The notes below the pieces were generated by a model. The model made no database searches and was not told where the DNA came from. It worked only from the letters and a program-made list of their open reading frames with translations. From Yuukianura sp. NJ FZ-2021 (lineage: Eukaryota), in contig CM102286.1 in the NCBI GenBank assembly GCA_046563655.1, positions 7,936,001 through 8,000,000 of the forward strand: DNA of 64,000 nucleotides. Reading direction: 5' to 3'. The position numbers and the translations under genes were made by a program. This document shows positions 1 to 64,000 of the stretch, in pieces; position 1 is the first letter of the stretch, and every line of letters begins with the position of its first letter.

Positions 1-1322
1 TCAAGTCTTTAGAAGTTCTACGCTTCATATTTTCAAAATCTGTTTTAGAAAAAAGCTGTTTTGAAACATAGTATTAAGATAGTATTATCTTAAGGTGTTT
101 GATTTTACTATTTAGCGTATTAGTTGCATAAGCTTGCTATCCCTAATCTATCAATCTGCCACACGTACAAATATAGTACATCAAGAGATAGTATTTTTTC
201 CAAAAGAAAATTGTTGAAAATTTGTCTTTCGGATTTTCTTTTTGTGAAACCGAGGGAATTTAACAGGTCTGGTGAAAAGCAATTTTTTAGCTCCACCACT
301 CTTTGAAACTGAAATTTTCCCATCGACTTTGGAAAGAGCGATAAGAGATTATTTTTTCGTGAAAGCTTAAGTAGATCTACTAAAGTTTACTTCTTTGTCC
401 TCAACACCGGAAAATTTTCTGAAAACTTTTGCCTGTGTGTTCAATTTTTCGTTCCTTTCTTTAAAAACTTTTTCCATTCAATCTCTTTCTCGTCTTTGTG
501 CGCGCTTACATGAAGGGGTATAAATAATAACGTGAAGATTGGAAACCGTTATGCTTTCGATAATTTGTTAAAGTTCTTACTAGTTTATTTCGGGAATTTA
601 AGGAATACATTGTTGTTTTTTATTTCTGTTGTGTGCGGTTCCATTTTTCTTTAATTACTTTTTGTTCAGCTGACCTTTTGTTTGAAATAATCTTAACAAT
701 CATGGAGTTCTAGCCTCGTCACCATTACTGCCAGGGCTGTTAATCTAAATTAAATAAGTTCAATTATTTAGAGATTTGGGAAGGAGAAAGCATCTATTTT
801 CTAGGACTAGCTGAGAAAAAAATTTCCTAGGATAAGAAAATAGCTCTGCTCCCCTCTTTTCACGTCCTTTAGAAATAGCATGAGTAATTCAGTTTTCCAC
901 ATGACGCAAATCCTTTTCTTAATGAATGAATTAGACACAGCAGGGCCCTCAATTTTCTCTGTCTCAAAAGAAAGTCGGAGAAAACAGGCAGAAAATTAAC
1001 TTCTACACAAAACACTCATTTCGAGCCATATCTGTCAATGCAGCTTGTTAAAGCTGTTCTCTTTTTTCGAGAGAAATTGACTAGAAAATAGGGCAATTCT
1101 TCCCAATGCTCATTGGTCAAGCATACATGATAAAATACACAATGATTGACTACTAAAACTTGAAAACAGTTGATTTGTTAGAGTGCAATTGCTAAATATA
1201 ATTTGAAACATGTTGTTCCGGAGTAATGACGACGTTTGCATTTTCTTCATGTTACAATCCAACCCTTCACAGTTTATAAATTTGTTAATTTGGAATTAAT
1301 TTGTAATGTTGTATTATTTTAG

Positions 1323-4300
1323 CCAAAAGACCTCCGGTTGAGGAGACGTCTAACTTCCTGCAGTCGCTAATTGCGAGTCATGGACCGAACTACCTGGAGA
1401 AGCTGTTCGGTGCCAAAGCACGGGATGCCTTGGCTCCCTTGGGCGGAGTGGAGAAAGTCGCTATTGCATTATCAGGTGAGCCAACTTTCACCAAAGTCAC
1501 TTCTAATTTCTACTTTGGAACCCATTTGGTGTCTTTGCTTCTCCTCGTATCTTCCCATAAGGTTTAAAGTCCATCAACTGGAGGACCTGAAGGGAAAGGA
1601 AAGTAACCTAACCCTATAGTTTGATGTACTTCTAACTTAGCGTAACAAGACAAAGGGGAAAGCGTAGTACAAAACTCCATTATCTTCCAGAAATGAATTT
1701 GTTCTTGGAAGAGGCCTGAGTGCCCTATTAATTTCCAAACTTTCACCCCACCTTACGCCCCCGTACTGGAGCACCACCAGATGCTCTCACCATTTCACGA
1801 ACAACGCCTTTCTCTCTCTAATGGTTTTTGATGTTTCTTTTTCAAATCAGAGCCTTTGTCTCTCTTTTTTGAACTTTCTATTTTAATGACGTCTAAAAAA
1901 ACACCATCAAATTGAAAAGCAAAATCGTGTTCGATTCTTTTTATGTGTCTTGTTTTTTGGAACAAAGAGTTCAATAATCTAAATCGAAATGACGGTTTCT
2001 AGATGGTCGGCTCGTGCCCGTCGTCACTAACGTAGACAAGCAGGGCCTTAGGCTGTTGACCTTAACATTGACTCCCAACGTCCGAATGTATGAAAGCTTT
2101 CAGACATTAAGGTATTTGGGTTGTATCAAACATGGTTCAATTTGTCGACTAATGAAATTTTGCTATTCCTTGGTTAAAAATAGTTTCCGTTTACTAAAAT
2201 CCAATATTCTTGTAGAATATTCCTTCCGGGCTCCTTGAAATTTTTCATATTTGATTTCTCATAAAGTGATGGAAAAGTTATTTTTCAAATTATGTTGTCA
2301 TTCAATTCATTCCAACGTTTGATGCTCAGGGAATAGAAAAATATGAGGTGTTGATTGGTGCCAGGAAGTTGATTAGCATCAGTTGAACCGCTATAGACTT
2401 TGGCCGAAAAGTTTTCCTTTGAAGCTACAAGGGATTTCTGCCGAGTAAAAGTCAAGGACATTTTCCACTTATAGGAATACTGGCCAGAGACTGACTTTTT
2501 CTTTGGTTGCAGCGGTGAAAGCACTGATGCGGAATGAGCATCTGGGTTTGCTATTTACTATATAGAACTTTTTCTCCAGAAGTGGAAATGAGAAATGGTC
2601 TCCCAATGGATTTAGCTAGGATTTGCTACCATTCTGGCACTACTTTCAATACCAGCAATAGAAAAACCAATTCTAACAGAAATAATCTTGGCCTTTATGA
2701 ACTTGCTTTTAATTTAAAAAAAAAAAGTTGAACGAAGTCGGAACAATGTTGCTTTTTTTTCTCCAACAAACCTGTACAATAAAAGGCTTAAAAAGGTAAC
2801 GCTTGTCCCGGATCAAATTAATTTCTTCCATTTAAAAAGCGTACTAAAGTTAATTAAAACAGCAGTTAGTTCATCATGGTCTGTCCTCTCATTGTTTTAT
2901 TCACTTTTATAGCCAATTTTTAGCTATTATGATCGAATATTGAATTTAAATAAGAGAAATCGATTCAATTTGGAAGTACACGATTTCACTTTGCAAAATT
3001 TGGTGACAATTGAAACAAAAACTGATGTTAGTATGTGATCAGTTGCAGTGAATAGTTTCTAATAGTTTGATTACTAATTTGACTTTTTTCATAAAAATCG
3101 AGAAATCGAACTTGAGCTTTTTTCCGATGTTTATATTATTTCCATTTGGTTTTTATATTGTTCTTTCTTGTATTGTTTTCAATTTCCTAACACAAACGAA
3201 ACAGACAAAGGGCATGTTGACTTATAATTTTCCGCTGCACAAGTTATTTCTATGTTGAAACAGCTCAAATTACGCGGCTGGGATGCGCCATAAAGTCATA
3301 GATTCACAGGATGTTTATTTTGCTTTTGAATTATTCAGCGCACATACAGTCCGAAGGCGGAAACAGACGAGCCGTGGTGCGGAAGTAAGTCGTACATGCT
3401 GAATAGAAAGTTCAAAAACTAACTTCAAATGAACGCACAAAAATAAAAAGAAGAAATAATTATAACGAAATATACTGGAAAACTACAGGTTGAAAATTTT
3501 AGTTATAACTCCAAGCTATCCTTCCTGTTTCTCCTTAAATCCTTTTCTTATTTCACAGTTTTCTCCTCTGCTTTGAAACTCGTTTTTTTTTGTTTTTTTT
3601 TTAACAAAAAAGTTCTGCGCGTCTTTTACACTGTCTGTTGATTTTAACAATTCAACTCATGTGCTCTTTTCTTGACAAAGAGGCTTTGTTCCTTTATTAT
3701 TTTGTTTGAAACTATAGAAAAGAATTGAGGGCAAAGAAAACAGTGAAAGAGAAAGTTGAAGCCAAAGAAGAACGACGATGCTTTTGAAGGCAAACTGAAA
3801 GTAAACATGGAAGTCAACCAGCGAATTCGCAGAACCATAGCCTAACTTCGTCGTATAGGCTGGATTGGATCATTATTCTGGAAGAGTGATCCGGAGGCGG
3901 ATGTCGCCACCCCTGTTATCATGATCTTTCGTATTTAGACGCCCGGCCCACCATACACCCAAATATTTATAAAACACAAAGCACGATCTCCGTGCCAGAT
4001 TTTAAATGGGCACGTTCTTCCTCCTCTCTTTTTCGGATGCTGGAGATGTTGGGATATTGCGAAATGGCTTTTGAGTGTCACACGTCGCTGAGTATTTCAA
4101 ATGAAGTTGAGAATTGTAACTGGATTGTGGAGATGGAATCTCGTTGAAATGAAATGTATTTCGAGAGTTGTCTAGTTTGGTTAGGCTTTTCTCCACTTTC
4201 TCCTTTTGTGACAGCTTCCAATATTTTCTCTTGAGACTTTCTCCATACCTTTTAGAGACAGCTAGTAAGATTTATTTTTTTATATTCACGCTTAGCTTAG

Positions 4301-5354
4301 CTTGTGGTCTCCGCAGGGAATTTCAAATGCGAAACTTAAGCCTCTCTCTCAAATTGTGTTGTTGCTACATCAAAGGAAAATGCGTCTCCACCCGACATTG
4401 GCTTAGCACCGCAGCAGAAATCTAAATTCACGATTCGCACCGACACGGTCCATGTATATTTTTAAAAGCTGGCTCTCGGAGTCTTATGAACGGCATTACG
4501 TGGACCCGCGGTTTTATGTATGGCAAAATACGGTAGGTGGACGAACGAAACTTGGCGAAACCTAACCATATACCAACCTTGTCGTGTGCCAGTAAAAGCC
4601 AGGCACATCAAACTACCATCACTACGTTCGGGCGTGGTAAATTAACCGTCCAGAATTGTCCGGTTGCGGATTCTAACAAGCTTGGAATAGCTTTATAAGC
4701 ATGCCTCTTGGCGAAGATGCATCGTCTACCGTGTTTACGTCAGTAGACGCCCTTGTTGTGCTACCACCACTTTATCCGTTTGTCAATATCTTTGACGCAA
4801 TTCAGAAAAGAGAAAACTTGATTCAACTTGGGTGGTGCTCAAATCAAATTTTCATAATTTTACAGCCCTCCGGTCTAAAAGCAAATTACTTCCCGAGATA
4901 AAAGACCAAAAATAAAATATTGGTACTTTTTACTCGTTTTTAGCGGACCCGAAACAAGTAAATTGTGTACTTCGAACAAAAAAAGTTGTAAATCCATTAA
5001 TTATTTGTGGTTCCCGTCCTCTCAATTTCCGAAAACAGGTTCAAAATTTCACAAATAACTTTTGACATCAAAGACACCAAATTTGCGTGGGTGCTTTCCC
5101 AACAAACTAAATTCGATTTTTCAGACTCAAAATCAATTTTGTTGTTTCGTCTATGTTTAGAATCGCAAACGATCGAAGACTTTGGAGCTGCTCTGCATTT
5201 ACTACGAAGTGACTTGGACCATCTCAGATCCGTTTTTGTGGCAGTGGAGAACGGTGACCTGGGCATGCTTAAATCACTGGGAATAAAAGACTCCGAAATT
5301 GGAGACGTGAGATTCTTCCTGGAGAGGCTTGTCAATACTGGATTCCTGGACTAA
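1323..5354 (+). CDS. Last two coding exons (1323-1475, 5161-5354) of an unidentified gene that starts upstream of these exons
   Basis: The AG/GT-bounded 153-nt exon (..KRPPVEETSNFLQSLIASHGPNYLEKLFGAKARDALAPLGGVEKVAIALS) joins in phase 1 to ESQTIEDFGAALHLLRSDLDHLRSVF...LVNTGFLD-stop. Protein-like composition; family not recognised. Confidence 0.7.
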
Positions 5355-7190
5355 AAACAAAGACTCCCACGCTACTTCCCCAACTAGAACACTGGAACAG
5401 CATCTACCCGCCGCCATTTGTAAAAGCTTACACTTCCCTTTTTAGTTGTCTCCTATTGTTAAGGGTACCTAAACCTATTTGGCCAAGGACTGACTTCCTC
5501 CATGACGCCATTCCACCAACACCCCCGCGTCGACTACCCTAACCTACTGTACTTTGTCAACGTCACTACTCCTTTATTCACTTTCTCCTGTCCCGTTCTG
5601 GTGAATCCCCAATGAACAAACAGAGTGACAAGCTTTAAATCACAGTTTCCATTTACTTCTTCAGCACCTTTTCAATCCAATTGAACGTAGAACGAAATCA
5701 GACAGGAGGACATGCCATTTTCTGAGAACTTTCGGCTTATAAACTACTTTCCCTTCCATTCCTAACTTAAACTTAACCTTTTCCAACTTCCAACTTGGAA
5801 AGCTTAATACTTAAGAACTATTCTCTTGCAAATCGTATCAAATTTAAACAGTTGAATGGAATGACAGGTTATACTTTAGTACCAAAGTTTACTCAAATTC
5901 ATCATAGCACAACCTAACCTTATAAGAAAACCTTGACAGAGTAGTATAAGGCTTTGAATGGCTGTGAAAATGATACGTGTGAATCTTTTCAAAATTTTGA
6001 AAAATTTGTGCTTCACTACTACGATGCATATCACTTTAAAAAAACAGATCATATCAGACGCTGTATGCTTTAAATCATACATATATGACTAAACATAAGA
6101 CAAGAATGAAGGGTAGAAAAAGTTTTTAGCACACAGAGTTCATTCAGTATCAAAATCCATAGAAATGTGCGTGTTGTCAATGAATGAAAAGGAAAATCCA
6201 TTTTCAAAATTTGGAGAAAGTTTTTGACTTGGAGATTCGACTAACATTGCGGAAACTTTAATTTATGTGCTAAAACATATCTTTACCAATTAAAATTAAA
6301 CTAAAACATATCAGAGACACAAGGTATCAAAACTATTTGTCATTTGTACATATCTCAAAACTGGTCAAAATTTAACAACATATCAAATTGATATTTTGTG
6401 GGCAGAAACTGAAAGAGTGAGAGTAAATACAAAAAAGCTTTTCCAAAATGTATTTCTGGAAATTTTAGTTGAAGTGAAAAACAATTAGTGTGTGGATGAA
6501 AACTGAAATTGTTATGCAATTGAGCCGAAACGAAAGTGAACCTGGACTTATAAAAAAGGATTCTAATCTTATGGCCCTTGTGTGTTTGTGATTGTGTACA
6601 TTAAAGCTTTGGGAGTTAATAGGGCGGGAAAGTTCAAATTTCCCATGCAAAATGCTAATGGAATGCAAATCACTTTTCTTTTGATTTCGTGCAAATTTTA
6701 GTAAGTTTTTTTTTTTTTGGCGAGAGGTTGGTGCTGGTGAAAGGGTGAAAGCAACCCAAAGAACAGATGCAATGTGCATAGCAAAATCATAATTATAAGC
6801 CCTGTAGACTCTACCCATTTGTTTAAATTTGAGCTCCGCGGGGGAAAGTTTTGGATTTAAAAATTCAGTTTTGCCTCTTAAAGTGGAAAGTTCTGTAAAA
6901 ATTTTCTTGACTTTTTCTTGTGAGTACTCGAGGGACGGAAGGAACGTCGTTGAAAAAATCTTTTAAAAGCAGTTGGTGTAATAAATTTTGAAATGTTGCC
7001 GCCTCGTTATACAGAGAATTGGGTAGCAATTATTTATTCAAACCTCCTTTCACCAGCCAAAAATTTGAAGGAATTAAGGCCGGTAATGTGTGTGCGCACT
7101 TGAATTATTAATACTGGAATGGCTTTATTAAACTCCAGCGCCAATACTTTCAGCTACATTATTGTGCCATTCTTCTCTCCCGTCTTTAGA

Positions 7191-8109
7191 TGGTTCCAGG
7201 TCATAAGGGCCAAACCAAAAAGGGCCAATCCAATAAGGGCCAGTCAAAAAGGGCCGAAAAAAATAAGGGCCAAATCAATAAGGGCCAATCCAATAAGGGC
7301 TATTTTCAATAAGAGCTAAAAAAAATAAGGGCCAATCCAATAATGGCTAAAAAAAATAAGGGCCAATCGAAAAAATTCTGGTTTAGTGTACTATTTTTGA
7401 AAATGCTGAAAATTTTTGTGCAGGCCCTACATGGACACCCGATAACGAAAAAAACCTTGACCGAAAATCAAAAACCCAATTTCAAAAAAATCATAATTTT
7501 GAAAAAGAAAAATTAACCTAACCTAACCCTTTTGTCCTCTAATGTAAGACAAAAAAGTTATGAACTTTTGAACCTAACCAAACCTAACCTTGATTAATCA
7601 GTACACCTCCGTAATTTGCATAGGGACATCAAAGATGCCCTAGAGCTTTGGTATTGAACAGAATAATCAGCAGTGTCAACGTAACCAAACCTAACGCCGC
7701 GCCTTCGGCGCGGGAAACTAAAAGAATTCAACAGCAAGGATTGCCAACTTGAATTCAGCAGTTACTTTATTCTCGTTCGGCTTCAAAAATTTATAAATAT
7801 CTTTATTTATCTTTATTTAGCTTACATCCTGCAACAAAAGTTCTTGCATAATCGTGGTCAGCACACTTTAATTAGTCTGGAAACCGACTTTCATGCAATT
7901 CGGAATTTTTTTTACGCTAAACCAGAATTTTTTTGATTGGCCCTTATTTTTTTAGCCCTTATTGGATTGGCCCTTATTTTTTTTAGCTCTTATTGAAAAT
8001 AGCCTTTATTGGATTGGCCCTTATTGATTTGGCCCTTATTTTTTCTGGCCCTTTTTGACTGGCCCTTATTGGATTGGCCCTTTTTGGTTTGGCCCTTATG
8101 ACCTGCTAC
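7191..8109. mobile_element. Foldback-type MITE with ATAAGGGCC-like repeat arrays in ~190-bp TIRs; 9-bp TSD (MULE- or Merlin-like)
   Basis: Arms CAGGTCATAAGGGCC... / ...GGCCCTTATGACCTG; GTCTTTAGA repeated at 7182-7190 and 8110-8118 (boundary ambiguous by 1 nt). Related copy at 57958-58545. Confidence 0.85.
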
Positions 8110-11100
8110 GTCTTTAGATAACTATTTGGAAAGAAATGGAAAAGGATGAATGATTCTATTTAAATTTATGAATCGGTGTTTGTGTATTGTGCGACCTGTC
8201 AATTGAAACGGAATGGCATTAGAGTGAGTACATCGATTTTTCTGATATCCTTACCAGAAATGTAAAGAAACAAACATTTCAATTAAACCGGATTTTAACT
8301 AAAGTAGAAAATAAATAAATACAAAAGCAAATTCTAATGAGTTACAAATAGTGAAATACACATTTTTTGTAGCAACATTTTGTTTAGATAACTAGAAACT
8401 AATAATGTAGAAAATTAAATATTCTTCTAAGCATTATGTAATAATTACACTACACTATATACTTCCACTTTAGCAGACATCTTACAGACTGTAACACTTG
8501 TTATTGATTACCACAATGACCTAACGTAAACTCGTGGTGCTAACGGAAGTATTATTTAGTTTGAAATCTGAAACTCAACTTATTGCAGGATGAAATCTAT
8601 GGCTTCAGATCTACATAGACTAACAGATTTTAGCGTAAAGTTCACATGTGGCACCTTTCATTGAATTAAGTTTAGTCACAGATTATTATGGATTTGGTGG
8701 ATTTGGATTAATTATGGATTTGGGTGCAAAAACTTTGTAATTTGGAATTTGAAAATGTTGCAAGGTAATTGGTTACAGTCCGCGTACTGATGAACTTAGC
8801 GGCACACAACGACCTATTGAATACGCCCCTTAACATCAAAACTAACATCTTCCGCTAGGTTTTTCAGGAGGGACTGCAACCAGTTCACAAGCAAAAACTA
8901 ATTCTGAAACGGACAGGTAAAGTGTGATATTTAACGGTCTATGATTTCAAATAGTTTTGGAAGGCTTCTGATTTCTATTTTATGCATTTGAGTTCTCTAA
9001 ACGTTATTTTGAATTGTAAAACATCAATTACTAAAACTGTTTAGCTTCACTTGTAGTCTAGTTAGTTACCTCATGTATAGGTTAACTGAATCTTTCCGGG
9101 TTTGTTCTGCAAATGAATTCCTGGAATCAATTATAAATAAGCTACAAAATAGAGGTTGTTGAAAAACTTCGTCCTCAATCCGGTTATTCCCTGTGTGAAA
9201 TTGAAATAAATTTAATTTGATTGGATGTGACTTGAATATATTTTTCTGTTAAGTTTCACTTTTTCAAAAAAACGAAACATTTATGACAAAACAGATTTGT
9301 TCCAGGGGTAGGTACGGTAAAACTTCTGATATTTGAAGGTACCCAATGAAAGCCGGGTCTCTAAAATAAGCCTGCTACAAACCGGAAAATTCTAAATAAA
9401 TCCCGCTCTCTAATACGCACAAGATCTGGAGACGCGGAGGTTAAATAGAATACCAGGCTTGTATTAGATGTTTTACGGGAATTGGTATTGTTCGAACCTT
9501 TTACAGGCAAAGTAACCAAAAAACGGGGTAAGCGTTCTTTTTTTGTTAACGGAGCCTATTCCGAACACTTTTCATTTTAACAAGTCCAATGTGACATGGA
9601 CAGCTCAAGTAATGCGAAGCTCGTGAAAGAGTAATGAACAGCCAGAAACCAAAATTTGGATAGAAAAAAAAATAATCGCCTGTGAGTCTACACTTTTTCT
9701 TCTTGTTCGTTTCTTTTTTTCTTTTGAAAATCTAAAAACCCTTTTTCCTTTCACTTCCAGATCTTTCTGAAGAGAGTGAAAGCACTGAAATATTTAGTAC
9801 GCTGAAGTTCATTCATTCCGCAGAGCCGAAATCCCTGTGAGAACGTGCACCTTTCCTTCTTTTCGAAAACTTTCCACAAGTTTATTGACGTTGCTTTGCC
9901 CCCAAACTGCTGTCAGTTCCACTTCCAACATCTTACAAGAAAACACGTAACAGTTGCAGTTACAACCAAAGCTGTTGTCGGACTCGACAAAATCGACAGC
10001 AATGAAACACGGTCGGAAAACTTTTCTGAACAAAATAGGTCTGTGCTCTCACATAAAAGTTGATCTTTTCTTGCTTCTATTTGGTTTTTCCTTTTACTAA
10101 AAACGTATTTTGTTGAGCGGGAAAAAGGAGAACCGCTCGTTCCAAAAATCCGAACCAAGGCCAACTAAAAAAACATTCAGAAAAGGTTTTCACCGGGGTT
10201 TGGAAGGTTGAATTTCAAGAGAAAACATTGCTAGCGGCAGCTTCCTTCCACCAACAAAAGCGCCTTTTTCCTTTTACGTCAGACAAGTTTTCTTTTCGAA
10301 TTTTCAAATTTTCTGAGAAGAAAGGAAAAGAGGGAAGTTGAGTACTGTTCTGCAGGGACTCCATGGCCTGTGTGTTGAAGTTCGTAAATTATTCATAACC
10401 TAAGGAATAAACAAGAGGTAGAGAGAAAAGGCCAAGATTTATGTCAGCGAATCCATGGCTTTCATGATTAAAAGGTTGTAAGGCTGAAATGATGTGGGGA
10501 AAATAAATTAAAAGTTTACCACCTACAAAGTTATTGTGTAGGTAGAATATCATGAACATTTACTTTCGCAGTGACTTTTATAGAATAGGTGAAAGGTTAC
10601 GGTTAGAGTGAAAAGTGAAACCTAAAACCTAATGTAAAAGGATAAATTGACCATTTTTGACAAAAAAAAACGCTTTGAAAAATATGATATTTTTCCCTGA
10701 ATTTTAGAACGCAGTATAACGAAACCGGGGGAGTTTGAAACACACCAACGCAAAGTGTCACGTTTAGTTTCTGTTTCATCTAACACAAAGCCCATCGTAA
10801 AGTGTAATGTTTCTACGACTACCTAAATATACGCAAAAGTGGCACACATAATCACTAAAGCTTATTTCTTTTTTGCGCAGAAGCTGCTTCAGGTTAACCA
10901 TCTCTTACAAAAACACAATTTCCAGGGATATAATATCAAGAACCTGAAATAATATTGCAGAAAAATTCAAATTTAATGTTCACTAAGGAACTAAAGTTTA
11001 ATGTTCTTCACAAATTTTTTCAGGAAAAGAAATGGGCCAAAAGGAATATTTCAAAAGAAAATGTTTATTTTGCGACATTGGACTAAATTTTGTGTCTCTA

Positions 11101-12284
11101 AGAAATGGAATGGGCGAGGTCTTTCTTTTTTCTCTCGTGTCACCTTGGTCAGGGTTGGTTAGTTTCACATACAACCTTAGCCAAAGTTTTTAAACTCTTT
11201 CAATAAAAGAATCTTAAATGTCAAATGCACCTTTGAGAATTGGGACCATTGCCTCTTTTCTGTTTTGGAATCATGTTACGAAAATCAACAGAAAACAAGT
11301 AAAGTAACCAAAGCAAAGTGTGTACAGTTTCGTGACGCCTTTAAGTTTACCCCACTTCATTTGAACTTTGTAACTCAAATGGCAAAAATAAATTGCGGTG
11401 TGATACCAAGTAAACTTATTTGAGACATGATAGATGTACCAAGACCAAGGCGCTATCTGAAGCAAACGCACAGCAAAAAATAAATGCATATGCGTATAAG
11501 AAAAGGCGCTTTTACTGGTTACCAGTTCAGTTTTTGATCACTTTCGGGATTCTTTGGAAGTGTGACCAGTTATAATTACGATAATTCCATTATTTTAAAT
11601 TTAATATATAATAACAAACATTGAAAAAAACAAAATTACTTATTTTTGAAAATCTACTGCAAATATTCTTTATAACAAGCTATTAAAACAGTTGATAAGT
11701 ATTATTTCATTGTGCTGTCAAACTCCGTTAATTTTATCTCGTTATCACAAGCATAAGGCAAGCGTTGGTCTGCATTTGATTTATGGCTTACTTGATGACT
11801 TAGCAAAACTTTTAACATATTATAACTACCACTAATGCTTAAAATTTTGGTAATGGTAATAAGGTGTGTTACTCGTTAAACCACAAGCGCAAGGCTTTTA
11901 GTGGAATGGTTTTCCAGCTTTAAATTATTTTTTGCGATAAATTATAAAGTCACTAGCATATTTTTGTTGGATAGACAGTATTTTGTGTGATGGAATTGAT
12001 GAGGCGTTGTTTAGTGTATTGGGACTATAAGAAACGGCATGTGGATGACATGAAAAGTAATTGTGGGATTCAGCGAAGTGGATCTCATTGGAAGATTAGC
12101 ATAACTGACACTTGCGGTCATGTTAAAAGGATGTTCCTACACTGACAAGCGAACTTGTGTCTAGCAGTTTGCATGAATCATCGAAACAGTTCAAAATTAA
12201 GTATGTCAGGTTTAAATTGATGCCAGTTTGCAGGAGTAGGTACGGCATTCTGCCTGTTAAAAGTTTTAGTCTCTTCTGTCAAAT

Positions 12285-14041
12285 ATGGTTCAACTAACTG
12301 AAAAAGAGCGTCTACTAGTAGAACAAGTAAGCAAATGTGATTTGTAGTTATATTTAAATTTGATGTTTTAGTTATTTAATGTAGTATTGTTATTGTTATA
12401 TTTACTACAGTGCAATACGGCACAGAATTACGTTGTAAATTTAAGAGTTGCAGTTTTTGTTTATTTAACAGTTAATTTTCTTTGTTTTTGTATTCAGTTG
12501 CGTGAGAAAGTGAAGGGCGTTTGGACAGAAGAATATTTACTGAGCGATGGAAATCTGAGTCATTGGTTGCAGTGTAAGAAGTAAAACTGACTTGAATTTC
12601 AGTGTTTTTATTACAATATATTCATACTCTATTATGTTAATTCAACTTCATATCTTATTCCTTTTTTCGCAGACAAAAATTGGAAAGTTGAAAAAGCGGA
12701 GAAAGCTATTCACAAGGTAGCCCTTGATGTTTATTTGTTTTATTTCCAGAAACTTTAAAATCTGTTCTCAAAGTTTATTATTTTCTTTATTCCAATTTGT
12801 AGAGCATTAAATGGCGAGAGGATAAAAAGTTGAATGGAATTCTGGAAGAGAAATTTGGCGACTTCTATGATAATTTAAAATACTATACAGATGGCATTGA
12901 CAAACAAGGAAGAGTCGGTAAGTTCAGCAGAACTGCAAGAACCAATATGTAAGAAAAAAAAATCAGATTTATCGTTAGTATGTGCATTAACTGTTAAAGT
13001 CTTGTGTGGATGAAAAAATTGTAAACTTTTGAAGGCGTGCTCAAGTGAATGCTTACGTTGCAAAAAGAGAAAACTTTACCAATTATGGTTCGAAGAAGTT
13101 GCTAAGGGCATTTGTAGAACAATTGAGTTAAAAAATCCTTACTTTCTCCTAACACAAATTCTTAACTTTCTTTGTCGGTAGTCTGGAGTGCTTGGACTGA
13201 CCAAGTAGACACCAAAACAGCCTTAGAGCATTACCTGGCTGACAAGGACAAAGGTGACCGTCACCAGATCTACCGGACAGAGTTACTCTTTGACATGGTG
13301 AAAAAGGCTTACGCTAAATCCGGCGGAAGCGTTAACTCTTGTGTAGTCATCCTGGACTGCAAAGGCCTCAAGCTGAAACCCTTCATGCCTAAGCTAATTG
13401 AACGTAAGGTCATGTCGGTGTCACTCTGCTCGACAGATGCGCCTTGTACTCTTGTCTTTGTTGCCAAAAATCAATTTAACTTTGTTAGTCGAACAGAACC
13501 AGAACCTAACTCAGGCCTAACTTTTGCTACTCCACAGTCGTTCCGAGAGCTGGTTCTCAAGCAAAAGAGCTGGAGAGAAACTACCCTGGTTTAATGGAGA
13601 AAACTTATGTGATAAACGGTAAGTCTCAGTATCATTAACAAAAATTACCTACAGATTACACAAAATTGGAGTTTCCATTTTTAAAAACTGAGAGAAACCC
13701 AGAAACCCACAACATTTAAAGTCCGGAAAAAATGTAGTTCACGTCATGCACTTTTGTTTCCTTCGAATGAAACCTTTTTTTTTGGTTAATGTATTTTCAC
13801 TTGCCATTTTAGAGGATTACGATCAATAATGTGTTTTTACCGCCGATTTTTTTTTAATTTAGCACCTAACAAAGTAAATACACTTTTTACTCTCATCAAA
13901 CCGTTTCTGAAATCGGATACAACCAGGAAAATAAAAATTTTTGGAAAGAACAACGAAAAGTGGCGTGAGGTAATTTTGCAGGAAATTGAGGCCGAGCAGT
14001 TACATCAACGCTTTGGAGGAACACTTCCGGATAAACCCTAA
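12285..14041 (+). CDS. SEC14-like CRAL-TRIO lipid-binding protein, 7 exons
   Basis: Phase-compatible GT-AG exons give MVQLTEKERLLVEQ/LREKV...WLQ/YKNWKVEKAEK../SIKWRED...DGIDKQGRV/..VVILDCKGLKLK../..NYPGLMEKTYVIN/APNKVNTLFTLIKPFL...IKIFG...RFGGT. G-x-D-x-x-GR, NYP...IN-AP and terminal GG-T are CRAL-TRIO hallmarks. Confidence 0.9.
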
Positions 14042-16576
14042 ATCCAAAACAGCCCGGAATTCAAATCAGCCATTCTTTAGTTTGTGTATATAAAAGTTAT
14101 GACTTCAATATTTCGATAATATTTTTGATGTAATTCCATGTTGTCTCATGTAGCAGAACGAATATATTCGCAAACCAAACCCAAACATTCCCAAAACGAT
14201 TGATTTAGATTATTTTTGGGCGATATTTTTGTTTCTTCCGGTTTATTTTTAATAAATAATAAGTCATGAATAATCTCAATCTGCCAGTGGCCGGTCTACG
14301 TTGTTGTTGTTGTTTCTTTTGTACTTTCGCAAATAAAAATCTTCTGCCTATTTATAAGTTATGATTCTATGTTTAATAAAAAGAAATCTTGCAGCGAAGC
14401 CCTAATTAGCTGCTGAAAAACTTAAATGGTTTGCTGTGTACAACAATCTAATTTAACTTCAGGCATACAAGCCTATTTAACTTTTTATGGTCTGACAGTG
14501 CCCCGATTAAAGTGTAATGTTAAGCCCAATAAATCCACAAGACCCCGCTGCTGTTTTTGACATTTGCTTTCCACTTCCTTGTGCCAAGTCAACGTTCGGA
14601 GAAAGTAATTATTTTCCAGAAAACTTTTCCTGGTTCTCGGCATTAGTAGAGGCCGGAGAAGGCTTAGGGGCTTAGGTAAGATTAAAGTCAAAGTAATGTA
14701 TTATAAAATCACATTTTTAAAATAAGCGTTTTCTGTAAACTGAATGGTTTTTTTTAAAGTAATTTTGAACCAACATCAGGATGAATTAGAATTGATGACC
14801 AAATTTTACTTGTATCTTTTCGTTGAATTTGTGATACTTACCACTAACCATTTTTAGCAGACTGTCAGACAAAAATTAGCGTTCCACATACTTATTAGCA
14901 CTTTTTTGGCTATGCGGTAATTTTAAACGCATTAAGTTGTCGCTCTTCGTATAGGCTTTACGTGCTTTTAAAACTGAAATTTAACACAACGTTTTAAATT
15001 TTAATTAACGCAGGATGACACACCCAACATCCCTCCAAGTATGTTGTATGTTGATGGTTATGACATGTAAATCAAACATTTTATCAGGCGACTAGAATGT
15101 ATTTCGGTATGCATATAATTATTACCTCCTTTGATTCTAAAGAGGTTTTCTTAGAAAAATGGAGCGTTGTTCAAAAAATTTTTGTTTATATAACAAAATC
15201 GAAAGAATGGATGCAAATTAAAACTAACGCAGCTATTTTTCAACCGAAACGCAGTGAAATAGGAATTTATCAAAATTTTAGAAAATGGAGTGAAGGTTTC
15301 ACTTTATTTCCTAAAATTTCATTGTGAAAGCAGCAATCAGGAAATCTCTTTCCTTGTCAGTGTTTTTACTTTGCTTTCGCAGAAAAAGTTCGCGACCTAA
15401 AATAATCGTGTTAACACGATTTCTTTCGAGTGATTCATTTTCTTGTTAATGTTAACAAAAAAAAAGTAAAATGTCAAATGCACAATAAGAAAATCCGGAC
15501 GTAAAGTGCTTGGTAAAACTTGGTGCCTTATCGATTCCAACGTTCAAAATGTTCAAGTGTTGCACGCATTTTGGACTTTTCGAAATAACTAGGTTCGAAA
15601 AACGTCTAGACGTGAAAAGCTAGGAAGTAGAAACGGAGGAAATTAGCATATATGGTCAATTAGCAAGAGCTGGAAGTTGTGCTAAGTTTCTGTACTAAAG
15701 CGATTTCAACACGCAAAGGTAGGTCAGAAACATCTAATTTCCTCAAGCGTCCTAACTCCAGAATAACTTTGTTTGATGTTATTTCAACAAATGGCGTTTA
15801 GAAACTTACTTTAGCCCTCTCTTCATTCATAGTCAATGTAAACCACTTCAGCATAAACTGAAAGTTGAGCGAAGGGGCTGTCGACACAGAAAGTGGAAAG
15901 TCCCCGCCACAAACCGAGTTCGTAAAAGTACGCCTGGAAAGTTCTCAAACTTCAAAGGATGTCAGAGCTGATACAGTCGAAGCAACGCCGAAATCGGGGG
16001 CTTCACTTGGGGTTTGATGAAGCAAACCCACAAAATCCCATTTGATCTTCCAAATGCGGAATTCATTCCAACTTAAACTTTTAAATCATGGCGAGAAAAC
16101 GTTCAAATAAAATAGAACGTTGCGAAAACATTTTTTTTTTAGCAAAAAAGTTGGTCGATACTCATCATTAGAGCTGACAACCAATGTCAGCGTTCCGGGA
16201 TTAAGGTAAAATGAATGAACGCGCTAGCGTAGGTGCTGAAGCCATGAATTAGAACTTACGAAGTATGACAAATTTTATAGCAGTGTTCATAATCTAACAT
16301 AATCTAAAGGTATGTCATAGAGTTTTGGTGCGGGTTGTTAGATTTTATGGTCCAATTTATTTGATCAATAGACGTTAATCCCTTTTGTTTAGTAACTGGT
16401 AAAATGGACGAAACGAAATTCCCGGGAGACTTGAATTGAAGTGTCTCGGAGGTTTGGGAGGCAGGACACGTCGTGATCTCGTACAGAAGCGGGTGAGAAG
16501 AAGCGTGGGTAGACAGAAAGGAGTCTTTTTGACATGAGATCACGTCTGGTGGGTTTAATGCAACTGGGAATTGTGT

Positions 16577-19500
16577 TCACTTCTTTTTCGGCTGCGGCTG
16601 TGTCCCTTTAGCATTATTCGGATCCACAATTTCGCCCGTGACGTAAGTTCGACGGCGGAATCTGCAATAGCAATATTGAATGAAACCTTTGAAGAGGAAA
16701 CACTCTGAAATGGGTTTTTTGATTCCCGAAATTGGCAATTTGAATCAGCCCAATGAACCCGTGAGTCTTTGGTTGTTTTGAAAATGTACGCCACTGACCT
16801 GTGTTCGGTTGCAAATGGAGCGATCTCGGATGGTTGTGCGGCGGCTGGTTTGGCCTTTCGTAATTCTTGTAAACTAAGCAGAGACTTCTCAGAAGCGACA
16901 GCCGATTTGCGTGGATCTGCCGTAGGTTTTGGGGATTTGAAGTAACCTTAAAAAAAAGTGAAAACAAAATTTTCAATAACACCAATATGGTTGACAAAAA
17001 ATTGAAATCATGACAATAACTTTTGAATAGACCAAGACATTTTACTTTTGTCTTTGGATGTAACTTGAGCGGGTTGACCAACATTTGGTGTTGTGGGTTC
17101 CAAGCCTTCGATGAACACTTCTTCTTTTTCCTTGGCTTCATCTTCAGCGTCAGCTTTTGTTTTGGGCTAAAATAAGAAAAAAAAAAAAGTAAGTGGATTT
17201 TAGTTCCGAATTGCATTCTATTCCAAATTCAAGCGTCACAGGAACACAGGAAACAACAACATGTCAGTTTTTACCATAACAAAACTAAAATTGTCCCAGT
17301 TTTCTCGTTTGCACAATATGAGTGAACGTCAAATGCTAAAGGTTTACATTACATTCTACTCAAAAACCACACTAGAGTAATATTACAGCGTATCGAGTCA
17401 CTTTAGTAGATTGCCTCACTTTTGTATTGTCTATTTCTAGGTTTTCAATCATTTCAACTTTGTGGTGGTTAAATTCTACCGATCAAATGACTTCCATTTC
17501 GCCACGACATTTGAAAACTAATCAATATTAAATTAGTCTCAACCTCATCCATTTCGTCACTCCAATGCGTTCACAACCTGGAATGGAAAAATTCTTTGGT
17601 GAACCAATCAGAGTTTATAAACTCTCTAAACTACTTCATAAAATTTTCAACATGTTGAAGTCAAGCACGAACAGGAACACTGACTTTACTTTGCTTTCCT
17701 AAATTAGGAAGCGTTTCAAACTAGATCTGGTCAAACATTATAGTATAATACGATTTCATAAGCCGTGATAGCAACGAGAAATTAAGGCTAGCGGCTTCAC
17801 TGTTTAAAAGTCTAGCGATGTTATTATTATCAAGCTCAACGCGTAAGAGGATAGCGCGTGTGCATTTGATAGTCGTTTAAATTGTTTTTCGGGATTTCTT
17901 TGAAATTTTTCATGCAAAACACAAGCGGGGATACAAAGACTCTGTTTCCTTCAAATATGATTGAACCCTAACTTTGCAAGAAAATACAAAGAGCTTATTT
18001 TAGGCATGTTTTCTAGAATCAGTCGCTCTAGAAAAACAAAACAGGTTATAAGTGGGCGTAGAAAAAAATAACAATAACGTTGCCACTTGTTTGAACCATT
18101 TCATGTAAAAACGACCTGCCAAAGCTGAATTTTAAATTTTCAATCTCATCAAAAAACGCTATTCCAGAAATACGTCAGTAGAGTATTCGAGGGTGAGTTT
18201 ACCTCATTTATTTTTAGCTCAGCCGCGGGGCTAGTCGGGCGCAATATTGGGGAGGGGAAAAAGGGTCCCTCAAAATCTAAAAACGACAAAACATTGACAA
18301 AAATATCAACATCAAAAATATCAACAACAAAAATGTCAACACCAAAAATGCAACGTTTCACAAGAAGAGGTTTGCATACTTTGCCGCGGGGCTCGTCGGG
18401 CGGGGAAAACCCTCAAAGTCTAAAAAGATCGATTATCCCAGCAAATTCACCGTTTAACCTAACAAATTCAACGATTATCCTGAGAAATCCACTGATCAAC
18501 CTAAGAAATTCGCTACATAACCTATGAAAATGGTCGCCTACGCTAATCCCTTTGTTGTTCAAAATTGTTGAAAGCTGTCTCTAACCGTATGAAACCGTAT
18601 GTAGCCGTCTGTAACTGACTACGACGCTTCCGGAATCTATTTTTAGAACTCGCATCCACTACGCCACGTTCCCGGGCGCCGTGAAAACTTCAGAATTTGC
18701 TAATCAAAGTCTCCAGAAGTTCTCCAGTATCAAGACCGCTATCGAACTTTCCAGATCCCCCAATATTTTAAAAGATGGCTACAGAGTACAAAGTATTCAA
18801 GCCGAAACGCTTGAACACCTCATGGCTACAGTGTTGGATTTATCCAGCCAAGTCCTGGAGGAGCCTTTGGGCCGTGTGAGCCAGCCATTGGAAGCCAGCC
18901 CTTGGACGCCAGCCCTTGGACGCCAGCCCTCAATTCGCATGAATTTTTAACGTAATATAACAACTTCACTGCATAATACAATGGCGTCTCTGCATAATAC
19001 AATAGCTTCTCTGCATAATACAATGGCGTCTCTGCATAATACAATGGCCTCTCTGCATAATACCATGGCCCAGTTGTATAATACCACAACGTCATTACAT
19101 AATGCCGAGTTTGTTCTGTACAACATAGCGAGTTTGCGAGAGTAAAGTCTAGACTTTGTCAATGTCACGGGAACTTACTCCGTGAGTACACGTTGCAGAG
19201 TTCTTCCTCGGAATTATTTCCCGCAGGTAACCTTCCTTCGAGAGTCAGATCATCGTCAATACCATGGTCACGTTGTATAATACCATGGTCACGTTGTATA
19301 ATACCATGGTCACGTTGTATAATGCCATGGTCACGTTGTATAATACAATAACCTCACTGCATAATACAACATTTTTTTGTCAATTTTACATCCAACCACC
19401 ACCACCACCACCCCAACGTACCCATCCATGCAAAAGTATAAATAGCGACGTTGCCTAGCTCATCTCTCAGTTTCATTTCAGACGTTGAGCTGTGAAGACG

Positions 19501-22500
19501 TGAAGATTTTACCATCTGGAGCGGTTAGGCTAACAGTCATGGCGCAAAAATACATTCTTGTTCACGAAGACGACTACAACAGTCTACTGGATCAGCTTGA
19601 GACATATGAGTCTCAGCAAAACAGCCCTTGCAAAAGTTATTTTGGTGAAAAGCAAATCCATGATGGTTTTTTGCCTGATACTAAACCCGTACAATACTTA
19701 CAGCAACATACAATGAACATGCCTCAGAGCCGTGAGCCAAAGGAGCTTTATGAGCGTAATTCGCGAGATTCTGGGAACCACATTCCAATCGAACTTCAGA
19801 ATCATATGATGCAAACGGAATTACGCCAGAACTGGGAAAATCAACGGAAGCAAAGGGAAGGCTACGTCAATGTGAACGTTGTAAGCGATAGGCGGTTGAA
19901 TGATATAGCTACAAATCACTTTACCGGATGGGATGGTGGACGGGAAAAGTCAGCCAGAAAAACCGAAGACAGATATGACCGAATTACGCCCTGGTCAGAA
20001 AATCCAACGAATGATTGGTCAAATATTGTGGTAAAGCCGAATGACGCGCTCGAGATGCCATTTTCCAAGAGATTTAAAAAAGAATCGCAAATAGCGAAAG
20101 ATGAAACGCCGACAGCAGCACCGACAACTCCACCGTTTACTCTGGACCAGTTTTCAGCTGTTGGAAAACAGCTAGCACAATTTTTTGTAGCAAATGGTGC
20201 AACCTTTGCGAGCAATAGCGTTAGTCTGGGTGATGCCAACATACCCAGGAGCGAGTTCGAGGAGGGAATACGAAAACTTGCGGATGGAAGATATAAGTTG
20301 ACAAGACAAATGATTCCTGTCATCGTAGACTTTATGATTCAGACAGGCATTCCAAAATATCTGCTTCCGATCAGCCACCGAGGCTTGCTCGTTCGAGATG
20401 AACCTAAAAAGCTTTCTAGAAATCGCCCGCACGTGGAAAGTGATGTAGAAAATGAAGAAGAAGAAGATGACGAGGAAGACGAAGGGGATGAAGAAGGGGA
20501 AGAAGTCGAAGAAGAAATAGAAGAAGAGGAGGAAAACGAGGAAGACGAAGGGGATGAAGAAGGGGAAGAAGAGTATAGACAAACTGGAGGAGCTAAACCA
20601 TCACCAGGTCCCATACGACATTATCAATTTCTCCACCAGATGAACCAACACTCCCCTATTATACGCGAGACACTTCTCTCCACAGCGTCTCCTGGTCAAA
20701 TCCTTGGGTTACACAAATGTGTTCAGGACGTAATCCAGGGCAACATTCCTATTGAGGCCACCGTCAAAAATATCTTGAGACCGCATCGATATAAGATTAA
20801 ACGTGTTGCAGAAGCTAAAGGATCGATTGAAGACAAGAAAAAACTACTTATACAACACGGCGGGTTCCTGCCAGCTCTTCTCGCTGCCGCATTACCAATA
20901 CTTGGAGAGTTTCTCACTAGCGTAATTTCGTAGAATTATACACCTTTATGACTGTATATTCGTTAGATTCCGAATTTTCAAAATAAAAAAACTTGAAAAT
21001 AGAACTTTTATCGTGTAATGTGTTTATTCATTCATTCATTAGCATAGATTCGACAATTTTCAGGAAATATATTATCTCTAATGCGAAACAAATCATTTTG
21101 TCGTTGAGTTAAATCGATGAATAGATATCCATATTGCTTTGACATGCATTCCTTGTAGGCTTCTTCCATGGTTGTATTCTTCTTTCCTCCATTCATTTGA
21201 CGTCCAAGACAAGCTACAAATTGAGAGTCTCGCGGATTCTTCATTAGAGCAATGTAGTGACAGTTTGACGTGATTTCTTTCATATTCCTGTGAAAAAAGT
21301 TTTGCACAAGAATGATGAGTGATACGTTGCGGTGATGCGAAGTCCTTGTGAACGCAGCTCCAACTTCTCCGTTTTTGCCTGCTTCATGCATCAAATCGTC
21401 AAGGACGACGACTGACGGCTTGTCGGTTCCGTCATGCCATTTTTCAGGAAGTCCACGATGAAATTGTATAGTTGGAATCTTGGTCTTCAATTCTCCAAAC
21501 AGCGTAGGCTGGAACTCAGTGTAGCAATACATGATACGTTCCAAGGGCTCGTCAATATTAGTCTCGATAATTTCGTTTCGTCGTAGAAGTATTTGCTTCA
21601 CAAGGGTGCTTTTGCCGCTCTGAGTCATTCCACTGATGCACATAGTAAACGGTGCAACCAAATGCGGGTCAAACTTTTTCCCAGAGTGTACATGTCGAAA
21701 CATAGTAGATTTTTCCCGCTGATTCATGCATACCTGAAGCATTTTCGATACTGCGACGCTACTATGACAAGTTAACTTGTGTCGTTTCATTGCGTCCCTT
21801 CGTGAGAATTGTCTGCGGCAAATATCGCACGCTGTACTGGTTTCCATGATGTATAGTCCACAGAATCTTCACGTCTTCACAGCTCAACGTCTGAAATGAA
21901 ACTGAGAGATGAGCTAGGCAACGTCGCTATTTATACTTTTGCATGGATGGGTACGTTGGGGTGGTGGTGGTGGTGGTTGGATGTAAAATTGACAAAAAAA
22001 TGTTGTATTATGCAGTGAGGTTATTGTATTATACAACGTGACCATGGCATTATACAACGTGACCATGGTATTATACAACGTGACCATGGTATTATACAAC
22101 GTGACCATGGTATTGACGATGATCTGACTCTCGAAGGAAGGTTACCTGCGGGAAATAATTCCGAGGAAGAACTCTGCAACGTGTACTCACGGAGTAAGTT
22201 CCCGTGACATTGACAAAGTCTAGACTTTACTCTCGCAAACTCGCTATGTTGTACAGAACAAACTCGGCATTATGTAATGACGTTGTGGTATTATACAACT
22301 GGGCCATGGTATTATGCAGAGAGGCCATTGTATTATGCAGAGACGCCATTGTATTATGCAGAGAAGCTATTGTATTATGCAGAGACGCCATTGTATTATG
22401 CAGTGAAGTTGTTATATTACGTTAAAAATTCATGCGAATTGAGGGCTGGCGTCCAAGGGCTGGCGTCCAAGGGCTGGCGTCCAAGGGCTGGCTTCCAATG

Positions 22501-25500
22501 GCTGGCTCACACGGCCCAAAGGCTCCTCCAGGACTTGGCTGGATAAATCCAACACTGTAGCCATGAGGTGTTCAAGCGTTTCGGCTTGAATACTTTGTAC
22601 TCTGTAGCCATCTTTTAAAATATTGGGGGATCTGGAAAGTTCGATAGCGGTCTTGATACTGGAGAACTTCTGGAGACTTTGATTAGCAAATTCTGAAGTT
22701 TTCACGGCGCCCGGGAACGTGGCGTAGTGGATGCGAGTTCTAAAAATAGATTCCGGAAGCGTCGTAGTCAGTTACAGACGGCTACATACGGTTTCATACG
22801 GTTAGAGACAGCTTTCAACAATTTTGAACAACAAAGGGATTAGCGTAGGCGACCATTTTCATAGGTTATGTAGCGAATTTCTTAGGTTGATCAGTGGATT
22901 TCTCAGGATAATCGTTGAATTTGTTAGGTTAAACGGTGAATTTGCTGGGATAATCGATCTTTTTAGACTTTGAGGGTTTTCCCCGCCCGACGAGCCCCCG
23001 CGGCAAAGTATGCAAACCTCTTCTTGTGAAACGTTGCATTTTTGGTGTTGACATTTTTGTTGTTGATATTTTTGATGTTGATATTTTTGTCAATGTTTTG
23101 TCGTTTTTAGATTTTGAGGGACCCTTTTTCCCCTCCCCAATATTGCGCCCGACTAGCCCCGCGGCTGAGCTAAAAATAAATGAGGTAAACTCACCCTCGA
23201 ATACTCTACTTACGTCATTCCAAAATCTTTAACAATTGAACCAAGAAGACCAAAATCGTAGACGGGAAGACTGGAAGACTATAGAATCGTAGGTGGAAAT
23301 GGGAGCAGATGCCTTACCGCTTTGTCTCCAGCAAATCGAATCCCGATCTTCCTCATGGCAGACATGGCTTCATCGATTGCATTCAACACGTCACGGTCAG
23401 TTTCATTTTCCCGGAGTCGCATTGCCGTTTCATCCAATTTTTGCAATAATTTATCATCGTCGGATCTCTGCAGTGTATTTTTCATGTCGGGCATCATGTT
23501 AGACACTTTCATTCTGACATTGGCCACGGCATCGTCTAAAAAACAAAACAAAAAAACAGTGACCTAGAAAATTTTAATTCTTTCAACACAATCCCAAACC
23601 GGGTTGCACTTAATGTTAATCGTTCATCTTTACTTAAAAACGCTTTAAAATAACATGTGCCGAATATTTTCGCGTTACCGGCCATTTGTAGTGTCTGGTC
23701 AAAAAAATGTTCGCGAAAATACTTTCGTGAAAAAGTGTCGATGATTTTCCGTGACATGTATAGAAACAGCATGCGGTCCTGGACGCTCTTCCCTTTGGCG
23801 AAACCTGTACAAAGGGCAAAAACAAATTAATGTGAGGAGGACAAAACATTGGGGAATAATTCTACGGTTGCATCAAACACACTCCAACATTTCCTCCAAT
23901 TTCAACATTCCCTACACTTTCCTTGTCATTCTGAGCAAAAACTTGGAAAAAGCCCGGGATGTGCCGGGAATCCCTGGAGTGTCGTTCGCAGAGAGCAGGT
24001 TGGTTGATTAGACGGATGTCCTAGGTTGTTGTCAGAGATGTGGCAATGAAAAAGGACTAGAATAATACTAAGGCAGCACGTCGCAAACTGAAACTTTTCC
24101 TGCCCGCCCACATCCTGTATACGTGGGCCCTCCAAAAACTTCTGTCATTGGAGCTGAAGTGTCGAGCACAAACGTAACGACAAAATAGCTTACGGAGATA
24201 AAACTTTTTGGTCCTGGAAAATGAAATGGAAGGAAACAAAGCGCAAAAGTATGAGGGGAGAATCGACTCATAAATGCACCTAACACACACAAGAACAACA
24301 TGCACACACACAACCAAATGTTACACTTTTCACACGTCTAACACGTTACACACACGTCTACCACTTTCGCACACGTCTACTACTTTCGCACACGTCTAAA
24401 AGTGTTACTTTCCGCACACCTCTAAGACTTGCATTTCACACACCTCTAAGACTTGCATTGCACACACCTCTAAGACTTGCATTGCACACACCTCTAAGAC
24501 TTGCATTGCACACACCTCTAAGACTTGCATTTCACACACCTCTAAGACTTGTATTTCTCACACGTCTAAGGATTTTGTTCTCACACACCTCTAGACTTTG
24601 TTTTCTCACACAAGAACAACTCTCTCCGCCTACTTTTTTTGTTCGCCTCATCACGTGGTCTGCAGCGAGGGAATCCCACTTGAACACAGATATTTATCTG
24701 GTCAGACCCTGTTCTTTGTGTACGAAATCGTTTGTTTTCGTAAGTGGAGTTACCGACTTATTAATTATTACCGACGGATTATTTAGTATCACCATGGATC
24801 TCACATGACAACGTGTATTAAACCTATTAGACGAACTGAGGAGCGCGATTACATCTCCAAATACAAACAGTGGAAACATGAGAATGTTATAATCATAGTA
24901 CAGAGTAACCCCTAAGTTAGCAAAACAAATCCCTCCCCTTTTTCAGCGGCGGGTACCGTAACAGTTCAAAAAGGAGCGAAAAGGTTGCCGTTGTAAATTT
25001 TTTGTTGACAAACTGATAAGAGTAAAGATAAGAATAACCTCACACTGGAACTTTACGATAACAAGGCGGTGCGTTTTTTGAATCTAACCAATAAGAGCGA
25101 TTTGCTAACTCAGGGGTAACTCTGTATAACTGCTTAATGTAATAATTGCGTCGTCGCGATTTAAGCTACCAAGGTTCAAAGCCTTATTTAAGCGAGAGTG
25201 GGTAGCCTTTGAAATTAAATTTTCATAACTTTTGACTTGGACCAGCAAGAAAGCTACAAATTTCTTGAAACATCCTTTAATATAGAAGCTTTAAGTGTAC
25301 AAAAGGATTTCAGAATCTGGACAGTCGTTTTTTGGCAGCAGTAAAAGAATTGCACTTGACGAATTTATATCTTAAATGAAATTAAATTGTCATAACTAAT
25401 AAATGAACACAATTTCCAACGCAACTGATCACAATGCGAATCAGTTCGAGATCGTCAGAATTAGTCATAGTGATTACTGTACTGTTTGTTCAGTTGTATG

Positions 25501-28500
25501 AAATCACTAAACACTTTATTGAAAAATATTTCAATAGGAAAGACCAGGCGAGATTTACAAATTCAAAATTCAGTGGATTCCCCCACCCCAGTCCACGTGA
25601 TGAGGCGAACAAAAAAAGTAGGCGGAGAGAGTTGTTCTTGTGTGTGAAAACTAAAAGTCTAGAGGTGTGTGAGAACAAAATCCATAGACGTGTGAGAGAT
25701 ACAAGTCTTAGAGGTATGTGCAATGCAAGTCTTAGAGGTGTGTGAAATGCAAGTCTTAGAGGTGTGTGCAATGCAAGTCTTAGAGGTGTGTGCAATGCAA
25801 GTCTTAGAGGTGTGTGAAATGCAAGTCTTAGAGGTGTGCGGAAAGTAACACTTTTAGACGTGTGCGAAAGTAGTAGACGTGTGCGAAAGTGGTAGACGTG
25901 TGTGTAACGTGTTAGACGTGTGAAAAGTGTAAAATTTGGTTGTGTGTGTGCATGTTGTTCTTGTGTGTGTTAGGTGCATTTATGAGTCGATTCTCCCCTC
26001 ATACAAAAGTCTTCAAACTTACGTCCACAATTTATCTTTCCTAAGTTACCGAAATTTCAACTGCCTGAGGCAAAGATCGTCTAAACCGCTGGACTCAAAT
26101 TTTTGTCTACCAAGCTCAAATTTTTTTTTAAATTCATGTAAACATGAAACCTAAATTATAATTGTAAAAAAGCACAACTACTGTACAATTAACCATCGTA
26201 AATAAAAACTACCACATAAAGTTACACTAACAGTACTAAAGTCTGACATATCAAACGTATCCTAACATTTGCAAGTCGACGTGCTGGACAAGCTAATAAC
26301 TTTAATTACCAAGGACTAGAGGGTTTCATAAAACTGTCGAGTAGTTGTAAACATCGTCACGGAATGCTCCTGAACAGAGTCATTTGGTGTCGTAATGTCT
26401 TACGGAACTTTTCAATATCGTTAAGCTTAGGAATACTGCAAGGAGAAAGTACTGTCTCGAAGGACTAAGGAAGAGAAAGTAGTAGAGATTTACATTAGGT
26501 AGTGAATAAAAGACGGAAGCCTTAACGACTCAAAGGAAACAATAAAATATGGAACGAAGGCGCACATCCAACTTTGTATTTCCCGGTCGATTCCATGTTC
26601 TTGTTCAAGTCGTTAAGGGGTGGTAAATGTCTAGTTTGAAATTCAGGCGGGATTTAAAGTCTTGGAATAACACTACACTGTCTAGATAACTTTTGGCTTT
26701 TCTTGAACATCTTTTTCAGTTACTCCTTCCAGTAAGCACTACTGCTGCTACTGACGCTGGTGGGATGCAAGCATTTCCCTAGCGGCTACCATTTCCTTTT
26801 CGGGTTAGATCAGAAACTTCTTCCTCCACGAACTTAATCATGCTGGGATAAATTATTCTAGGGGAAGGGCAACACGTAAAAGCAGAGGAAAGACGGGGCG
26901 AGTAAAAGGCGTTTTAATGGAATCTATTACACACATGAAACGCCACTGAACCGCGCCTAACAGTATTTTCCAGCAGCTGCTGCCCATAATACAACCCCCG
27001 CCTTCCGGGAATCTTTCTTCCAAAACAGGGAGTTCCGCCAACGCCGTTCTGCTGAATTTCTACAGAACTTAAACATACGGTAACATAAGCGCTGTTGGGA
27101 GCGTTCAAGCGTCCCAAGGTTACAAGGTTAAAGCAACCAATTCATCTCCTTCACTGCATGTCCTACCACCACACTCCAGCGTTATGCTTCACCTCTTTCA
27201 AAACTTTTAGTAGAAATTATTACCCTAATTTAAAAAAACTGAACTTGTGGATTTCCATGTTAAATCCTCCAGGAGCCATGAATATCTTAAGCCATGCTAG
27301 CAGCCCGCATTAGCAATTTCTAGTGAAGTTTAGGTAATGGCGTAATATCAAATCACCATCACAAACTCATTAGTCAGACTTAGCTTTTCTAAAAACTGGA
27401 CTAAATCTTGAAATTTCCCAGGCTCAAACACATTTACATCAGAGTAATAACCTTAAAAGTTCAAGGTCACGGCGGAACTTACTCTCTTTAATTCGATTCC
27501 GAATTTCTTCACGTTGTTTTGCTCTGCGACAGTATCGGAGAAAACACACGATGGCGTCTGCCACGCCTATCCTTGCCGGCAAATGTCTCTGAAAATACAA
27601 AATTTAGGCATTAAGGTTTTCGTAAACTGTCGCAATTTGTAAATTTGTGCAGTGCACAAGCACACGGTAATTCGTTTTGCGCAATAGGCCTGCACCCATT
27701 TGTTTGCAAAAGACAAGCGTTTATTATCCAGTAAATTTACGTAATTTTATGTACCGTCTCCTCCGACTCTCCTTTAACGGCTCACTTCGAATAGTAGTAG
27801 TACTGTGAACCCATCCGAATCAACGACCGTGACACATCGTTGCCCTCTTAGTACTAACGCGCCCCGAAAATTTACTTTCTTTTTGCAAAATATGAGAATA
27901 GGAATCCATTTAACTTTCACTTTTTCAGCAACAAACGCGCGGAAATAGAAATCGGCGACATATGGATTCTCCAAAACACGACGTTTTCGTGTTTTGAATT
28001 TCAAATTAGTCGATCAAAAATTCATCAGCAGCGTCTTGGACGAAAATAGAGCATTCTAGTCATACTAGTACGTGGATTTTACCATTCCAATTTTAGCGTC
28101 AGACTTCCTTTCCATTTGTATTGTAGTACAAAGGTGAAGGGTACTTACGAGATGAAGTAATCGATGAAAGAGGTTGGGCACGAAGTTGTTGTAGATGTAG
28201 TCCCCAGGAAGGCAGAATGGGAGAACTGTCAATTGTGTCAGAAATTGGGTGTGGACACGCCAACTATACAACGTGAGTCAAGAAAAAAAATGACGTTAAA
28301 TAAAAATTGAATTGATTAAACTGTGAACTTCTTTTTACCTGTTTGACTGACTCAGGCGCTCTTCGCAAAAAATAAGTGCTCCGCCAATTTCAACCAAGCT
28401 TTGAGTCTACAACAAAAGAAAACGGAATTAGAGTTGACTTTCACCAGTCTCACTATAAAATGGCGTCACTTCAACACAAAAGGACTTTCCCTCATCCCAC

Positions 28501-31500
28501 TATTCTCGTATTTCAAAATAAGTGAAAGCCCAACGGACAATGAAAAGCCCCTCTGGCACTTCTGCAATAAATGACAACGACATGAATTGAATCAAGAGAA
28601 CAATAGAATGCAGAACAAGAGCATCCGAAAATTGATCGCTCCGTGGCATCAAAGGCAAGACAAAAGTTGTCGCACCCATACCCACAGATTCTAGAACAAA
28701 AGACTGTCTAGCCCTCGACCTTAGCTCAATCCGCGACTCATTCCCCGCATCCTGAACTTTACGGAACGTTAAATTTGTTAACTTTCCATTAACGTTTAAA
28801 TTAACTTCGGACATAAAATTTACCAATTCTGCTTAATTTTCTTTTACCGCTTGATCCGGCGAAATTATTTTGCCGCTGGTCAGAACTTTCATAATTTTAG
28901 CAACGTGAGCAGCAATTCCTTCGACAACATCCAGCGAGTCGTCAGAGAGAATGTAAACAAATTCTCCATGCAAAAGATGTCCAGCGTTTCCGAGAGTCTC
29001 CATCACCTGTAAAAACAAGTTTCTGTTAACAATGAAAATCATTTTCATTTTTTGTTTAAACTTTCGTAGGATTTGAAGTCGCTAATCTCTAAAGCATTTG
29101 GAAGATTTTGAACAAAACTATTGTCGACGCTGTGAATTGAATTCAATTTGTGAATTGAAAATTGAACACACCGCGTGATGTGTATAATTTTCATTCCCAA
29201 TTGACTAATCCATTTAGTGGACGCCACCCACTTGACATTCTTTGTGTACCATAGAAAGCCTAACGTGTCTAATGAATTACCGGCCAGAAGTTGTTGGACA
29301 TGGCAGCTCTGACATTCTCATTGGGATCATGAATCAAGTCACCGATAAGCGGCTGGAGTCCGATTTTGAAATCTACCAAAGGCTTAGCAAACTTGAAAAA
29401 GTTGAGGAACTCCTTGGCAGTGTTTCTTCGAATTTCCCAGCCACCCTCCGCCAACGCTTTCTTGTTACTAGCAGTGTGAGTCACGCCTGAGCTCACCATG
29501 GATTCAACCTGTTCAAAAAAAATTATAAAGTCAGAACGTTTTCTGTTATCAGTTGACATTTCACGGCAAATTTGAAAGTTCGCGGTGCACAAACCAGAGA
29601 ATGTCGACGATTATAACCCATGTTTGCTCGAAAGTTGATGAAACCAGTTGGAAGCTGTGAGGAAGGAATTAAAAACTCACGAACTTATGGAAAATTAAGT
29701 ACGAATTGAAAACTTTAATTAATTCGATCGGCTCATGGTTACATTTTCATCATTCGCGTTAGCGTTCGTAGCAAGGCCAATTCGAGAAAGGTGAATGAAA
29801 GCGTCCAAAAACCACAGTTTGGTGTCTCCCGTCAACGACCCCGCCTCTAACCAAACAAAATTCAAAATACAATAAACTTACAATACAATTTACAATATTT
29901 AAATTAAGTTACCCGTCAACGTTTTTGCCATTTCTCCGATGAAGGAGGAGAAAACGAGAAGAATTTCGATATTCCCTTGGACATAGGCTTCCTTGATTGT
30001 TCTTTTTAGAAGACTCAGGATAAGTTCATGGAGGGGCTTCATGTCAGGATACTTGTAAATTCCTCCGATCGTAATGATGAGAGACTTTTTCACAAAGGGG
30101 TCGTTATCCTTGTAAATTTTGTTAATGTGATTGATGAGTTGATCTTTGGACGCCATATTATGATAAATTGTCCCCAGTTGCTGACACATTGTTCCTCTGA
30201 CAAGGGCCACAGGGTCTTCCAGAAGAGAACTAATGACTGGTGTAAGGGATTTTCTAAATAGAAAACCAAAAATTACATTCTGCGTAGCATTTAAAGAAAC
30301 TCATGATGGAATTTTGTTTTACGCAAGCGGAGGTGATCGGACTATCATTTGTCGAATCATTACGGTAACGTATCTTCGGACATGTGGAAAAGTTGATTTA
30401 GCCTTTGCTGTAACTTGGGATAAGAACTGAAAAGATTTTAATTCAAAAAGATATTTTTAAATTGCTTCCAGTTGTCAAAAATATGTGCTAAAAACCCCGA
30501 ATAATTTTTGACACCCCTCATAACAAATTCGGCTATTTTGGAAAAAAAACGCATTGAATCACTCACTTCTCTTTCCAGCTCCTTCGGTGCAATTTCATTA
30601 ATTAAATCCAGAATCGACGTACTCCAAATCTCGCAAACGCCTAAAATGAAAAAAGTTAGCTAAAAAATATCAAAATATTGGAACTGGGAAGCTGTAAAAG
30701 TAAAACCAAGGCTTACTTTGTGATTTTGACTCCATGCAGCGGAACATTATCTGAAGAATAGAAGATGCTTTTCCAGTATTTTTTGAGTTAAGAAGCTTGT
30801 AAGCCGCTGCAAACGCTCGTGCTGCTGCGGAGTGCAAGTCTTCGAATCCTGCACTGTCTTGTTTCAGTTCCTATTACATTAATGAAGTGTAAAATTCGCC
30901 TATTTTGAATAGTTTTAAGAATTTTAATAAAATGTTTTCGAACAATTTTTTTTAACCTTTTCCAGTCCGGGTAAGATTTCACCAAAGTACTTCTCCAAAT
31001 CTTTCTGAATGAGCAGCGTAGTTACATTAGCCACATAAATCTTCTCCGAAACTTGGTCGCTCCTGTAATTGAATGAGACGTTTTTAATTGAAGTGTCCAC
31101 GCAACCGTTTTCCACCTTTTCAAAATTTTGAAACTACTTCAAACAAAGTGCTGCCCGTTGAAACGGATCCAACGATTCATTTTTACTGTGCAGCTGAATG
31201 TCCTTGGCCTGCATAAAAAATAAGTCAAAATTAATCAAGATTAGAAATAAAATAAATTAGTACAGCAGATTTTTATGAGATTTTCTTACCCTGGCATCGG
31301 TTTTTATTGGTTGGTCGATAGCATACATGGCAATTTCCTTGGGCATGTTAGTTATACTAGTCCAAGTCGTAGAAGGATGGCGCTTCATAACGGACATACT
31401 AGAACAGAAAGCACGAATGTAGACACTTTGTAGTTTGTTTGGTGATTTGATTACAATTTGTCGATTTCTGCTCTCGGCATTTCAGGAACATATTTCAAAA

Positions 31501-31680
31501 ATAGTTTAAAATGCTAACATTTAGTACGGTAACTGTATAAAGGTCACCGAACCTGGAATGCACATGCAATTGAGCCGACGGTGACTGATCTTTAGAGCAG
31601 CATTCAACAGCTTCACCGAACTTCGGAGCCGGAACTGGAGGAGTTGCCTTTTTCGGGTTATTGTTCACCGCCTTCGCCAT
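16577..31680 (-). CDS. PPP4R4: Protein phosphatase 4 regulatory subunit 4-like HEAT-repeat protein; multi-exon, spanning two large transposon insertions
   Basis: Exons with blocks resembling PPP4R4 as recalled: SLLEDPVALVRGTMCQQL, LIHDPNENVRAAM, LLHGEFVYILSDDSLDVVE, SWRVHTQFL, CFLRYCRRAKQREEI (27588-27483), FAKGKSVQDRMLFL..FSRKYFREHFF (~23806-23680), DDAVANVRMK..ETDRDVL (~23535-23318). It continues in phase 0 at 17166 (PKTKADAEDEAKEKEE) and through two more exons to TGA at 16577-16579. First-exon ATG at 31680 is inferred. Confidence 0.8.
18966..19368 (+). repeat. 21-bp tandem arrays in the left TIR (CTCTGCATAATACAATGGCGT-type ~18966-19090; TAATACCATGGTCACGTTGTA-type ~19257-19345), mirrored at ~22005-22410
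   Basis: Direct reading; both arrays share the core ATAATAC(A/C)AT. Confidence 0.9.
19437..19472 (+). promoter_or_regulatory. TATA box (TATAAATA 19437-19444) plus arthropod initiator (TCAGTT 19467-19472) upstream of ORF1
   Basis: TATA starts 32 nt before the Inr A (19469), about canonical spacing; first downstream ATG is at 19539. Confidence 0.7.
19539..20933 (+). CDS. Element ORF1, 464 aa: putative Maverick virion/core-type protein with long acidic tract and C-terminal QHGG-FLPALL hydrophobic segment
   Basis: Intronless open frame from ATG 19539 (MAQKYILV); ~45-aa E/D tract; basic C-domain ending KKKLLIQHGGFLPALLAAALPILG, reminiscent of adenovirus pX (GG-ILPLL) and of small Maverick ORFs as recalled; AATAAA at 20982-20987. 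Confidence 0.75.
   Translation: MAQKYILVHEDDYNSLLDQLETYESQQNSPCKSYFGEKQIHDGFLPDTKPVQYLQQHTMNMPQSREPKELYERNSRDSGNHIPIELQNHMMQTELRQNWENQRKQREGYVNVNVVSDRRLNDIATNHFTGWDGGREKSARKTEDRYDRITPWSENPTNDWSNIVVKPNDALEMPFSKRFKKESQIAKDETPTAAPTTPPFTLDQFSAVGKQLAQFFVANGATFASNSVSLGDANIPRSEFEEGIRKLADGRYKLTRQMIPVIVDFMIQTGIPKYLLPISHRGLLVRDEPKKLSRNRPHVESDVENEEEEDDEEDEGDEEGEEVEEEIEEEEENEEDEGDEEGEEEYRQTGGAKPSPGPIRHYQFLHQMNQHSPIIRETLLSTASPGQILGLHKCVQDVIQGNIPIEATVKNILRPHRYKIKRVAEAKGSIEDKKKLLIQHGGFLPALLAAALPILGEFLTSVIS
21032..21847 (-). CDS. Element ORF2, 271 aa: A32/FtsK-HerA packaging ATPase with N-terminal C2H2 zinc finger
   Basis: Walker A GMTQSGKS, Walker B VVVLDD, FTRTSHHRNVSLIILVQN and YGYLFIDL..R.R.NIFP motifs typical of Polinton ATPases; N-terminal CDICRRQFSRRDAMKRHKLTCH; minus-strand AATAAA at 21023-21028. 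Confidence 0.9.
   Translation of the reverse strand: METSTACDICRRQFSRRDAMKRHKLTCHSSVAVSKMLQVCMNQREKSTMFRHVHSGKKFDPHLVAPFTMCISGMTQSGKSTLVKQILLRRNEIIETNIDEPLERIMYCYTEFQPTLFGELKTKIPTIQFHRGLPEKWHDGTDKPSVVVLDDLMHEAGKNGEVGAAFTRTSHHRNVSLIILVQNFFHRNMKEITSNCHYIALMKNPRDSQFVACLGRQMNGGKKNTTMEEAYKECMSKQYGYLFIDLTQRQNDLFRIRDNIFPENCRIYANE
21864..23210 (-). repeat. Right terminal inverted repeat (1,347 bp)
   Basis: Mirror of 18177-19508; the same spurious ORF translations appear on opposite strands in the ORF track. Confidence 0.95.
21900..21935 (-). promoter_or_regulatory. Identical TATA+Inr promoter in the right TIR upstream of the ATPase gene
   Basis: Plus strand reads TATTTATA at 21928-21935 and AACTGA at 21900-21905; ATG at 21847. 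Confidence 0.7.
24250..26003. mobile_element. Non-autonomous TIR element, IS3EU-like (TAT..ATA ends, 6-bp TSD), ~410-bp TIRs with 24-bp tandem repeats
   Basis: CAAAAG|TATGAGGGGAG...CTCCCCTCATA|CAAAAG (TSD 24244-24249 and 26004-26009); arrays of CACACCTCTAAGACTTGCATTGCA; lies in a PPP4R4 intron. An alternative parse (4-bp AAAA TSD) is possible. Confidence 0.8.
24901..25124. mobile_element. Tc1/mariner-type MITE nested in the IS3EU-like element
   Basis: TA|CAGAGTAACCCCTAAGTTAGCAAA ... TTTGCTAACTCAGGGGTAACTCTG|TA. Confidence 0.75.
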
Positions 31681-32313
31681 AGTCAAAGCTTACAGTTTGG
31701 CAAATTCAACTGATTTTCTATCCCTAGCCTCCCAACACTCCGAAAATTTAGGGCATTTTGTCACAAAAACTTTAAGATTATACAGCAACACAGTCCAGTC
31801 GACCAAGCGAAAAAATATTTACATGTACTTTAATTTAGAAAACAACATTGTTTATTTAGGTCTTTCTAGTAATAAGGGTGATACGCTGTCAGTGGCAACA
31901 TTATAATTTACCCCGAAAGCTACTTATAAAGTTTACATAACACAATAAATTGTTTTTACAAGAGGACTTGATTATAATAACTATTTCAGTAATACTAGTA
32001 TTAATTAATTATTAATAGTATTACTCAATCCCTCCGTTAAACCATACATTATATTTAGCCAACGGAACAAATAATAGAAATTATTATTATTCATAATAAA
32101 ATGAAAGGAAAACAGCATATTTTAGTTCTGAATTTTTGCTCAGACACACAAATCAATAGATTTGAATGGGGAATAAGTTACACCATTTCCTCAAAAATAT
32201 GAAAATCGGCTGAAATCATGTCGCATCGGGGGTCGAGCTTATGTCGACATTGCCTAACACGCTAATTTATTATAAAATAATGTTTTAGTAGTTGTGTGTG
32301 CTTAGTTCATTAC

Positions 32314-32359
32314 ACATAACCTCTTACGCCATTTATGCAAATGGCGTAAGAGGTTATGT
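32314..32359. repeat. Perfect hairpin with 21-bp arms downstream of THAP gene A
   Basis: ACATAACCTCTTACGCCATTT-atgc-AAATGGCGTAAGAGGTTATGT. Confidence 0.9.
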
Positions 32360-32581
32360 CATAATTCCGATTTTCCAAAATAAACAAGAAAAACCTAACT
32401 TTTGGACGAATTTTGTCTCACCAAAAATATTGGTTTTTTCTTGTTACACATAGAATGATTTCAACCACAGCTAACTTTAGAAACAAGATAAAAGAAAAAG
32501 AGAAATGATTCTAAAACATTGATCTTCAGTGTTGCTACTTACAAACAGATACTTAGCAGAGACGATGATTTTGAAGAAAAT

Positions 32582-35500
32582 CTACAGAGAAAGAAATGTA
32601 ATTTCCTCGGAAGGTCCACTCTCCCCGGCTTTTTGTAGAGTGACATTTATCCCGGGCAGGGTGGCCGATCCAAGGCTAATGGCAGGGAGGACTTGTGTAG
32701 TCTCTATGGTCTGATGTCCAATCTGGCCATCTGAACCTTGAGCTAAAACAAAGGTTGGAGTCAGAATAGAGGGTTGATACAATGGTCCAACAGTAGTAAT
32801 AATATTGGTGGAAGCTTGAGTCTGTTGTTGAAGAGGATGTCGCACGTCGGCACTGCTGCCGTCAGCGGCTACTGGGTACACAGGCGTCGGAGTAACAATG
32901 ATGGGCGTTTGAATTCGGGTAGGCCTCGTCAAAGTGAACGTTGTCGTGGTGTTGGAGGGGTTGAAAGCCCTTGGTCTTACAATTCTGGGTAGGTTGTAAG
33001 TGGGTGCATGAGCGAGCTTACCTGGGCTAACGACTGCTGACTTCGCTGCCACAGGTTGTGATGAATTCACAGTTGCAGTTGGAGTGCCAGTGACGTATAC
33101 AGTTTTCCCTTTGACCTTCATTCCAGCTTCCAGCATTTTGATCTTATCTTGAAGTCTCGACTCCCGCTTCTCCACCATGGACAACTCATACTTCAACTTC
33201 GTCTTTTCTCTCAGGTGATCTTGTATTTGTAGTTGGAGATGTACTGGATCATCCTTCGGCAAACTCCGGATTTGTTGGACCACGTTTGGATCGGTGGAAT
33301 TAAGAGACAGGCCGCTTTTTCTTGCCATAAGTGCTTGCTTTAAAGCTATGCACGGCCGACATTTGTTGTTGTTCAAGTTAAGTCCCTCACAATTCTTGGC
33401 AAACCAAATGCATTCAATTTTTCTTCCAACGGGGGATGGCTCCATACTGTCAAACTGTGACCAGCCTTCGCACACTTTGAACGCCGACAAATCCAAAATC
33501 ATCTCCTGCAGTTTGTATAACGAGTCCACCTTATTTCCAGTTTCGTTGAACATTTGCGTGAAATCAGACCCATTTGCTTCAACCTTGAATGTCAAATCTT
33601 GACGAATCTGCAATAAAAACAAACAAAACTAATTCAAAATCTCCACCGTGAAGTTAATTTTCCATTGTACACGAAAATCCAATACCTTTATACTGCGTCG
33701 AACCATCAGGCGTTCTAGTCGTGACACAATTTCCGCAATAAAAATACATCTTGTCTTCAATTCCTTGTCGACAATCATTCGGAACATCCAGAATTCGGCT
33801 TGCGGTAGTTGGATTCTCTCTCTGGTATCGTATATGTACTGCAAGTTGTACCCGGCGTCAGTGATCTCAAGGATTTTCCCAGTCGGTCTCGGTTTAACAA
33901 CAGAAGCAGGACCGGGTTTTCTGACAGGCGCAGGCTTCTTGGAGTCCGTAGAGGGCATTTCATCATCATCATCATCAATTGTAACCGTAATGGGAGAGTA
34001 ATCTGGATCAGAATCGTATTCAATCTCATACCCATCCACAACTTCTACACGGCTTTTGGGTCCTAACGGCTTTCTACCTTTAGATGGTGCTGCACGACCT
34101 TTTCCAGTCATTACCCCCATTGTAAATGCTTGTTTCGGATAATTAGCGAAAATTGATGGAATGGCGTCTCCTGTTAGGATCTTGCCTTTAGGTGTATTCA
34201 TGATAAACTTTTTATCCTACGAATCAGAAACAAGCACTTGATTAGGATTACACTTTTCAGCATAATAATAAAAAAAAAATGATTATGCGGCTTACAAAGT
34301 GATCTTCGCACAGCAAGTGAACTCTGGGGTCGAATGGTGTTTTACTGAGGGCGGCTGCTGGAATATATCTCATCCAATCCTTGAGTTTGGCTTTAGTCAT
34401 CTGCGGCATTTTGAACAAAGTTGCGTTAGGATTATGATCACAGTACTCGATGAAGCAAGACTTCTCTCCTCTCTGACCGCCAAGCCCCGGAGCGATTCTG
34501 ACTGCCGCATAGCCTGCTGGGAGTTTAACCTTGATTGGCACAGCCCTACTTGGAGTTACTGATCCCCCTCGCTTTCGTCCCCTTGTTGACGTTGAACCTC
34601 GAGGACGACCACGTTTTCCGCCTCTGCTTGGTCGTCGGCGACTATTGGATGGAGATGGCGGAGAATCAGCTGGAGGGCCAGCATCCAGGTAGTCTTCGTC
34701 AGCTTCATCACCACTGCCCGATGTCATAGATTCCCGTAGTCTAGAAGGAGGAATGATCTCCCGCTTCAAATGAGCTGGTCGTCCTCCAGATGGTGTTTTT
34801 CTGCCGAACTGATCTCCATCATCGGGTAGAATGGTCTCTGGTTCTAATTCCTTCAGCTTCTTATTAGGGCTGCAAGAAATAAAAGCGTGTCAGCGTGGGA
34901 ACGTGAAGGTGTAGTTGAATAAATAAAAAAAAGTTATTTCGTATTAGTTAGGTTAGAGACATCCTACAAATGAAACAATGAAAATAGGCAAAAAAAAGAA
35001 CAAACAAACTCACCCAGGTTTAGGTGGTGAAGATTTTCGTTTAGTTCCAGAAGTGTCAGCTTCGGTATTGTTATCATCGTTCGTCCCATTTAGTGAGTCA
35101 AAGCGAATCAAATCATCAAATGTTTGTGACCTATAATTAGAAAAATTATTAGTGTGGAATTACTTACATTGTCAATTACTTTTAAGGGAAACAATGAAAC
35201 ATAACCTAGGGTAATACGATGTGGTAATTGGTAAACGAAAACTGAAAGCATTATACTGATACACTTATAATTTGGCTATGCACGTTCTATACACTCTAGT
35301 CTCAAACAAATCAGTATCTATCAAGAAACAATTTTAGAACAGGTAAATACTATAAAGTCTGTATAGTACTTACTGGTACTCGTTAGTGTTAGGCTCGGAA
35401 TCATCAGCAGCACTGATGCTTGATTCCACAGATGCGACTGAAACTGGGTTAACATTTTCAGAGTCCATAACAGAATCTCTTGTGCCAGCATCGGTTTCCG

Positions 35501-35864
35501 GAAATAAAGTAGGAACTGCATCACTTGTTAGTTCCCAAGGATCGATAGGAAAAACTTCACGTTCGCCAACGATGAAAATCACCTCCTCTTTCAAAATGTA
35601 TTTGTCCTCGAAGTGCTTGATACATACTCCCTCCTGAGAATATAAAAGAAACGTTAAACGGTTTGTCATATTAAACTAAGGTGAGTGTACACCGTAATTA
35701 GTAGTAAGCCAGTTTACCGATCTTGGATTAAACGGCGTGTCACGCCGTGGAAGATACTTCATCCATTTGTAAACATCAGTACTCGGCGCCTTGAATATAA
35801 GACGATTCTTCTCCCCAGCCTCTTCAGCTGTTATGTCACAGTGTGGTACGTAGCAATTTGACAT
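32582..35864 (-). CDS. THAP-domain protein A (two THAP-like C2CH domains); exons 35864-35718, 35633-35374, 35130-35014, 34869-34296, 34216-33686, 33607-32582
   Basis: Domain 1: CYVPHC...W..VCIKHF...DAVPTLF. Domain 2: CFIEYC...W..LLCEDHF...DAIPSIF. GRP (AT-hook-like) motif between them. All junctions GT-AG and in phase. Confidence 0.85.
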
Positions 35865-36274
35865 GATAATTCAATCACTTCAAGAAAGTGACCCCTTTAA
35901 TTTACCGTGTTGACGAGTTTTGACCGAAACCCAGATTCACTGCAGCCTCCACTATAGAAGGAGATTAAAACGAAGTAACGATGATTAATTTATTTCAAAA
36001 TCTAATAGCAAGTTACTTACATGTGATTTATAGGGTACGAAGAAAGCTCCAAAAAACTCCTTAGTTCGCTGTGACACAATAATCGATTGTAAATTCAAAT
36101 TGAACAAATTGAAAATTGAATTATTCAATGTTTATAATCGGAAACAGGGTTCGCACACACCGTTCGAACTTCGAAGTGTTCCTTCCTGTTAAAAAAAAAC
36201 GTTCAGAATATGCCCGTCTGTCTGCCGAACGAAATCCCCGAATACTATTTTTATGTTACAAAAAGCAGACTCTC

Positions 36275-36537
36275 TATGGAGGGATATTAGTAGCAAAACT
36301 CTTTACGCGTTTCCCGCTAATTAAAGTTTCGCCAATTCCAAAACTTAATCTTCGCCAATTTATTTAACTTTTCGCCGATTAAAGTTTCCCCAATTAACTT
36401 TTCGCCGATTAAAGTTTCCCCAATTAAAATTAACATTTCGCCAGTTAAATAAATTGGCGAAAATTAACTTTTGGAATTGGCGAAACTTTAATTGGTGGGG
36501 AAACGTAAAATAGTTTTGCTACTAATATCCCTCCATA
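36275..36537. mobile_element. IS3EU-like MITE (TAT..ATA ends, 6-bp TSD ACTCTC)
   Basis: ACTCTC|TATGGAGGGATATTAGTAGCAAAACT...AGTTTTGCTACTAATATCCCTCCATA|ACTCTC; the paralogous promoter at ~46621-46650 lacks the insertion. Confidence 0.85.
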
Positions 36538-37467
36538 ACTCTCCTCCATCCTCCGCTGATATTCGCGTATCTCTCACTCTCGCGCTTCGACCAGAAAAAT
36601 GCCACGTCGCAGAGGGTTCCCGGTTCTCTCGCACGGACTTTTTTTGAACCGTATTTCACCTCACGATAAAACTTGTAGGTACCACAAATTCATCAAAATT
36701 AATCAAGAATTTTAACCAAACTCATCTGAACAAATTGTTTTTATTGATTTTGAAAATTAATACTTACACATTAGTATTAGATCTAAGGAAAATGGCATGT
36801 TTTAGTTCTAAATTTCTCAGAAAGACAAATCAATTAGCGTTGAATGGGGAATAAATTACATCATGCCCTCAAAAATATGAAAATCGGGCGAAATCATGGG
36901 GAATCGGGTGTCTAGCTGTTGACATTGCCCAACACGCTAACTTATTAATAATGTTTTACTAGTTGTGTGTTTAGTTCATAATACATAGAATGCTTTCAAC
37001 CAAAGCTAACTTTAGAAACAAGATAAAAGAAAAAGAGAAATGATTCTGAAACATTGATCTGCTACTTACAAAGAGATACTTAGCAGAAACGATGAAACGA
37101 TGATTTTGAAGAAAATTTACAGCGAAAGAAGTGTAATTTCCTCGGAAGGTCCACTCTCCACGGTTTTTTGTAGCGTGACATTTACCCTGGGAAGGGTGGC
37201 CGATCCAAGGCTATGGCATTATGGCAAGGAGGACTTGCGTAGGATCGGTAGAATTAAGAGACAAGCCGCTCTTTTCCATAAGTGCTTGCTTTAAAGCTAT
37301 GCACCGCCGACATTTGTTGTTGTCAATGATAAGTCCCTCGCAATCCTTAGCAAACCAAATGCCCTCAATTTTTCTTCCAATGGGGCATGGCTCCACACTG
37401 TCAAACTGTGACCAGCCTTCGCACACAGTGAACGCCGACAATTCCAAAATAATCTCCTGCAGTTTGT

Positions 37468-40400
37468 CTAACGAGTATTTCCTCGTTCGTTGAACATTTG
37501 CGTGAAATCAGACCCATTTGCTTCAACCTTGAATGTCAAATCTTGACGAATCTGCAATAAAAACAAACAAAACTAATTCAAAATCTCCACCGTGAAGTTA
37601 ATTTTCCATTGTACACGAAATCCAATACCTTTATACTGCGTCGAACCATCAGGCGTTCTAGTCGTGACACAATTTCCGCAATAAAAATACATCTTGTCTT
37701 CAATTCCTTGTCGACAATCATTCGGAACATCCAGAATTCGGCTTGCGGTAGTTGGATTTTCTCTCTGGTATCGTATATGTACTGCAAGGTGTACCCGGCG
37801 TCAGTTTGAAGGATTTTCCCAGTCGGTCTCGGTTTAACAACAGCAGCATGATCATCGTCATCATGAATTGTAACCGTGGGAGAGTTATCTGGATCAGAAT
37901 CGTATTCAATCTCATCGCCATCTACAACCTCCACGGGGTTGTTGCATCCTAAGGGGTTTTTACCTTCAGTTGGTGGTGCGGGACCACTTCCAGGCATTAC
38001 CTCCATTGTAACTGCTTGTTTCGGATAATTAGCGAAAATTGATGGAATGGCGCCTCCTGTTAGGATCTTGCCTTCAGGTGTATTCAAGATAAACTTTTTA
38101 TCCTATGAATCAGAAACAAGCACTTGATTAGGATTACACTTTTCAGCATAATAATAAAAAAAATGAGTATGCGGCTTACAAAGTGATCTTCGCACAGCAA
38201 GTGAACTGTGGGGTCGAATGGTGTTTTACTGAGGGCGGCTGCTGGAATATATTTCATCCAATCCTTGCGTTTGGCTTTAGTCATCTGCGGCATTTTGAAC
38301 AAAGTTGCGTTAGGATTATGATCACAGTACTCGATGAAGCACGCGTGCTCTCCTCTCTGACCGCCAAGGTCTGGAGTGACTCCGACGTCCAAATAACCAA
38401 AGCCTTCCGGAGGATTAACGTTGATTGGCACAGCCCTCGTTGGTGTTGCTGATCTGGTTCGTTGCCGACCCCTTGCTGACGACGTTTTTCGTGGACTACC
38501 ACGTTTAGCGCCTCTGCTCCGTCGTCGACCTCGAGATGGGGATGGCGATATGTCATCCTCGTAGTCTTCGTCAGCTTCATCGCTACTGTGCGACGCCATT
38601 GACTCAAGCAGTCTAGAAGGAGGGACTATATTTTGCCTCAAACGAGCCGGTCGTCCTCCTGGTTTCGTTTGCCCGCCGACCTCTTCTCGATCATCGGCAA
38701 AAATGGACTTTGGTTCCAATCCTTTCAGCTTCTTACTCGGGCTACAAGAAATAAGAAGTGTGTTGAGGGAAGGTTTAGGTCAAGGTAACTAAACAAAATG
38801 ACATACCGCATTACTAAGGTAGTCTCACGAGCCGTTTTTTAATTGTTTTTTGCGAAAGTTATAGTGGGGTGGATTGTTTGTTTTTAAGTTTTTTTGTGCA
38901 AACGTTTTCCTTCGGTCGCAGTACAAAGCAAATTCATTCACTGTAACCACACAGTGTAACCACTCATCAAACATGTAGTTTAAATCGGTTTTAGGATTGG
39001 AAAATGGAATTATACAAGTTTTACGCTTATAGTTACTAAGAATTCATTGTTGCAACTCAATGGCAAATTAGTTGATTTTGTGCCAAATATCGAACACTGG
39101 TTACAAGTAACACATATTGTTACCTCAACCAACTTCAGCACGAATTTATCGCCTTGGATACCACCCCACTATAACTTTCGCAAAAAACAATTAAAAAACG
39201 TCTCGTGAGACTACCTTAGAAAGCGCATTGAGTTACCAAGGGGATTTTTCGTTTTTTTCCTTTTAACTAGAGTGGACATTTGGCATGTTTTAAACAAAAT
39301 TTTTGAAGCAAATCCAACAAGGCTCAAAGAGGCAAAAAAACCGCTTTCATCCGAAGCTTAAGCCCGGTTCTCATGATGAAATTCAAACGTTCATTTCTCA
39401 AACTTTCTGAAATTGTTAATAAACAACAGTTAAAAGGATTATTCTGAAAAAAATCTGCCCAATGAAAATGATGCACTAGCAAATTCAAATGTTCATTTTT
39501 CAAAATTTCAAAAAATCTTCATCAAAATGTTAGAAACAGGGTTTTTGAGATTTGCCAAAAATTTACCAAGATTTGCCGAGCAATTAAATTATGTTTTATC
39601 AAATTTCATCAAAGATATGATATAATGCACATCAACAATTTAAAATTTAAATTTGCATTAAAATTCTTTGCAGTTCACAGAACACTTTATTTCCCTGTTT
39701 CTAACATTTTGATCCAGATTTTTTGAAATTTTGAAAAATGAACATTTGAATTCGCTAGTGCATCATTTTCATCGGGCAGATTTTTTTTTTCAGAATAATG
39801 CTTTTAACTTTTGTTTATTAACAATTTCAGAAAGTTTAAGAAATGAACGTTTGAATTTCGTCGTGAGAACCGGGCTTAAGCTTCGGATGAAATCGGTTTT
39901 TTTGCCTCTTTGGATTTGCTTCAAAAATTTTGTTTAAAACATGCCAGCCAAATGTCCACTCTAGTTAAAAGAAAAAAACCAAAAATCCCCTTGGTAACTC
40001 AATGAGAAAGCGCGTATGCTTTTTGTTTAGTTGCCTTGGTTTAGGTGAATTAAAATAAAAATATATGAATTTCGTAATAATGGTGAAGGAAATCCCAAAA
40101 TGAAATAAATGAAAATTCGCAATCGCAGGCACTCACCCAGGTTTCGATGGTGGTGGAGGTTTTCGTTTAGTTCCAGTGGTGTCATCGTCGGCATTGCTAT
40201 TATCATTCGGAACAGTTGGTGAGTCGCAGGGAATCAAGTCATCAAAAGTTTGTGATCTATAATTAAAAAAAAACATTAAACATGAACGTTAACAAAAACA
40301 CAATGACAACTAAGCGTGTCGTGGTTAAATCAACCAAGTGTTTTTTTTTTAATACAAACCTGGTTTAAATGAAATGCCGAAATTAGCAAGGAAAACGGGA

Positions 40401-43400
40401 AAATTTTGAAATTTTACACCTCGAAATAGCGAATTCTGGAGAAATTGAGGTGTTATATTCTACTTATTAAGTAACGTAAGTTACTTTATGCATCGACCTT
40501 GTCTGTCTGCCTGTCTGTCTGTCTGGCCGGCCGCCGGCGGCAATTATCTCGGAAACGGCTCAACATTTCCGGGATCTGTTTTCACTAATGAACACCGGAG
40601 GTCGGGCGGATGTTCAATTGAATAGCATCCCGGTGGGTCAACTCCTTCCGGGTCAACCGGTTTCATACCCGGTAACATGGAAAATGACCTCTACAAAAGT
40701 TGTTCGTCTCATCGAGACCGACAACTTTTGTGTACATCATATGACCGCAAGTCACCTCCTTCGGGGTCAAAGGTCAACTTTTTCCATTTTAACGTCCTAC
40801 TAGGGGAAGCGGTGGAACCCACCCCCACTCCCCCTGGGGGACGCAAAGTGGGGGTACCCACCCCCACTCCCCCGGGGGAGGGCGGGAAAATGGGGAAACC
40901 CATCACCACAGCCCCGGGGGGGGGCGTGAAAGTGAGGGGAACCTATCCCCACTTCCCCCGGGGGGGGGGGGGGGAGGTGGAAAAATAGAGAGAACCCACC
41001 CCCCTTCCCCTGGGGGGGGAATCCACCCCCACTACCCCTGGGGGCGGAAAAGCGTGGAAAGCGACACCGTCCGTCAGCGGCGGTTATCTCCGAAGCAGTT
41101 ATGCATTTACGAGATCTTTTTATACCGGTCAACACCTATTGACACGGGGATGTTCACATCTGAATTCCCTATCATACAGACTGCCCAGGTCAAAGGTCAA
41201 TCGCTTACGTTACTTACGTACACCGGTTTACAACCATTTATTATTGTTCTATTTGAGTCGTTCTCTATTCAGTTGTCAATTCTTAGTCAAAACTGGAAAA
41301 ACTTACAATATTATTTGACAATATTTTGATTAAATAAACGTTTTTAACACACTGGATTAAAACCCACTTTTGGTTTAAACCATAAAAACCATGGTTTAAA
41401 CCCAGTGTTACAAGTTAAACATTTAACTTTTAGGTTAAAAGTTAATACAAGGTAGGGCAATGCTCAAGGGTTGAGCATTGGTCTTCTGGAGGCAGTTGAC
41501 AATTGATACGACATTTAGACCTGCCTACCGCAAAACTGTGGGCGTACAGAGAAACCGTTTTCATGAAATTAAAGCTCTAAAACGTCACTGAAAATTTTCA
41601 GTGCGAATGTGATCCTCCTTTATGCATGAGTTGCACCAAAATTGCCTTGGCAATTTTACCGTCATGTTCAAGTTTTGAGGCCGAAAATATCTGCACTGAA
41701 TTGATGTTGTTAATTTGTTGTGCACAAAATGCACAAAATTGAACGTTTAGGAGAAGGTGTCGAACATCGTTTTTAATTTATGTTCTTAATTTGTTGAGGA
41801 AGATGCACATAACGTATTGTCGATGTTGCCATGGCAATTGACTATTAGCGAAAAGAGCGTAAACCAAACAGCCTCAAAATAATGATGTTGAAATTGAGAT
41901 TTGTGCATGATGCACAAAATTTGAACGCTGAGATTGAGAAGGATGGGTCGAATATTTCTTCTTTTAAATCGAAATCGGTTCATGAAGATGCACCATGTGT
42001 CAAATTAGGTGCATACGTTATAGTGTCGAATATCACTTGTTTAAAATCAAAACAAAATTTTCTGGCAAAGGCAAACTTGAACCCTGCCAAGCACTGCTTA
42101 CGTATTATGAATTTAAGCCGGAATTTCTACCCTCTAACAAGGCTAAATTTAACAAAGCATTTAAACATACTGCCAGAAAATGACCAGATCAAAACTTCGT
42201 TGTTTATAAATATTTTGAGTGCAATCGAAACCAAAACAGTTTTGCGGAGCCACGATACTGCGGGTACGTAAAGTAGCCGCCAACTTTTACGTTGTTAATT
42301 TAACACTTTGAGTGCAATGTAGACCTACTGAAAACTCTTGAGCCATACATAACCCCCCGACTGCGATGGGGCTAATGTTTCAGTACAATGAGTCCTAAAA
42401 AACGTGACAGACAGACGGACAGACGGACATGGTCGTATCAATAGTCTTCTTCAGCACGTCGTAGACGTGCGTCTCCAGAAGACTAAAAACTGAAATTATC
42501 TTTAAAAAAAACCCTAAACTAAAAAAACTTTAATTTTTTTTAGTTTTTTTAATTTATTTAAGTTTATTTAGGCTAAACTAAATTTCGCTTTTGGGTTAAA
42601 AATTGACTTAAAAAAACTACGAAAAACGGGCGGAGATGGCGTGCAAACTCAAAAATCTACCTCATTTTTGCAAAAATAAGCCCCGTATTCGCATGAAATT
42701 ATGTTTGTGACCTAGTTTTTAGGTCAAAGTAGCTTGAATTTCCTTGACCTCCGAATTGCCGTTGAGCTCTATAGGTAAGCGTAACCAAAATCAGAGGTCA
42801 TTCCGGAATGGAAAACGTTCATTCCATTTAAAACGTGATGAAAAAAAAACTTTTTTTTTTTAGAAAAAGGTCACAGAGGTCACGGACCTAAAGAACATAC
42901 GGCTTGCGTGTATCACACTTTAAGCTACACGCTTCGCGAAAGGAAGCACTTCTGCAAGCATTCTGGCTGTAAACGTGTTAGCTCTGCATGCTTTACATGC
43001 AAATTAAATTTATAGACTTAAAGAAAACAGCTGTAGTCTCTTTAAGTTTATTTAATACATTTTATTTATTTCAGTTTCTTTAACAGAAACTAAAAAAACT
43101 ACCCGACGCAAGGTAAATAGAATACTACTATACAGGGCGATCGAAAAATTTAGCGGGTCCCCGCCCCTGTTCCCCCCTCACTTTTTGAAATTCCCGCGAA
43201 AATCTGGGAGTTGTTCCGAGTTGTGCGCAACGAAGTCAAAAACTTAGAAAGTAAAACATATTTTTTATTTACATGAGATAATTATATAATCAAAATAACT
43301 AATTAACTAAAATTGAAAGTGATCAGTCATCACTGATGATTTTTCACTGATCACTGTAAGTTTTTTAGTGACCACTAAAAACTTTTAGTTATCTCTTCAG

Positions 43401-46298
43401 TGTTAACTAAAAATTTCCAGTGACTACAAATTATTCAGTAACCACTAAAATTGTCAGTGGTCACTGATGATTATTTAGTGACCAAAATGTTTTCAGTAAT
43501 AAGTGACGGAAGCAATTTTTTATTGATTACTGATGATTTCTCAGCATCCACCAAGAACCTTCCAGCAAAAACTGGTCGTTTTTCAGTGACCACCAACAAC
43601 TTTTCATTGATCACTGGTGTTTTTTCAGTGACCACCAACTTTTCAGTGAACACTGACTATTTTTCAGTAACCACCCAAAAGTTTAAACTCATTTTCATTT
43701 TTCCTTAGAACAGTTAACCCGATTCTGTAGCACGAGGCACGAATGACGTTTTAAACTTATCCTTACACAAGTGCTGTCCTAACTGAAGGGTCCAACTTAT
43801 GTTTACAATTATGTTTATGTTTAAAAAAGATAACCATAAACTTAAACATAAGGTTACGCAGAGTTTTCCTAAGTGTCTATTAATTAATTAGACTGAAAAC
43901 TATTGGTTACAAGAATAAAAAATTGTTAATCGTTGATCTAATGTTACTGAAAAATCGTGAGTCATCACTGAAAAATCACCAGTGGTCACTGAAAAGTTGG
44001 TGGTCACTGAAAAAACACCAGTGATCAATGAAAAGTTGTTGGTGGTCACTGAAAAATTATCAGTTTTAGTAGTCACTGAAAAATTATCAGTTTTGGTAGT
44101 CACTGAAAAACGACCAGTTTTTGCTGGAAGGTTTTTGGTGGATGCTGAGAAATCATCAGTAATCAATAAAAATTTGCTTCCGTCACTTATTACTGAAAAC
44201 ATTTTGGTCACTAAATAATCATCAGTGACCATTGACAATTTTAGTGGTTACTGAATAATTTGTAGTCACTGAAAATTTTTATTTAACACTGAAGAGATAA
44301 CTAAAAGTTTTTAGTGGTCACTAAAAAACTTACAGTGATCAGTGAAAAATCATCAGTGATGACTGATCACTTTCAATTTTAGTTAATTAGTTATTTTGAT
44401 TATATAATTATCTCATGTAAATAAAAAATATGTTTTACTTTCTAAGTTTTTGACTTCGTTGCGCACAACTCGGCACAACTCCCAGATTTTCGCGGGAATT
44501 TCAAAAAGTGAGAGGGGAACAGGGGCGGGGACCCGCTAAATTTTTCGATCGCCCTGTATAGGTAGTGCGAATGGGAAGTTTGTTTGGTTGCCATGTGGAA
44601 AAAAAATGACGTCACTCGCTGAAAAATACCGGAATTCTGCCGAATAATTATCGTGTCCTATAGAAATCCGTAAGACACATTTTGTTTACATAAATGCCAG
44701 CGGGTTCCAATTTCACGATTACGGTATTTTTTCAGCGGGTGGTGACGTCACAAACAAAAATTGCATTGGTTGCTATGAGGCCTGTTCGCAGGGGCTGTAC
44801 CCGACCCTTAAAAATATACAACACTGTTTAAACCAAAAACCATGGTGTTTTTGTTTTTTTGAAAAGAAAGCAAATAAACACGACACCCTGAAAAGATTCT
44901 TAGGAAATGTACTAAAAATATTACTACTCGTCCTCGTCAGTGTTAGGGTCGAAATCATCAGTAGCACTAACCTTCCCAGAAGTTGGTCTAGTTTCTCCTC
45001 AATCCGACCCACCTTCGTTTTCATTTCGTCCATATTTGTTTTCATTTCGTCCATATTTGTTTTCACTTCGTCCACCTTTGTTTTCACTTCTTCCACCTTT
45101 GAAAAAAAAAATAAGGATTTGAAAAATTTGCAATAGGATGTATTTCACCACTTTTCATTTTGCACTCTTTTCTGGGTGTATCAAGACAGCACCTCATCAC
45201 CGCCAAACCAACACCTCAATTTCAGCACCGTCAAGCCAGCACCTCAACTTTTTTTTTAAAAAAAGTGAGGTATTTGGGTGCTGACTTGACAATCCCCCGG
45301 CGTATAAAGTCAACACCTCACTCTAAAAATCTCCCCGTTACCAATTCAAGTCGATTACTTGATTTAGCATGAAATTTAAAAGAGTAGACTTATGATTCAG
45401 TGGGAAAATTCTGAAAATTTTATGTGAACTCCCTAGCCACCCCTGATACCAATAAAATAAGCAAAGAAAATTTCACCGGAAATCATAAACCGATTGCAAA
45501 AGAAAATCTTTTTTGAAATTTTGATTCTTTAATTTTTCCAAATTTCATGAAAATCTGTTTCTAGTGTAACTAAAGTATGCTGAACACGATTTTGAAAGAA
45601 TTTTTCAAAAAAAGTCAACAAAAAAGTTAGAGTTCATTTAGTGCTCAGGTTAGGTTAGGTTTTTCAAGAATCGGTTTTTGATTTCCGGTGAAATTTTTTT
45701 TTGCTTTTTCGTATCAGGGGTCGATAGGGAGTTCACATAAAAATTTTCTGAATTTTCCCACTGAATCAAAAGTTTTCCAATTAAAAGACAGACCGAGGTG
45801 CTGAAATGAGGTGCTGGCTTGACGGTGCTGAAATTGAGGCGCTGGTTTGACGGTGTTGAGGCGATGGGGTAAAGTTTCGGAATCGGGGCTACGCCCAGAT
45901 TTTGGTGACATATTTTTTTCTAGACTAATTCGAGGGTGCTGAAACCGATTATGAAGGAATTTTTCTCCGGAAATGAACGGAAGTATTTTTTAGGAAATTT
46001 TGAAAATTGGAATTCTCCCATAAGGACACATGTTAATTTTTTCTGAAATTAGGTTTTTGCTTCTATTTTGCTAAGTTAGGTTAGGTAACGTTTGTTAAAG
46101 TGTTGAACAATGTTTCTAAAACGTTTATGTTAGGTTTGGTTAGATTTAGAAATTCGGAAAATCTGGGTCAAGCCCCGATTCCGAAACTTTTCCGGCGATG
46201 GCTTGATACGCCCCTCTTTTCTTCTCAATTTCAATTTTCATTTTTAGCATTAACAATACCTCAAGTTGTAACCGCTCCGCCAAGTGACAGTTTGACAT
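37468..46298 (-). CDS. THAP paralog B (chimeric and 3'-truncated, possibly a pseudogene); exons 46298-46260, 45096-44972, 40256-40137, 38741-38180, 38102-37629, 37551-37468
   Basis: Exons 3-6, their introns, the promoter and the 3' flank are clear duplicates of gene A. Exon 1 starts MSNC like gene A; exon 2 is a heptad repeat. A deletion in the last exon produces TAG at 37470-37468. Confidence 0.65.
38814..39219. mobile_element. MITE with ~60-bp TIRs; probable TA target, superfamily uncertain
   Basis: CTAAGGTAGTCTCACGAG...GTTATAGTGGGGTGG mirrored by CCACCCCACTATAAC...CTCGTGAGACTACCTTAG. Confidence 0.8.
39226..40004. mobile_element. Foldback element with ~315-bp TIRs, CA..TG ends, 8-bp TSD (P- or hAT-like)
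   Basis: AGAAAGCG|CATTGAGTTACCAAGGGG...CCCCTTGGTAACTCAATG|AGAAAGCG (TSD 39218-39225 and 40005-40012). Confidence 0.85.
40464..41243 (+). mobile_element. Helentron-associated/DINE-1-like non-autonomous element
   Basis: Sub-TIR TAAGTAACGTAAG / CTTACGTTACTTA, 5' palindrome, (CTGT)n microsatellite, G/C-rich centre, 3' GGTTTACAACC stem-loop; core shared with 62269-63421. Confidence 0.7.
41448..42489 (-). mobile_element. Second DINE-1/Helentron-like element, minus orientation
   Basis: Sub-TIR GTCTTCTGGAG / CTCCAGAAGAC, (GACA/GACG)n microsatellite at ~42406-42428, stem-loop CAATGCTCAA-ggg-TTGAGCATTG at ~41458-41480. Confidence 0.65.
43133..44556. mobile_element. Foldback element with ~540-bp TIRs rich in TCAGTGACCA-like repeats; TA flanks
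   Basis: TA|CAGGGCGATCGAAAAATTTAGCGGG...CCCGCTAAATTTTTCGATCGCCCTG|TA; mirrored low-complexity ORFs on both strands. Confidence 0.85.
45174..46213. mobile_element. MULE-like non-autonomous element (9-bp TSD) with internal inverted blocks
   Basis: CTCTTTTCT|GGGTGTATCAAG...CTTGATACGCCC|CTCTTTTCT (TSD 45165-45173 and 46214-46222); internal inverted pair at ~45394-45480 / ~45685-45767. Confidence 0.8.
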
Positions 46299-47329
46299 TA
46301 TAGCCAAAGTTTGTCAATCCAAATCGACTGCAACCTCCAGCTCCAGTGTACTAGAATAAAGTTATGAAGGAGATTAAGGTCAAATAACGATGATTAATCT
46401 ATTATACAAAATCAATTAGTGGGTAAGCTAGAAAGTCCTGTTTAGTTGAAACTGAAAGTGACACAATCCTTGATTTCAAATTCAATGTTTATAATCGAAA
46501 ACAATGTTCGCACATACCGGTCGAACGTCGAGGTATTCCTTTTTGACCAAAAAACCGTTCAGAATTTCCTTATTTTCCGTCTGCCCGCCGAGATCTCCGT
46601 TACTTACTTGCTACATACACAAAACAGGCTCTCCTACACTTATATTCGCGCACCTCTCGCGCTTCGAAAAGGAAAATGCCCCACCGCAGAGGGTTCACGC
46701 CTGTTTCGTACGGACTTTGAACCGTATTTCATCTCACGATAAAAACTCACCAAAATTCATTAGAAATTCATCTAAACACATAATGAAGTGGTTTTAATTT
46801 TGAGGCTTTTAAAAATTACGAATGAAAATTTCTTTTCACTTAGGTTAAGTTTTAATTAATTATAAGTTTAGCAATGTTCGTTCGGCATGATACGGAAGGT
46901 GGCAACATTGCTGTGTTATTTTGTGAGGAGGAGGAACCCCGCCAACGCAAGCCAAGCTAAATTTTGTTTCAAAATTCAGATTTAACCTTCTTACGAAATA
47001 AAAACCAACACTTCAGTGTCAATATGTCAATCCATACAATTTTAATTAACAATTGAGAAGATACATATTTAATTTCAGTTTCCTAACTTGGTTACTTGTT
47101 ACTTCCGTTTTTGCTAATTATCTGTCACTTTGAGATAGAAAAACGCCTCGACGGGCCTTACTTTCAATTTTACCTCATTTGTAGATCCCCGTTTAGCATC
47201 ATTGTGCCACTTGATTGTACTACAAAAATTGAACTAAAGAATTTTCCTGAATCTAATAATTCCGTCTAGAATTTGGAAGCATCGTCATGACAACATAAGG
47301 TACAGTACCGTTACTGTTTTGATGGAACA

Positions 47330-47791
47330 AATTCGGCAAAACGGCCACTCGATTTTTTACGATTAAAATATCGTTTTATATCAACTTTTGGGTGTAGATT
47401 CCGAATCTGAAATCAGTTTTTGGCGGTCACACCTCCTTCTTGGTAAGATTGATTAATTAAGATTCTAGTGTAAATTTTATATACAGAATGAGATTTTCTG
47501 TTATGTAACCAATGGAGATTAGAAATTATTGTTGTTATATGCTAACCAAACCTAACGCGCGCCTTCGGCGCGGGGATATAACAAACAACAATGCTTAGTA
47601 TCCACTGGTTACACTAGAAATTTTCATTATTTACGTGAAATTTACCTTGTTAATTAGAATCTTAATTAATAACTCTCACCATGAAGGAGGTGCGACCGCC
47701 AAAAACGGATTTCACATTTGGAATCTACACCCAAAAATTGATATAAAACGATATTTTAATCATAAAAAATCGAGTGGCCGTTTTGCCGAAT
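47330..47791. mobile_element. Degenerate foldback/MITE; outer ends not defined
   Basis: ATTCGGCAAAACGGCCACTCGATTTTT ... AAAAATCGAGTGGCCGTTTTGCCGAAT with ~140-bp arms and a central CGCGCCTTCGGCGCG hairpin. Confidence 0.7.
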
Positions 47792-48073
47792 ATAAGCCGT
47801 TTTGATTTTTTTTAAAAGTCGTTTGATACTCAATTAAGTCGATTCTTCTGAAATAAATTTCTTGATCGCCATCCACTTTTACCTCATCACTACCACGGTT
47901 TGAGAAAGTAATCAGCGAAGATATAATTATTCCCTGCAGTATTCTCCGGCGTAGTTTTTCTAAGTCCCCGTACTTGGAAGTGCAACCAGTACGTAAGCTT
48001 AACTAATATTCATTTCTAGATCGTTGAAATGTATTTTCTGATTTGATTTGAAACTTTTATTTTTCTTTAAGAA

Positions 48074-49492
48074 ATGGATCATCGAATGTTTCAGCGCGGT
48101 CGCATCACACCGAACTTGATGCAGGCGGACTTTGGAACAGGAAGCTATCGACCGTTGAAGCCTGGAGCTGCTAGCCACTCTGCTCCGGATCTAAGCATTA
48201 GGTCATCCTTCAAAAAGCAGCCGACAATTAACCAGCATGTCGTCTCTAAGAATGGCTCAGTTGCTGGATCAAGTAAGTCAGCCACTACAATTCCAGTTTC
48301 TTCAGGGACTTTGTTACGTAGTCGGTTCACGGTTCCGAACTATGGTCACACGAAGACAGTTAGAAACGATGATCTGAAGTTGCCGAGTCCAGATGAAATG
48401 ATTAAACAAGTTCTTCAAGTGACTAGCTCAACGTTCAGCCAAGGTCTTAAGATTGCTCAACTTCTGGATGTCATTTTCTGTTCATACGAACAGTACCCAA
48501 AGACACAAGCAGCGGAAGCCAAGTTGAAAAGAACTTTAGAAAACTTGGTAGCCAAGGGCGTCGTGTCACGCGTAAGTACCTCACAAGCGGACCGCGGAGT
48601 TGATAGTTTTAATTGCGTCAATTATTATTTTGAACCATAGTCGTTCGGCTCGACGCAGTCCGATGCCACCTACCGATTGACCTCGGCAGAATGTCCAAGC
48701 TGGAATGACAAAATAGCAATGAAATTAGCAGTCGTCGGACATGGCATCAAATCTGTACCTCACCATTACGCCAGGGGCGACAGTTTGCCATCAGGAAGCG
48801 ATTTCCCAACCAGAGTGGCTCGAAACACAAATCTCAAAGAGAACGCCAAGTCTAGCACTCCAGCAAATACAATTTCGAAACCAAAGCTGAATCTTGGAAT
48901 TCGGAGCCGCCCGTATGCCTCGCTCTCATTCGATGACAAGAACAAACTTACGAAAAGTTTTGCCTATCGTGTTGGCGAAATTGAAGCTCTTAGACCCATG
49001 GAGTACATTCCAAATTCTCCAGTTGCAAGAAATGATTCGTTTGATGACGACGATGTAGGAGTACATACTTGGAAGTCAACAGCCATTAACGGGAAGGCTA
49101 ACGATGTGGTACTATCGAATTCTCAGCCGACGTGGGATGACCATGAAGACGAACAGAATGCTGCTTTAACAGAACGTTTTCGGGCTTACGCCAGGGCTAT
49201 CAACTTGGATTGTGAGGATAACGAGCATGTTGAGCGCAGTCGTCACGGTTCAGTGACCAAGTCGCTCCAACGGTCTCAAAGTTTGTCTTCGTTTTCTGGA
49301 AATCAACATCATGGAAGAAATAACTCTCTAACAATGACAATGACAGGTATGTTTCTGCTAAGAAAAAAATAATTGGTTATTTGCGTCAAATTCAATGTCA
49401 ATGATTATAATCATTTATGTCAATAATAGATTAATCTTTATAATAATCACATTTTAGAGTTGCTGTCGCTGAACCGGACGTCACACTGTTGA
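48074..49492 (+). CDS. Protein with a linker-histone H15-like winged-helix domain within disordered regions (exons ~48074-48571, 48641-49346, 49458-49492; true start and last acceptor uncertain)
   Basis: PSPDEMIKQVL...GLKIAQLLDVIFCSY...KLKRTLENLVAKGVVSR/SFGSTQSDATYRL fits the H15 pattern; the two long ORFs join in phase 0 across a 69-nt GT-AG intron. Confidence 0.6.
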
Positions 49493-49701
49493 AGAGAAGA
49501 AGGGATGGAACACTATTGTAAAATGTGCATTCAATAACAAAAAATCTAAGTAATCTTATTTACATCTGCCCTACGTAAATTAAATATATAACATTAATAA
49601 AAATGTTACTTACAAATTCGTTTTAATAATCCTTGTGCGGTGCCATTCCGCTGTTCTGCTATGCTGCTAGCAGCTTTGGAAGTGACTAACTGACATTTTC
49701 G

Positions 49702-52700
49702 TTATTTTTGATTTTGGGATGTGAGAGTCAATCTTCCAAATTCGTCCAGCTTTGTGATGTTCATCTCAGTCTTTAGTTTATCAGAAACCTCGGTCCAATT
49801 CTGAGTTGTTGAGTTTCCGTTGTCCACACCTCTCTGATAAACTAATTTTGCATTCGGCCATGTTTTCAAAAGGGAGCAGGCCACAGCAAAATTGAACTAT
49901 TAAAAAAAGCAGAAAACATAGATTAGTTTCGTCTTACTTCGGAACAATTCGAGTACATTAACATTATGTCCAAAATGCGCACAGTTTATACTGACTTTGA
50001 GGCCGTTCTAGAACTCAGCCAGTCATAGTTAAATAGTTCAAGTTTGTTAGGATGCCAACCGTGTTTGTTTGTTTACTTTCGCTCACCTCAAACACGGTTG
50101 GGTTTCACTCCATAAGGCGAGTGTGTATAAAGCCCAATTTATACTTTTCGTTTCCCTGACGTTGCCCAGGAAAAAGTTTGTCGTAGGCGTCTATAACAAC
50201 GGAATTTTAAATACAAACGTAATGAAATTTCTTTTAAAATCGTGAACTACGACAAACTTTTTCCTGGGCAACGTCAGGGAAACGAAAAGTATAAATTGGG
50301 CTTAATGTTAAAAGATGGGAAATCGGTGGATCCACCGATTGTGCATCGATGCACAATTTTTGTTGAACGAAGGATATTCGTTTGCTTGTGCCCGCTTGGC
50401 GAATCAAAGGCAGAAAAACGAACGCAAAGCGCTATAAATCTTATAGAACGCAAAACATTCTCACACTTTTCAAATAATTCCTTAAATTGTATTTCTAAGT
50501 TTCGCCAAATTAGAGTAAATAGTTTACTTTACAATTGTGGGCACAAGAGGAACTTCGTGTGACCTCCAACCGGGGTCACTTGGAAACAACTTTTTGATTT
50601 TGTTTATTTTTTTGAAAACATTTCGTCAAATGGAGTGAGACTAGAGTATTCATAAGGACTTCAAAATCAGTAAAACTCAGATAAAGACGCTGGAGTTTTA
50701 CACATTTGTTCATAAGCTAATCCTTACTTCGTCGTCTTTCTGATCTATGTTTGATGGATTGTTAGAAGGGCAGAAATCGTTCCTGACTCCATTGACATTG
50801 CCGCTTTTCGGTTCTGAATCGTTTGATTGATGTTGAAGGTTGTGAAGGTGTCGTGAAATTGCTTCCTGCTTTTTATCCGCTATTAGGATGTGCAGTATTC
50901 GTTCCAGACCCTGCTTAGGAGACAAAAATAAAAACAATTACTAGCGTCTAATTTCGTAGTACTACTCCAATTTTTTATCTGACCCACTCTGATGGAGTTG
51001 ATTTTGACAAAAAGTGCAAAATAAACAACAAATCACCCCTGGTTTCCAAATTTTCAAAATGGGTCAAAATGACACTGGAGCTGTGTCTGTGTAACCACGT
51101 GCACCATTTGCAACCGCTGTTTGGTTATGCTGGGAGTTTTAAGGAAACAGCTTCTTTTCAATTAAAATATCTTGACATGTGACTGCTTCAAGCATAATCG
51201 CACTATAAATACGTGGGGCTCACACCTGTGGTGGACGTGGTTACAAAGGCGTAACTCCGGTGTCATTTTGACTCATTTTGAAAATTTGGAAACAAGGGGT
51301 GATTTTTTGTTTATTTTGCACTTTTTGTCAAAATCAACTCCATCAGAGTGGGTCAGATAAAAAATTGGAGTACCGTATTTTCCCGTAGATAATACGCGTA
51401 TTATCTATGAAATTTCAAGGAATTTTGGGGAGAAATTTTGTTATTTTGAAATCGAAGCAAATTTTTCACTGTAGAACGTAATGAAAATGATAGTTTAGCT
51501 ACTAAACCTAAACAAAAACGAGATTATTCTAACGCCAACTCGTCGAAGAGCCTGTGGTAACATCTTTCTGGCCAGTTTCGGCTATAGTTCTTGTCTCTGG
51601 CGAGTCAAACTGGCACGGGACTTCGCCCATATTAAACAAATTTACTGGACAGATTGACCGATATCCTTTTTTCTGTCAAGTACCCCGAAGAATCTCCAGC
51701 TTTTCTAACCAATCCTCCGAAAATGGCTGACCAACCGAAGTTCTGCATCGAATTGCTGCGCTTATAAAAATTCCCGCGCAGCGTTACGATTACCAATTAA
51801 TGCAGCTCTACGACAAACTAGAAGCTTGAACTCGGCGGTGTTTCGATTTTTTGAACGATTTTCGTGACACCTTTTGTTTAGGATCCATGGTTGGTTACGG
51901 TCAAAAGTATAAATTAAATGCGTACAATCAAATTAAAAAATAGAGTTTCCAGAATAATGAATTATACCTAGATTGGGAAGCTTAATACACGTTTCCCTCC
52001 CAAACCCAGTTTTAGTAAATTTTGAGACTGCGTACTATACACGGGAGCGTATTATAGACGCGAAAATACGGTAGTAGTAATGCGCACTATTCAATTGAAT
52101 GACACCCGGGAATATGGTGAATATGGCGTACACTTATTAATATACAGCTTCAAAATGCAATTCGTCGACTTACATTGTTGGAAGCTAGCCGCTTCTGATA
52201 GACATCATCCTTCGCTTGTGTCAAGGATCCTTTCAATTCATAGTTCTCGAAGAAGAGTTGTACGTGGCGTTCTGTCCATTCCTCGACTAACTTCTGAATA
52301 AGTGACACCTTTTCATCCGTCTTCATTTCATCAACGTCACTTAAAAATGTGCGCTTATCCAGCTCGAGGTCACTCTGAAACCATTCACTGAGTTCATCAA
52401 TGTCATCAGGCTTCACTTTATTCAGAGATTCATCGGCTCTTGCGGCGTAATTTAAAGCTTTCTGACGGAACGTTGGGAGTGCAGTTAGCTGAAGGCTGTG
52501 GCTAAGTAAGCGTTTTATTTCGTCTAGGGATCCGTTCAATTTTTCCTGTTATGTGTAAAAGAGTTAATCAAAGACTCAACAAGATAACAATAGTACTAGT
52601 AGCATTAATTATGAATAACCCTTCTAGATTTAGGTGAACAATCCAAAAACTCTCCTACACCACATATGGACAAACCCTGTTAATGTACTTGTATCCAATT

Positions 52701-53787
52701 AACAGCTGATGGCAGTACAGCAAATTTAAATAAACCCTTTGATCTTACGATAATTTTAAAATAATTTTCAATCATATCCGACGATTTCCTGACCATGAAT
52801 TAGCTTAGTTTTCTAAATTAAGTGTACTTTTGGAATGCCCATTTCCGTTTTAGGTTGTTGTAAAATATCTTAACACGCACACATGACCTTAAAAAGAAAT
52901 AGTTTTTTTAATAACTGTCCATATGTGGTGTAAATGGTTTGCCCGTATGCGTTACCAAATCCCCTAACTTTTATTTGGTATCTGGTAGGTAATGCTACTA
53001 GTCAAGGCAAGGCTTACTTACCAACTTGTGGAAACTTTGGAAATTAGAGACTGGATTATCTCGCTCAGCTGCACCTATAATAGTATCGATTTCACTTCGA
53101 AGAGAGTTGCTTTCACTGCATATTAAATGTGTCCTTTGAACTTCTGCTTCGTCCAAGAGCAGTGAAATCTTGTCTTTCACAGCCGTCCATGACGAATCTG
53201 GTTTCTCCTCGCTCAACGACATCAACCCTAACAACTCCCCGGTAACCTCCTTTTCTAATTCCTCTTCCTGCTGTTTCAGTTTTGATAAAGAACTTCGTAA
53301 TACGTTCAGATCCTGTTGTTCCTTTTCCTGCGTGGGAATTCCAAGGACAAAACAGTTAAAATACAAATTACATGGCGAAAAAATCACTTTCATATCCACA
53401 ATGTCCCACAAACAAGCGGCTTCCAAGCTCAGCTCAAATCTCACCAATGACTGCTTCTCCTTCTGCAGCTGCTGCCGTAATTCTTCCAGCTCAAAGTGCG
53501 TCTCCATGATTTTAATCCAGTCATCAGACTTTAGCGATGTGATTACATGTTTATCTATGAAATCCTTCAGAGGGCCGTTCCTCATTTTCCTAAAGAAAAA
53601 AAAAGACGATAATGAAGTAAAAATTATGAAGCGATTCGTTTTAATTTTTTGACGTGAAATTATCCAAGGCGAAAAGAAAAATTATGGAATGAACTTACTG
53701 GAGAGCTGGGAGATATTGCTTGGCTGCCGGAAAATTCGTTGCCCATTCCACTAGTTTTCTAATTTTTGCTTCTTCATTAGAAGACAT
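49702..53787 (-). CDS. Multi-exon coiled-coil protein, weakly reminiscent of augmin subunit HAUS5/Dgt5
   Basis: ATG 53787 MSSNEEAKIRKLVEWATNFP..; helical exons within ORFs 53585-52998, 52539-52150, 50937-50710 and 49884-49702 with GT-AG borders. Family assignment is tentative. Confidence 0.55.
50131..50302. mobile_element. PIF/Harbinger-like MITE (TAA TSD)
   Basis: TAA|AGCCCAATTTATACTTTTCG...CGAAAAGTATAAATTGGGCT|TAA; ~56-bp perfect TIR. Confidence 0.85.
50965..51370. mobile_element. Tc1/mariner-like MITE (TA TSD)
   Basis: TA|CTCCAATTTTTTATCTGACCCACTCTGATGG...CCATCAGAGTGGGTCAGATAAAAAATTGGAG|TA. Confidence 0.85.
51373..52071. mobile_element. Tc1/mariner (pogo-like) MITE abutting the previous one at a shared TA
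   Basis: TA|CCGTATTTTCCCGTAGATAATACGC ... GCGTATTATAGACGCGAAAATACGG|TA. Confidence 0.75.
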
Positions 53788-55069
53788 AATTAAGACATTC
53801 GTAAAAGCTGTGTTCCCTCGCCCTTGACGTCTACTTAAGATGATGTTTAACTAAAATCCAATTCAAATCGATTTGATTAATCATCAAAATCCAAATCCAA
53901 CATCTAAACAAAGAACGAGAAGAGCAAAACAAATTATACCGCTCATATACGATCAGTTAGTTGTTTTTATAGTTACTTGTATTGTTGTAATAAATAGAGA
54001 CAGACGGGTCCTACGAATACTCCGATTCTCTGATTTATTGGTTTGCGTAAAGCTTAACGACTGTTATTGTAGTCACAACGAGTGTGGCTATAATAGGTCA
54101 ATAGGTGACTACACTATGAGGCAAGTCATGTTGCCACTTTAGGTTGAGTTAGGTTAAAATGGCAATAAAAGTTGCCACCAAGGAGTAGCCAATATCGTAG
54201 TAGTCAGCAGATAAAATGGCCGAACAATCTGCGGCTACAAAGACTATCCTTAATCCTTGCGTGCACCCATCTCTTTTCCTTAATCCTTGCGTGCACCCAT
54301 CTCTTTTGAGTTAGCCGAATCCACTGATTCGCGTGATATCTGAAACGGCTTCGTTGGTGATTGGAAAATATTTCCTTTCTGGTGCTATTTGTAATATCCT
54401 TAGGCTTTCACTTCCAAACGCATTGTCTGTATTTTAAATTCCTTGATGGAAAGCAGAGTTAGCAGATTTATTTGCACCTTTATTGATGGTCTAGCTCAAT
54501 GCCTATGAAATGATCTATCTTTGCCGCTCGCTGGAGCTGAAGACGTATTCCCGAGTTGTAGAGGAATCATACGATTCAGTGTATTAGTCTGCCACGCATG
54601 AGATTGGAGGGAAAGAGGAAAGAGTCAGATAATCAGCTGCGGAAAATGCTTTAGTGGACCTAAGGATTAATTACAGTCATTGTATCCACCGCACCCATCT
54701 TTCATGGCAGGAATGAAGACGAACGCTTAAATATCAACTAATGTAGCCATTGTAACACTGTTAAAGATAAACAAATACGGCAACACAAGTTGCAAGACAA
54801 TAAGGGAAGTGCGAGAGCGCGATAGTTACTCCGTGCGGCTGAATGCAAAAACGCTCGTTTTACCTCACCCCAACGGAGCGTTTACACCGGCAAAAGATGA
54901 AGTCCCTTTGTGTATTGTCCAGACTCCAGAAAACACACTGGAGGTGGAGACTGGACCAGGGAGCCGGTCGGTGGTGTTTCATGTTCATAGTCATCTCGTA
55001 GTTTCCTGTTTTTATTAACTGTTTTGTTAAGTTTTGCACTTATTTATTAAGGTAGCCTAGTCAGTTACG

Positions 55070-58000
55070 ATGAGTTCGTTGACAAAACGTCCACGCATTG
55101 AAACTACGGATACCACGGTAGACCTTGAACTTGAAGGATCACAATCGAATTCGCATTCGGAAATAAATTGTTCGACAGAAGAGCATTCCATAGAGAAGGT
55201 CGTATTAAATGAGCAAATTCTGTCGGTGGATCTCACGCAGAGCGTTCGAAAGGTGGAGTGGAACTTCAGGGACGAGGTATGTTAATTAAGGCTTTGAATT
55301 ATTACTACCTCCTCGCAAACTCTGCGTCGTAGAGTACGAACAAGAAACGAGATCATGGAAGGAAGGCCGGGAATCAAACGACAAGAATTAATGCATTAAA
55401 TCTGTCGATGGCATACTTAATCTGTCTTTATGACCATAATTTTGATTTTAACAGCATTTATGTGAACGTTTCAGACGGTTGATGTCGATGAGAAGGTACT
55501 CATAATTCCCCCAGCAGAAGGCATACTTGAAGTTTTAGATGTCAGCATACTAACTGCGTGGAGAAAAGTCATTCGTAAAGATGATGCTACCAAGGCTAGT
55601 CAGTTTGTCTCAAAGAATTTACAGCAACAGCTACTTGATACCCGCGTAAGTGCTATGAGCTAAAGACTCGGCCGTTATGCCGTTTTTTCTCACAATGGTA
55701 ATGGTAACCCAACGTTCGCAACATTGCAGGCAAGTGTAGCGGAATGGAGGAAAGGCTTGCTCCTTGGAGCTCGTGTTAGAGCCAATCCCTTCGAAACAAT
55801 TCGGCATGTATTTTTCATGAACCGGGCTGCCCTGAAGATTGCTAACCTAGACGCAATAGTAGGATTCGAGTTGACATGTCCGAAAACTCCAGCAGGTGAT
55901 ATGATGGTCAAGGGTGGGGACCTGTTTTATTTTGCTGATGTGTGTGCCGGTCCAGGAGGATTTAGCGAGTAAGTACACACATCGTTTGGTATGAATCCGA
56001 ACCATATCATTCAATAAGAAATTCAAAATGAAAAGTGGAATCGGATTTTAATTGTTCTTTTTCTCTCAGATATGTTTTATGGAGGAAAAAGCTGGAAGCA
56101 AAGGGGTTCGGGTTCACTTTGAAAAACACGGAGTGCGATTTTAACCTTGCCGAATTTAAAGCTGGAACGCCGGAAAACTTCGAGGTTCATTATGGTAAGC
56201 GTCACCGTCAATAGTTTCACACATACTAAGTTTAAAGCCTTACTTATGAAACGGGTTTAGGTACCAAAGGAGACGGGAATGTCCTCGACCCTGAAAATGT
56301 TGCAGACTTTATCAAATATGTTTTGGAAAATACGGATGGGCATGGTGTTCATTTGATGATGGCCGATGGTGTAAGTTCCGAGGGTAGCACGCCATTGTAT
56401 CAATTGAATTGTATCAACTGCCATTGCATCAACTGAATTGTGTCAATTTGAATTGTATCAACTGGCCAATTGTATCAACGACTAATTGTATCAACGACTG
56501 TAATGCTTAATTTAGCTTAGGTTAGGTTAGGTTACGTTGGTTGATACAAGTAGCCGTTGACACAATTGAGCGTTGATACAATTCAAATTGACACAATTCA
56601 GTTGATGCAATGGCATTTGATACAATTCAATTGACACAATGGCATGGAACCGTTCCGAGTGAATGTTGCTCTCAGAATATATTTATTTTATGCTGTTGAA
56701 TAAATAGCATAACGCTGTTTTAAATGCACGATTCACTCAGATGCCGGTTTTAAAGTTTTATCATCGTTATTTAGGGTATTGAAGTTGATGACAAAAACCA
56801 GCAGGAGGATTTATGCAAAGGCTTGTATTTGGCACAATTCTTGGTTGCATTAGGGGTTGTGCGCGAAGGTAATTGGTAAAATAATTTAACTTTAACCGTC
56901 TTCATATTTGCGCATTGCGCACGTTGTATTCTATATCTTATTTTTTTCCAGGTGGGAATTTTGTTTGCAAGATTTTCGACATGATCACTCCGTTCTCGGT
57001 TGGCTTGATTTACTTAGTCTACCGCGCTTTCGATCAAATTGCTATCCATAAGCCGAACTCGAGCCGTTCCGGGAATCCTGAACGATACGTTATCTGCAAA
57101 GGACGAAAAAGTCGAACAACTACTCGTGGCATGTATGAATACTTGACAAATTGTCACGAAATGCTTTGGAATTACGAGAAAAACAAAACCAAGGGAGTTG
57201 CAGTTTTGGATATTGCTGAGATTGTTCCTATGAACATTCTGGCGGAAAAGAATTCTGGCTTTTTCAAGTACATCAAACATACAAATGATACGTGAGTTTT
57301 GATTTGAAATGTTCCGCTAATTTCTTTTAATACTATCCATGCAAGCTACAACTTACTTTGCATGTAGGAAGTTAGAAGCGGCATGGGTTTTGCTTCAGCT
57401 TTATACTTTATTGTTTTCATCAGCAGATAATAATGTTGGAAAGCTTTTGGTTTATTTTAGTTTGGCTATCCGCCAAATCATGGCTTTGAAGAAAATGGAA
57501 GCCTTTTGTGAGGATCAAACTCTAACGGAGATCCGACAAGCCGATTGTCGCCGCGCGTCATTGGTGCATTGGAGAATTCCAGATATAACGCGCAAAGAGC
57601 TTGAAACGCTCCAGAATACTGCAAAAGTGGAAACTCCAGGTACTAAACTGCCACACATCTAAAGCATCGTAGCAGCTCAGTCAGTATCTTTGTCACAGTT
57701 CTTTACAGTTTATGCTCAATTCCATTGAAATTGACTTTTATTTATTTTACAGCGTTGTCCAAGTACAACCCCAAAGAACTTACCAAGGCAATGGTTGCGA
57801 CAGTTTTTAAGTCACCATTTGACTGGCGTTTTGTTATTCTTGGCAGTGGACCTTTGGATACCACACGCGCTTTTTACTACGGTAAAGTTTCCTTTTTAAT
57901 ACATGTTTCAAATTCGACTTTGCGAGACGCATCATATACTTTATTGCTCTTTATTGCGTAGCAGGTCATAAGAGCTAATTCAAAAAGAGCTAATCCAATA

Positions 58001-59800
58001 AGAGCTACTCAATAAGAGCTAAAAAAAAAATAAGGGCTACTCCAAAAAGAGCTACTCCAATAAGAGCTAATTTCAATAAGAGCTAATTTCAATAAGGGCT
58101 ACTCCAATAAGAACTACTTTCCATAAGAGCTACTTTAGTTAAAGTAGATTTCCTGTTATTTTCCCGCGCCGAAGGCGCGGCGTTAGGTTATTTAATTGGC
58201 AATACTGTTTCCCGCTTTCAATACGAAACCTTTAGGGCATCTGTGATGCCCTTATGCAAATTACGAATGTGTCTTTAAATTTCGTATGATGAATTCTCTT
58301 ATATGATTAGGCTAGCGTTGTTGGCCATGTTTAAAAGCGGGAAGATAACAATTAATTTGCACTAATTACAGTAGCCCTTATGGAAAGTAGCTCTCATTGG
58401 AGTAGCCCTTATTGAAATTAGCTCTTATTGAAATTAGCTCTTATCAGAGTAGCTCTTTTTGGATTAGCTCTTATTTTTTAAGCTCTTATTGAGTAGCTCT
58501 TATTGGATTAGCTCTTTTTGGTTTAGCTCTTATGACATGGAACCGCTTTATTGCATTATTTCAGGAAATGGTGGCAATATGGTCTCCCGTTTCCAGTCAA
58601 ATTACTGGAAGCCAATTCACTTGAACATCGCCTTGCCGAAGGATACTCTTGTCTACGGTGACCTTGTGCATGAATTTTCGGCTGATCTCAAAGAAACTGT
58701 GACTGTCTTTCATATCATTGATGGGTTCACTCTTGGAGGCAAAGACATAAGCAATCTTCATTACACTCAAAGGTACTGCAAGTTCAAATGCTTTCTAAAT
58801 ATCCCGAACGTTTTGTTTTCATCTCATGCAAATTTGCAGACACGAGTGTTGTGTCAAGTTGGCCAAAGCCATTAACAAACCACGCTGTCCTGAGACTGTG
58901 CCTGTTCGTGCTAAACATTTGATTCGCTTGGAACACTTCAGTACTATTTTTGAGAGGTACGTTGATCGATTATTTGTACTGAGAAATTGGTTGTACTAGT
59001 ACCAATCAATACTTAAATTACTATTGATATTTCAACTCCGGTATTGTTTTAATAATGCATACTCTATTACTTGTAAACAGCATTACAAAACCCGAAAGAC
59101 TGACGGAGGTGCAGGGCCCACCTTCAAAGAAAAGCAAAGTTGTCAATGATAGACTGTTTCCTGTTGACCCGTCTTCTACGGCGGACAAGTATTTTTCTCC
59201 GATTGGCGTACTGTTCTTAAAAATTACGAAAGGTAAGCTAATAACCCAAATACTTCTGTTAACGCCAATGCAAGTGTGCTTTTTAAGATTTTCTTTCATA
59301 ATTATAAAATGCATCAGGAGCAAATCATTTGCACTAATTTCATAATGATTTTATTATTATTAGATCCATGGCTGATGGAATACAGCCAGAAGGCCGGGCG
59401 CAAGTATTGGTTTAATTTAGAAAAGAATCAGTCGACCTTCGACTGTCCTCCGACTTCCATTGCGGACTTTGAGTAAGTCTTCCTGCTGACCTTTTCATTT
59501 GCCTTTCAGTTTTCAAGCTTTTACATGAAAGGTTTTATCGTAAAAGTTGAACTTTTTGAACAAAACGATTCTTTTGTTTTCAATAGCTATACCATGAAGA
59601 ACAGCGTAATTTGGAATTGGGACGAGAATACTCAAGTCGATGTGCTACACACTCTCATTTCTAATCCGACTATGGACAAGAACGATGGAGTTCAGGCGAA
59701 ACAAATTGTTGATCACGTGGACAGCTTTCTCGCTCATGTTATACCGGTAATCACTCCTCCAGTTTTACCTTTTCAAGAGTCTGAAGATGAGTCAGAATGA
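55070..59800 (+). CDS. CMTR1: Cap-specific mRNA (nucleoside-2'-O)-methyltransferase 1, multi-exon
   Basis: RANPFETIR..FMNRAALKIANLD, FADVCAGPGGFSEY, GFGFTLK, MMADG, GGNFVCKIFD, KPNSSR..NPERY (K-D-K-E tetrad), capping-enzyme-like C-terminal region and WW-like PWLMEYSQKAGRKYWFN. Confidence 0.92.
56383..56651. mobile_element. Small foldback MITE with TTGTATCAA repeats, GG..CC ends, 8-bp TSD (Merlin/MULE-like), in a CMTR1 intron
   Basis: GTTCCGAG|GGTAGCACGCCATTG...CAATGGCATGGAACC|GTTCCGAG; central (TTAGG)n tract. Confidence 0.8.
57958..58545. mobile_element. Foldback MITE related to 7191-8109 (opposite orientation), 9-bp TSD, in a CMTR1 intron
   Basis: CTTTATTGC|GTAGCAGGTCATAAGAGC...GCTCTTATGACATGGAACCG|CTTTATTGC; shares the internal GGGCATCT..ATGCAAATTACG block and the GC hairpin with the 7-kb copy. 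Confidence 0.85.
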
Positions 59801-60316
59801 TGAGATTCAGGGACGATGAGGAACGGAATGAAGGACAGATCTCTACCCATTTTTTACGTTTGTACTGTAGGGACTTTAGGTAGGAAGGATAGCATATTCA
59901 ACTAATTAAATTTTCCATCAACTTCTGCTTTCGACATGTCCAAAGCAGGAAGAGCTCAAGATGGTGCTATAATAAAGCATATTATAGTAGTGCAATAACC
60001 AACTTTGGCTCCCGTTGTTCATAAAAGCAATTAACATCCATAATGAGGACGAGTGAGTAGAGCAAGCCAAGCCGTTTTGTTTATTGCGTATTCATGAGAA
60101 GGCTTGCCATCATCACCCGCACTTTCCCATACAACTCAAGTCAGTATTTAGTTAAACTTAAGTGTATTAACATTAGTTTTTTGAAGTTTTGGAGGTGAGG
60201 CGTCTGATCGATCGTCACGTAGATCCGAAACCGGGAAGTGTTTATAAACAAAGCAGAAGTTGTGAATGAAATAGTCTCTGTTTCCCTTGTTAATAACTTG
60301 AAACTATTTTTTGTTT

Positions 60317-60669
60317 ATGGCTGACGGCGGTGGGATTCGAATTCGCGTGCTTTTCTTTGCTGCTGCAAGAGAACTTGTGAAATCAAGGGAAGAAATCATT
60401 GAAATTAACAAATCGATAGTTACAGGGAAAGGACTTTTAACAGAAATACTTGGACAGTTTCCAGTTCTAAAACCATTAGAACACTGCCTCATTTTGGCTC
60501 ACAAACAAGTCTATTTGGACCTTGATAGTGAACAAGAGGTCAAAGTTGAAGAGAATGATGACGTCGCAGTAATTCCACCAATAAGCGGAGGTAAGTTGAA
60601 TATTTGTTACTGTTTACAATAATTTATTAACTTAACCCAACACTAATTTCCTGTGTTTGTTTAGGTTAA
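60317..60669 (+). CDS. MOCS2A: Molybdopterin synthase sulfur-carrier subunit (MoaD-like); exons 60317-60590 and 60665-60669
   Basis: IRVLFFAAARE...DDVAVIPPISG, with the final Gly and TAA supplied after a 74-nt intron, giving the diagnostic PPISGG terminus. Confidence 0.92.
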
Positions 60670-60798
60670 AACTTTGAGGTTTGAGAGACCGCACAACTTC
60701 TACAAGCAAATCAAGACAAAAATACTGACCAAATACGGACACTTGTTATCGAAATATTGAACAAAAAATCGACGCTACACTTCATCTTTTTTCAAGTG

Positions 60799-61669
60799 AT
60801 GACGATGGACATTGTGAAGCTTACAGAATCAAAAATAGATTTGGAGCAAGTAGTTTCTTCCGTATCTTCGAGCAAATGCGGAGCCACTTCAGTGTTTGTT
60901 GGCACAACCAGAGATAACTTCCAGGGCAAGAAGGTCAGTTTCTAAAAAGAAAGGGATGCCAGGTTGCATAACACAAAGTCATTGCTCAATTTATGAACTT
61001 TTCATATCCTGTTACACTGCTTTTACTACAGGATACAGAGATAGCGTTTTATTTTTAGTGAACGCATGCAGCAGTCAAATGATAATCACGACGTGACAAC
61101 CTTGTCTCGCTGCACGTGACACCAGAATTAATTACTTTGTTTTTGTCTATGAATTCATTCCAATTTTTTTAATTACTGAAGATATGATTTTTTTTTAAGT
61201 TGGCGACTTAAACAGACGTGCTTGTCTGCTTTTTTTAAGGTTCTACGACTGGAGTATGAAGCATATGAAGAAATGGCGTTGAGCGAATTGAAGAAAGTTT
61301 GCACTCAAATCCGAAGCCAATGGGAGGTGGAACACATAGCTATTGTGCACAGGTAAAAGTCAATCCTGGCAAGCACAACTTAACGACACGATGCGTTCCT
61401 GTTAAAATGATTGGGTTCAACTTTCATTCAAATTATTTTGATTAATTAGGTTGGGCGTTGTTCCATTAACAGAAAGCAGTGTCGTCATCGCAATCTCCTC
61501 TCCACACCGGAAGGAGTCTTTGGAAGCTGTAAGCGCTGCTATCAATACTTTGAAAGCAACAGTGCCGATCTGGAAGAAAGAAATTTATGCAGAAGACGAA
61601 CGGGATTCATCCAGTTCTGCATGGAAAGTGAACCAAGAGTGCCAGTGGAGTAATAGAAACCAGAATTAA
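60799..61669 (+). CDS. MOCS2B: Molybdopterin synthase catalytic subunit (MoaE-like); exons 60799-60933, 61240-61352, 61450-61669
   Basis: [32 protein letters not shown]...IAIVHR/LGVVP...SSPHR...[13 protein letters not shown]...WKVNQEC. Confidence 0.93.
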
Positions 61670-62268
61670 TTTAAATCCGAAAGCAGTGTGAGACAGTCAG
61701 TAAGGCATACTTGGCTAAAAATACTGCCCGTATGAATAATAGATGCCGAATCATCTATCAATTATTCGAGGAGTCTGACTAATTTACCGCAATACGTGTG
61801 TACAAGTTTAGTGAACCTTCGGTGAATATTTCAGTTTGAAGTTATGCAGTTTGTATTTAGAAAGTTATGAAACATGAAACAGGGTGGAGGGTGACGAAAA
61901 TACTTGTGGCTGTATGGACCAAATTAGTTTTAAATTGACTAACATATATGCGGTTGTTTGATTGGGAAAACCCAAGACGAAAAGACGATGGAAGGCTGCG
62001 TCTGACGATGTCATTTGTAGAGTAATTAAAGAAACTGCTCTATATAGATCCGCAAGAAATCTAAATTCACAATTTAATTGAAGAAATGCATGATTGCGGT
62101 AACCTTTTCTTCAAGCTAGTGACCAAAATGAACGTTCATTTAGTATGCCATATTGACAAAAGAAAACGCTAAACCTGCAGGCGTCGTCAATTCTTCCGCT
62201 TAATAGTGGTAATAAGGTTGAATTTCGGGAACAACAAGTGCCGACCTCTGAGTCCATATCTCAATCTC

Positions 62269-63421
62269 TTATTATAATAGCGAAGCTATTATTATAAAAG
62301 TGGTTTGTCTGTCCGTCTGTCCGTCTGTCCGTCCGTCCGTCTGTCCCGGAAAACATTAGAACGATTTTCTCCGGAACTATTGGACCAATTTCAACCGGGT
62401 TTTCACCAGTGACCATGTCATGACCCGGACCTATTCACTATTGAATATGACCCCCGTGGGTCAAATGCTTCCGGGTCAAAGGTCAAGGTCAACCGGTTTC
62501 ATCCCCGGTAACCCGGAAAATGACCTCTACAAAAGTTGTTCATCTCATCGAGACCAACAACTTTTGTGTACATCACTTGACCCCAAGTGACCTCCTTCCG
62601 GGTCAAAGGTCAACTTTTCAATTTTACATCCTGCTGTGAGGGAAGCTGTGGATCCACCACCATTCCCACGGGGGGGACCTGAAGGTGGGAAAGTGGGGTG
62701 AACACACCCCCACTCCCCCCGGGGGGGGGCGGGAAAGTGGGGGAACACACACCCCACTCCCCCCAGGGGGAGGGGACAGTGGGGGGAACCACCCCCTCTC
62801 CCCCCGGTGGGGGGCGGGACAGTGGGGGGAACCACCCCCTCTCCCCCCGGGGAACCACCCCCTCTCCCCCGGGGAACCACCCCCTCTCCCCCCGGGGAAC
62901 CACCCCCTCTCCCCCGGGGAACCACCCCCTCTCCCCCCGGGGAACCACCCCCTCTCCCCCGGGGAACCCACCCCCGCGCTCCCTGGGGTGCGGAGCAAAA
63001 AGTGCGGGGAACACCCCCACTCCCCCTGGGGGGCGGGAAATTGGGGGAACACCCCCCGCGCTCCCTGTGGTGCGGAGCAAAAAAGTGCGGGGAACACCCC
63101 CACTCCCCCTGGGGGGCGGGAAATTGGGGGAACACCCCCCGCGCTCCCTGTGGTGCGGAGCAAAAAAGTGCGGGGAACACCATCACTCCCCCGGGGGGGG
63201 GGGGGCGGAAAAGTGCGGGGAACACCCCCACTCTCCCGGGGGGGGCGGGAAAGTGGGGGGAACACACCCCCATTCCCCCGGGGGGGGGCGGGAAAGTGGC
63301 GGGAACACTCCTCCACTCCACCGAGCGGGGGGGGGGGCGGGGGAAAGTGGGGGGAACACATCCCCTTCGGGGGGCCCTATCTTCGCTATTATCATTATGG
63401 GCGGTTTACAACCGGTTTATT
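62269..63421 (+). mobile_element. Helentron-associated/DINE-1-like element with expanded G/C-run minisatellite (~62680-63375)
   Basis: Sub-TIR ATAATAGCGAAG / CTTCGCTATTAT, (GTCY)n microsatellite, core ATGACCTCTACAAAAGTTGTTC shared with 40464-41243, 3' CGGTTTACAACCG stem-loop. Confidence 0.7.
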
Positions 63422-64000
63422 TCCTTTCAACACCTACGGAAACGGAACCGTCTGAATCAAACTCATGTCATGTACCATTGTGCAACAGTGCATGTACGAG
63501 TACGTGCATTGCATTTAAATCTTCGATATCTCCTCTCGAGTCAACTTCTGGTGGGTAAACCTGTTCCAGTTCCTCCTTCATTCCAGTGTTTAGTGTAGAA
63601 TTCGCTGGAGGTCTGGTTCCTGTTTACCATCCACCACTTTTGTTGGATCCTCTGTGCATCCGATTTTTGAAAACCTGGACAGACGGCACGGCGACAACGA
63701 GGCAGGATTTAATCTGGAGTGTTGTACATAAAATCCGGAACTCACGTTAATCGTATTGACTGGAGTTAAAACCTTCTGAGCTGACGACATCACGTTGAAC
63801 AGCACCATATAGTAGTGGCGGCAGATCTCACGTCGTCTGGTTGGTTAGTTTGTCAACGTAATTCCATTAGCGTATAAAGGTTAGGTTGCTGTATACTGGA
63901 ACTGGAAATGAACAATCATCGTTTTGTTTGCTAGATAGAGGGAACAGCTGGACTTCAACACACACAAGAGTCGCTTCTCTTCCTTGTCTTTGATTGAAGT

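Follow-up and report, generated by a model that had tools for sequence, protein, structure and literature searches.

Autonomous Mavericks/Polintons are approximately 15-20 kb in length, carry long terminal inverted repeats (TIRs) that have AG...CT ends, and are flanked by a 6-bp target site duplication (TSD). The element described here, located within a 64-kb window (the whole stretch of DNA that was analysed), has these same ends, together with an A32-type ATPase nested in the Maverick clade, a GasderminX/pX-like protein, and an AGTAG terminus in common with a 15-kb relative. It differs in being 5 kb long with more than half of its length in TIRs, and in lacking pPolB, integrase, major and minor capsid, and protease genes. 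Its two genes are convergent and flush with predicted promoters, whereas the ATPase and GasderminX genes of its relatives are central and co-directional.

Phage satellites (P4, PICI-type) encode an integrase and replication functions of their own, and they alter the size of the capsid or the specificity of the terminase. A possible likeness to these, and to defective genomes of adenovirus, is a small genome that would use the capsids of a helper. The element differs from phage satellites in having neither an integrase nor a replicase.

Non-autonomous Polintons are described as an accepted category (Polinton-1N1_DR, Polinton-N1A_NV), and polB-less polinton variants are described as still mobile in Lepidoptera (bioRxiv 10.1101/2025.02.07.637071). 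By these accounts, all have a partial gene set and are moved by others, as is proposed here. Compared by description only, Polinton-N1A_NV differs from the element in that it is said to carry a capsid gene, and the lepidopteran variants differ in keeping most virion genes. A two-gene Maverick form with an ATPase and without a capsid was not found in the literature searched. Polintons without a capsid gene are described in a published survey as also lacking the ATPase and protease (PMC4028283); because of this, retaining the ATPase alone would be unusual by the terms of that survey.

Mimivirus transpovirons are described as linear, TIR-bounded DNAs of ~7 kb, reduced from a Polinton-like class, which have no capsid genes and travel in the particles of their helper (PMC5499653). 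The element is likewise small, TIR-bounded, reduced, and capsid-less. Transpovirons in that description retain a fusion of a helicase with an inactivated polymerase and lack a packaging ATPase, which is the reverse of the element, and the host and helper of the element are of another kind. The adintovirus X-proteins PLA2X and GasderminX are described as having an effector at the N-terminus and, after it, a C-terminal part that is pX-like (PMC8502044). The first ORF of the element (ORF1) follows the same order, and its C-terminal domain fits the GasderminX model; its N-terminal partner is another domain, with an unassigned fold, joined by an acidic linker.

Boundaries and Termini

The element occupies positions 18177-23210 of the window and is 5,034 bp in length. 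The features of its ends are as follows:

18171..18176, no strand: left TSD copy, TACGTC (read directly from the sequence)
18177..19508, + strand: left TIR, 1,332 bp, begins AGTAGAGT (arm-to-arm alignment)
21864..23210, - strand: right TIR, 1,347 bp, ends ACTCTACT (arm-to-arm alignment)
23211..23216, no strand: right TSD copy, TACGTC (read directly; empty-site contig)

The termini, AGTAGAGT...ACTCTACT, are of the AG...CT type. The TIR arms show 0 mismatches and two indels relative to each other (a 1-bp indel and one additional 14-bp repeat unit) and together make up 53% of the element. The identity of the arms fits a young copy. Within the window, the 21-base TIR tip is present only at the two ends of the element, compared with 0 occurrences expected (100 shuffles), and it has 0 matches in viral_contigs. 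No second copy of the mini-element was found in the 64-kb window with the TIR tip and repeat searches, and no full-size Maverick with these termini was found there. The first five bases of the left TIR, AGTAG, are also the terminus of L059, the 15-kb relative, which has terminal repeats. The anatomy given in the preliminary description was borne out: the 6-bp TSD, the near-identical TIRs of ~1.33 kb making up over half of the element, and the two intact convergent ORFs with a 98-bp spacer and an AATAAA for each strand.

Regulatory Layout

Each TIR contains repeat arrays and a predicted promoter, and the two ORFs are separated by a short spacer:

18953..19367, + strand: two 21-bp repeat arrays with 8 copies of ATAATACMATGG in 21-bp phase (motif count)
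19437..19471, + strand: predicted core promoter, TATAAA at 19437 and TCAGT at 19467 (sequence motifs)
20934..21031, no strand: inter-ORF spacer, 98 bp, AATAAA at 20982 (+) and 21023-21028 (-) (sequence)

The arrays of the left TIR sit upstream of the promoter, and the right TIR has their mirror image at 22003-22419. The 12-bp motif has 16 matches, all within the two TIRs, with 0.70 expected. The arrays may act as an enhancer, or may be bound by proteins involved in replication or packaging. The TCAGT of the left TIR, a candidate arthropod-type initiator, lies 30 bp downstream of the TATAAA, and the mirror copy in the right TIR is predicted to serve ORF2. The start of each ORF lies 16-31 bp inward of the inner boundary of its TIR, and the two therefore share one TIR-borne TATAAA/TCAGT.

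ORF2

ORF2 is a predicted packaging ATPase with an N-terminal zinc finger:

21032..21847, - strand: ORF2, 271 aa, intact ATG-to-stop, C2H2 finger and A32/FtsK-type packaging ATPase
21764..21832, - strand: N-terminal C2H2 zinc finger, aa 6-28 (zf-C2H2_4, E 0.0049, below cut-off)
21035..21673, - strand: ATPase core, aa 59-271 (matched in 80 of 80 metagenome loci)

ORF2 matches Pfam Pox_A32 at 26.4 bits (cut-off 22.8), in agreement with the packaging ATPase first proposed for it, and keeps the invariant residues of Walker A (GK) and Walker B (DD). It has 76 relatives, with a top identity of 74%; PF04665 is matched in 48 of them and Adeno_IVa2 in four. A homologous finger was found in 7 of the 11 relatives fetched. 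The finger is ancestral to the ATPase clade and not an innovation of the mini-element.

A tree of 50 rows was built on the region of aa 59-271. ORF2 groups with P0001 and P0002 (support 100/99), inside a 21-row clade (99/94) that contains the ATPases of loci L001-L004 and L007. The ATPases of these loci are adjoined by pPolB (E 1e-31 to 1e-76 against PolBs passing Pfam) and, in L004, by an rve integrase. The assignment to Mavericks/Polintons in the preliminary description therefore stands, since ORF2 passes Pox_A32 and nests with starred support among ATPases beside pPolB and rve genes.

ORF1

ORF1 is a fusion of three parts:

19539..20933, + strand: ORF1, 464 aa, intact ATG-to-stop, three-part fusion
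19539..20420, + strand: N-part, aa 1-294, rare family, fold unassigned (relatives, AF2)
20421..20576, + strand: acidic Glu/Asp-rich linker, aa 295-346 (composition)
20577..20930, + strand: GasderminX-type domain, aa 347-464 (phmmer, AF2, Foldseek)

The relatives of the N-part are P0085, P0096, the C-halves of P0080/P0002, and L011:4-597(-); in the nearest relative this domain is fused to the ATPase. The AF2 model has a mean pLDDT of 57.7, with ~90 for aa 200-285, and only aa ~200-285 fold confidently. A structure search with the model found no fold match. Pfam matches in the linker are of low complexity only and below cut-off. A QTGG directly follows the linker at the domain boundary.

The C-terminal domain has five helices and ends in a hydrophobic tail (QHGG-FLPALL) in the AF2 model, with a pLDDT of 90.9. 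It has 479 phmmer hits, mainly to proteins of ~110 aa. The best Foldseek BFVD match is an adintovirus GasderminX (E 3.9e-06, probability 1.00), with TM values of 0.80/0.86 and an rmsd of 1.6 over 104 columns; the second match has an E of 0.49. The domain has no PDB match at E <= 0.001, so that a likeness to cellular gasdermin itself was not reproduced. The family tail is matched by Pfam Adeno_PX in 17 of 50 members (E <= 0.1), one of the family, P0087, reaching 26.1 bits (cut-off 25); the C-domain of ORF1 by itself has no Adeno_PX match in Pfam. The preliminary description had called ORF1 a core-type protein, and this holds for the last ~118 residues, by way of the family only, and not for the remainder.

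QxGG is present in ORF1 both at the boundary between the linker and the domain and at the tail. It lies within the last 45 aa in 135 of 150 members of the C-domain family and is found elsewhere six times, compared with 1.6 +/- 1.3 in shuffles.

Gene Content Compared with Relatives

ORF1 and ORF2 are the only ORFs of at least 140 aa in the element with a protein family match. By ORF and Pfam scan, polymerase and integrase genes are absent, as are a double jelly-roll capsid, a penton, and an adenain-type protease. There is no room for capsid, penton, and protease genes, because the unique part of the element, 2.36 kb, contains no genes besides ORF1 and ORF2. No other Maverick gene, including an rve integrase, was found among the 23 longest ORFs of the window. 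Without its own integrase or polymerase, the element must be moved in trans.

The gene set of full relatives is, in order, PolB, ATPase, GasderminX-like, and rve+chromo integrase, with an adenain-type protease in L043. In L059, L062, L023, L034, and L043 the ATPase occupies a central position and has the same direction as GasderminX. ATPase and GasderminX-type genes are adjacent in 53 of 66 relative loci, and part of the tidy gene content of the element could therefore be inherited linkage and not design. The layout of the element is collinear with no relative whose layout was visible, in line with the earlier view that it does not look like a random deletion. The ATPase is linked to the ORF1 N-part in convergent orientation in the element, by fusion in P0080/P0002, and as a divergent neighbour in L011; these three arrangements in three lineages suggest that the two form a functional pair.

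Copy Number and Variation

Depth and variants were taken from contigs of four public runs (X1-X4) of two studies. In depth, contigs of the element interior exceed those of the flanks by a factor of 2.4 to about 30, where contig depth is not equal to copy number and would also be raised by free element DNA. Flank and interior depths are 43.4 and 71.2 against 171-206 in X1, 79-216 against 1,745-2,148 in X2, and 3.5-10 against 114-118 in X4. Bins at the TIR tip are deeper than the element interior, and contigs agree with the TIR over its first ~50-85 bp and differ beyond them, with loose ends at 18227 and 18261-18262. Together, these hint that other elements may carry the same tip.

An empty-site joint (18170->23211) was found in two of the four runs, at depths of 58.9 in X2 and 67 in X3; its sides are short (22 and 30 letters, likeness threshold 90) and its sample also yielded the probable source assembly. 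None is among the joints listed for X1 or X4. The joint skips exactly 5,040 bp (18171-23210), which is the element and one TSD copy, and keeps a single TSD copy; seven letters fit both sides. This precise presence/absence polymorphism points to recent mobility. Because of the depth excess and the empty-site allele, the element is taken to be recently mobile and multi-copy rather than a one-off deletion, in line with the earlier view that it is no single-copy accident. Its multi-copy status comes from these two observations, dispersed sites with other TSDs being not directly visible.

There are 28 differences listed between this copy and the majority contigs, of which 22 are nonsynonymous and six synonymous. 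The neutral expectation is 79% nonsynonymous (P = 0.55; with n=28, weak data). Overall, the differences look neutral, without purifying selection. The ORFs may be evolving neutrally, which the preliminary description took to contradict its satellite role. A pattern rich in nonsynonymous differences is also what decaying copies show. The ORF1 N-part has 15 nonsynonymous and two synonymous differences; in the C-part, two of six are nonsynonymous (P = 0.02, from small numbers and one of several tests). The majority copies have an in-frame GAA insertion in the acidic linker. Of the indels listed in the element, those that are widely shared keep the reading frame (GAA, linker) or fall outside the ORFs, and the single frameshifting insertion listed is in one contig of one run.

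Discussion

The best explanation, to which we give a probability of roughly 0.8, is that the element belongs to the Maverick/Polinton (adintovirus-type) lineage as a miniature form that is not autonomous and is moved by a helper. Its host would be a eukaryote, probably an invertebrate animal. The Maverick ancestry of both genes, the anatomy, the multi-copy status, and the presence/absence polymorphism are observed. The mini-element has kept the cis-acting ends, namely the TIRs with the AGTAG terminus, their subterminal arrays of repeats, and in both arms a predicted TATA/TCAGT promoter. Its pPolB and integrase genes have been lost, as have those for capsid and protease. Protein-primed replication and an rve integrase, the latter making the 6-bp TSD, would come from a resident full-size Maverick able to recognise these ends, and the mini-element would thereby be copied and re-inserted in trans. 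Both retained genes are from the virion side, one a zinc-finger packaging ATPase and the other a protein ending in a GasderminX/pX-like domain. Given this origin and the identical TIR promoters, the two genes are probably expressed and probably feed into helper virion assembly; we infer both this role and the helper from the features of the element. The GasderminX/pX-like domain is carried by virion accessory proteins of adintoviruses.

What the two genes now do can be read in several ways. They may be functionless passengers, left over when a parent Maverick was recently deleted in part or rearranged, and spread by intact ends, much like an internally deleted DNA transposon or a defective viral genome. 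We regard this as possible, at somewhat worse than even odds. The 28 differences without purifying selection are as it would predict, including the 15 nonsynonymous and two synonymous in the ORF1 N-part; adjacency in 53 of 66 relatives allows joint retention by inherited linkage; and both the described non-autonomous Polintons and the mobile PolB-less variants of Lepidoptera (bioRxiv 10.1101/2025.02.07.637071) offer precedent. Less easily accommodated are two intact ORFs with complete ATPase catalytic motifs, widely shared indels that are in frame or outside the ORFs with the lone frameshift in one contig, and the two of six nonsynonymous differences in the C-part (P = 0.02, small numbers, one of several tests). 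Two inward genes flush with the TIR promoters would also need more than one rearrangement from the gene orders of relatives. A true satellite, a hyperparasite that would be the first of an animal Maverick/adintovirus and whose finger-bearing ATPase would load the 5-kb genome into helper capsids, appears unlikely. The proposal is that replication, integration, and capsid genes were shed and a polyprotein targeted to the virion core was kept, that the finger recognises the element's own TIR repeats, and that ORF1 enters the virion by its pX-like tail and is cut at QxGG by the helper protease. It draws on the retention of two virion-module genes with every replication and integration gene gone, on a DNA-binding-type finger beside 8 phased copies of the 12-bp motif per TIR, and on the functional pair suggested by the three arrangements. 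A layout that is no collinear deletion of any relative visible (L059, L062, L023, L034, L043), an ATPase kept without a capsid, which is unusual against the Polintons described in the survey (PMC4028283), and QxGG at both sites of ORF1, with the tail copy in 135 of 150 family members, also fit. The finger is ancestral, however (7 of 11 relatives fetched), the differences listed look neutral (22 of 28 nonsynonymous, P = 0.55), the 80 related loci include no further mini-element with such a design, and capsids made to hold ~15 kb would be filled to only about one third by a genome of 5 kb. If it were a true satellite, the element would point indirectly to present-day virion production by animal Mavericks.

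Still less probable is a defective-interfering-like element that competes for the replication, integrase, and capsids of the helper. Interior depth above the flanks, still deeper TIR-tip bins, strong identical promoters predicted for both genes, and the abnormal fusion in ORF1 of two proteins that are separate in L011 are consistent with it. Surplus ATPase and fusion protein could then disturb helper assembly, damping the helper and possibly benefiting the host. It is very improbable that the structure is a chimera in which assembly joined TIR repeats to unrelated genes. Long identical inverted repeats are hard to assemble, and no single public contig spans the whole element. Against an artefact, contigs of four runs of two studies tile the interior collinearly, both junctions are crossed by 30 nt in X1 contigs, and the empty-site contig removes exactly the element and one TSD copy.

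Structure of the Element

The element is 5,034 nucleotides in length (18177-23210), begins with AGTAGAGT and ends with ACTCTACT. The target-site duplication (TSD), TACGTC, is present on both sides. The terminal inverted repeats (TIRs, or arms) align without mismatches; only a single-base indel and an additional 14-bp repeat unit set them apart. Between them lie 2.36 kb, filled by two ORFs, both intact from ATG to stop. The features are as follows.

18177-19508, left arm, 1,332 bp
19539-20933, + strand, ORF1, 464 aa
ORF1 residues 295-346, acidic linker, Glu/Asp-rich
Between ORF1 and ORF2, spacer of 98 bp, with AATAAA at 20982 (+) and 21023-21028 (-)
21032-21847, - strand, ORF2, 271 aa
21864-23210, right arm, 1,347 bp

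The preliminary description is thereby borne out in its structural part, namely the TSD, the termini, the near-identical TIRs, the two intact ORFs, and the 98-bp spacer. The 21-base tip of the TIR is found in the 64-kb window at the two ends only, versus 0 expected, and was not matched in viral_contigs. Comparison of the whole 64-kb window revealed nothing else resembling the element. Each arm contains a TATAAA and, 30 bp downstream of it, a TCAGT. ORF1 begins 31 bp and ORF2 16 bp past the inner arm end, so one promoter and one 5' leader are common to both genes. The repeat ATAATACMATGG has eight phased copies per arm; all 16 copies in the window are located in the arms, versus 0.7 expected. 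The G+C content of the element (0.42-0.43) is higher than that of the upstream DNA (0.35-0.38).

Copies, Polymorphism, and Selection

The stretch is present in five public sequencing runs from two studies, none of which is recorded as RNA. Four of these (X1-X4) were compared with the window using Logan contigs. X1, X2, and X3 (organism A) are from one sample, which is perhaps the source of the assembly, and X4 carries another organism label and belongs to the other study.

Table. Contig depth of the flanks and the element interior
Run; flank; interior
X1; 43.4 (8.5-kb contig), 71.2; 171-206
X2; 79-216; 1,745-2,148
X3; 68-165; 229-1,396, split into variant contigs
X4; 3.5-10; 114-118

As contig depth is not a copy number, the excess is taken to mean no more than several to tens of copies, or free DNA.

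Contigs representing an empty site, in which 18170 is joined to 23211, were identified in X2 (depth 58.9, shorter side of 22 letters) and X3 (depth 67, 30 letters). Exactly 5,040 bp are missing at the joint, corresponding to the element together with one TSD copy, and 7 letters fit either side. These joints have short sides and were obtained at a likeness threshold of 90, a risky setting; despite the short sides, such exact boundaries are hard to obtain by chance. The joint is absent from the matches listed for X1 and X4, and no contig in X1-X4 spans the whole element. X1 contigs cross both element junctions by 30 nucleotides, and because X1-X3 are one sample, both alleles are present in it.

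Some contigs match the arm over its first ~50-85 bp and diverge beyond that. Each of the four runs also has a contig with 28 other letters in place of 86 bases of the TIR (18342-18427, mirrored in the right TIR), so a second subtype of the TIR is in circulation in both organisms. The diverging contigs and this replacement point to related elements with the same tip. The X4 flanks differ from the window by ~2.5-4%, and the interior by 0.6-1.9%, mostly at the positions that also differ in organism A.

Selection was assessed using the 28 ORF substitutions among the differences listed, each scored singly (164 further differences across the whole stretch lie outside this set). ORF1 has 17 nonsynonymous and 6 synonymous substitutions, and ORF2 has 5 and 0. 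The combined 22 of 28 does not depart from the neutral expectation of 79% (P = 0.55). In the same set, the N-terminal part (N-part) of ORF1 has 15 nonsynonymous and 2 synonymous substitutions, and ORF1 from residue 231 on has 2 and 4 (P = 0.02, from small numbers and as one of several tests). Of the indels listed in the element, those that are widely shared comprise a GAA in the linker, which keeps the frame, and single bases that lie outside the ORFs; the sole frameshifting insertion listed is in one X3 contig. What differs among recent copies is mostly the record of post-insertion decay, so these differences are silent either way on selection in the active lineage.

ORF2 Packaging ATPase

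ORF2 matches Pfam Pox_A32 with 26.4 bits, above the curated threshold of 22.8, and has a sub-threshold C2H2 finger match at residues 6-28. A word-index protein search returned 76 relatives (P-numbers), the best with 74% identity. PF04665 is present in 48 of the 76 and Adeno_IVa2 in four, and an N-terminal finger is present in seven of the 11 inspected. An alignment of 29 sequences, ORF2 among them, has invariant GK (Walker A) and DD (Walker B) residues. The exact ORF1 and ORF2 sequences are absent from the protein collection searched, and PHROGs contains no family for either. The ATPase alignment found no relatives in viral_contigs, and a PDB sequence search with the ATPase profile gave P-loop-level matches only.

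A scan of metagenomes for the ATPase gave 597 pattern matches, 558 of them confirmed, and 80 of the 558 were worked on (loci with L-numbers). Gene content was determined from 63 of 113 ORFs of at least 140 aa, in 15 of the 80 listed loci, excluding the ATPase ORFs themselves and ORFs antisense within larger ones. DNA_pol_B_2 and rve with chromo domains were found in related loci, and an adenain-type protease in L043. The usual gene order is PolB, ATPase, small protein, integrase. Among the matches listed, the closest ATPases (L001-L004, L007, L009, and L011) adjoin pPolB, with BLASTP E values of 1e-31 to 1e-136 against the relatives' PolBs.

A tree was calculated by maximum likelihood from 50 rows (ORF2, with 25 of the 76 proteins and 24 of the 80 listed loci). 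ORF2 groups with P0001 and P0002 (support 100/99). This group lies inside a 21-row clade (99/94) that contains the PolB-adjacent ATPases, which itself lies inside a 29-row clade (100/99). The tree has no outgroup from other virus families, so it gives the nesting of ORF2 among Maverick ATPases and not its place among all A32 ATPases.

ORF1 Protein

ORF1 is a fusion of the N-part, the acidic linker, and a C-terminal domain. The N-part (residues 1-294) belongs to a rare family. Its only relatives found are P0085, P0096, the C-terminal halves of P0080 and P0002 (E 9e-11 over 95 residues), and a 198-aa ORF in L011, which was also the only locus found by an N-part HMM among the 80 listed. The word-index search gave no match for the whole ORF1 or the N-part, and the N-part alignment found no relatives in viral_contigs. 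Structure prediction folds only residues ~200-285 of the N-part with confidence. This fold had no match in BFVD at E ≤ 0.001 and no usable match in the ESM Atlas. The best match by VIA-align (wide) had a Z of 4.5, and a few adenovirus capsid chains had a Z of 3.5-3.8, too weak for use. An ORF of L059 (9063-9380) with an N-terminus resembling the start of ORF1 was rejected as a homologue, the E value of 0.14 being insignificant.

The C-terminal domain (residues 347-464) has matches in a large family whose members are ~110 aa long. In a phmmer search of 1.84 billion representatives, 479 hits had E ≤ 0.001; 12 of these reached 1e-10 or lower, and none reached 1e-30. AlphaFold, given 50 aligned members, produced a confident five-helix model with a pLDDT of 90.9. 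The model's sole clear match among viral structures is the "GasderminX" of a box-turtle adintovirus (E 3.9e-06, TM 0.80/0.86, rmsd 1.6 over 104 columns), and the next match has an E of 0.49. The model matches no PDB chain at E ≤ 0.001, so a likeness to cellular gasdermin is unconfirmed; the sequence profile of the domain gave nothing meaningful against the PDB. The family tail, Q-x-G-G-F-L, is nearly invariant. Pfam Adeno_PX matches this tail in 17 of 50 members (E ≤ 0.1), above threshold in P0087, and does not match the window's own C-terminal domain alone.

The motif QxGG lies within the last 45 residues in 135 of 150 family members. Elsewhere in the family it occurs six times, versus 1.6 ± 1.3 in 200 shuffles (maximum 5). 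ORF1 contains QTGG at the linker/domain boundary and QHGG at the tail, sites that we take to resemble the adenain consensus. In P0095, P0097, and P0108, a FLYWCH or C2H2 finger is fused to an extended acidic stretch and a C-terminus of the GasderminX type. The combination of acidic linker and X-domain therefore recurs with different N-terminal parts.

Gene Order in Related Loci

A GasderminX-type ORF follows the ATPase on the same strand in 53 of the 66 loci that have at least 450 nucleotides downstream (among the 80 listed). The closest relatives among the matches listed (L001-L010) have no such ORF in their short contigs. The N-part and the ATPase are linked in three arrangements. They are convergent in the element, fused in P0080 and P0002, and divergent in L011. 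In P0080 and P0002, both members of the sister group of ORF2, the N-part lies in frame behind the ATPase; in L011, the N-part homologue is beside a separate GasderminX-type gene. L059 is the sole relative with both ends, at ~15 kb, with terminal repeats, the terminus AGTAG, and a central ATPase. Given these layouts, the mini-element is not a collinear deletion of any among the relatives examined. This agrees with the preliminary description, which held that the element does not look like a random deletion; its classification of the element as a mini-Maverick likewise stands, given the Pox_A32 match and the nesting of ORF2 among PolB-adjacent Maverick ATPases. An inverted-repeat scan of the 80 listed loci found no second mini-element; most of these contigs are short, and assemblies are broken by repeats.

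The L059 metagenome contig starts at the exact terminus, AGTAGTGG, of a ~15-kb Maverick (1-15051) and has the inverted end at 15051, followed by 258 nucleotides of other DNA; it may therefore have captured an integrated end as well as one that is free or was broken in assembly. Its gene order is PolB, ATPase, GasderminX-type, integrase, and further ORFs. In L011, repeat-rich inverted repeats (1755-2049 and 6617-6798; 85-93% identical, ~115-190 bp) flank the 1,398-aa PolB gene, which gives the impression of a bracketed polymerase gene. In two close relatives, L009 (758-1546) and L010 (4382-5248), the next ORF after the ATPase exceeds the Pfam cut-off for the PI-PLC X domain. This putative phospholipase C occupies the GasderminX slot of other relatives and is reminiscent of the PLA2X idea, in which a virion protein is membrane-active.

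Identity and Proposed Mechanism

The element is, with a probability of about 0.8, a recently mobile, multi-copy, non-autonomous mini-Maverick. Its host is a eukaryote, probably an invertebrate animal. The ends and TSD are of the Maverick type, both genes are of Maverick ancestry, more than one copy exists, and the presence/absence polymorphism is precise. Polymerase, integrase, capsid, and protease genes are absent from the element. A Foldback-type or cut-and-paste element was rejected given the lack of a transposase, the Maverick-type TSD and termini, and the position of the ATPase in the Maverick clade. A host gene pair in a palindrome was rejected because the element is multi-copy and polymorphic. 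It had also been proposed that the element is a satellite that redirects the capsids of a helper Maverick to its own DNA. The gene content is what suggests this, and a satellite of a Maverick is considered possible but improbable.

For the mini-Maverick, a resident Maverick would supply protein-primed replication and the integrase. The identical arms may reflect youth, or end-repair during replication, and both genes would be transcribed from the arm promoters. In adenovirus, a packaging ATPase works with packaging repeats; by analogy, and speculatively, the finger-ATPase might read the phased repeats as a packaging signal. Equally speculatively, a helper protease could cut ORF1 at QTGG and QHGG.

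To our knowledge, particles of animal Mavericks are rarely seen, and whether these elements still behave as viruses is therefore an open question. A small, currently mobile derivative with virion-side genes only and strong symmetrical promoters offers a compact handle on it. Should the two genes be important for the element, its life cycle must include packaging; otherwise, among gene-bearing non-autonomous Mavericks, it is the smallest found described. Either way, the linkage of the N-part and ATPase in three arrangements and the QxGG at domain boundaries are testable leads on Maverick packaging and maturation protease specificity.

Non-autonomous Polintons are an accepted category, with examples such as Polinton-1N1_DR and Polinton-N1A_NV. 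A Lepidoptera preprint reports mobile PolB-less polinton variants (bioRxiv 10.1101/2025.02.07.637071). Transpovirons are reduced TIR-bounded relatives in the helper's particles that keep a helicase-polymerase gene and have no ATPase (PMC5499653). In a survey of 72 Polintons, nine without a capsid gene also lacked the ATPase and protease; the element, which keeps the ATPase without a capsid gene, has the opposite pattern (PMC4028283). No description of a two-gene mini-Maverick or Maverick satellite was found in the literature searched; Repbase, Kapitonov & Jurka 2006, and supplements lay outside this search and may hold one.

Other Repeats in the Window

No Maverick genes outside the element were found in the 23 scanned of 38 ORFs of at least 120 aa; long ORFs in this set have THAP, HEAT, and FtsJ domain matches. 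Rfam and tRNA scans of 17000-24500 gave no match. A 1.75-kb unit ~1 kb to the right of the element (24249-26004) has 438-bp inverted repeats (96% identical) at its ends and contains tandem arrays (19 and 24 bp). The runs cover it at high depth, which makes it a different kind of repeat family. Four further inverted-repeat pairs (7197-8105, 39226-40004, 43124-44566, and 57965-58536), closely spaced and with arms of 194-568 bp that are 89-96% identical, look like foldback-like or small TIR elements. A direct duplication (32448-34890 and 36983-38763, 83-93% identical) has THAP domains in long minus-strand ORFs and may represent a transposon or gene with THAP domains, present in two decayed copies. 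A G/C-rich tandem array at 62687-63365, with units of 23, 43-45, and 83 bp, is open in six frames and accounts for the jump in G+C to 0.54 in the last 2 kb of the window.

Follow-up and report, generated by a model that had tools for sequence, protein, structure and literature searches.

The 64,000-nt stretch of Yuukianura sp. NJ FZ-2021 DNA analysed here, referred to as the window, contains a reading frame in which a C2H2 zinc finger appears to stand in front of a virus-type packaging ATPase. This raises two questions, namely whether the fusion is genuine and what a single finger could do at the head of a DNA-packaging motor. The frame almost certainly encodes an intact packaging ATPase that belongs, within the FtsK-HerA/A32 family, to the Maverick/Polinton (adintovirus-type) branch and is located after a genuine single classical C2H2 finger; this degree of confidence applies to identity and architecture. 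The explanation as a whole, a finger-ATPase carried by a mobile Maverick derivative in which the finger would act as a DNA-targeting head, is favoured with moderate confidence.

Identity of the finger-ATPase

The protein begins with METSTACDICRRQFSRRDAMKRHKLTCH and carries a C2H2 finger at residues 7-28, after which come a disordered linker and an A32/FtsK-type packaging ATPase that is complete (Table 1). The spacing of the finger is C7-x2-C10-x12-H23-x4-H28, and its two core positions, both hydrophobic, are F14 and M20, exactly as claimed in the original prediction, which had also described a complete A32-like ATPase in the same frame. The latter claim was confirmed as well: Walker A and Walker B are in place, and the window ATPase agrees with a 120-sequence alignment at all 5 columns that are invariant and at all 17 that are nearly so. 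In this alignment G78, K79, D150 and D151 are invariant. At E<=1e-3, 5,226 library homologs were found. The domain search proposed at that time bore out one half of the fusion and not the other. Pox_A32 (Pfam) was matched above its cut-off (E 6e-6, 26.4 bits versus 22.8), covering residues 143-213 only, whereas the window finger remained under every Pfam finger cut-off, with zf-C2H2_4 at E 0.0049 (17.9 bits, cut-off 27), zf-C2H2_6 at E 0.016 (15.7 bits, cut-off 25) and zf-C2H2 at E 0.03 (15.2 bits, cut-off 25.2). Adeno_IVa2 (Pfam) was not reached by the window protein itself. A PDB sequence search with the 120-sequence profile returned generic P-loop matches only (KaiC, RecA, EccC), PHROGs gave zero matches for either the finger-ATPase or the product of the neighbouring gene, ORF1, and a scan of IMG/VR yielded 53 pattern matches, of which 0 were confirmed.

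An AlphaFold2 model of the finger-ATPase, built from the 120-sequence alignment, had a mean pLDDT of 91.3, with values of 94-98 in the blocks that cover the ATPase (residues 61-270) and below 50 at residues 40-55. Residues 5-27 were modelled as strand-strand-helix (strands 5-6 and 13-14, helix 17-27), and the 10-residue block means over residues 1-30 were 85, 95 and 89. In the model, the finger and the motor are connected by a short helix plus some 15-20 residues of disordered linker. Foldseek searches against the PDB placed chains of the STIV2/STIV B204 packaging NTPase in all of the best 10 positions, headed by 4kft_C (E 5.8e-7, TM 0.56 on target). Among solved structures, B204 (PDB 4kft, 4r2h) matches the ATPase domain best, although it belongs to an archaeal virus, shares 12-15% sequence identity and has no finger. 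An oligomer prediction with four copies of residues 56-271 scored 0.00 and gave no verdict.

The finger is judged to be beyond chance because the same motif recurs among homologs (see below), because one of these relatives, L028, carries a finger above the Pfam cut-off (33.5 bits versus 25.2) together with Adeno_IVa2, and because the beta-beta-alpha model is confident. Position 20 is Leu, the canonical finger residue, in the contigs of other copies, and Met in the window copy. The window finger resembles the Zif268 type in its C-x2-C-x12-H-x4-H spacing, its F and L/M core, its R-x-D-x-(L/M)-x-R-H helix and its modelled beta-beta-alpha fold, and differs from it in being a single finger instead of part of a tandem array, as well as in its score below the Pfam cut-off.

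Table 1. Positions in the window of the carrier element, its two genes and their parts
Feature	Position	Strand	Basis
Left target-site duplication, TACGTC	18171..18176	.	flanks; empty-site contig
Left TIR, 1332 nt, start AGTAGAGT	18177..19508	+	arm comparison
Distal 21-bp array, ~5-7 units, core ATAATAC(A/C)AT(G/A)G	18953..19103	+	TRF, motif count
Proximal 21-bp array, ~4-5 units, ~70 nt upstream of TATA box	19258..19367	+	TRF, motif count
Predicted ORF1 promoter, TATAAATA (19437-19444) and initiator-like TCAGTT (19467-19472)	19437..19472	+	sequence
ORF1, 464 aa from first ATG	19539..20933	+	ORF list, homolog and locus comparison
Finger-ATPase ORF, 271 aa	21032..21847	-	ORF list, Pfam, homolog search, AlphaFold2, Foldseek
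Walker B VVVLDD, codons 146-151	21395..21412	-	alignments: D150 and D151 invariant
Walker A GMTQSGKS, codons 73-80	21608..21631	-	alignments: G73, G78, K79 (nearly) invariant
C2H2 finger, codons 7-28	21764..21829	-	motif, Pfam, model, homologs
Right TIR, 1347 nt, longer than the left by a 14-nt unit plus 1 nt	21864..23210	-	arm comparison
Predicted mirror copy of the promoter, upstream of the ATPase	21900-21935	-	sequence
Right target-site duplication, TACGTC	23211..23216	.	flanks; empty-site contig

The carrier element and its partner gene

The fusion gene lies in an element of 5,034 bp (18177-23210) whose TIR arms align with 0 mismatches, the only differences being 2 gaps that add up to 15 nt. 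A 6-bp TSD, long TIRs and end motifs of the (AGT)2 type are hallmarks of Mavericks (PMC3014272, PMC8097293). The ends of the element, 5'-AGTAGAGT...ACTCTACT-3', with AGTAG... termini, are a near but inexact match to the published (AGT)2//(ACT)2 motif (PMC8097293). No polymerase, integrase, capsid or protease ORF was found within 18177-23210. Since protein-primed PolB and the rve integrase, both expected in a Maverick/Polinton, are absent, the element was filed as a non-autonomous derivative and not as a Maverick proper, an assignment of class that is very probably correct. The original prediction of a Maverick element thus holds as to descent; the carrier is a 5-kb, two-gene derivative and no full Maverick. 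Intact vertebrate Mavericks, at 12.7-24.6 kb, are far larger (PMC8097293).

A joint from 18170 to 23211, omitting 5040 nt (the 5034 nt of the element plus 6), was present in one contig in each of two sequencing runs (X2 and X3). This empty-site allele, along with the 6-bp TSD, indicates recent mobility, and the empty-site joint also makes it unlikely that the inverted-repeat structure is an assembly artefact. The contigs of the core had greater depth than those of the flanks in 4/4 DNA runs, and the core was also found, at ~98% identity, in run X4, which bears a second organism label. The carrier is polymorphic and probably multi-copy.

The left TIR is a mosaic of tandem arrays with units of 15, 21, 10, 14 and 21 nt. 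The 21-bp arrays reported in the original prediction were recovered both by TRF, with 21-nt periods at 18969-19086 and 19258-19346, and by motif count, ATAATACMATRG having 14 copies in the window versus 0.02 expected, all within the two TIRs. The two genes of the element are convergent, and each starts 17-30 nt past the inner end of a TIR with an identical predicted TATA/Inr, TATAAATA lying 32 nt ahead of TCAGTT; these sequences may serve as promoters for both genes. The first ATG past the predicted TIR promoter is that of the finger, with A at -3 and G at +4, so that translation probably starts there and the downstream Met considered earlier, which would omit the finger, is disfavoured.

ORF1, the second gene, changes fast in its N-terminal part, shares a middle block with the close relative P0002 and further contains an acidic tract and a C-terminal, putatively protein-X-like module of 105 aa that ends with a hydrophobic tail. 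A gene of ~107 aa located 3' of the ATPase in 18/80 metagenome loci of relatives aligns end to end with the last 105 residues of ORF1. A word-index search with ORF1, a query with a long acidic low-complexity tract, gave none at E<=1e-3 among 8,000 scored candidates. The C-terminal 114 aa matched one protein (P0221, E 4.7e-9), and residues 185-300 gave no usable match in the ESM Atlas. Adeno_PX (Pfam) had 0 matches for the C-terminal segment of ORF1 and was matched under its cut-off by 2/8 of the homologous small proteins from the loci (E 1e-4 and 1.5e-3). Similarity to protein X was described for PLA2X-type genes of adintoviruses, in whose maps FtsK and PLA2X are adjacent (PMC8502044). From these alignments, the element appears to retain only the ATPase and a protein-X-like gene, the C-terminus of whose product corresponds to the small gene found next after the ATPase of full Mavericks.

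The possibility must be weighed that nothing functional is left, the element being a decaying deletion derivative moved in trans through its TIR ends, with ORFs still open owing to its youth. The perfectly matching TIR arms suggest a very young copy. Among the differences listed between the window copy and other copies, beyond which there are 53 further ones, 5/5 in the ATPase (E2D, R11C, M20L, E100K, S236L) and 16/20 in ORF1 are nonsynonymous, and there is no sign of purifying selection on these copies among the differences listed. However, the listed coding-sequence indels (2/2) are multiples of 3, and listed differences per nt are fewer in the ATPase than in the N-terminal half of ORF1. The arrangement of the genes also argues against decay. 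In full Mavericks the two genes are interior neighbours with the same orientation, as seen in the relatives' loci and described in PMC8097293, whereas in this element, from which the other core genes are gone, they are convergent and each stands behind a TIR with a predicted TATA/Inr, an outcome of which random deletion is an unlikely source. Mere decay is thus considered unlikely.

Occurrence of the fusion among relatives

Of the 220 homologs retrieved, 34 (33-58% identity) bear the same finger ahead of the ATPase, and in 31 of these 34 it is located at residues 3-11. In metagenome loci of relatives an in-frame finger occurred at 2/80. Among the finger-less rows of the tree set, 136/162 start no more than 30 residues before Walker A, in agreement with the expectation that A32-like ATPases are mostly stand-alone. 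The idea that the fusion is special to this element did not survive, given its recurrence down to 33% identity; its opposite, that the fusion is common in ordinary Mavericks, is right as to recurrence and wrong as to frequency, most relatives having no finger. The finger is hence a modular accessory in a minority of these ATPases (~15%, about one in seven of those sampled) and no local invention. P0001 and P0002, which at 74% identity are the closest relatives, lack the finger, and therefore the motor works without it. Among relatives, the linker between finger and motor is between 22 and 122 residues long.

Zif268-type fingers contact bases through positions that include -1 and +6. When the 34 fingers of homologs and that of the window were compared, position -1 was Arg in 30/35, +6 was Arg in 34/35 and +2 was Asp in 18/35. 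With Arg at -1 and +6 common to such divergent elements, general DNA binding would fit better than the reading of one element's own sequence.

The loci of relatives (36-61% identity) have a Maverick-type gene content. Two of them (L065 and L034) show the order pPolB, ATPase, small ORF and rve+chromo integrase; others contain an integrase (L004), pPolB (L009) or also an adenain-like protease (L040). The neighbourhood of double jelly-roll capsid genes typical of such ATPases is present in relatives' loci only and is absent at the window element. The window protein shares with the Maverick/Polinton ATPase, the "FtsK" of adintoviruses, its sequence family, the Walker A and B motifs, an HHRN motif and the same following gene, and differs from most members by its N-terminal finger. 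No description of a C2H2-ATPase fusion was found in the literature on Maverick, Polinton and adintovirus ATPases, where supplements and preprints could hold one. The one Polinton paper among those found in which the term "C2H2" occurs applies it to other proteins (PMC3671162), and the accessible part of a supplementary file of the adintovirus study has neither "C2H2" nor "zinc finger" (PMC8502044). The fusion therefore seems undescribed.

Possible roles of the finger

The best guess is that the finger is a DNA-targeting head, which would tether the motor to the DNA of the element, or load it there, near the ends. We infer this role by analogy with FtsK-gamma acting on KOPS and adenovirus IVa2 acting on the A-repeats in its packaging domain. 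FtsK belongs to the superfamily of the window motor, and its gamma part is a small KOPS-reading domain on a flexible linker that loads and orients the ring on DNA. It is a C-terminal winged helix of a bacterial chromosome translocase, whereas the candidate reader of the window protein stands at the N-terminus, is a C2H2 finger and belongs to a eukaryotic element. IVa2, also a packaging ATPase, belongs to the same viral lineage, its Pfam model is matched by relatives of the window protein, and it provides the functional model of a packaging ATPase that reads DNA. IVa2 has a DNA-binding domain; near one end of the genome the protein binds the A-repeats at their CG motif, and it also acts on a promoter (PMC5033970). 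The domain, which is no zinc finger, is made up of two parts, residues 79-98 and 421-449 in HAdV-C5 (PMC5033970).

The 21-bp TIR arrays would be the candidate target. A period of 21 bp corresponds to two helical turns, which therefore places all sites on one face of the DNA and makes the arrays obvious candidate finger sites. A target triplet derived from the recognition code was sought in the 21-bp units and was uninformative, a 3-bp site being expected by chance in most 21-mers. Several observations count against a DNA-targeting role. One finger reads just 3-4 bp and would thus have no site specificity alone; the window finger scores under all Pfam finger cut-offs; and the closest relatives do without it. 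As regards element-specific reading, the contact residues are near the generic C2H2 consensus and are common to ATPases only 33-40% identical. The absence of capsid genes from the element means, in addition, that any packaging needs a helper. That the finger binds DNA at all is considered an evenly balanced proposition, and that it specifically reads the TIR arrays for packaging is doubtful.

DNA binding might serve transcription instead. The finger could turn the ATPase into a transcription factor that acts on the arrays and regulates both convergent genes, in the manner of IVa2 on the major late promoter, since IVa2 combines transcriptional activation with its role as packaging ATPase (PMC5033970). 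The arrays, located 70-480 nt upstream of the TATA box in both arms, and the DNA-contacting type of the finger residues are consistent with this role, but such a position suits host transcription factors or packaging signals equally, and the window protein has no recognisable activation domain. Regulation is considered unlikely, although it is compatible with packaging and the two are not mutually exclusive.

Single C2H2 fingers are frequently used for protein contacts, and the finger might mediate contacts with other proteins or with RNA, or serve in nuclear targeting; it could, for instance, attach the motor to a terminal protein or to the vertex of a capsid. A helix at residues 29-41, with basic residues, could form a localisation signal, and the variable linker implies that a precise finger-motor geometry is not conserved. 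Nevertheless, Arg at -1, Arg at +6 and Asp at +2 constitute the classic base-contacting set, and a role apart from DNA is regarded as less likely still than regulation. Finally, the original proposal that the finger is a special acquisition reading the element's own TIR arrays for cis-preferential packaging, which agrees with the restriction of the two-turn arrays to the TIRs within the window and with the retention of an ATPase by a mini-element that has lost the rest of its virion genes, is improbable in view of the same finger, with very similar contact residues, in the relatives.

Returning to the finger as a DNA-targeting head, a further step would be that the 5-kb element parasitises autonomous Mavericks with a packaging kit of its own, composed of the finger-motor and a protein-X-like core or membrane protein, both expressed from the TIR promoters, and fills helper capsids with satellite DNA by way of the arrays. 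This must be regarded as a long shot. SaPI/PICI phage satellites bring their own packaging-specificity protein, a small terminase. The likeness, a small, defective, capsid-less element that keeps its own packaging protein, is an analogy only, and the phage satellites differ in being bacterial and terminase-based. If true, the element would be a eukaryotic counterpart of packaging-redirecting phage satellites and would provide the first defined packaging signal-reader pair for Mavericks. If the finger does not bind DNA, the finding shrinks to a known family with a domain architecture not recorded before.

Whether Mavericks/Polintons form virions and how they would select their own DNA are still unsettled questions, to which the finger-ATPase would offer a concrete and cheap entry, consisting of one small domain and defined candidate repeats. 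The carrier also suggests that Mavericks have parasites in which the packaging module is kept instead of the transposition one, the opposite of ordinary deletion derivatives of DNA transposons.

An element with Maverick-type ends

The open reading frame of the finger-ATPase, a protein with an N-terminal C2H2 zinc finger and an A32/FtsK-type packaging ATPase, lies between the terminal inverted repeats (TIRs) of a short element. The TIR arms (1,332 and 1,347 nt) align without a mismatch and differ by two gaps, of a 14-nt repeat unit and of a single nucleotide. The element, with ends 5'-AGTAGAGT...ACTCTACT-3', is flanked on both sides by TACGTC as a target site duplication (TSD). In excerpts from earlier descriptions, 6-bp TSDs, long TIRs, and (AGT)2//(ACT)2-type ends are hallmarks of Mavericks/Polintons (PMC3014272; PMC8097293), and intact vertebrate Mavericks measure 12.7-24.6 kb, with TIRs of 46-1,447 bp (PMC8097293). 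Only two ORFs of at least 150 aa are present, the second being ORF1, and no polymerase, integrase, capsid, or protease genes were found within the element, which is thus a non-autonomous derivative.

Coordinates of the element and its features in the window
Feature	Position	Strand	Remarks
Element	18177-23210		5,034 bp; exact mapping
21-nt array	18969-19086		TRF
63-nt-period row, wider	18953-19103		TRF
21-nt array	19258-19346		TRF
Putative promoter motif TATAAATA	19437-19444		inner end of each TIR
TCAGTT	19467-19472		32 nt downstream of TATAAATA
ORF1	19539-20933	+	convergent with finger-ATPase gene
Finger-ATPase ORF	21032-21847	-	271 aa; ORF listing
Mirror copy of TATAAATA/TCAGTT pair	21900-21935		other TIR arm

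No second copy occurs within the 64-kb window. In contigs of two public DNA sequencing runs, position 18170 is joined to 23211 and 5,040 nt are skipped; as this length equals the element plus one TSD copy, the joint is an empty site. Word depth, which does not give copy number, was higher in core than in flank contigs in all four runs (171-206 vs 43-86 in X1; 113-118 vs 0-4.5 in X4), and the core was present at about 98% identity in the run of a second organism label and study. All four runs include contigs with 28 other letters in place of 86 nt of the left TIR (18341-18428), which marks a structurally variant TIR of other copies. Differences from other copies also occur at mirror positions of both arms (19212/22160 and 19372/~21994), as expected with arms kept identical within a copy; they are no evidence of this, because the contigs cannot separate the arms.

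The 21-bp arrays that the original prediction placed in the TIRs were confirmed by TRF periods and by a shared core, ATAATACMATRG, which occurs 14 times in the window, seven per arm and none elsewhere (0.02 expected by chance). TRF also detected 15-, 10-, and 14-nt arrays and, further out, another 21-nt array. A 21-bp period corresponds to two turns of B-DNA, so that the repeated sites face one side. Separately, 1.1 kb beyond the right end of the element, there is a 24-nt tandem array of the CACACCTCTAAGACTTGCATT type (about 7-9 units, 24364-24594).

The finger-ATPase and its relatives

Residues 1-28 of the protein (METSTACDICRRQFSRRDAMKRHKLTCH) carry the C2H2 pattern that had been claimed, C-x2-C-x12-H-x4-H, with Phe and Met at both hydrophobic core positions; residues 6-30 scored below the cut-offs of three Pfam C2H2 models (15.2-17.9 vs 25-27 bits). 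Pox_A32 (Pfam) was matched above its curated cut-off (26.4 vs 22.8 bits, residues 143-213). The ATPase is complete, as proposed, with Walker A GMTQSGKS (73-80), Walker B VVVLDD (146-151), and, in an alignment of 120 sequences, all five columns that are invariant and 17 that are nearly so. From this alignment AlphaFold2 produced a model of mean pLDDT 91.3, in which the finger is beta-beta-alpha (strands 5-6 and 13-14, helix 17-27; residues 1-30 average 85, 95, and 89 in successive blocks of ten), followed by a second helix (29-41), residues 40-55 at pLDDT below 50, and motor domain blocks at 94-98 (residues 61 to 270). All top ten Foldseek matches in the PDB were STIV2/STIV B204 genome-packaging NTPase chains (best E 5.8e-7), and searching PDB sequences with a profile brought up generic P-loop matches only.

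A word-index search retrieved 76 proteins, mostly of 200-225 aa and 74-83% query coverage, so most of them lack the query's N-terminus; P0004, P0005, and P0009 reached 97%, the last being named 'Poxvirus A32 protein/Zinc finger, C2H2 type' by one source. Exhaustive search of cluster representatives yielded 5,226 proteins at E<=1e-3, and many of the 150 matches listed are relatives of 33-40% identity whose alignments begin at query residue 3-7. A finger (C-x2-C-x12-H-x3-5-(H/C)) precedes Walker A in 34 of 220 retrieved proteins, where three without a found Walker A were counted if the finger was N-terminal to residue 60. Its start lies between residues 3 and 11 in 31 of them; the spacer to Walker A measures 22-122 residues. 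Among 35 fingers, with the window's own counted in, helix position -1 is Arg in 30, +2 is Asp in 18, +3 is Asn in 16 (Ala in the window), and +6 is Arg in 34. Zif268-type fingers contact bases through these positions; at the same time, the residues differ little from the generic C2H2 consensus.

Judging from the sequences, absence of the finger in relatives is probably genuine in most cases. An in-frame finger before Walker A occurs in two of 80 metagenome loci, L028, whose ORF passes Pfam zf-C2H2 (33.5 vs 25.2 bits) and also matches Adeno_IVa2, and L071; in L014 and L026 the upstream sequence contains stop codons. On a FastTree phylogeny of ATPase domains, which kept 195 of 221 rows and left out 26 that had no Walker A match or fewer than 170 residues, the trait in 33 finger-bearing rows needs 22 state changes, against 30.8 +/- 1.5 with shuffled labels (minimum 25 in 500), and is thus clumped but scattered. 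P0001 and P0002, which at 74% identity are the closest relatives, do not carry the finger, and P0002 has an unrelated N-terminus of 73 residues, so that the N-terminal module is exchangeable.

The relatives' loci examined have Maverick-type gene content, in the order pPolB, ATPase, small ORF, and rve+chromo integrase in L065 and L034; an adenain-like protease also occurs in L040. Among closer relatives (55-61% identity), the ATPase adjoins an integrase in L004 and pPolB in L009.

Several relatives show further features. P0109 (719 aa) is a multi-finger form of the fusion, with four C2H2-like motifs (residues 6, 33, 201, and 263) ahead of the ATPase, whose Walker A is at 331. In L028 (1-568) the 5' end of the ATPase gene, which codes for the finger, is repeated in a direct duplication of 234 nt (93% identity; 334 nt apart). 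In L071 a 173-aa ORF (1707-2225, minus strand) that strongly matches the TATA-binding protein (Pfam TBP, E 3e-33) adjoins the finger-bearing ATPase; excerpts of the adintovirus paper list TBP-like genes for related viruses of non-animal eukaryotes (PMC8502044), and the ORF could equally belong to the host. A second conserved motif, CxxCG..(F/Y).....(L/V)..H....C, is present in many of the longer relatives (356-577 aa), about 250-360 residues in, within a C-terminal, unnamed domain downstream of the ATPase domain (P0087, P0125, P0130, P0183, P0186, P0198, P0202, P0204, P0101, P0124, P0134, P0182, and P0206, the last with a final H instead of C).

No description of a zinc finger on a Maverick/Polinton/adintovirus ATPase was found in the literature (supplements: one PMC8502044 file), and 'C2H2' appeared in a single Polinton paper among the matches listed, for other proteins. 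Being already in public protein sets and one automatic annotation, the fusion is unrecorded rather than unseen. More unusual is the two-gene packaging-module derivative with an empty-site allele, which supports a candidate satellite-like lifestyle.

ORF1 and the putative TIR promoters

The 98-nt spacer between ORF1 and the ATPase gene holds AATAAA signals for both. The gene that directly follows the ATPase in 18 of the 80 loci encodes a small, basic protein (about 107 aa) with which the last 105 residues of ORF1 align end to end, a hydrophobic tail and the motif Q(K/H)GG-FLxALL included. Adeno_PX (Pfam) was matched below cut-off by two of eight of these small proteins and was not matched by ORF1's own segment. 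Excerpts of published work place a PLA2X gene next to FtsK in adintoviruses, noting protein-X similarity (PMC8502044), and a conserved ORF, 'pm', after atp in vertebrate Mavericks (PMC8097293). P0002, in which the ATPase and an ORF1-like block share one frame, matches ORF1 residues 200-285 with its C-terminal part (30% identity, E 9e-11).

Each TIR ends shortly before a start codon, 30 nt for ORF1 and 17 nt for the ATPase. On the minus strand, the first ATG past the initiator-like motif is that of the finger and has A at -3 and G at +4. The TATA-type and initiator-like motifs of the arms would be the promoters of both genes. In full elements both genes are tandem and internal, whereas here they are convergent, each fitted to an identical putative promoter, an arrangement that simple deletion would not yield.

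A rival reading, that the element is a functionless young relic, has to be weighed against this arrangement and beside the differences listed between this copy and other copies' contigs, beyond which there are 53 more. All five in the ATPase (E2D, R11C, M20L, E100K, and S236L) and 16 of 20 in ORF1 are nonsynonymous, and both listed indels inside coding sequence are multiples of three. These differences look like neutral divergence of young copies, and constraint gains no support. With M20L the canonical Leu is back, and the Met noted earlier is thus confined to this copy. The N-terminal third of ORF1 (19539-20040), with 15 of its 20 listed differences, 13 of them nonsynonymous, changes much faster than the ATPase.

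Candidate roles of the finger

The best-supported reading, by analogy, is that the finger-ATPase would be a packaging motor of Mavericks whose modular head targets DNA. According to excerpts of PMC5033970, IVa2 of adenovirus binds the A-elements, which are repeated close to the end of the genome, at their CG motif; it nucleates the packaging complex and also activates the major late promoter. IVa2 is a precedent for a packaging ATPase with DNA targeting. The gamma domain of FtsK, which reads KOPS from a flexible linker, is a second precedent for a motor with such a head. For the finger itself, DNA binding has about an even chance, its rival being a non-DNA role. That it would specifically read the candidate TIR arrays for packaging appears doubtful, because there is one finger only, its contact residues are near-consensus and common to divergent elements, and ATPases at 74% identity do without it. 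The finger might also regulate promoters, as the second activity of IVa2 and the putative TIR promoters invite one to consider. The packaging, promoter-regulation, non-DNA, and relic readings are not mutually exclusive.

Elsewhere in the window, two minus-strand ORFs (34257-34769 and 38084-38719) encode THAP domains just above cut-off (E 6e-5 and 1.5e-5), followed by open frames at 32582-34201 and 37578-38087, respectively, and may be part of another transposon family. At 62001-64000 GC content rises to 0.54, compared with 0.34-0.43 elsewhere, and long overlapping open frames occur on both strands at 62545-63598.
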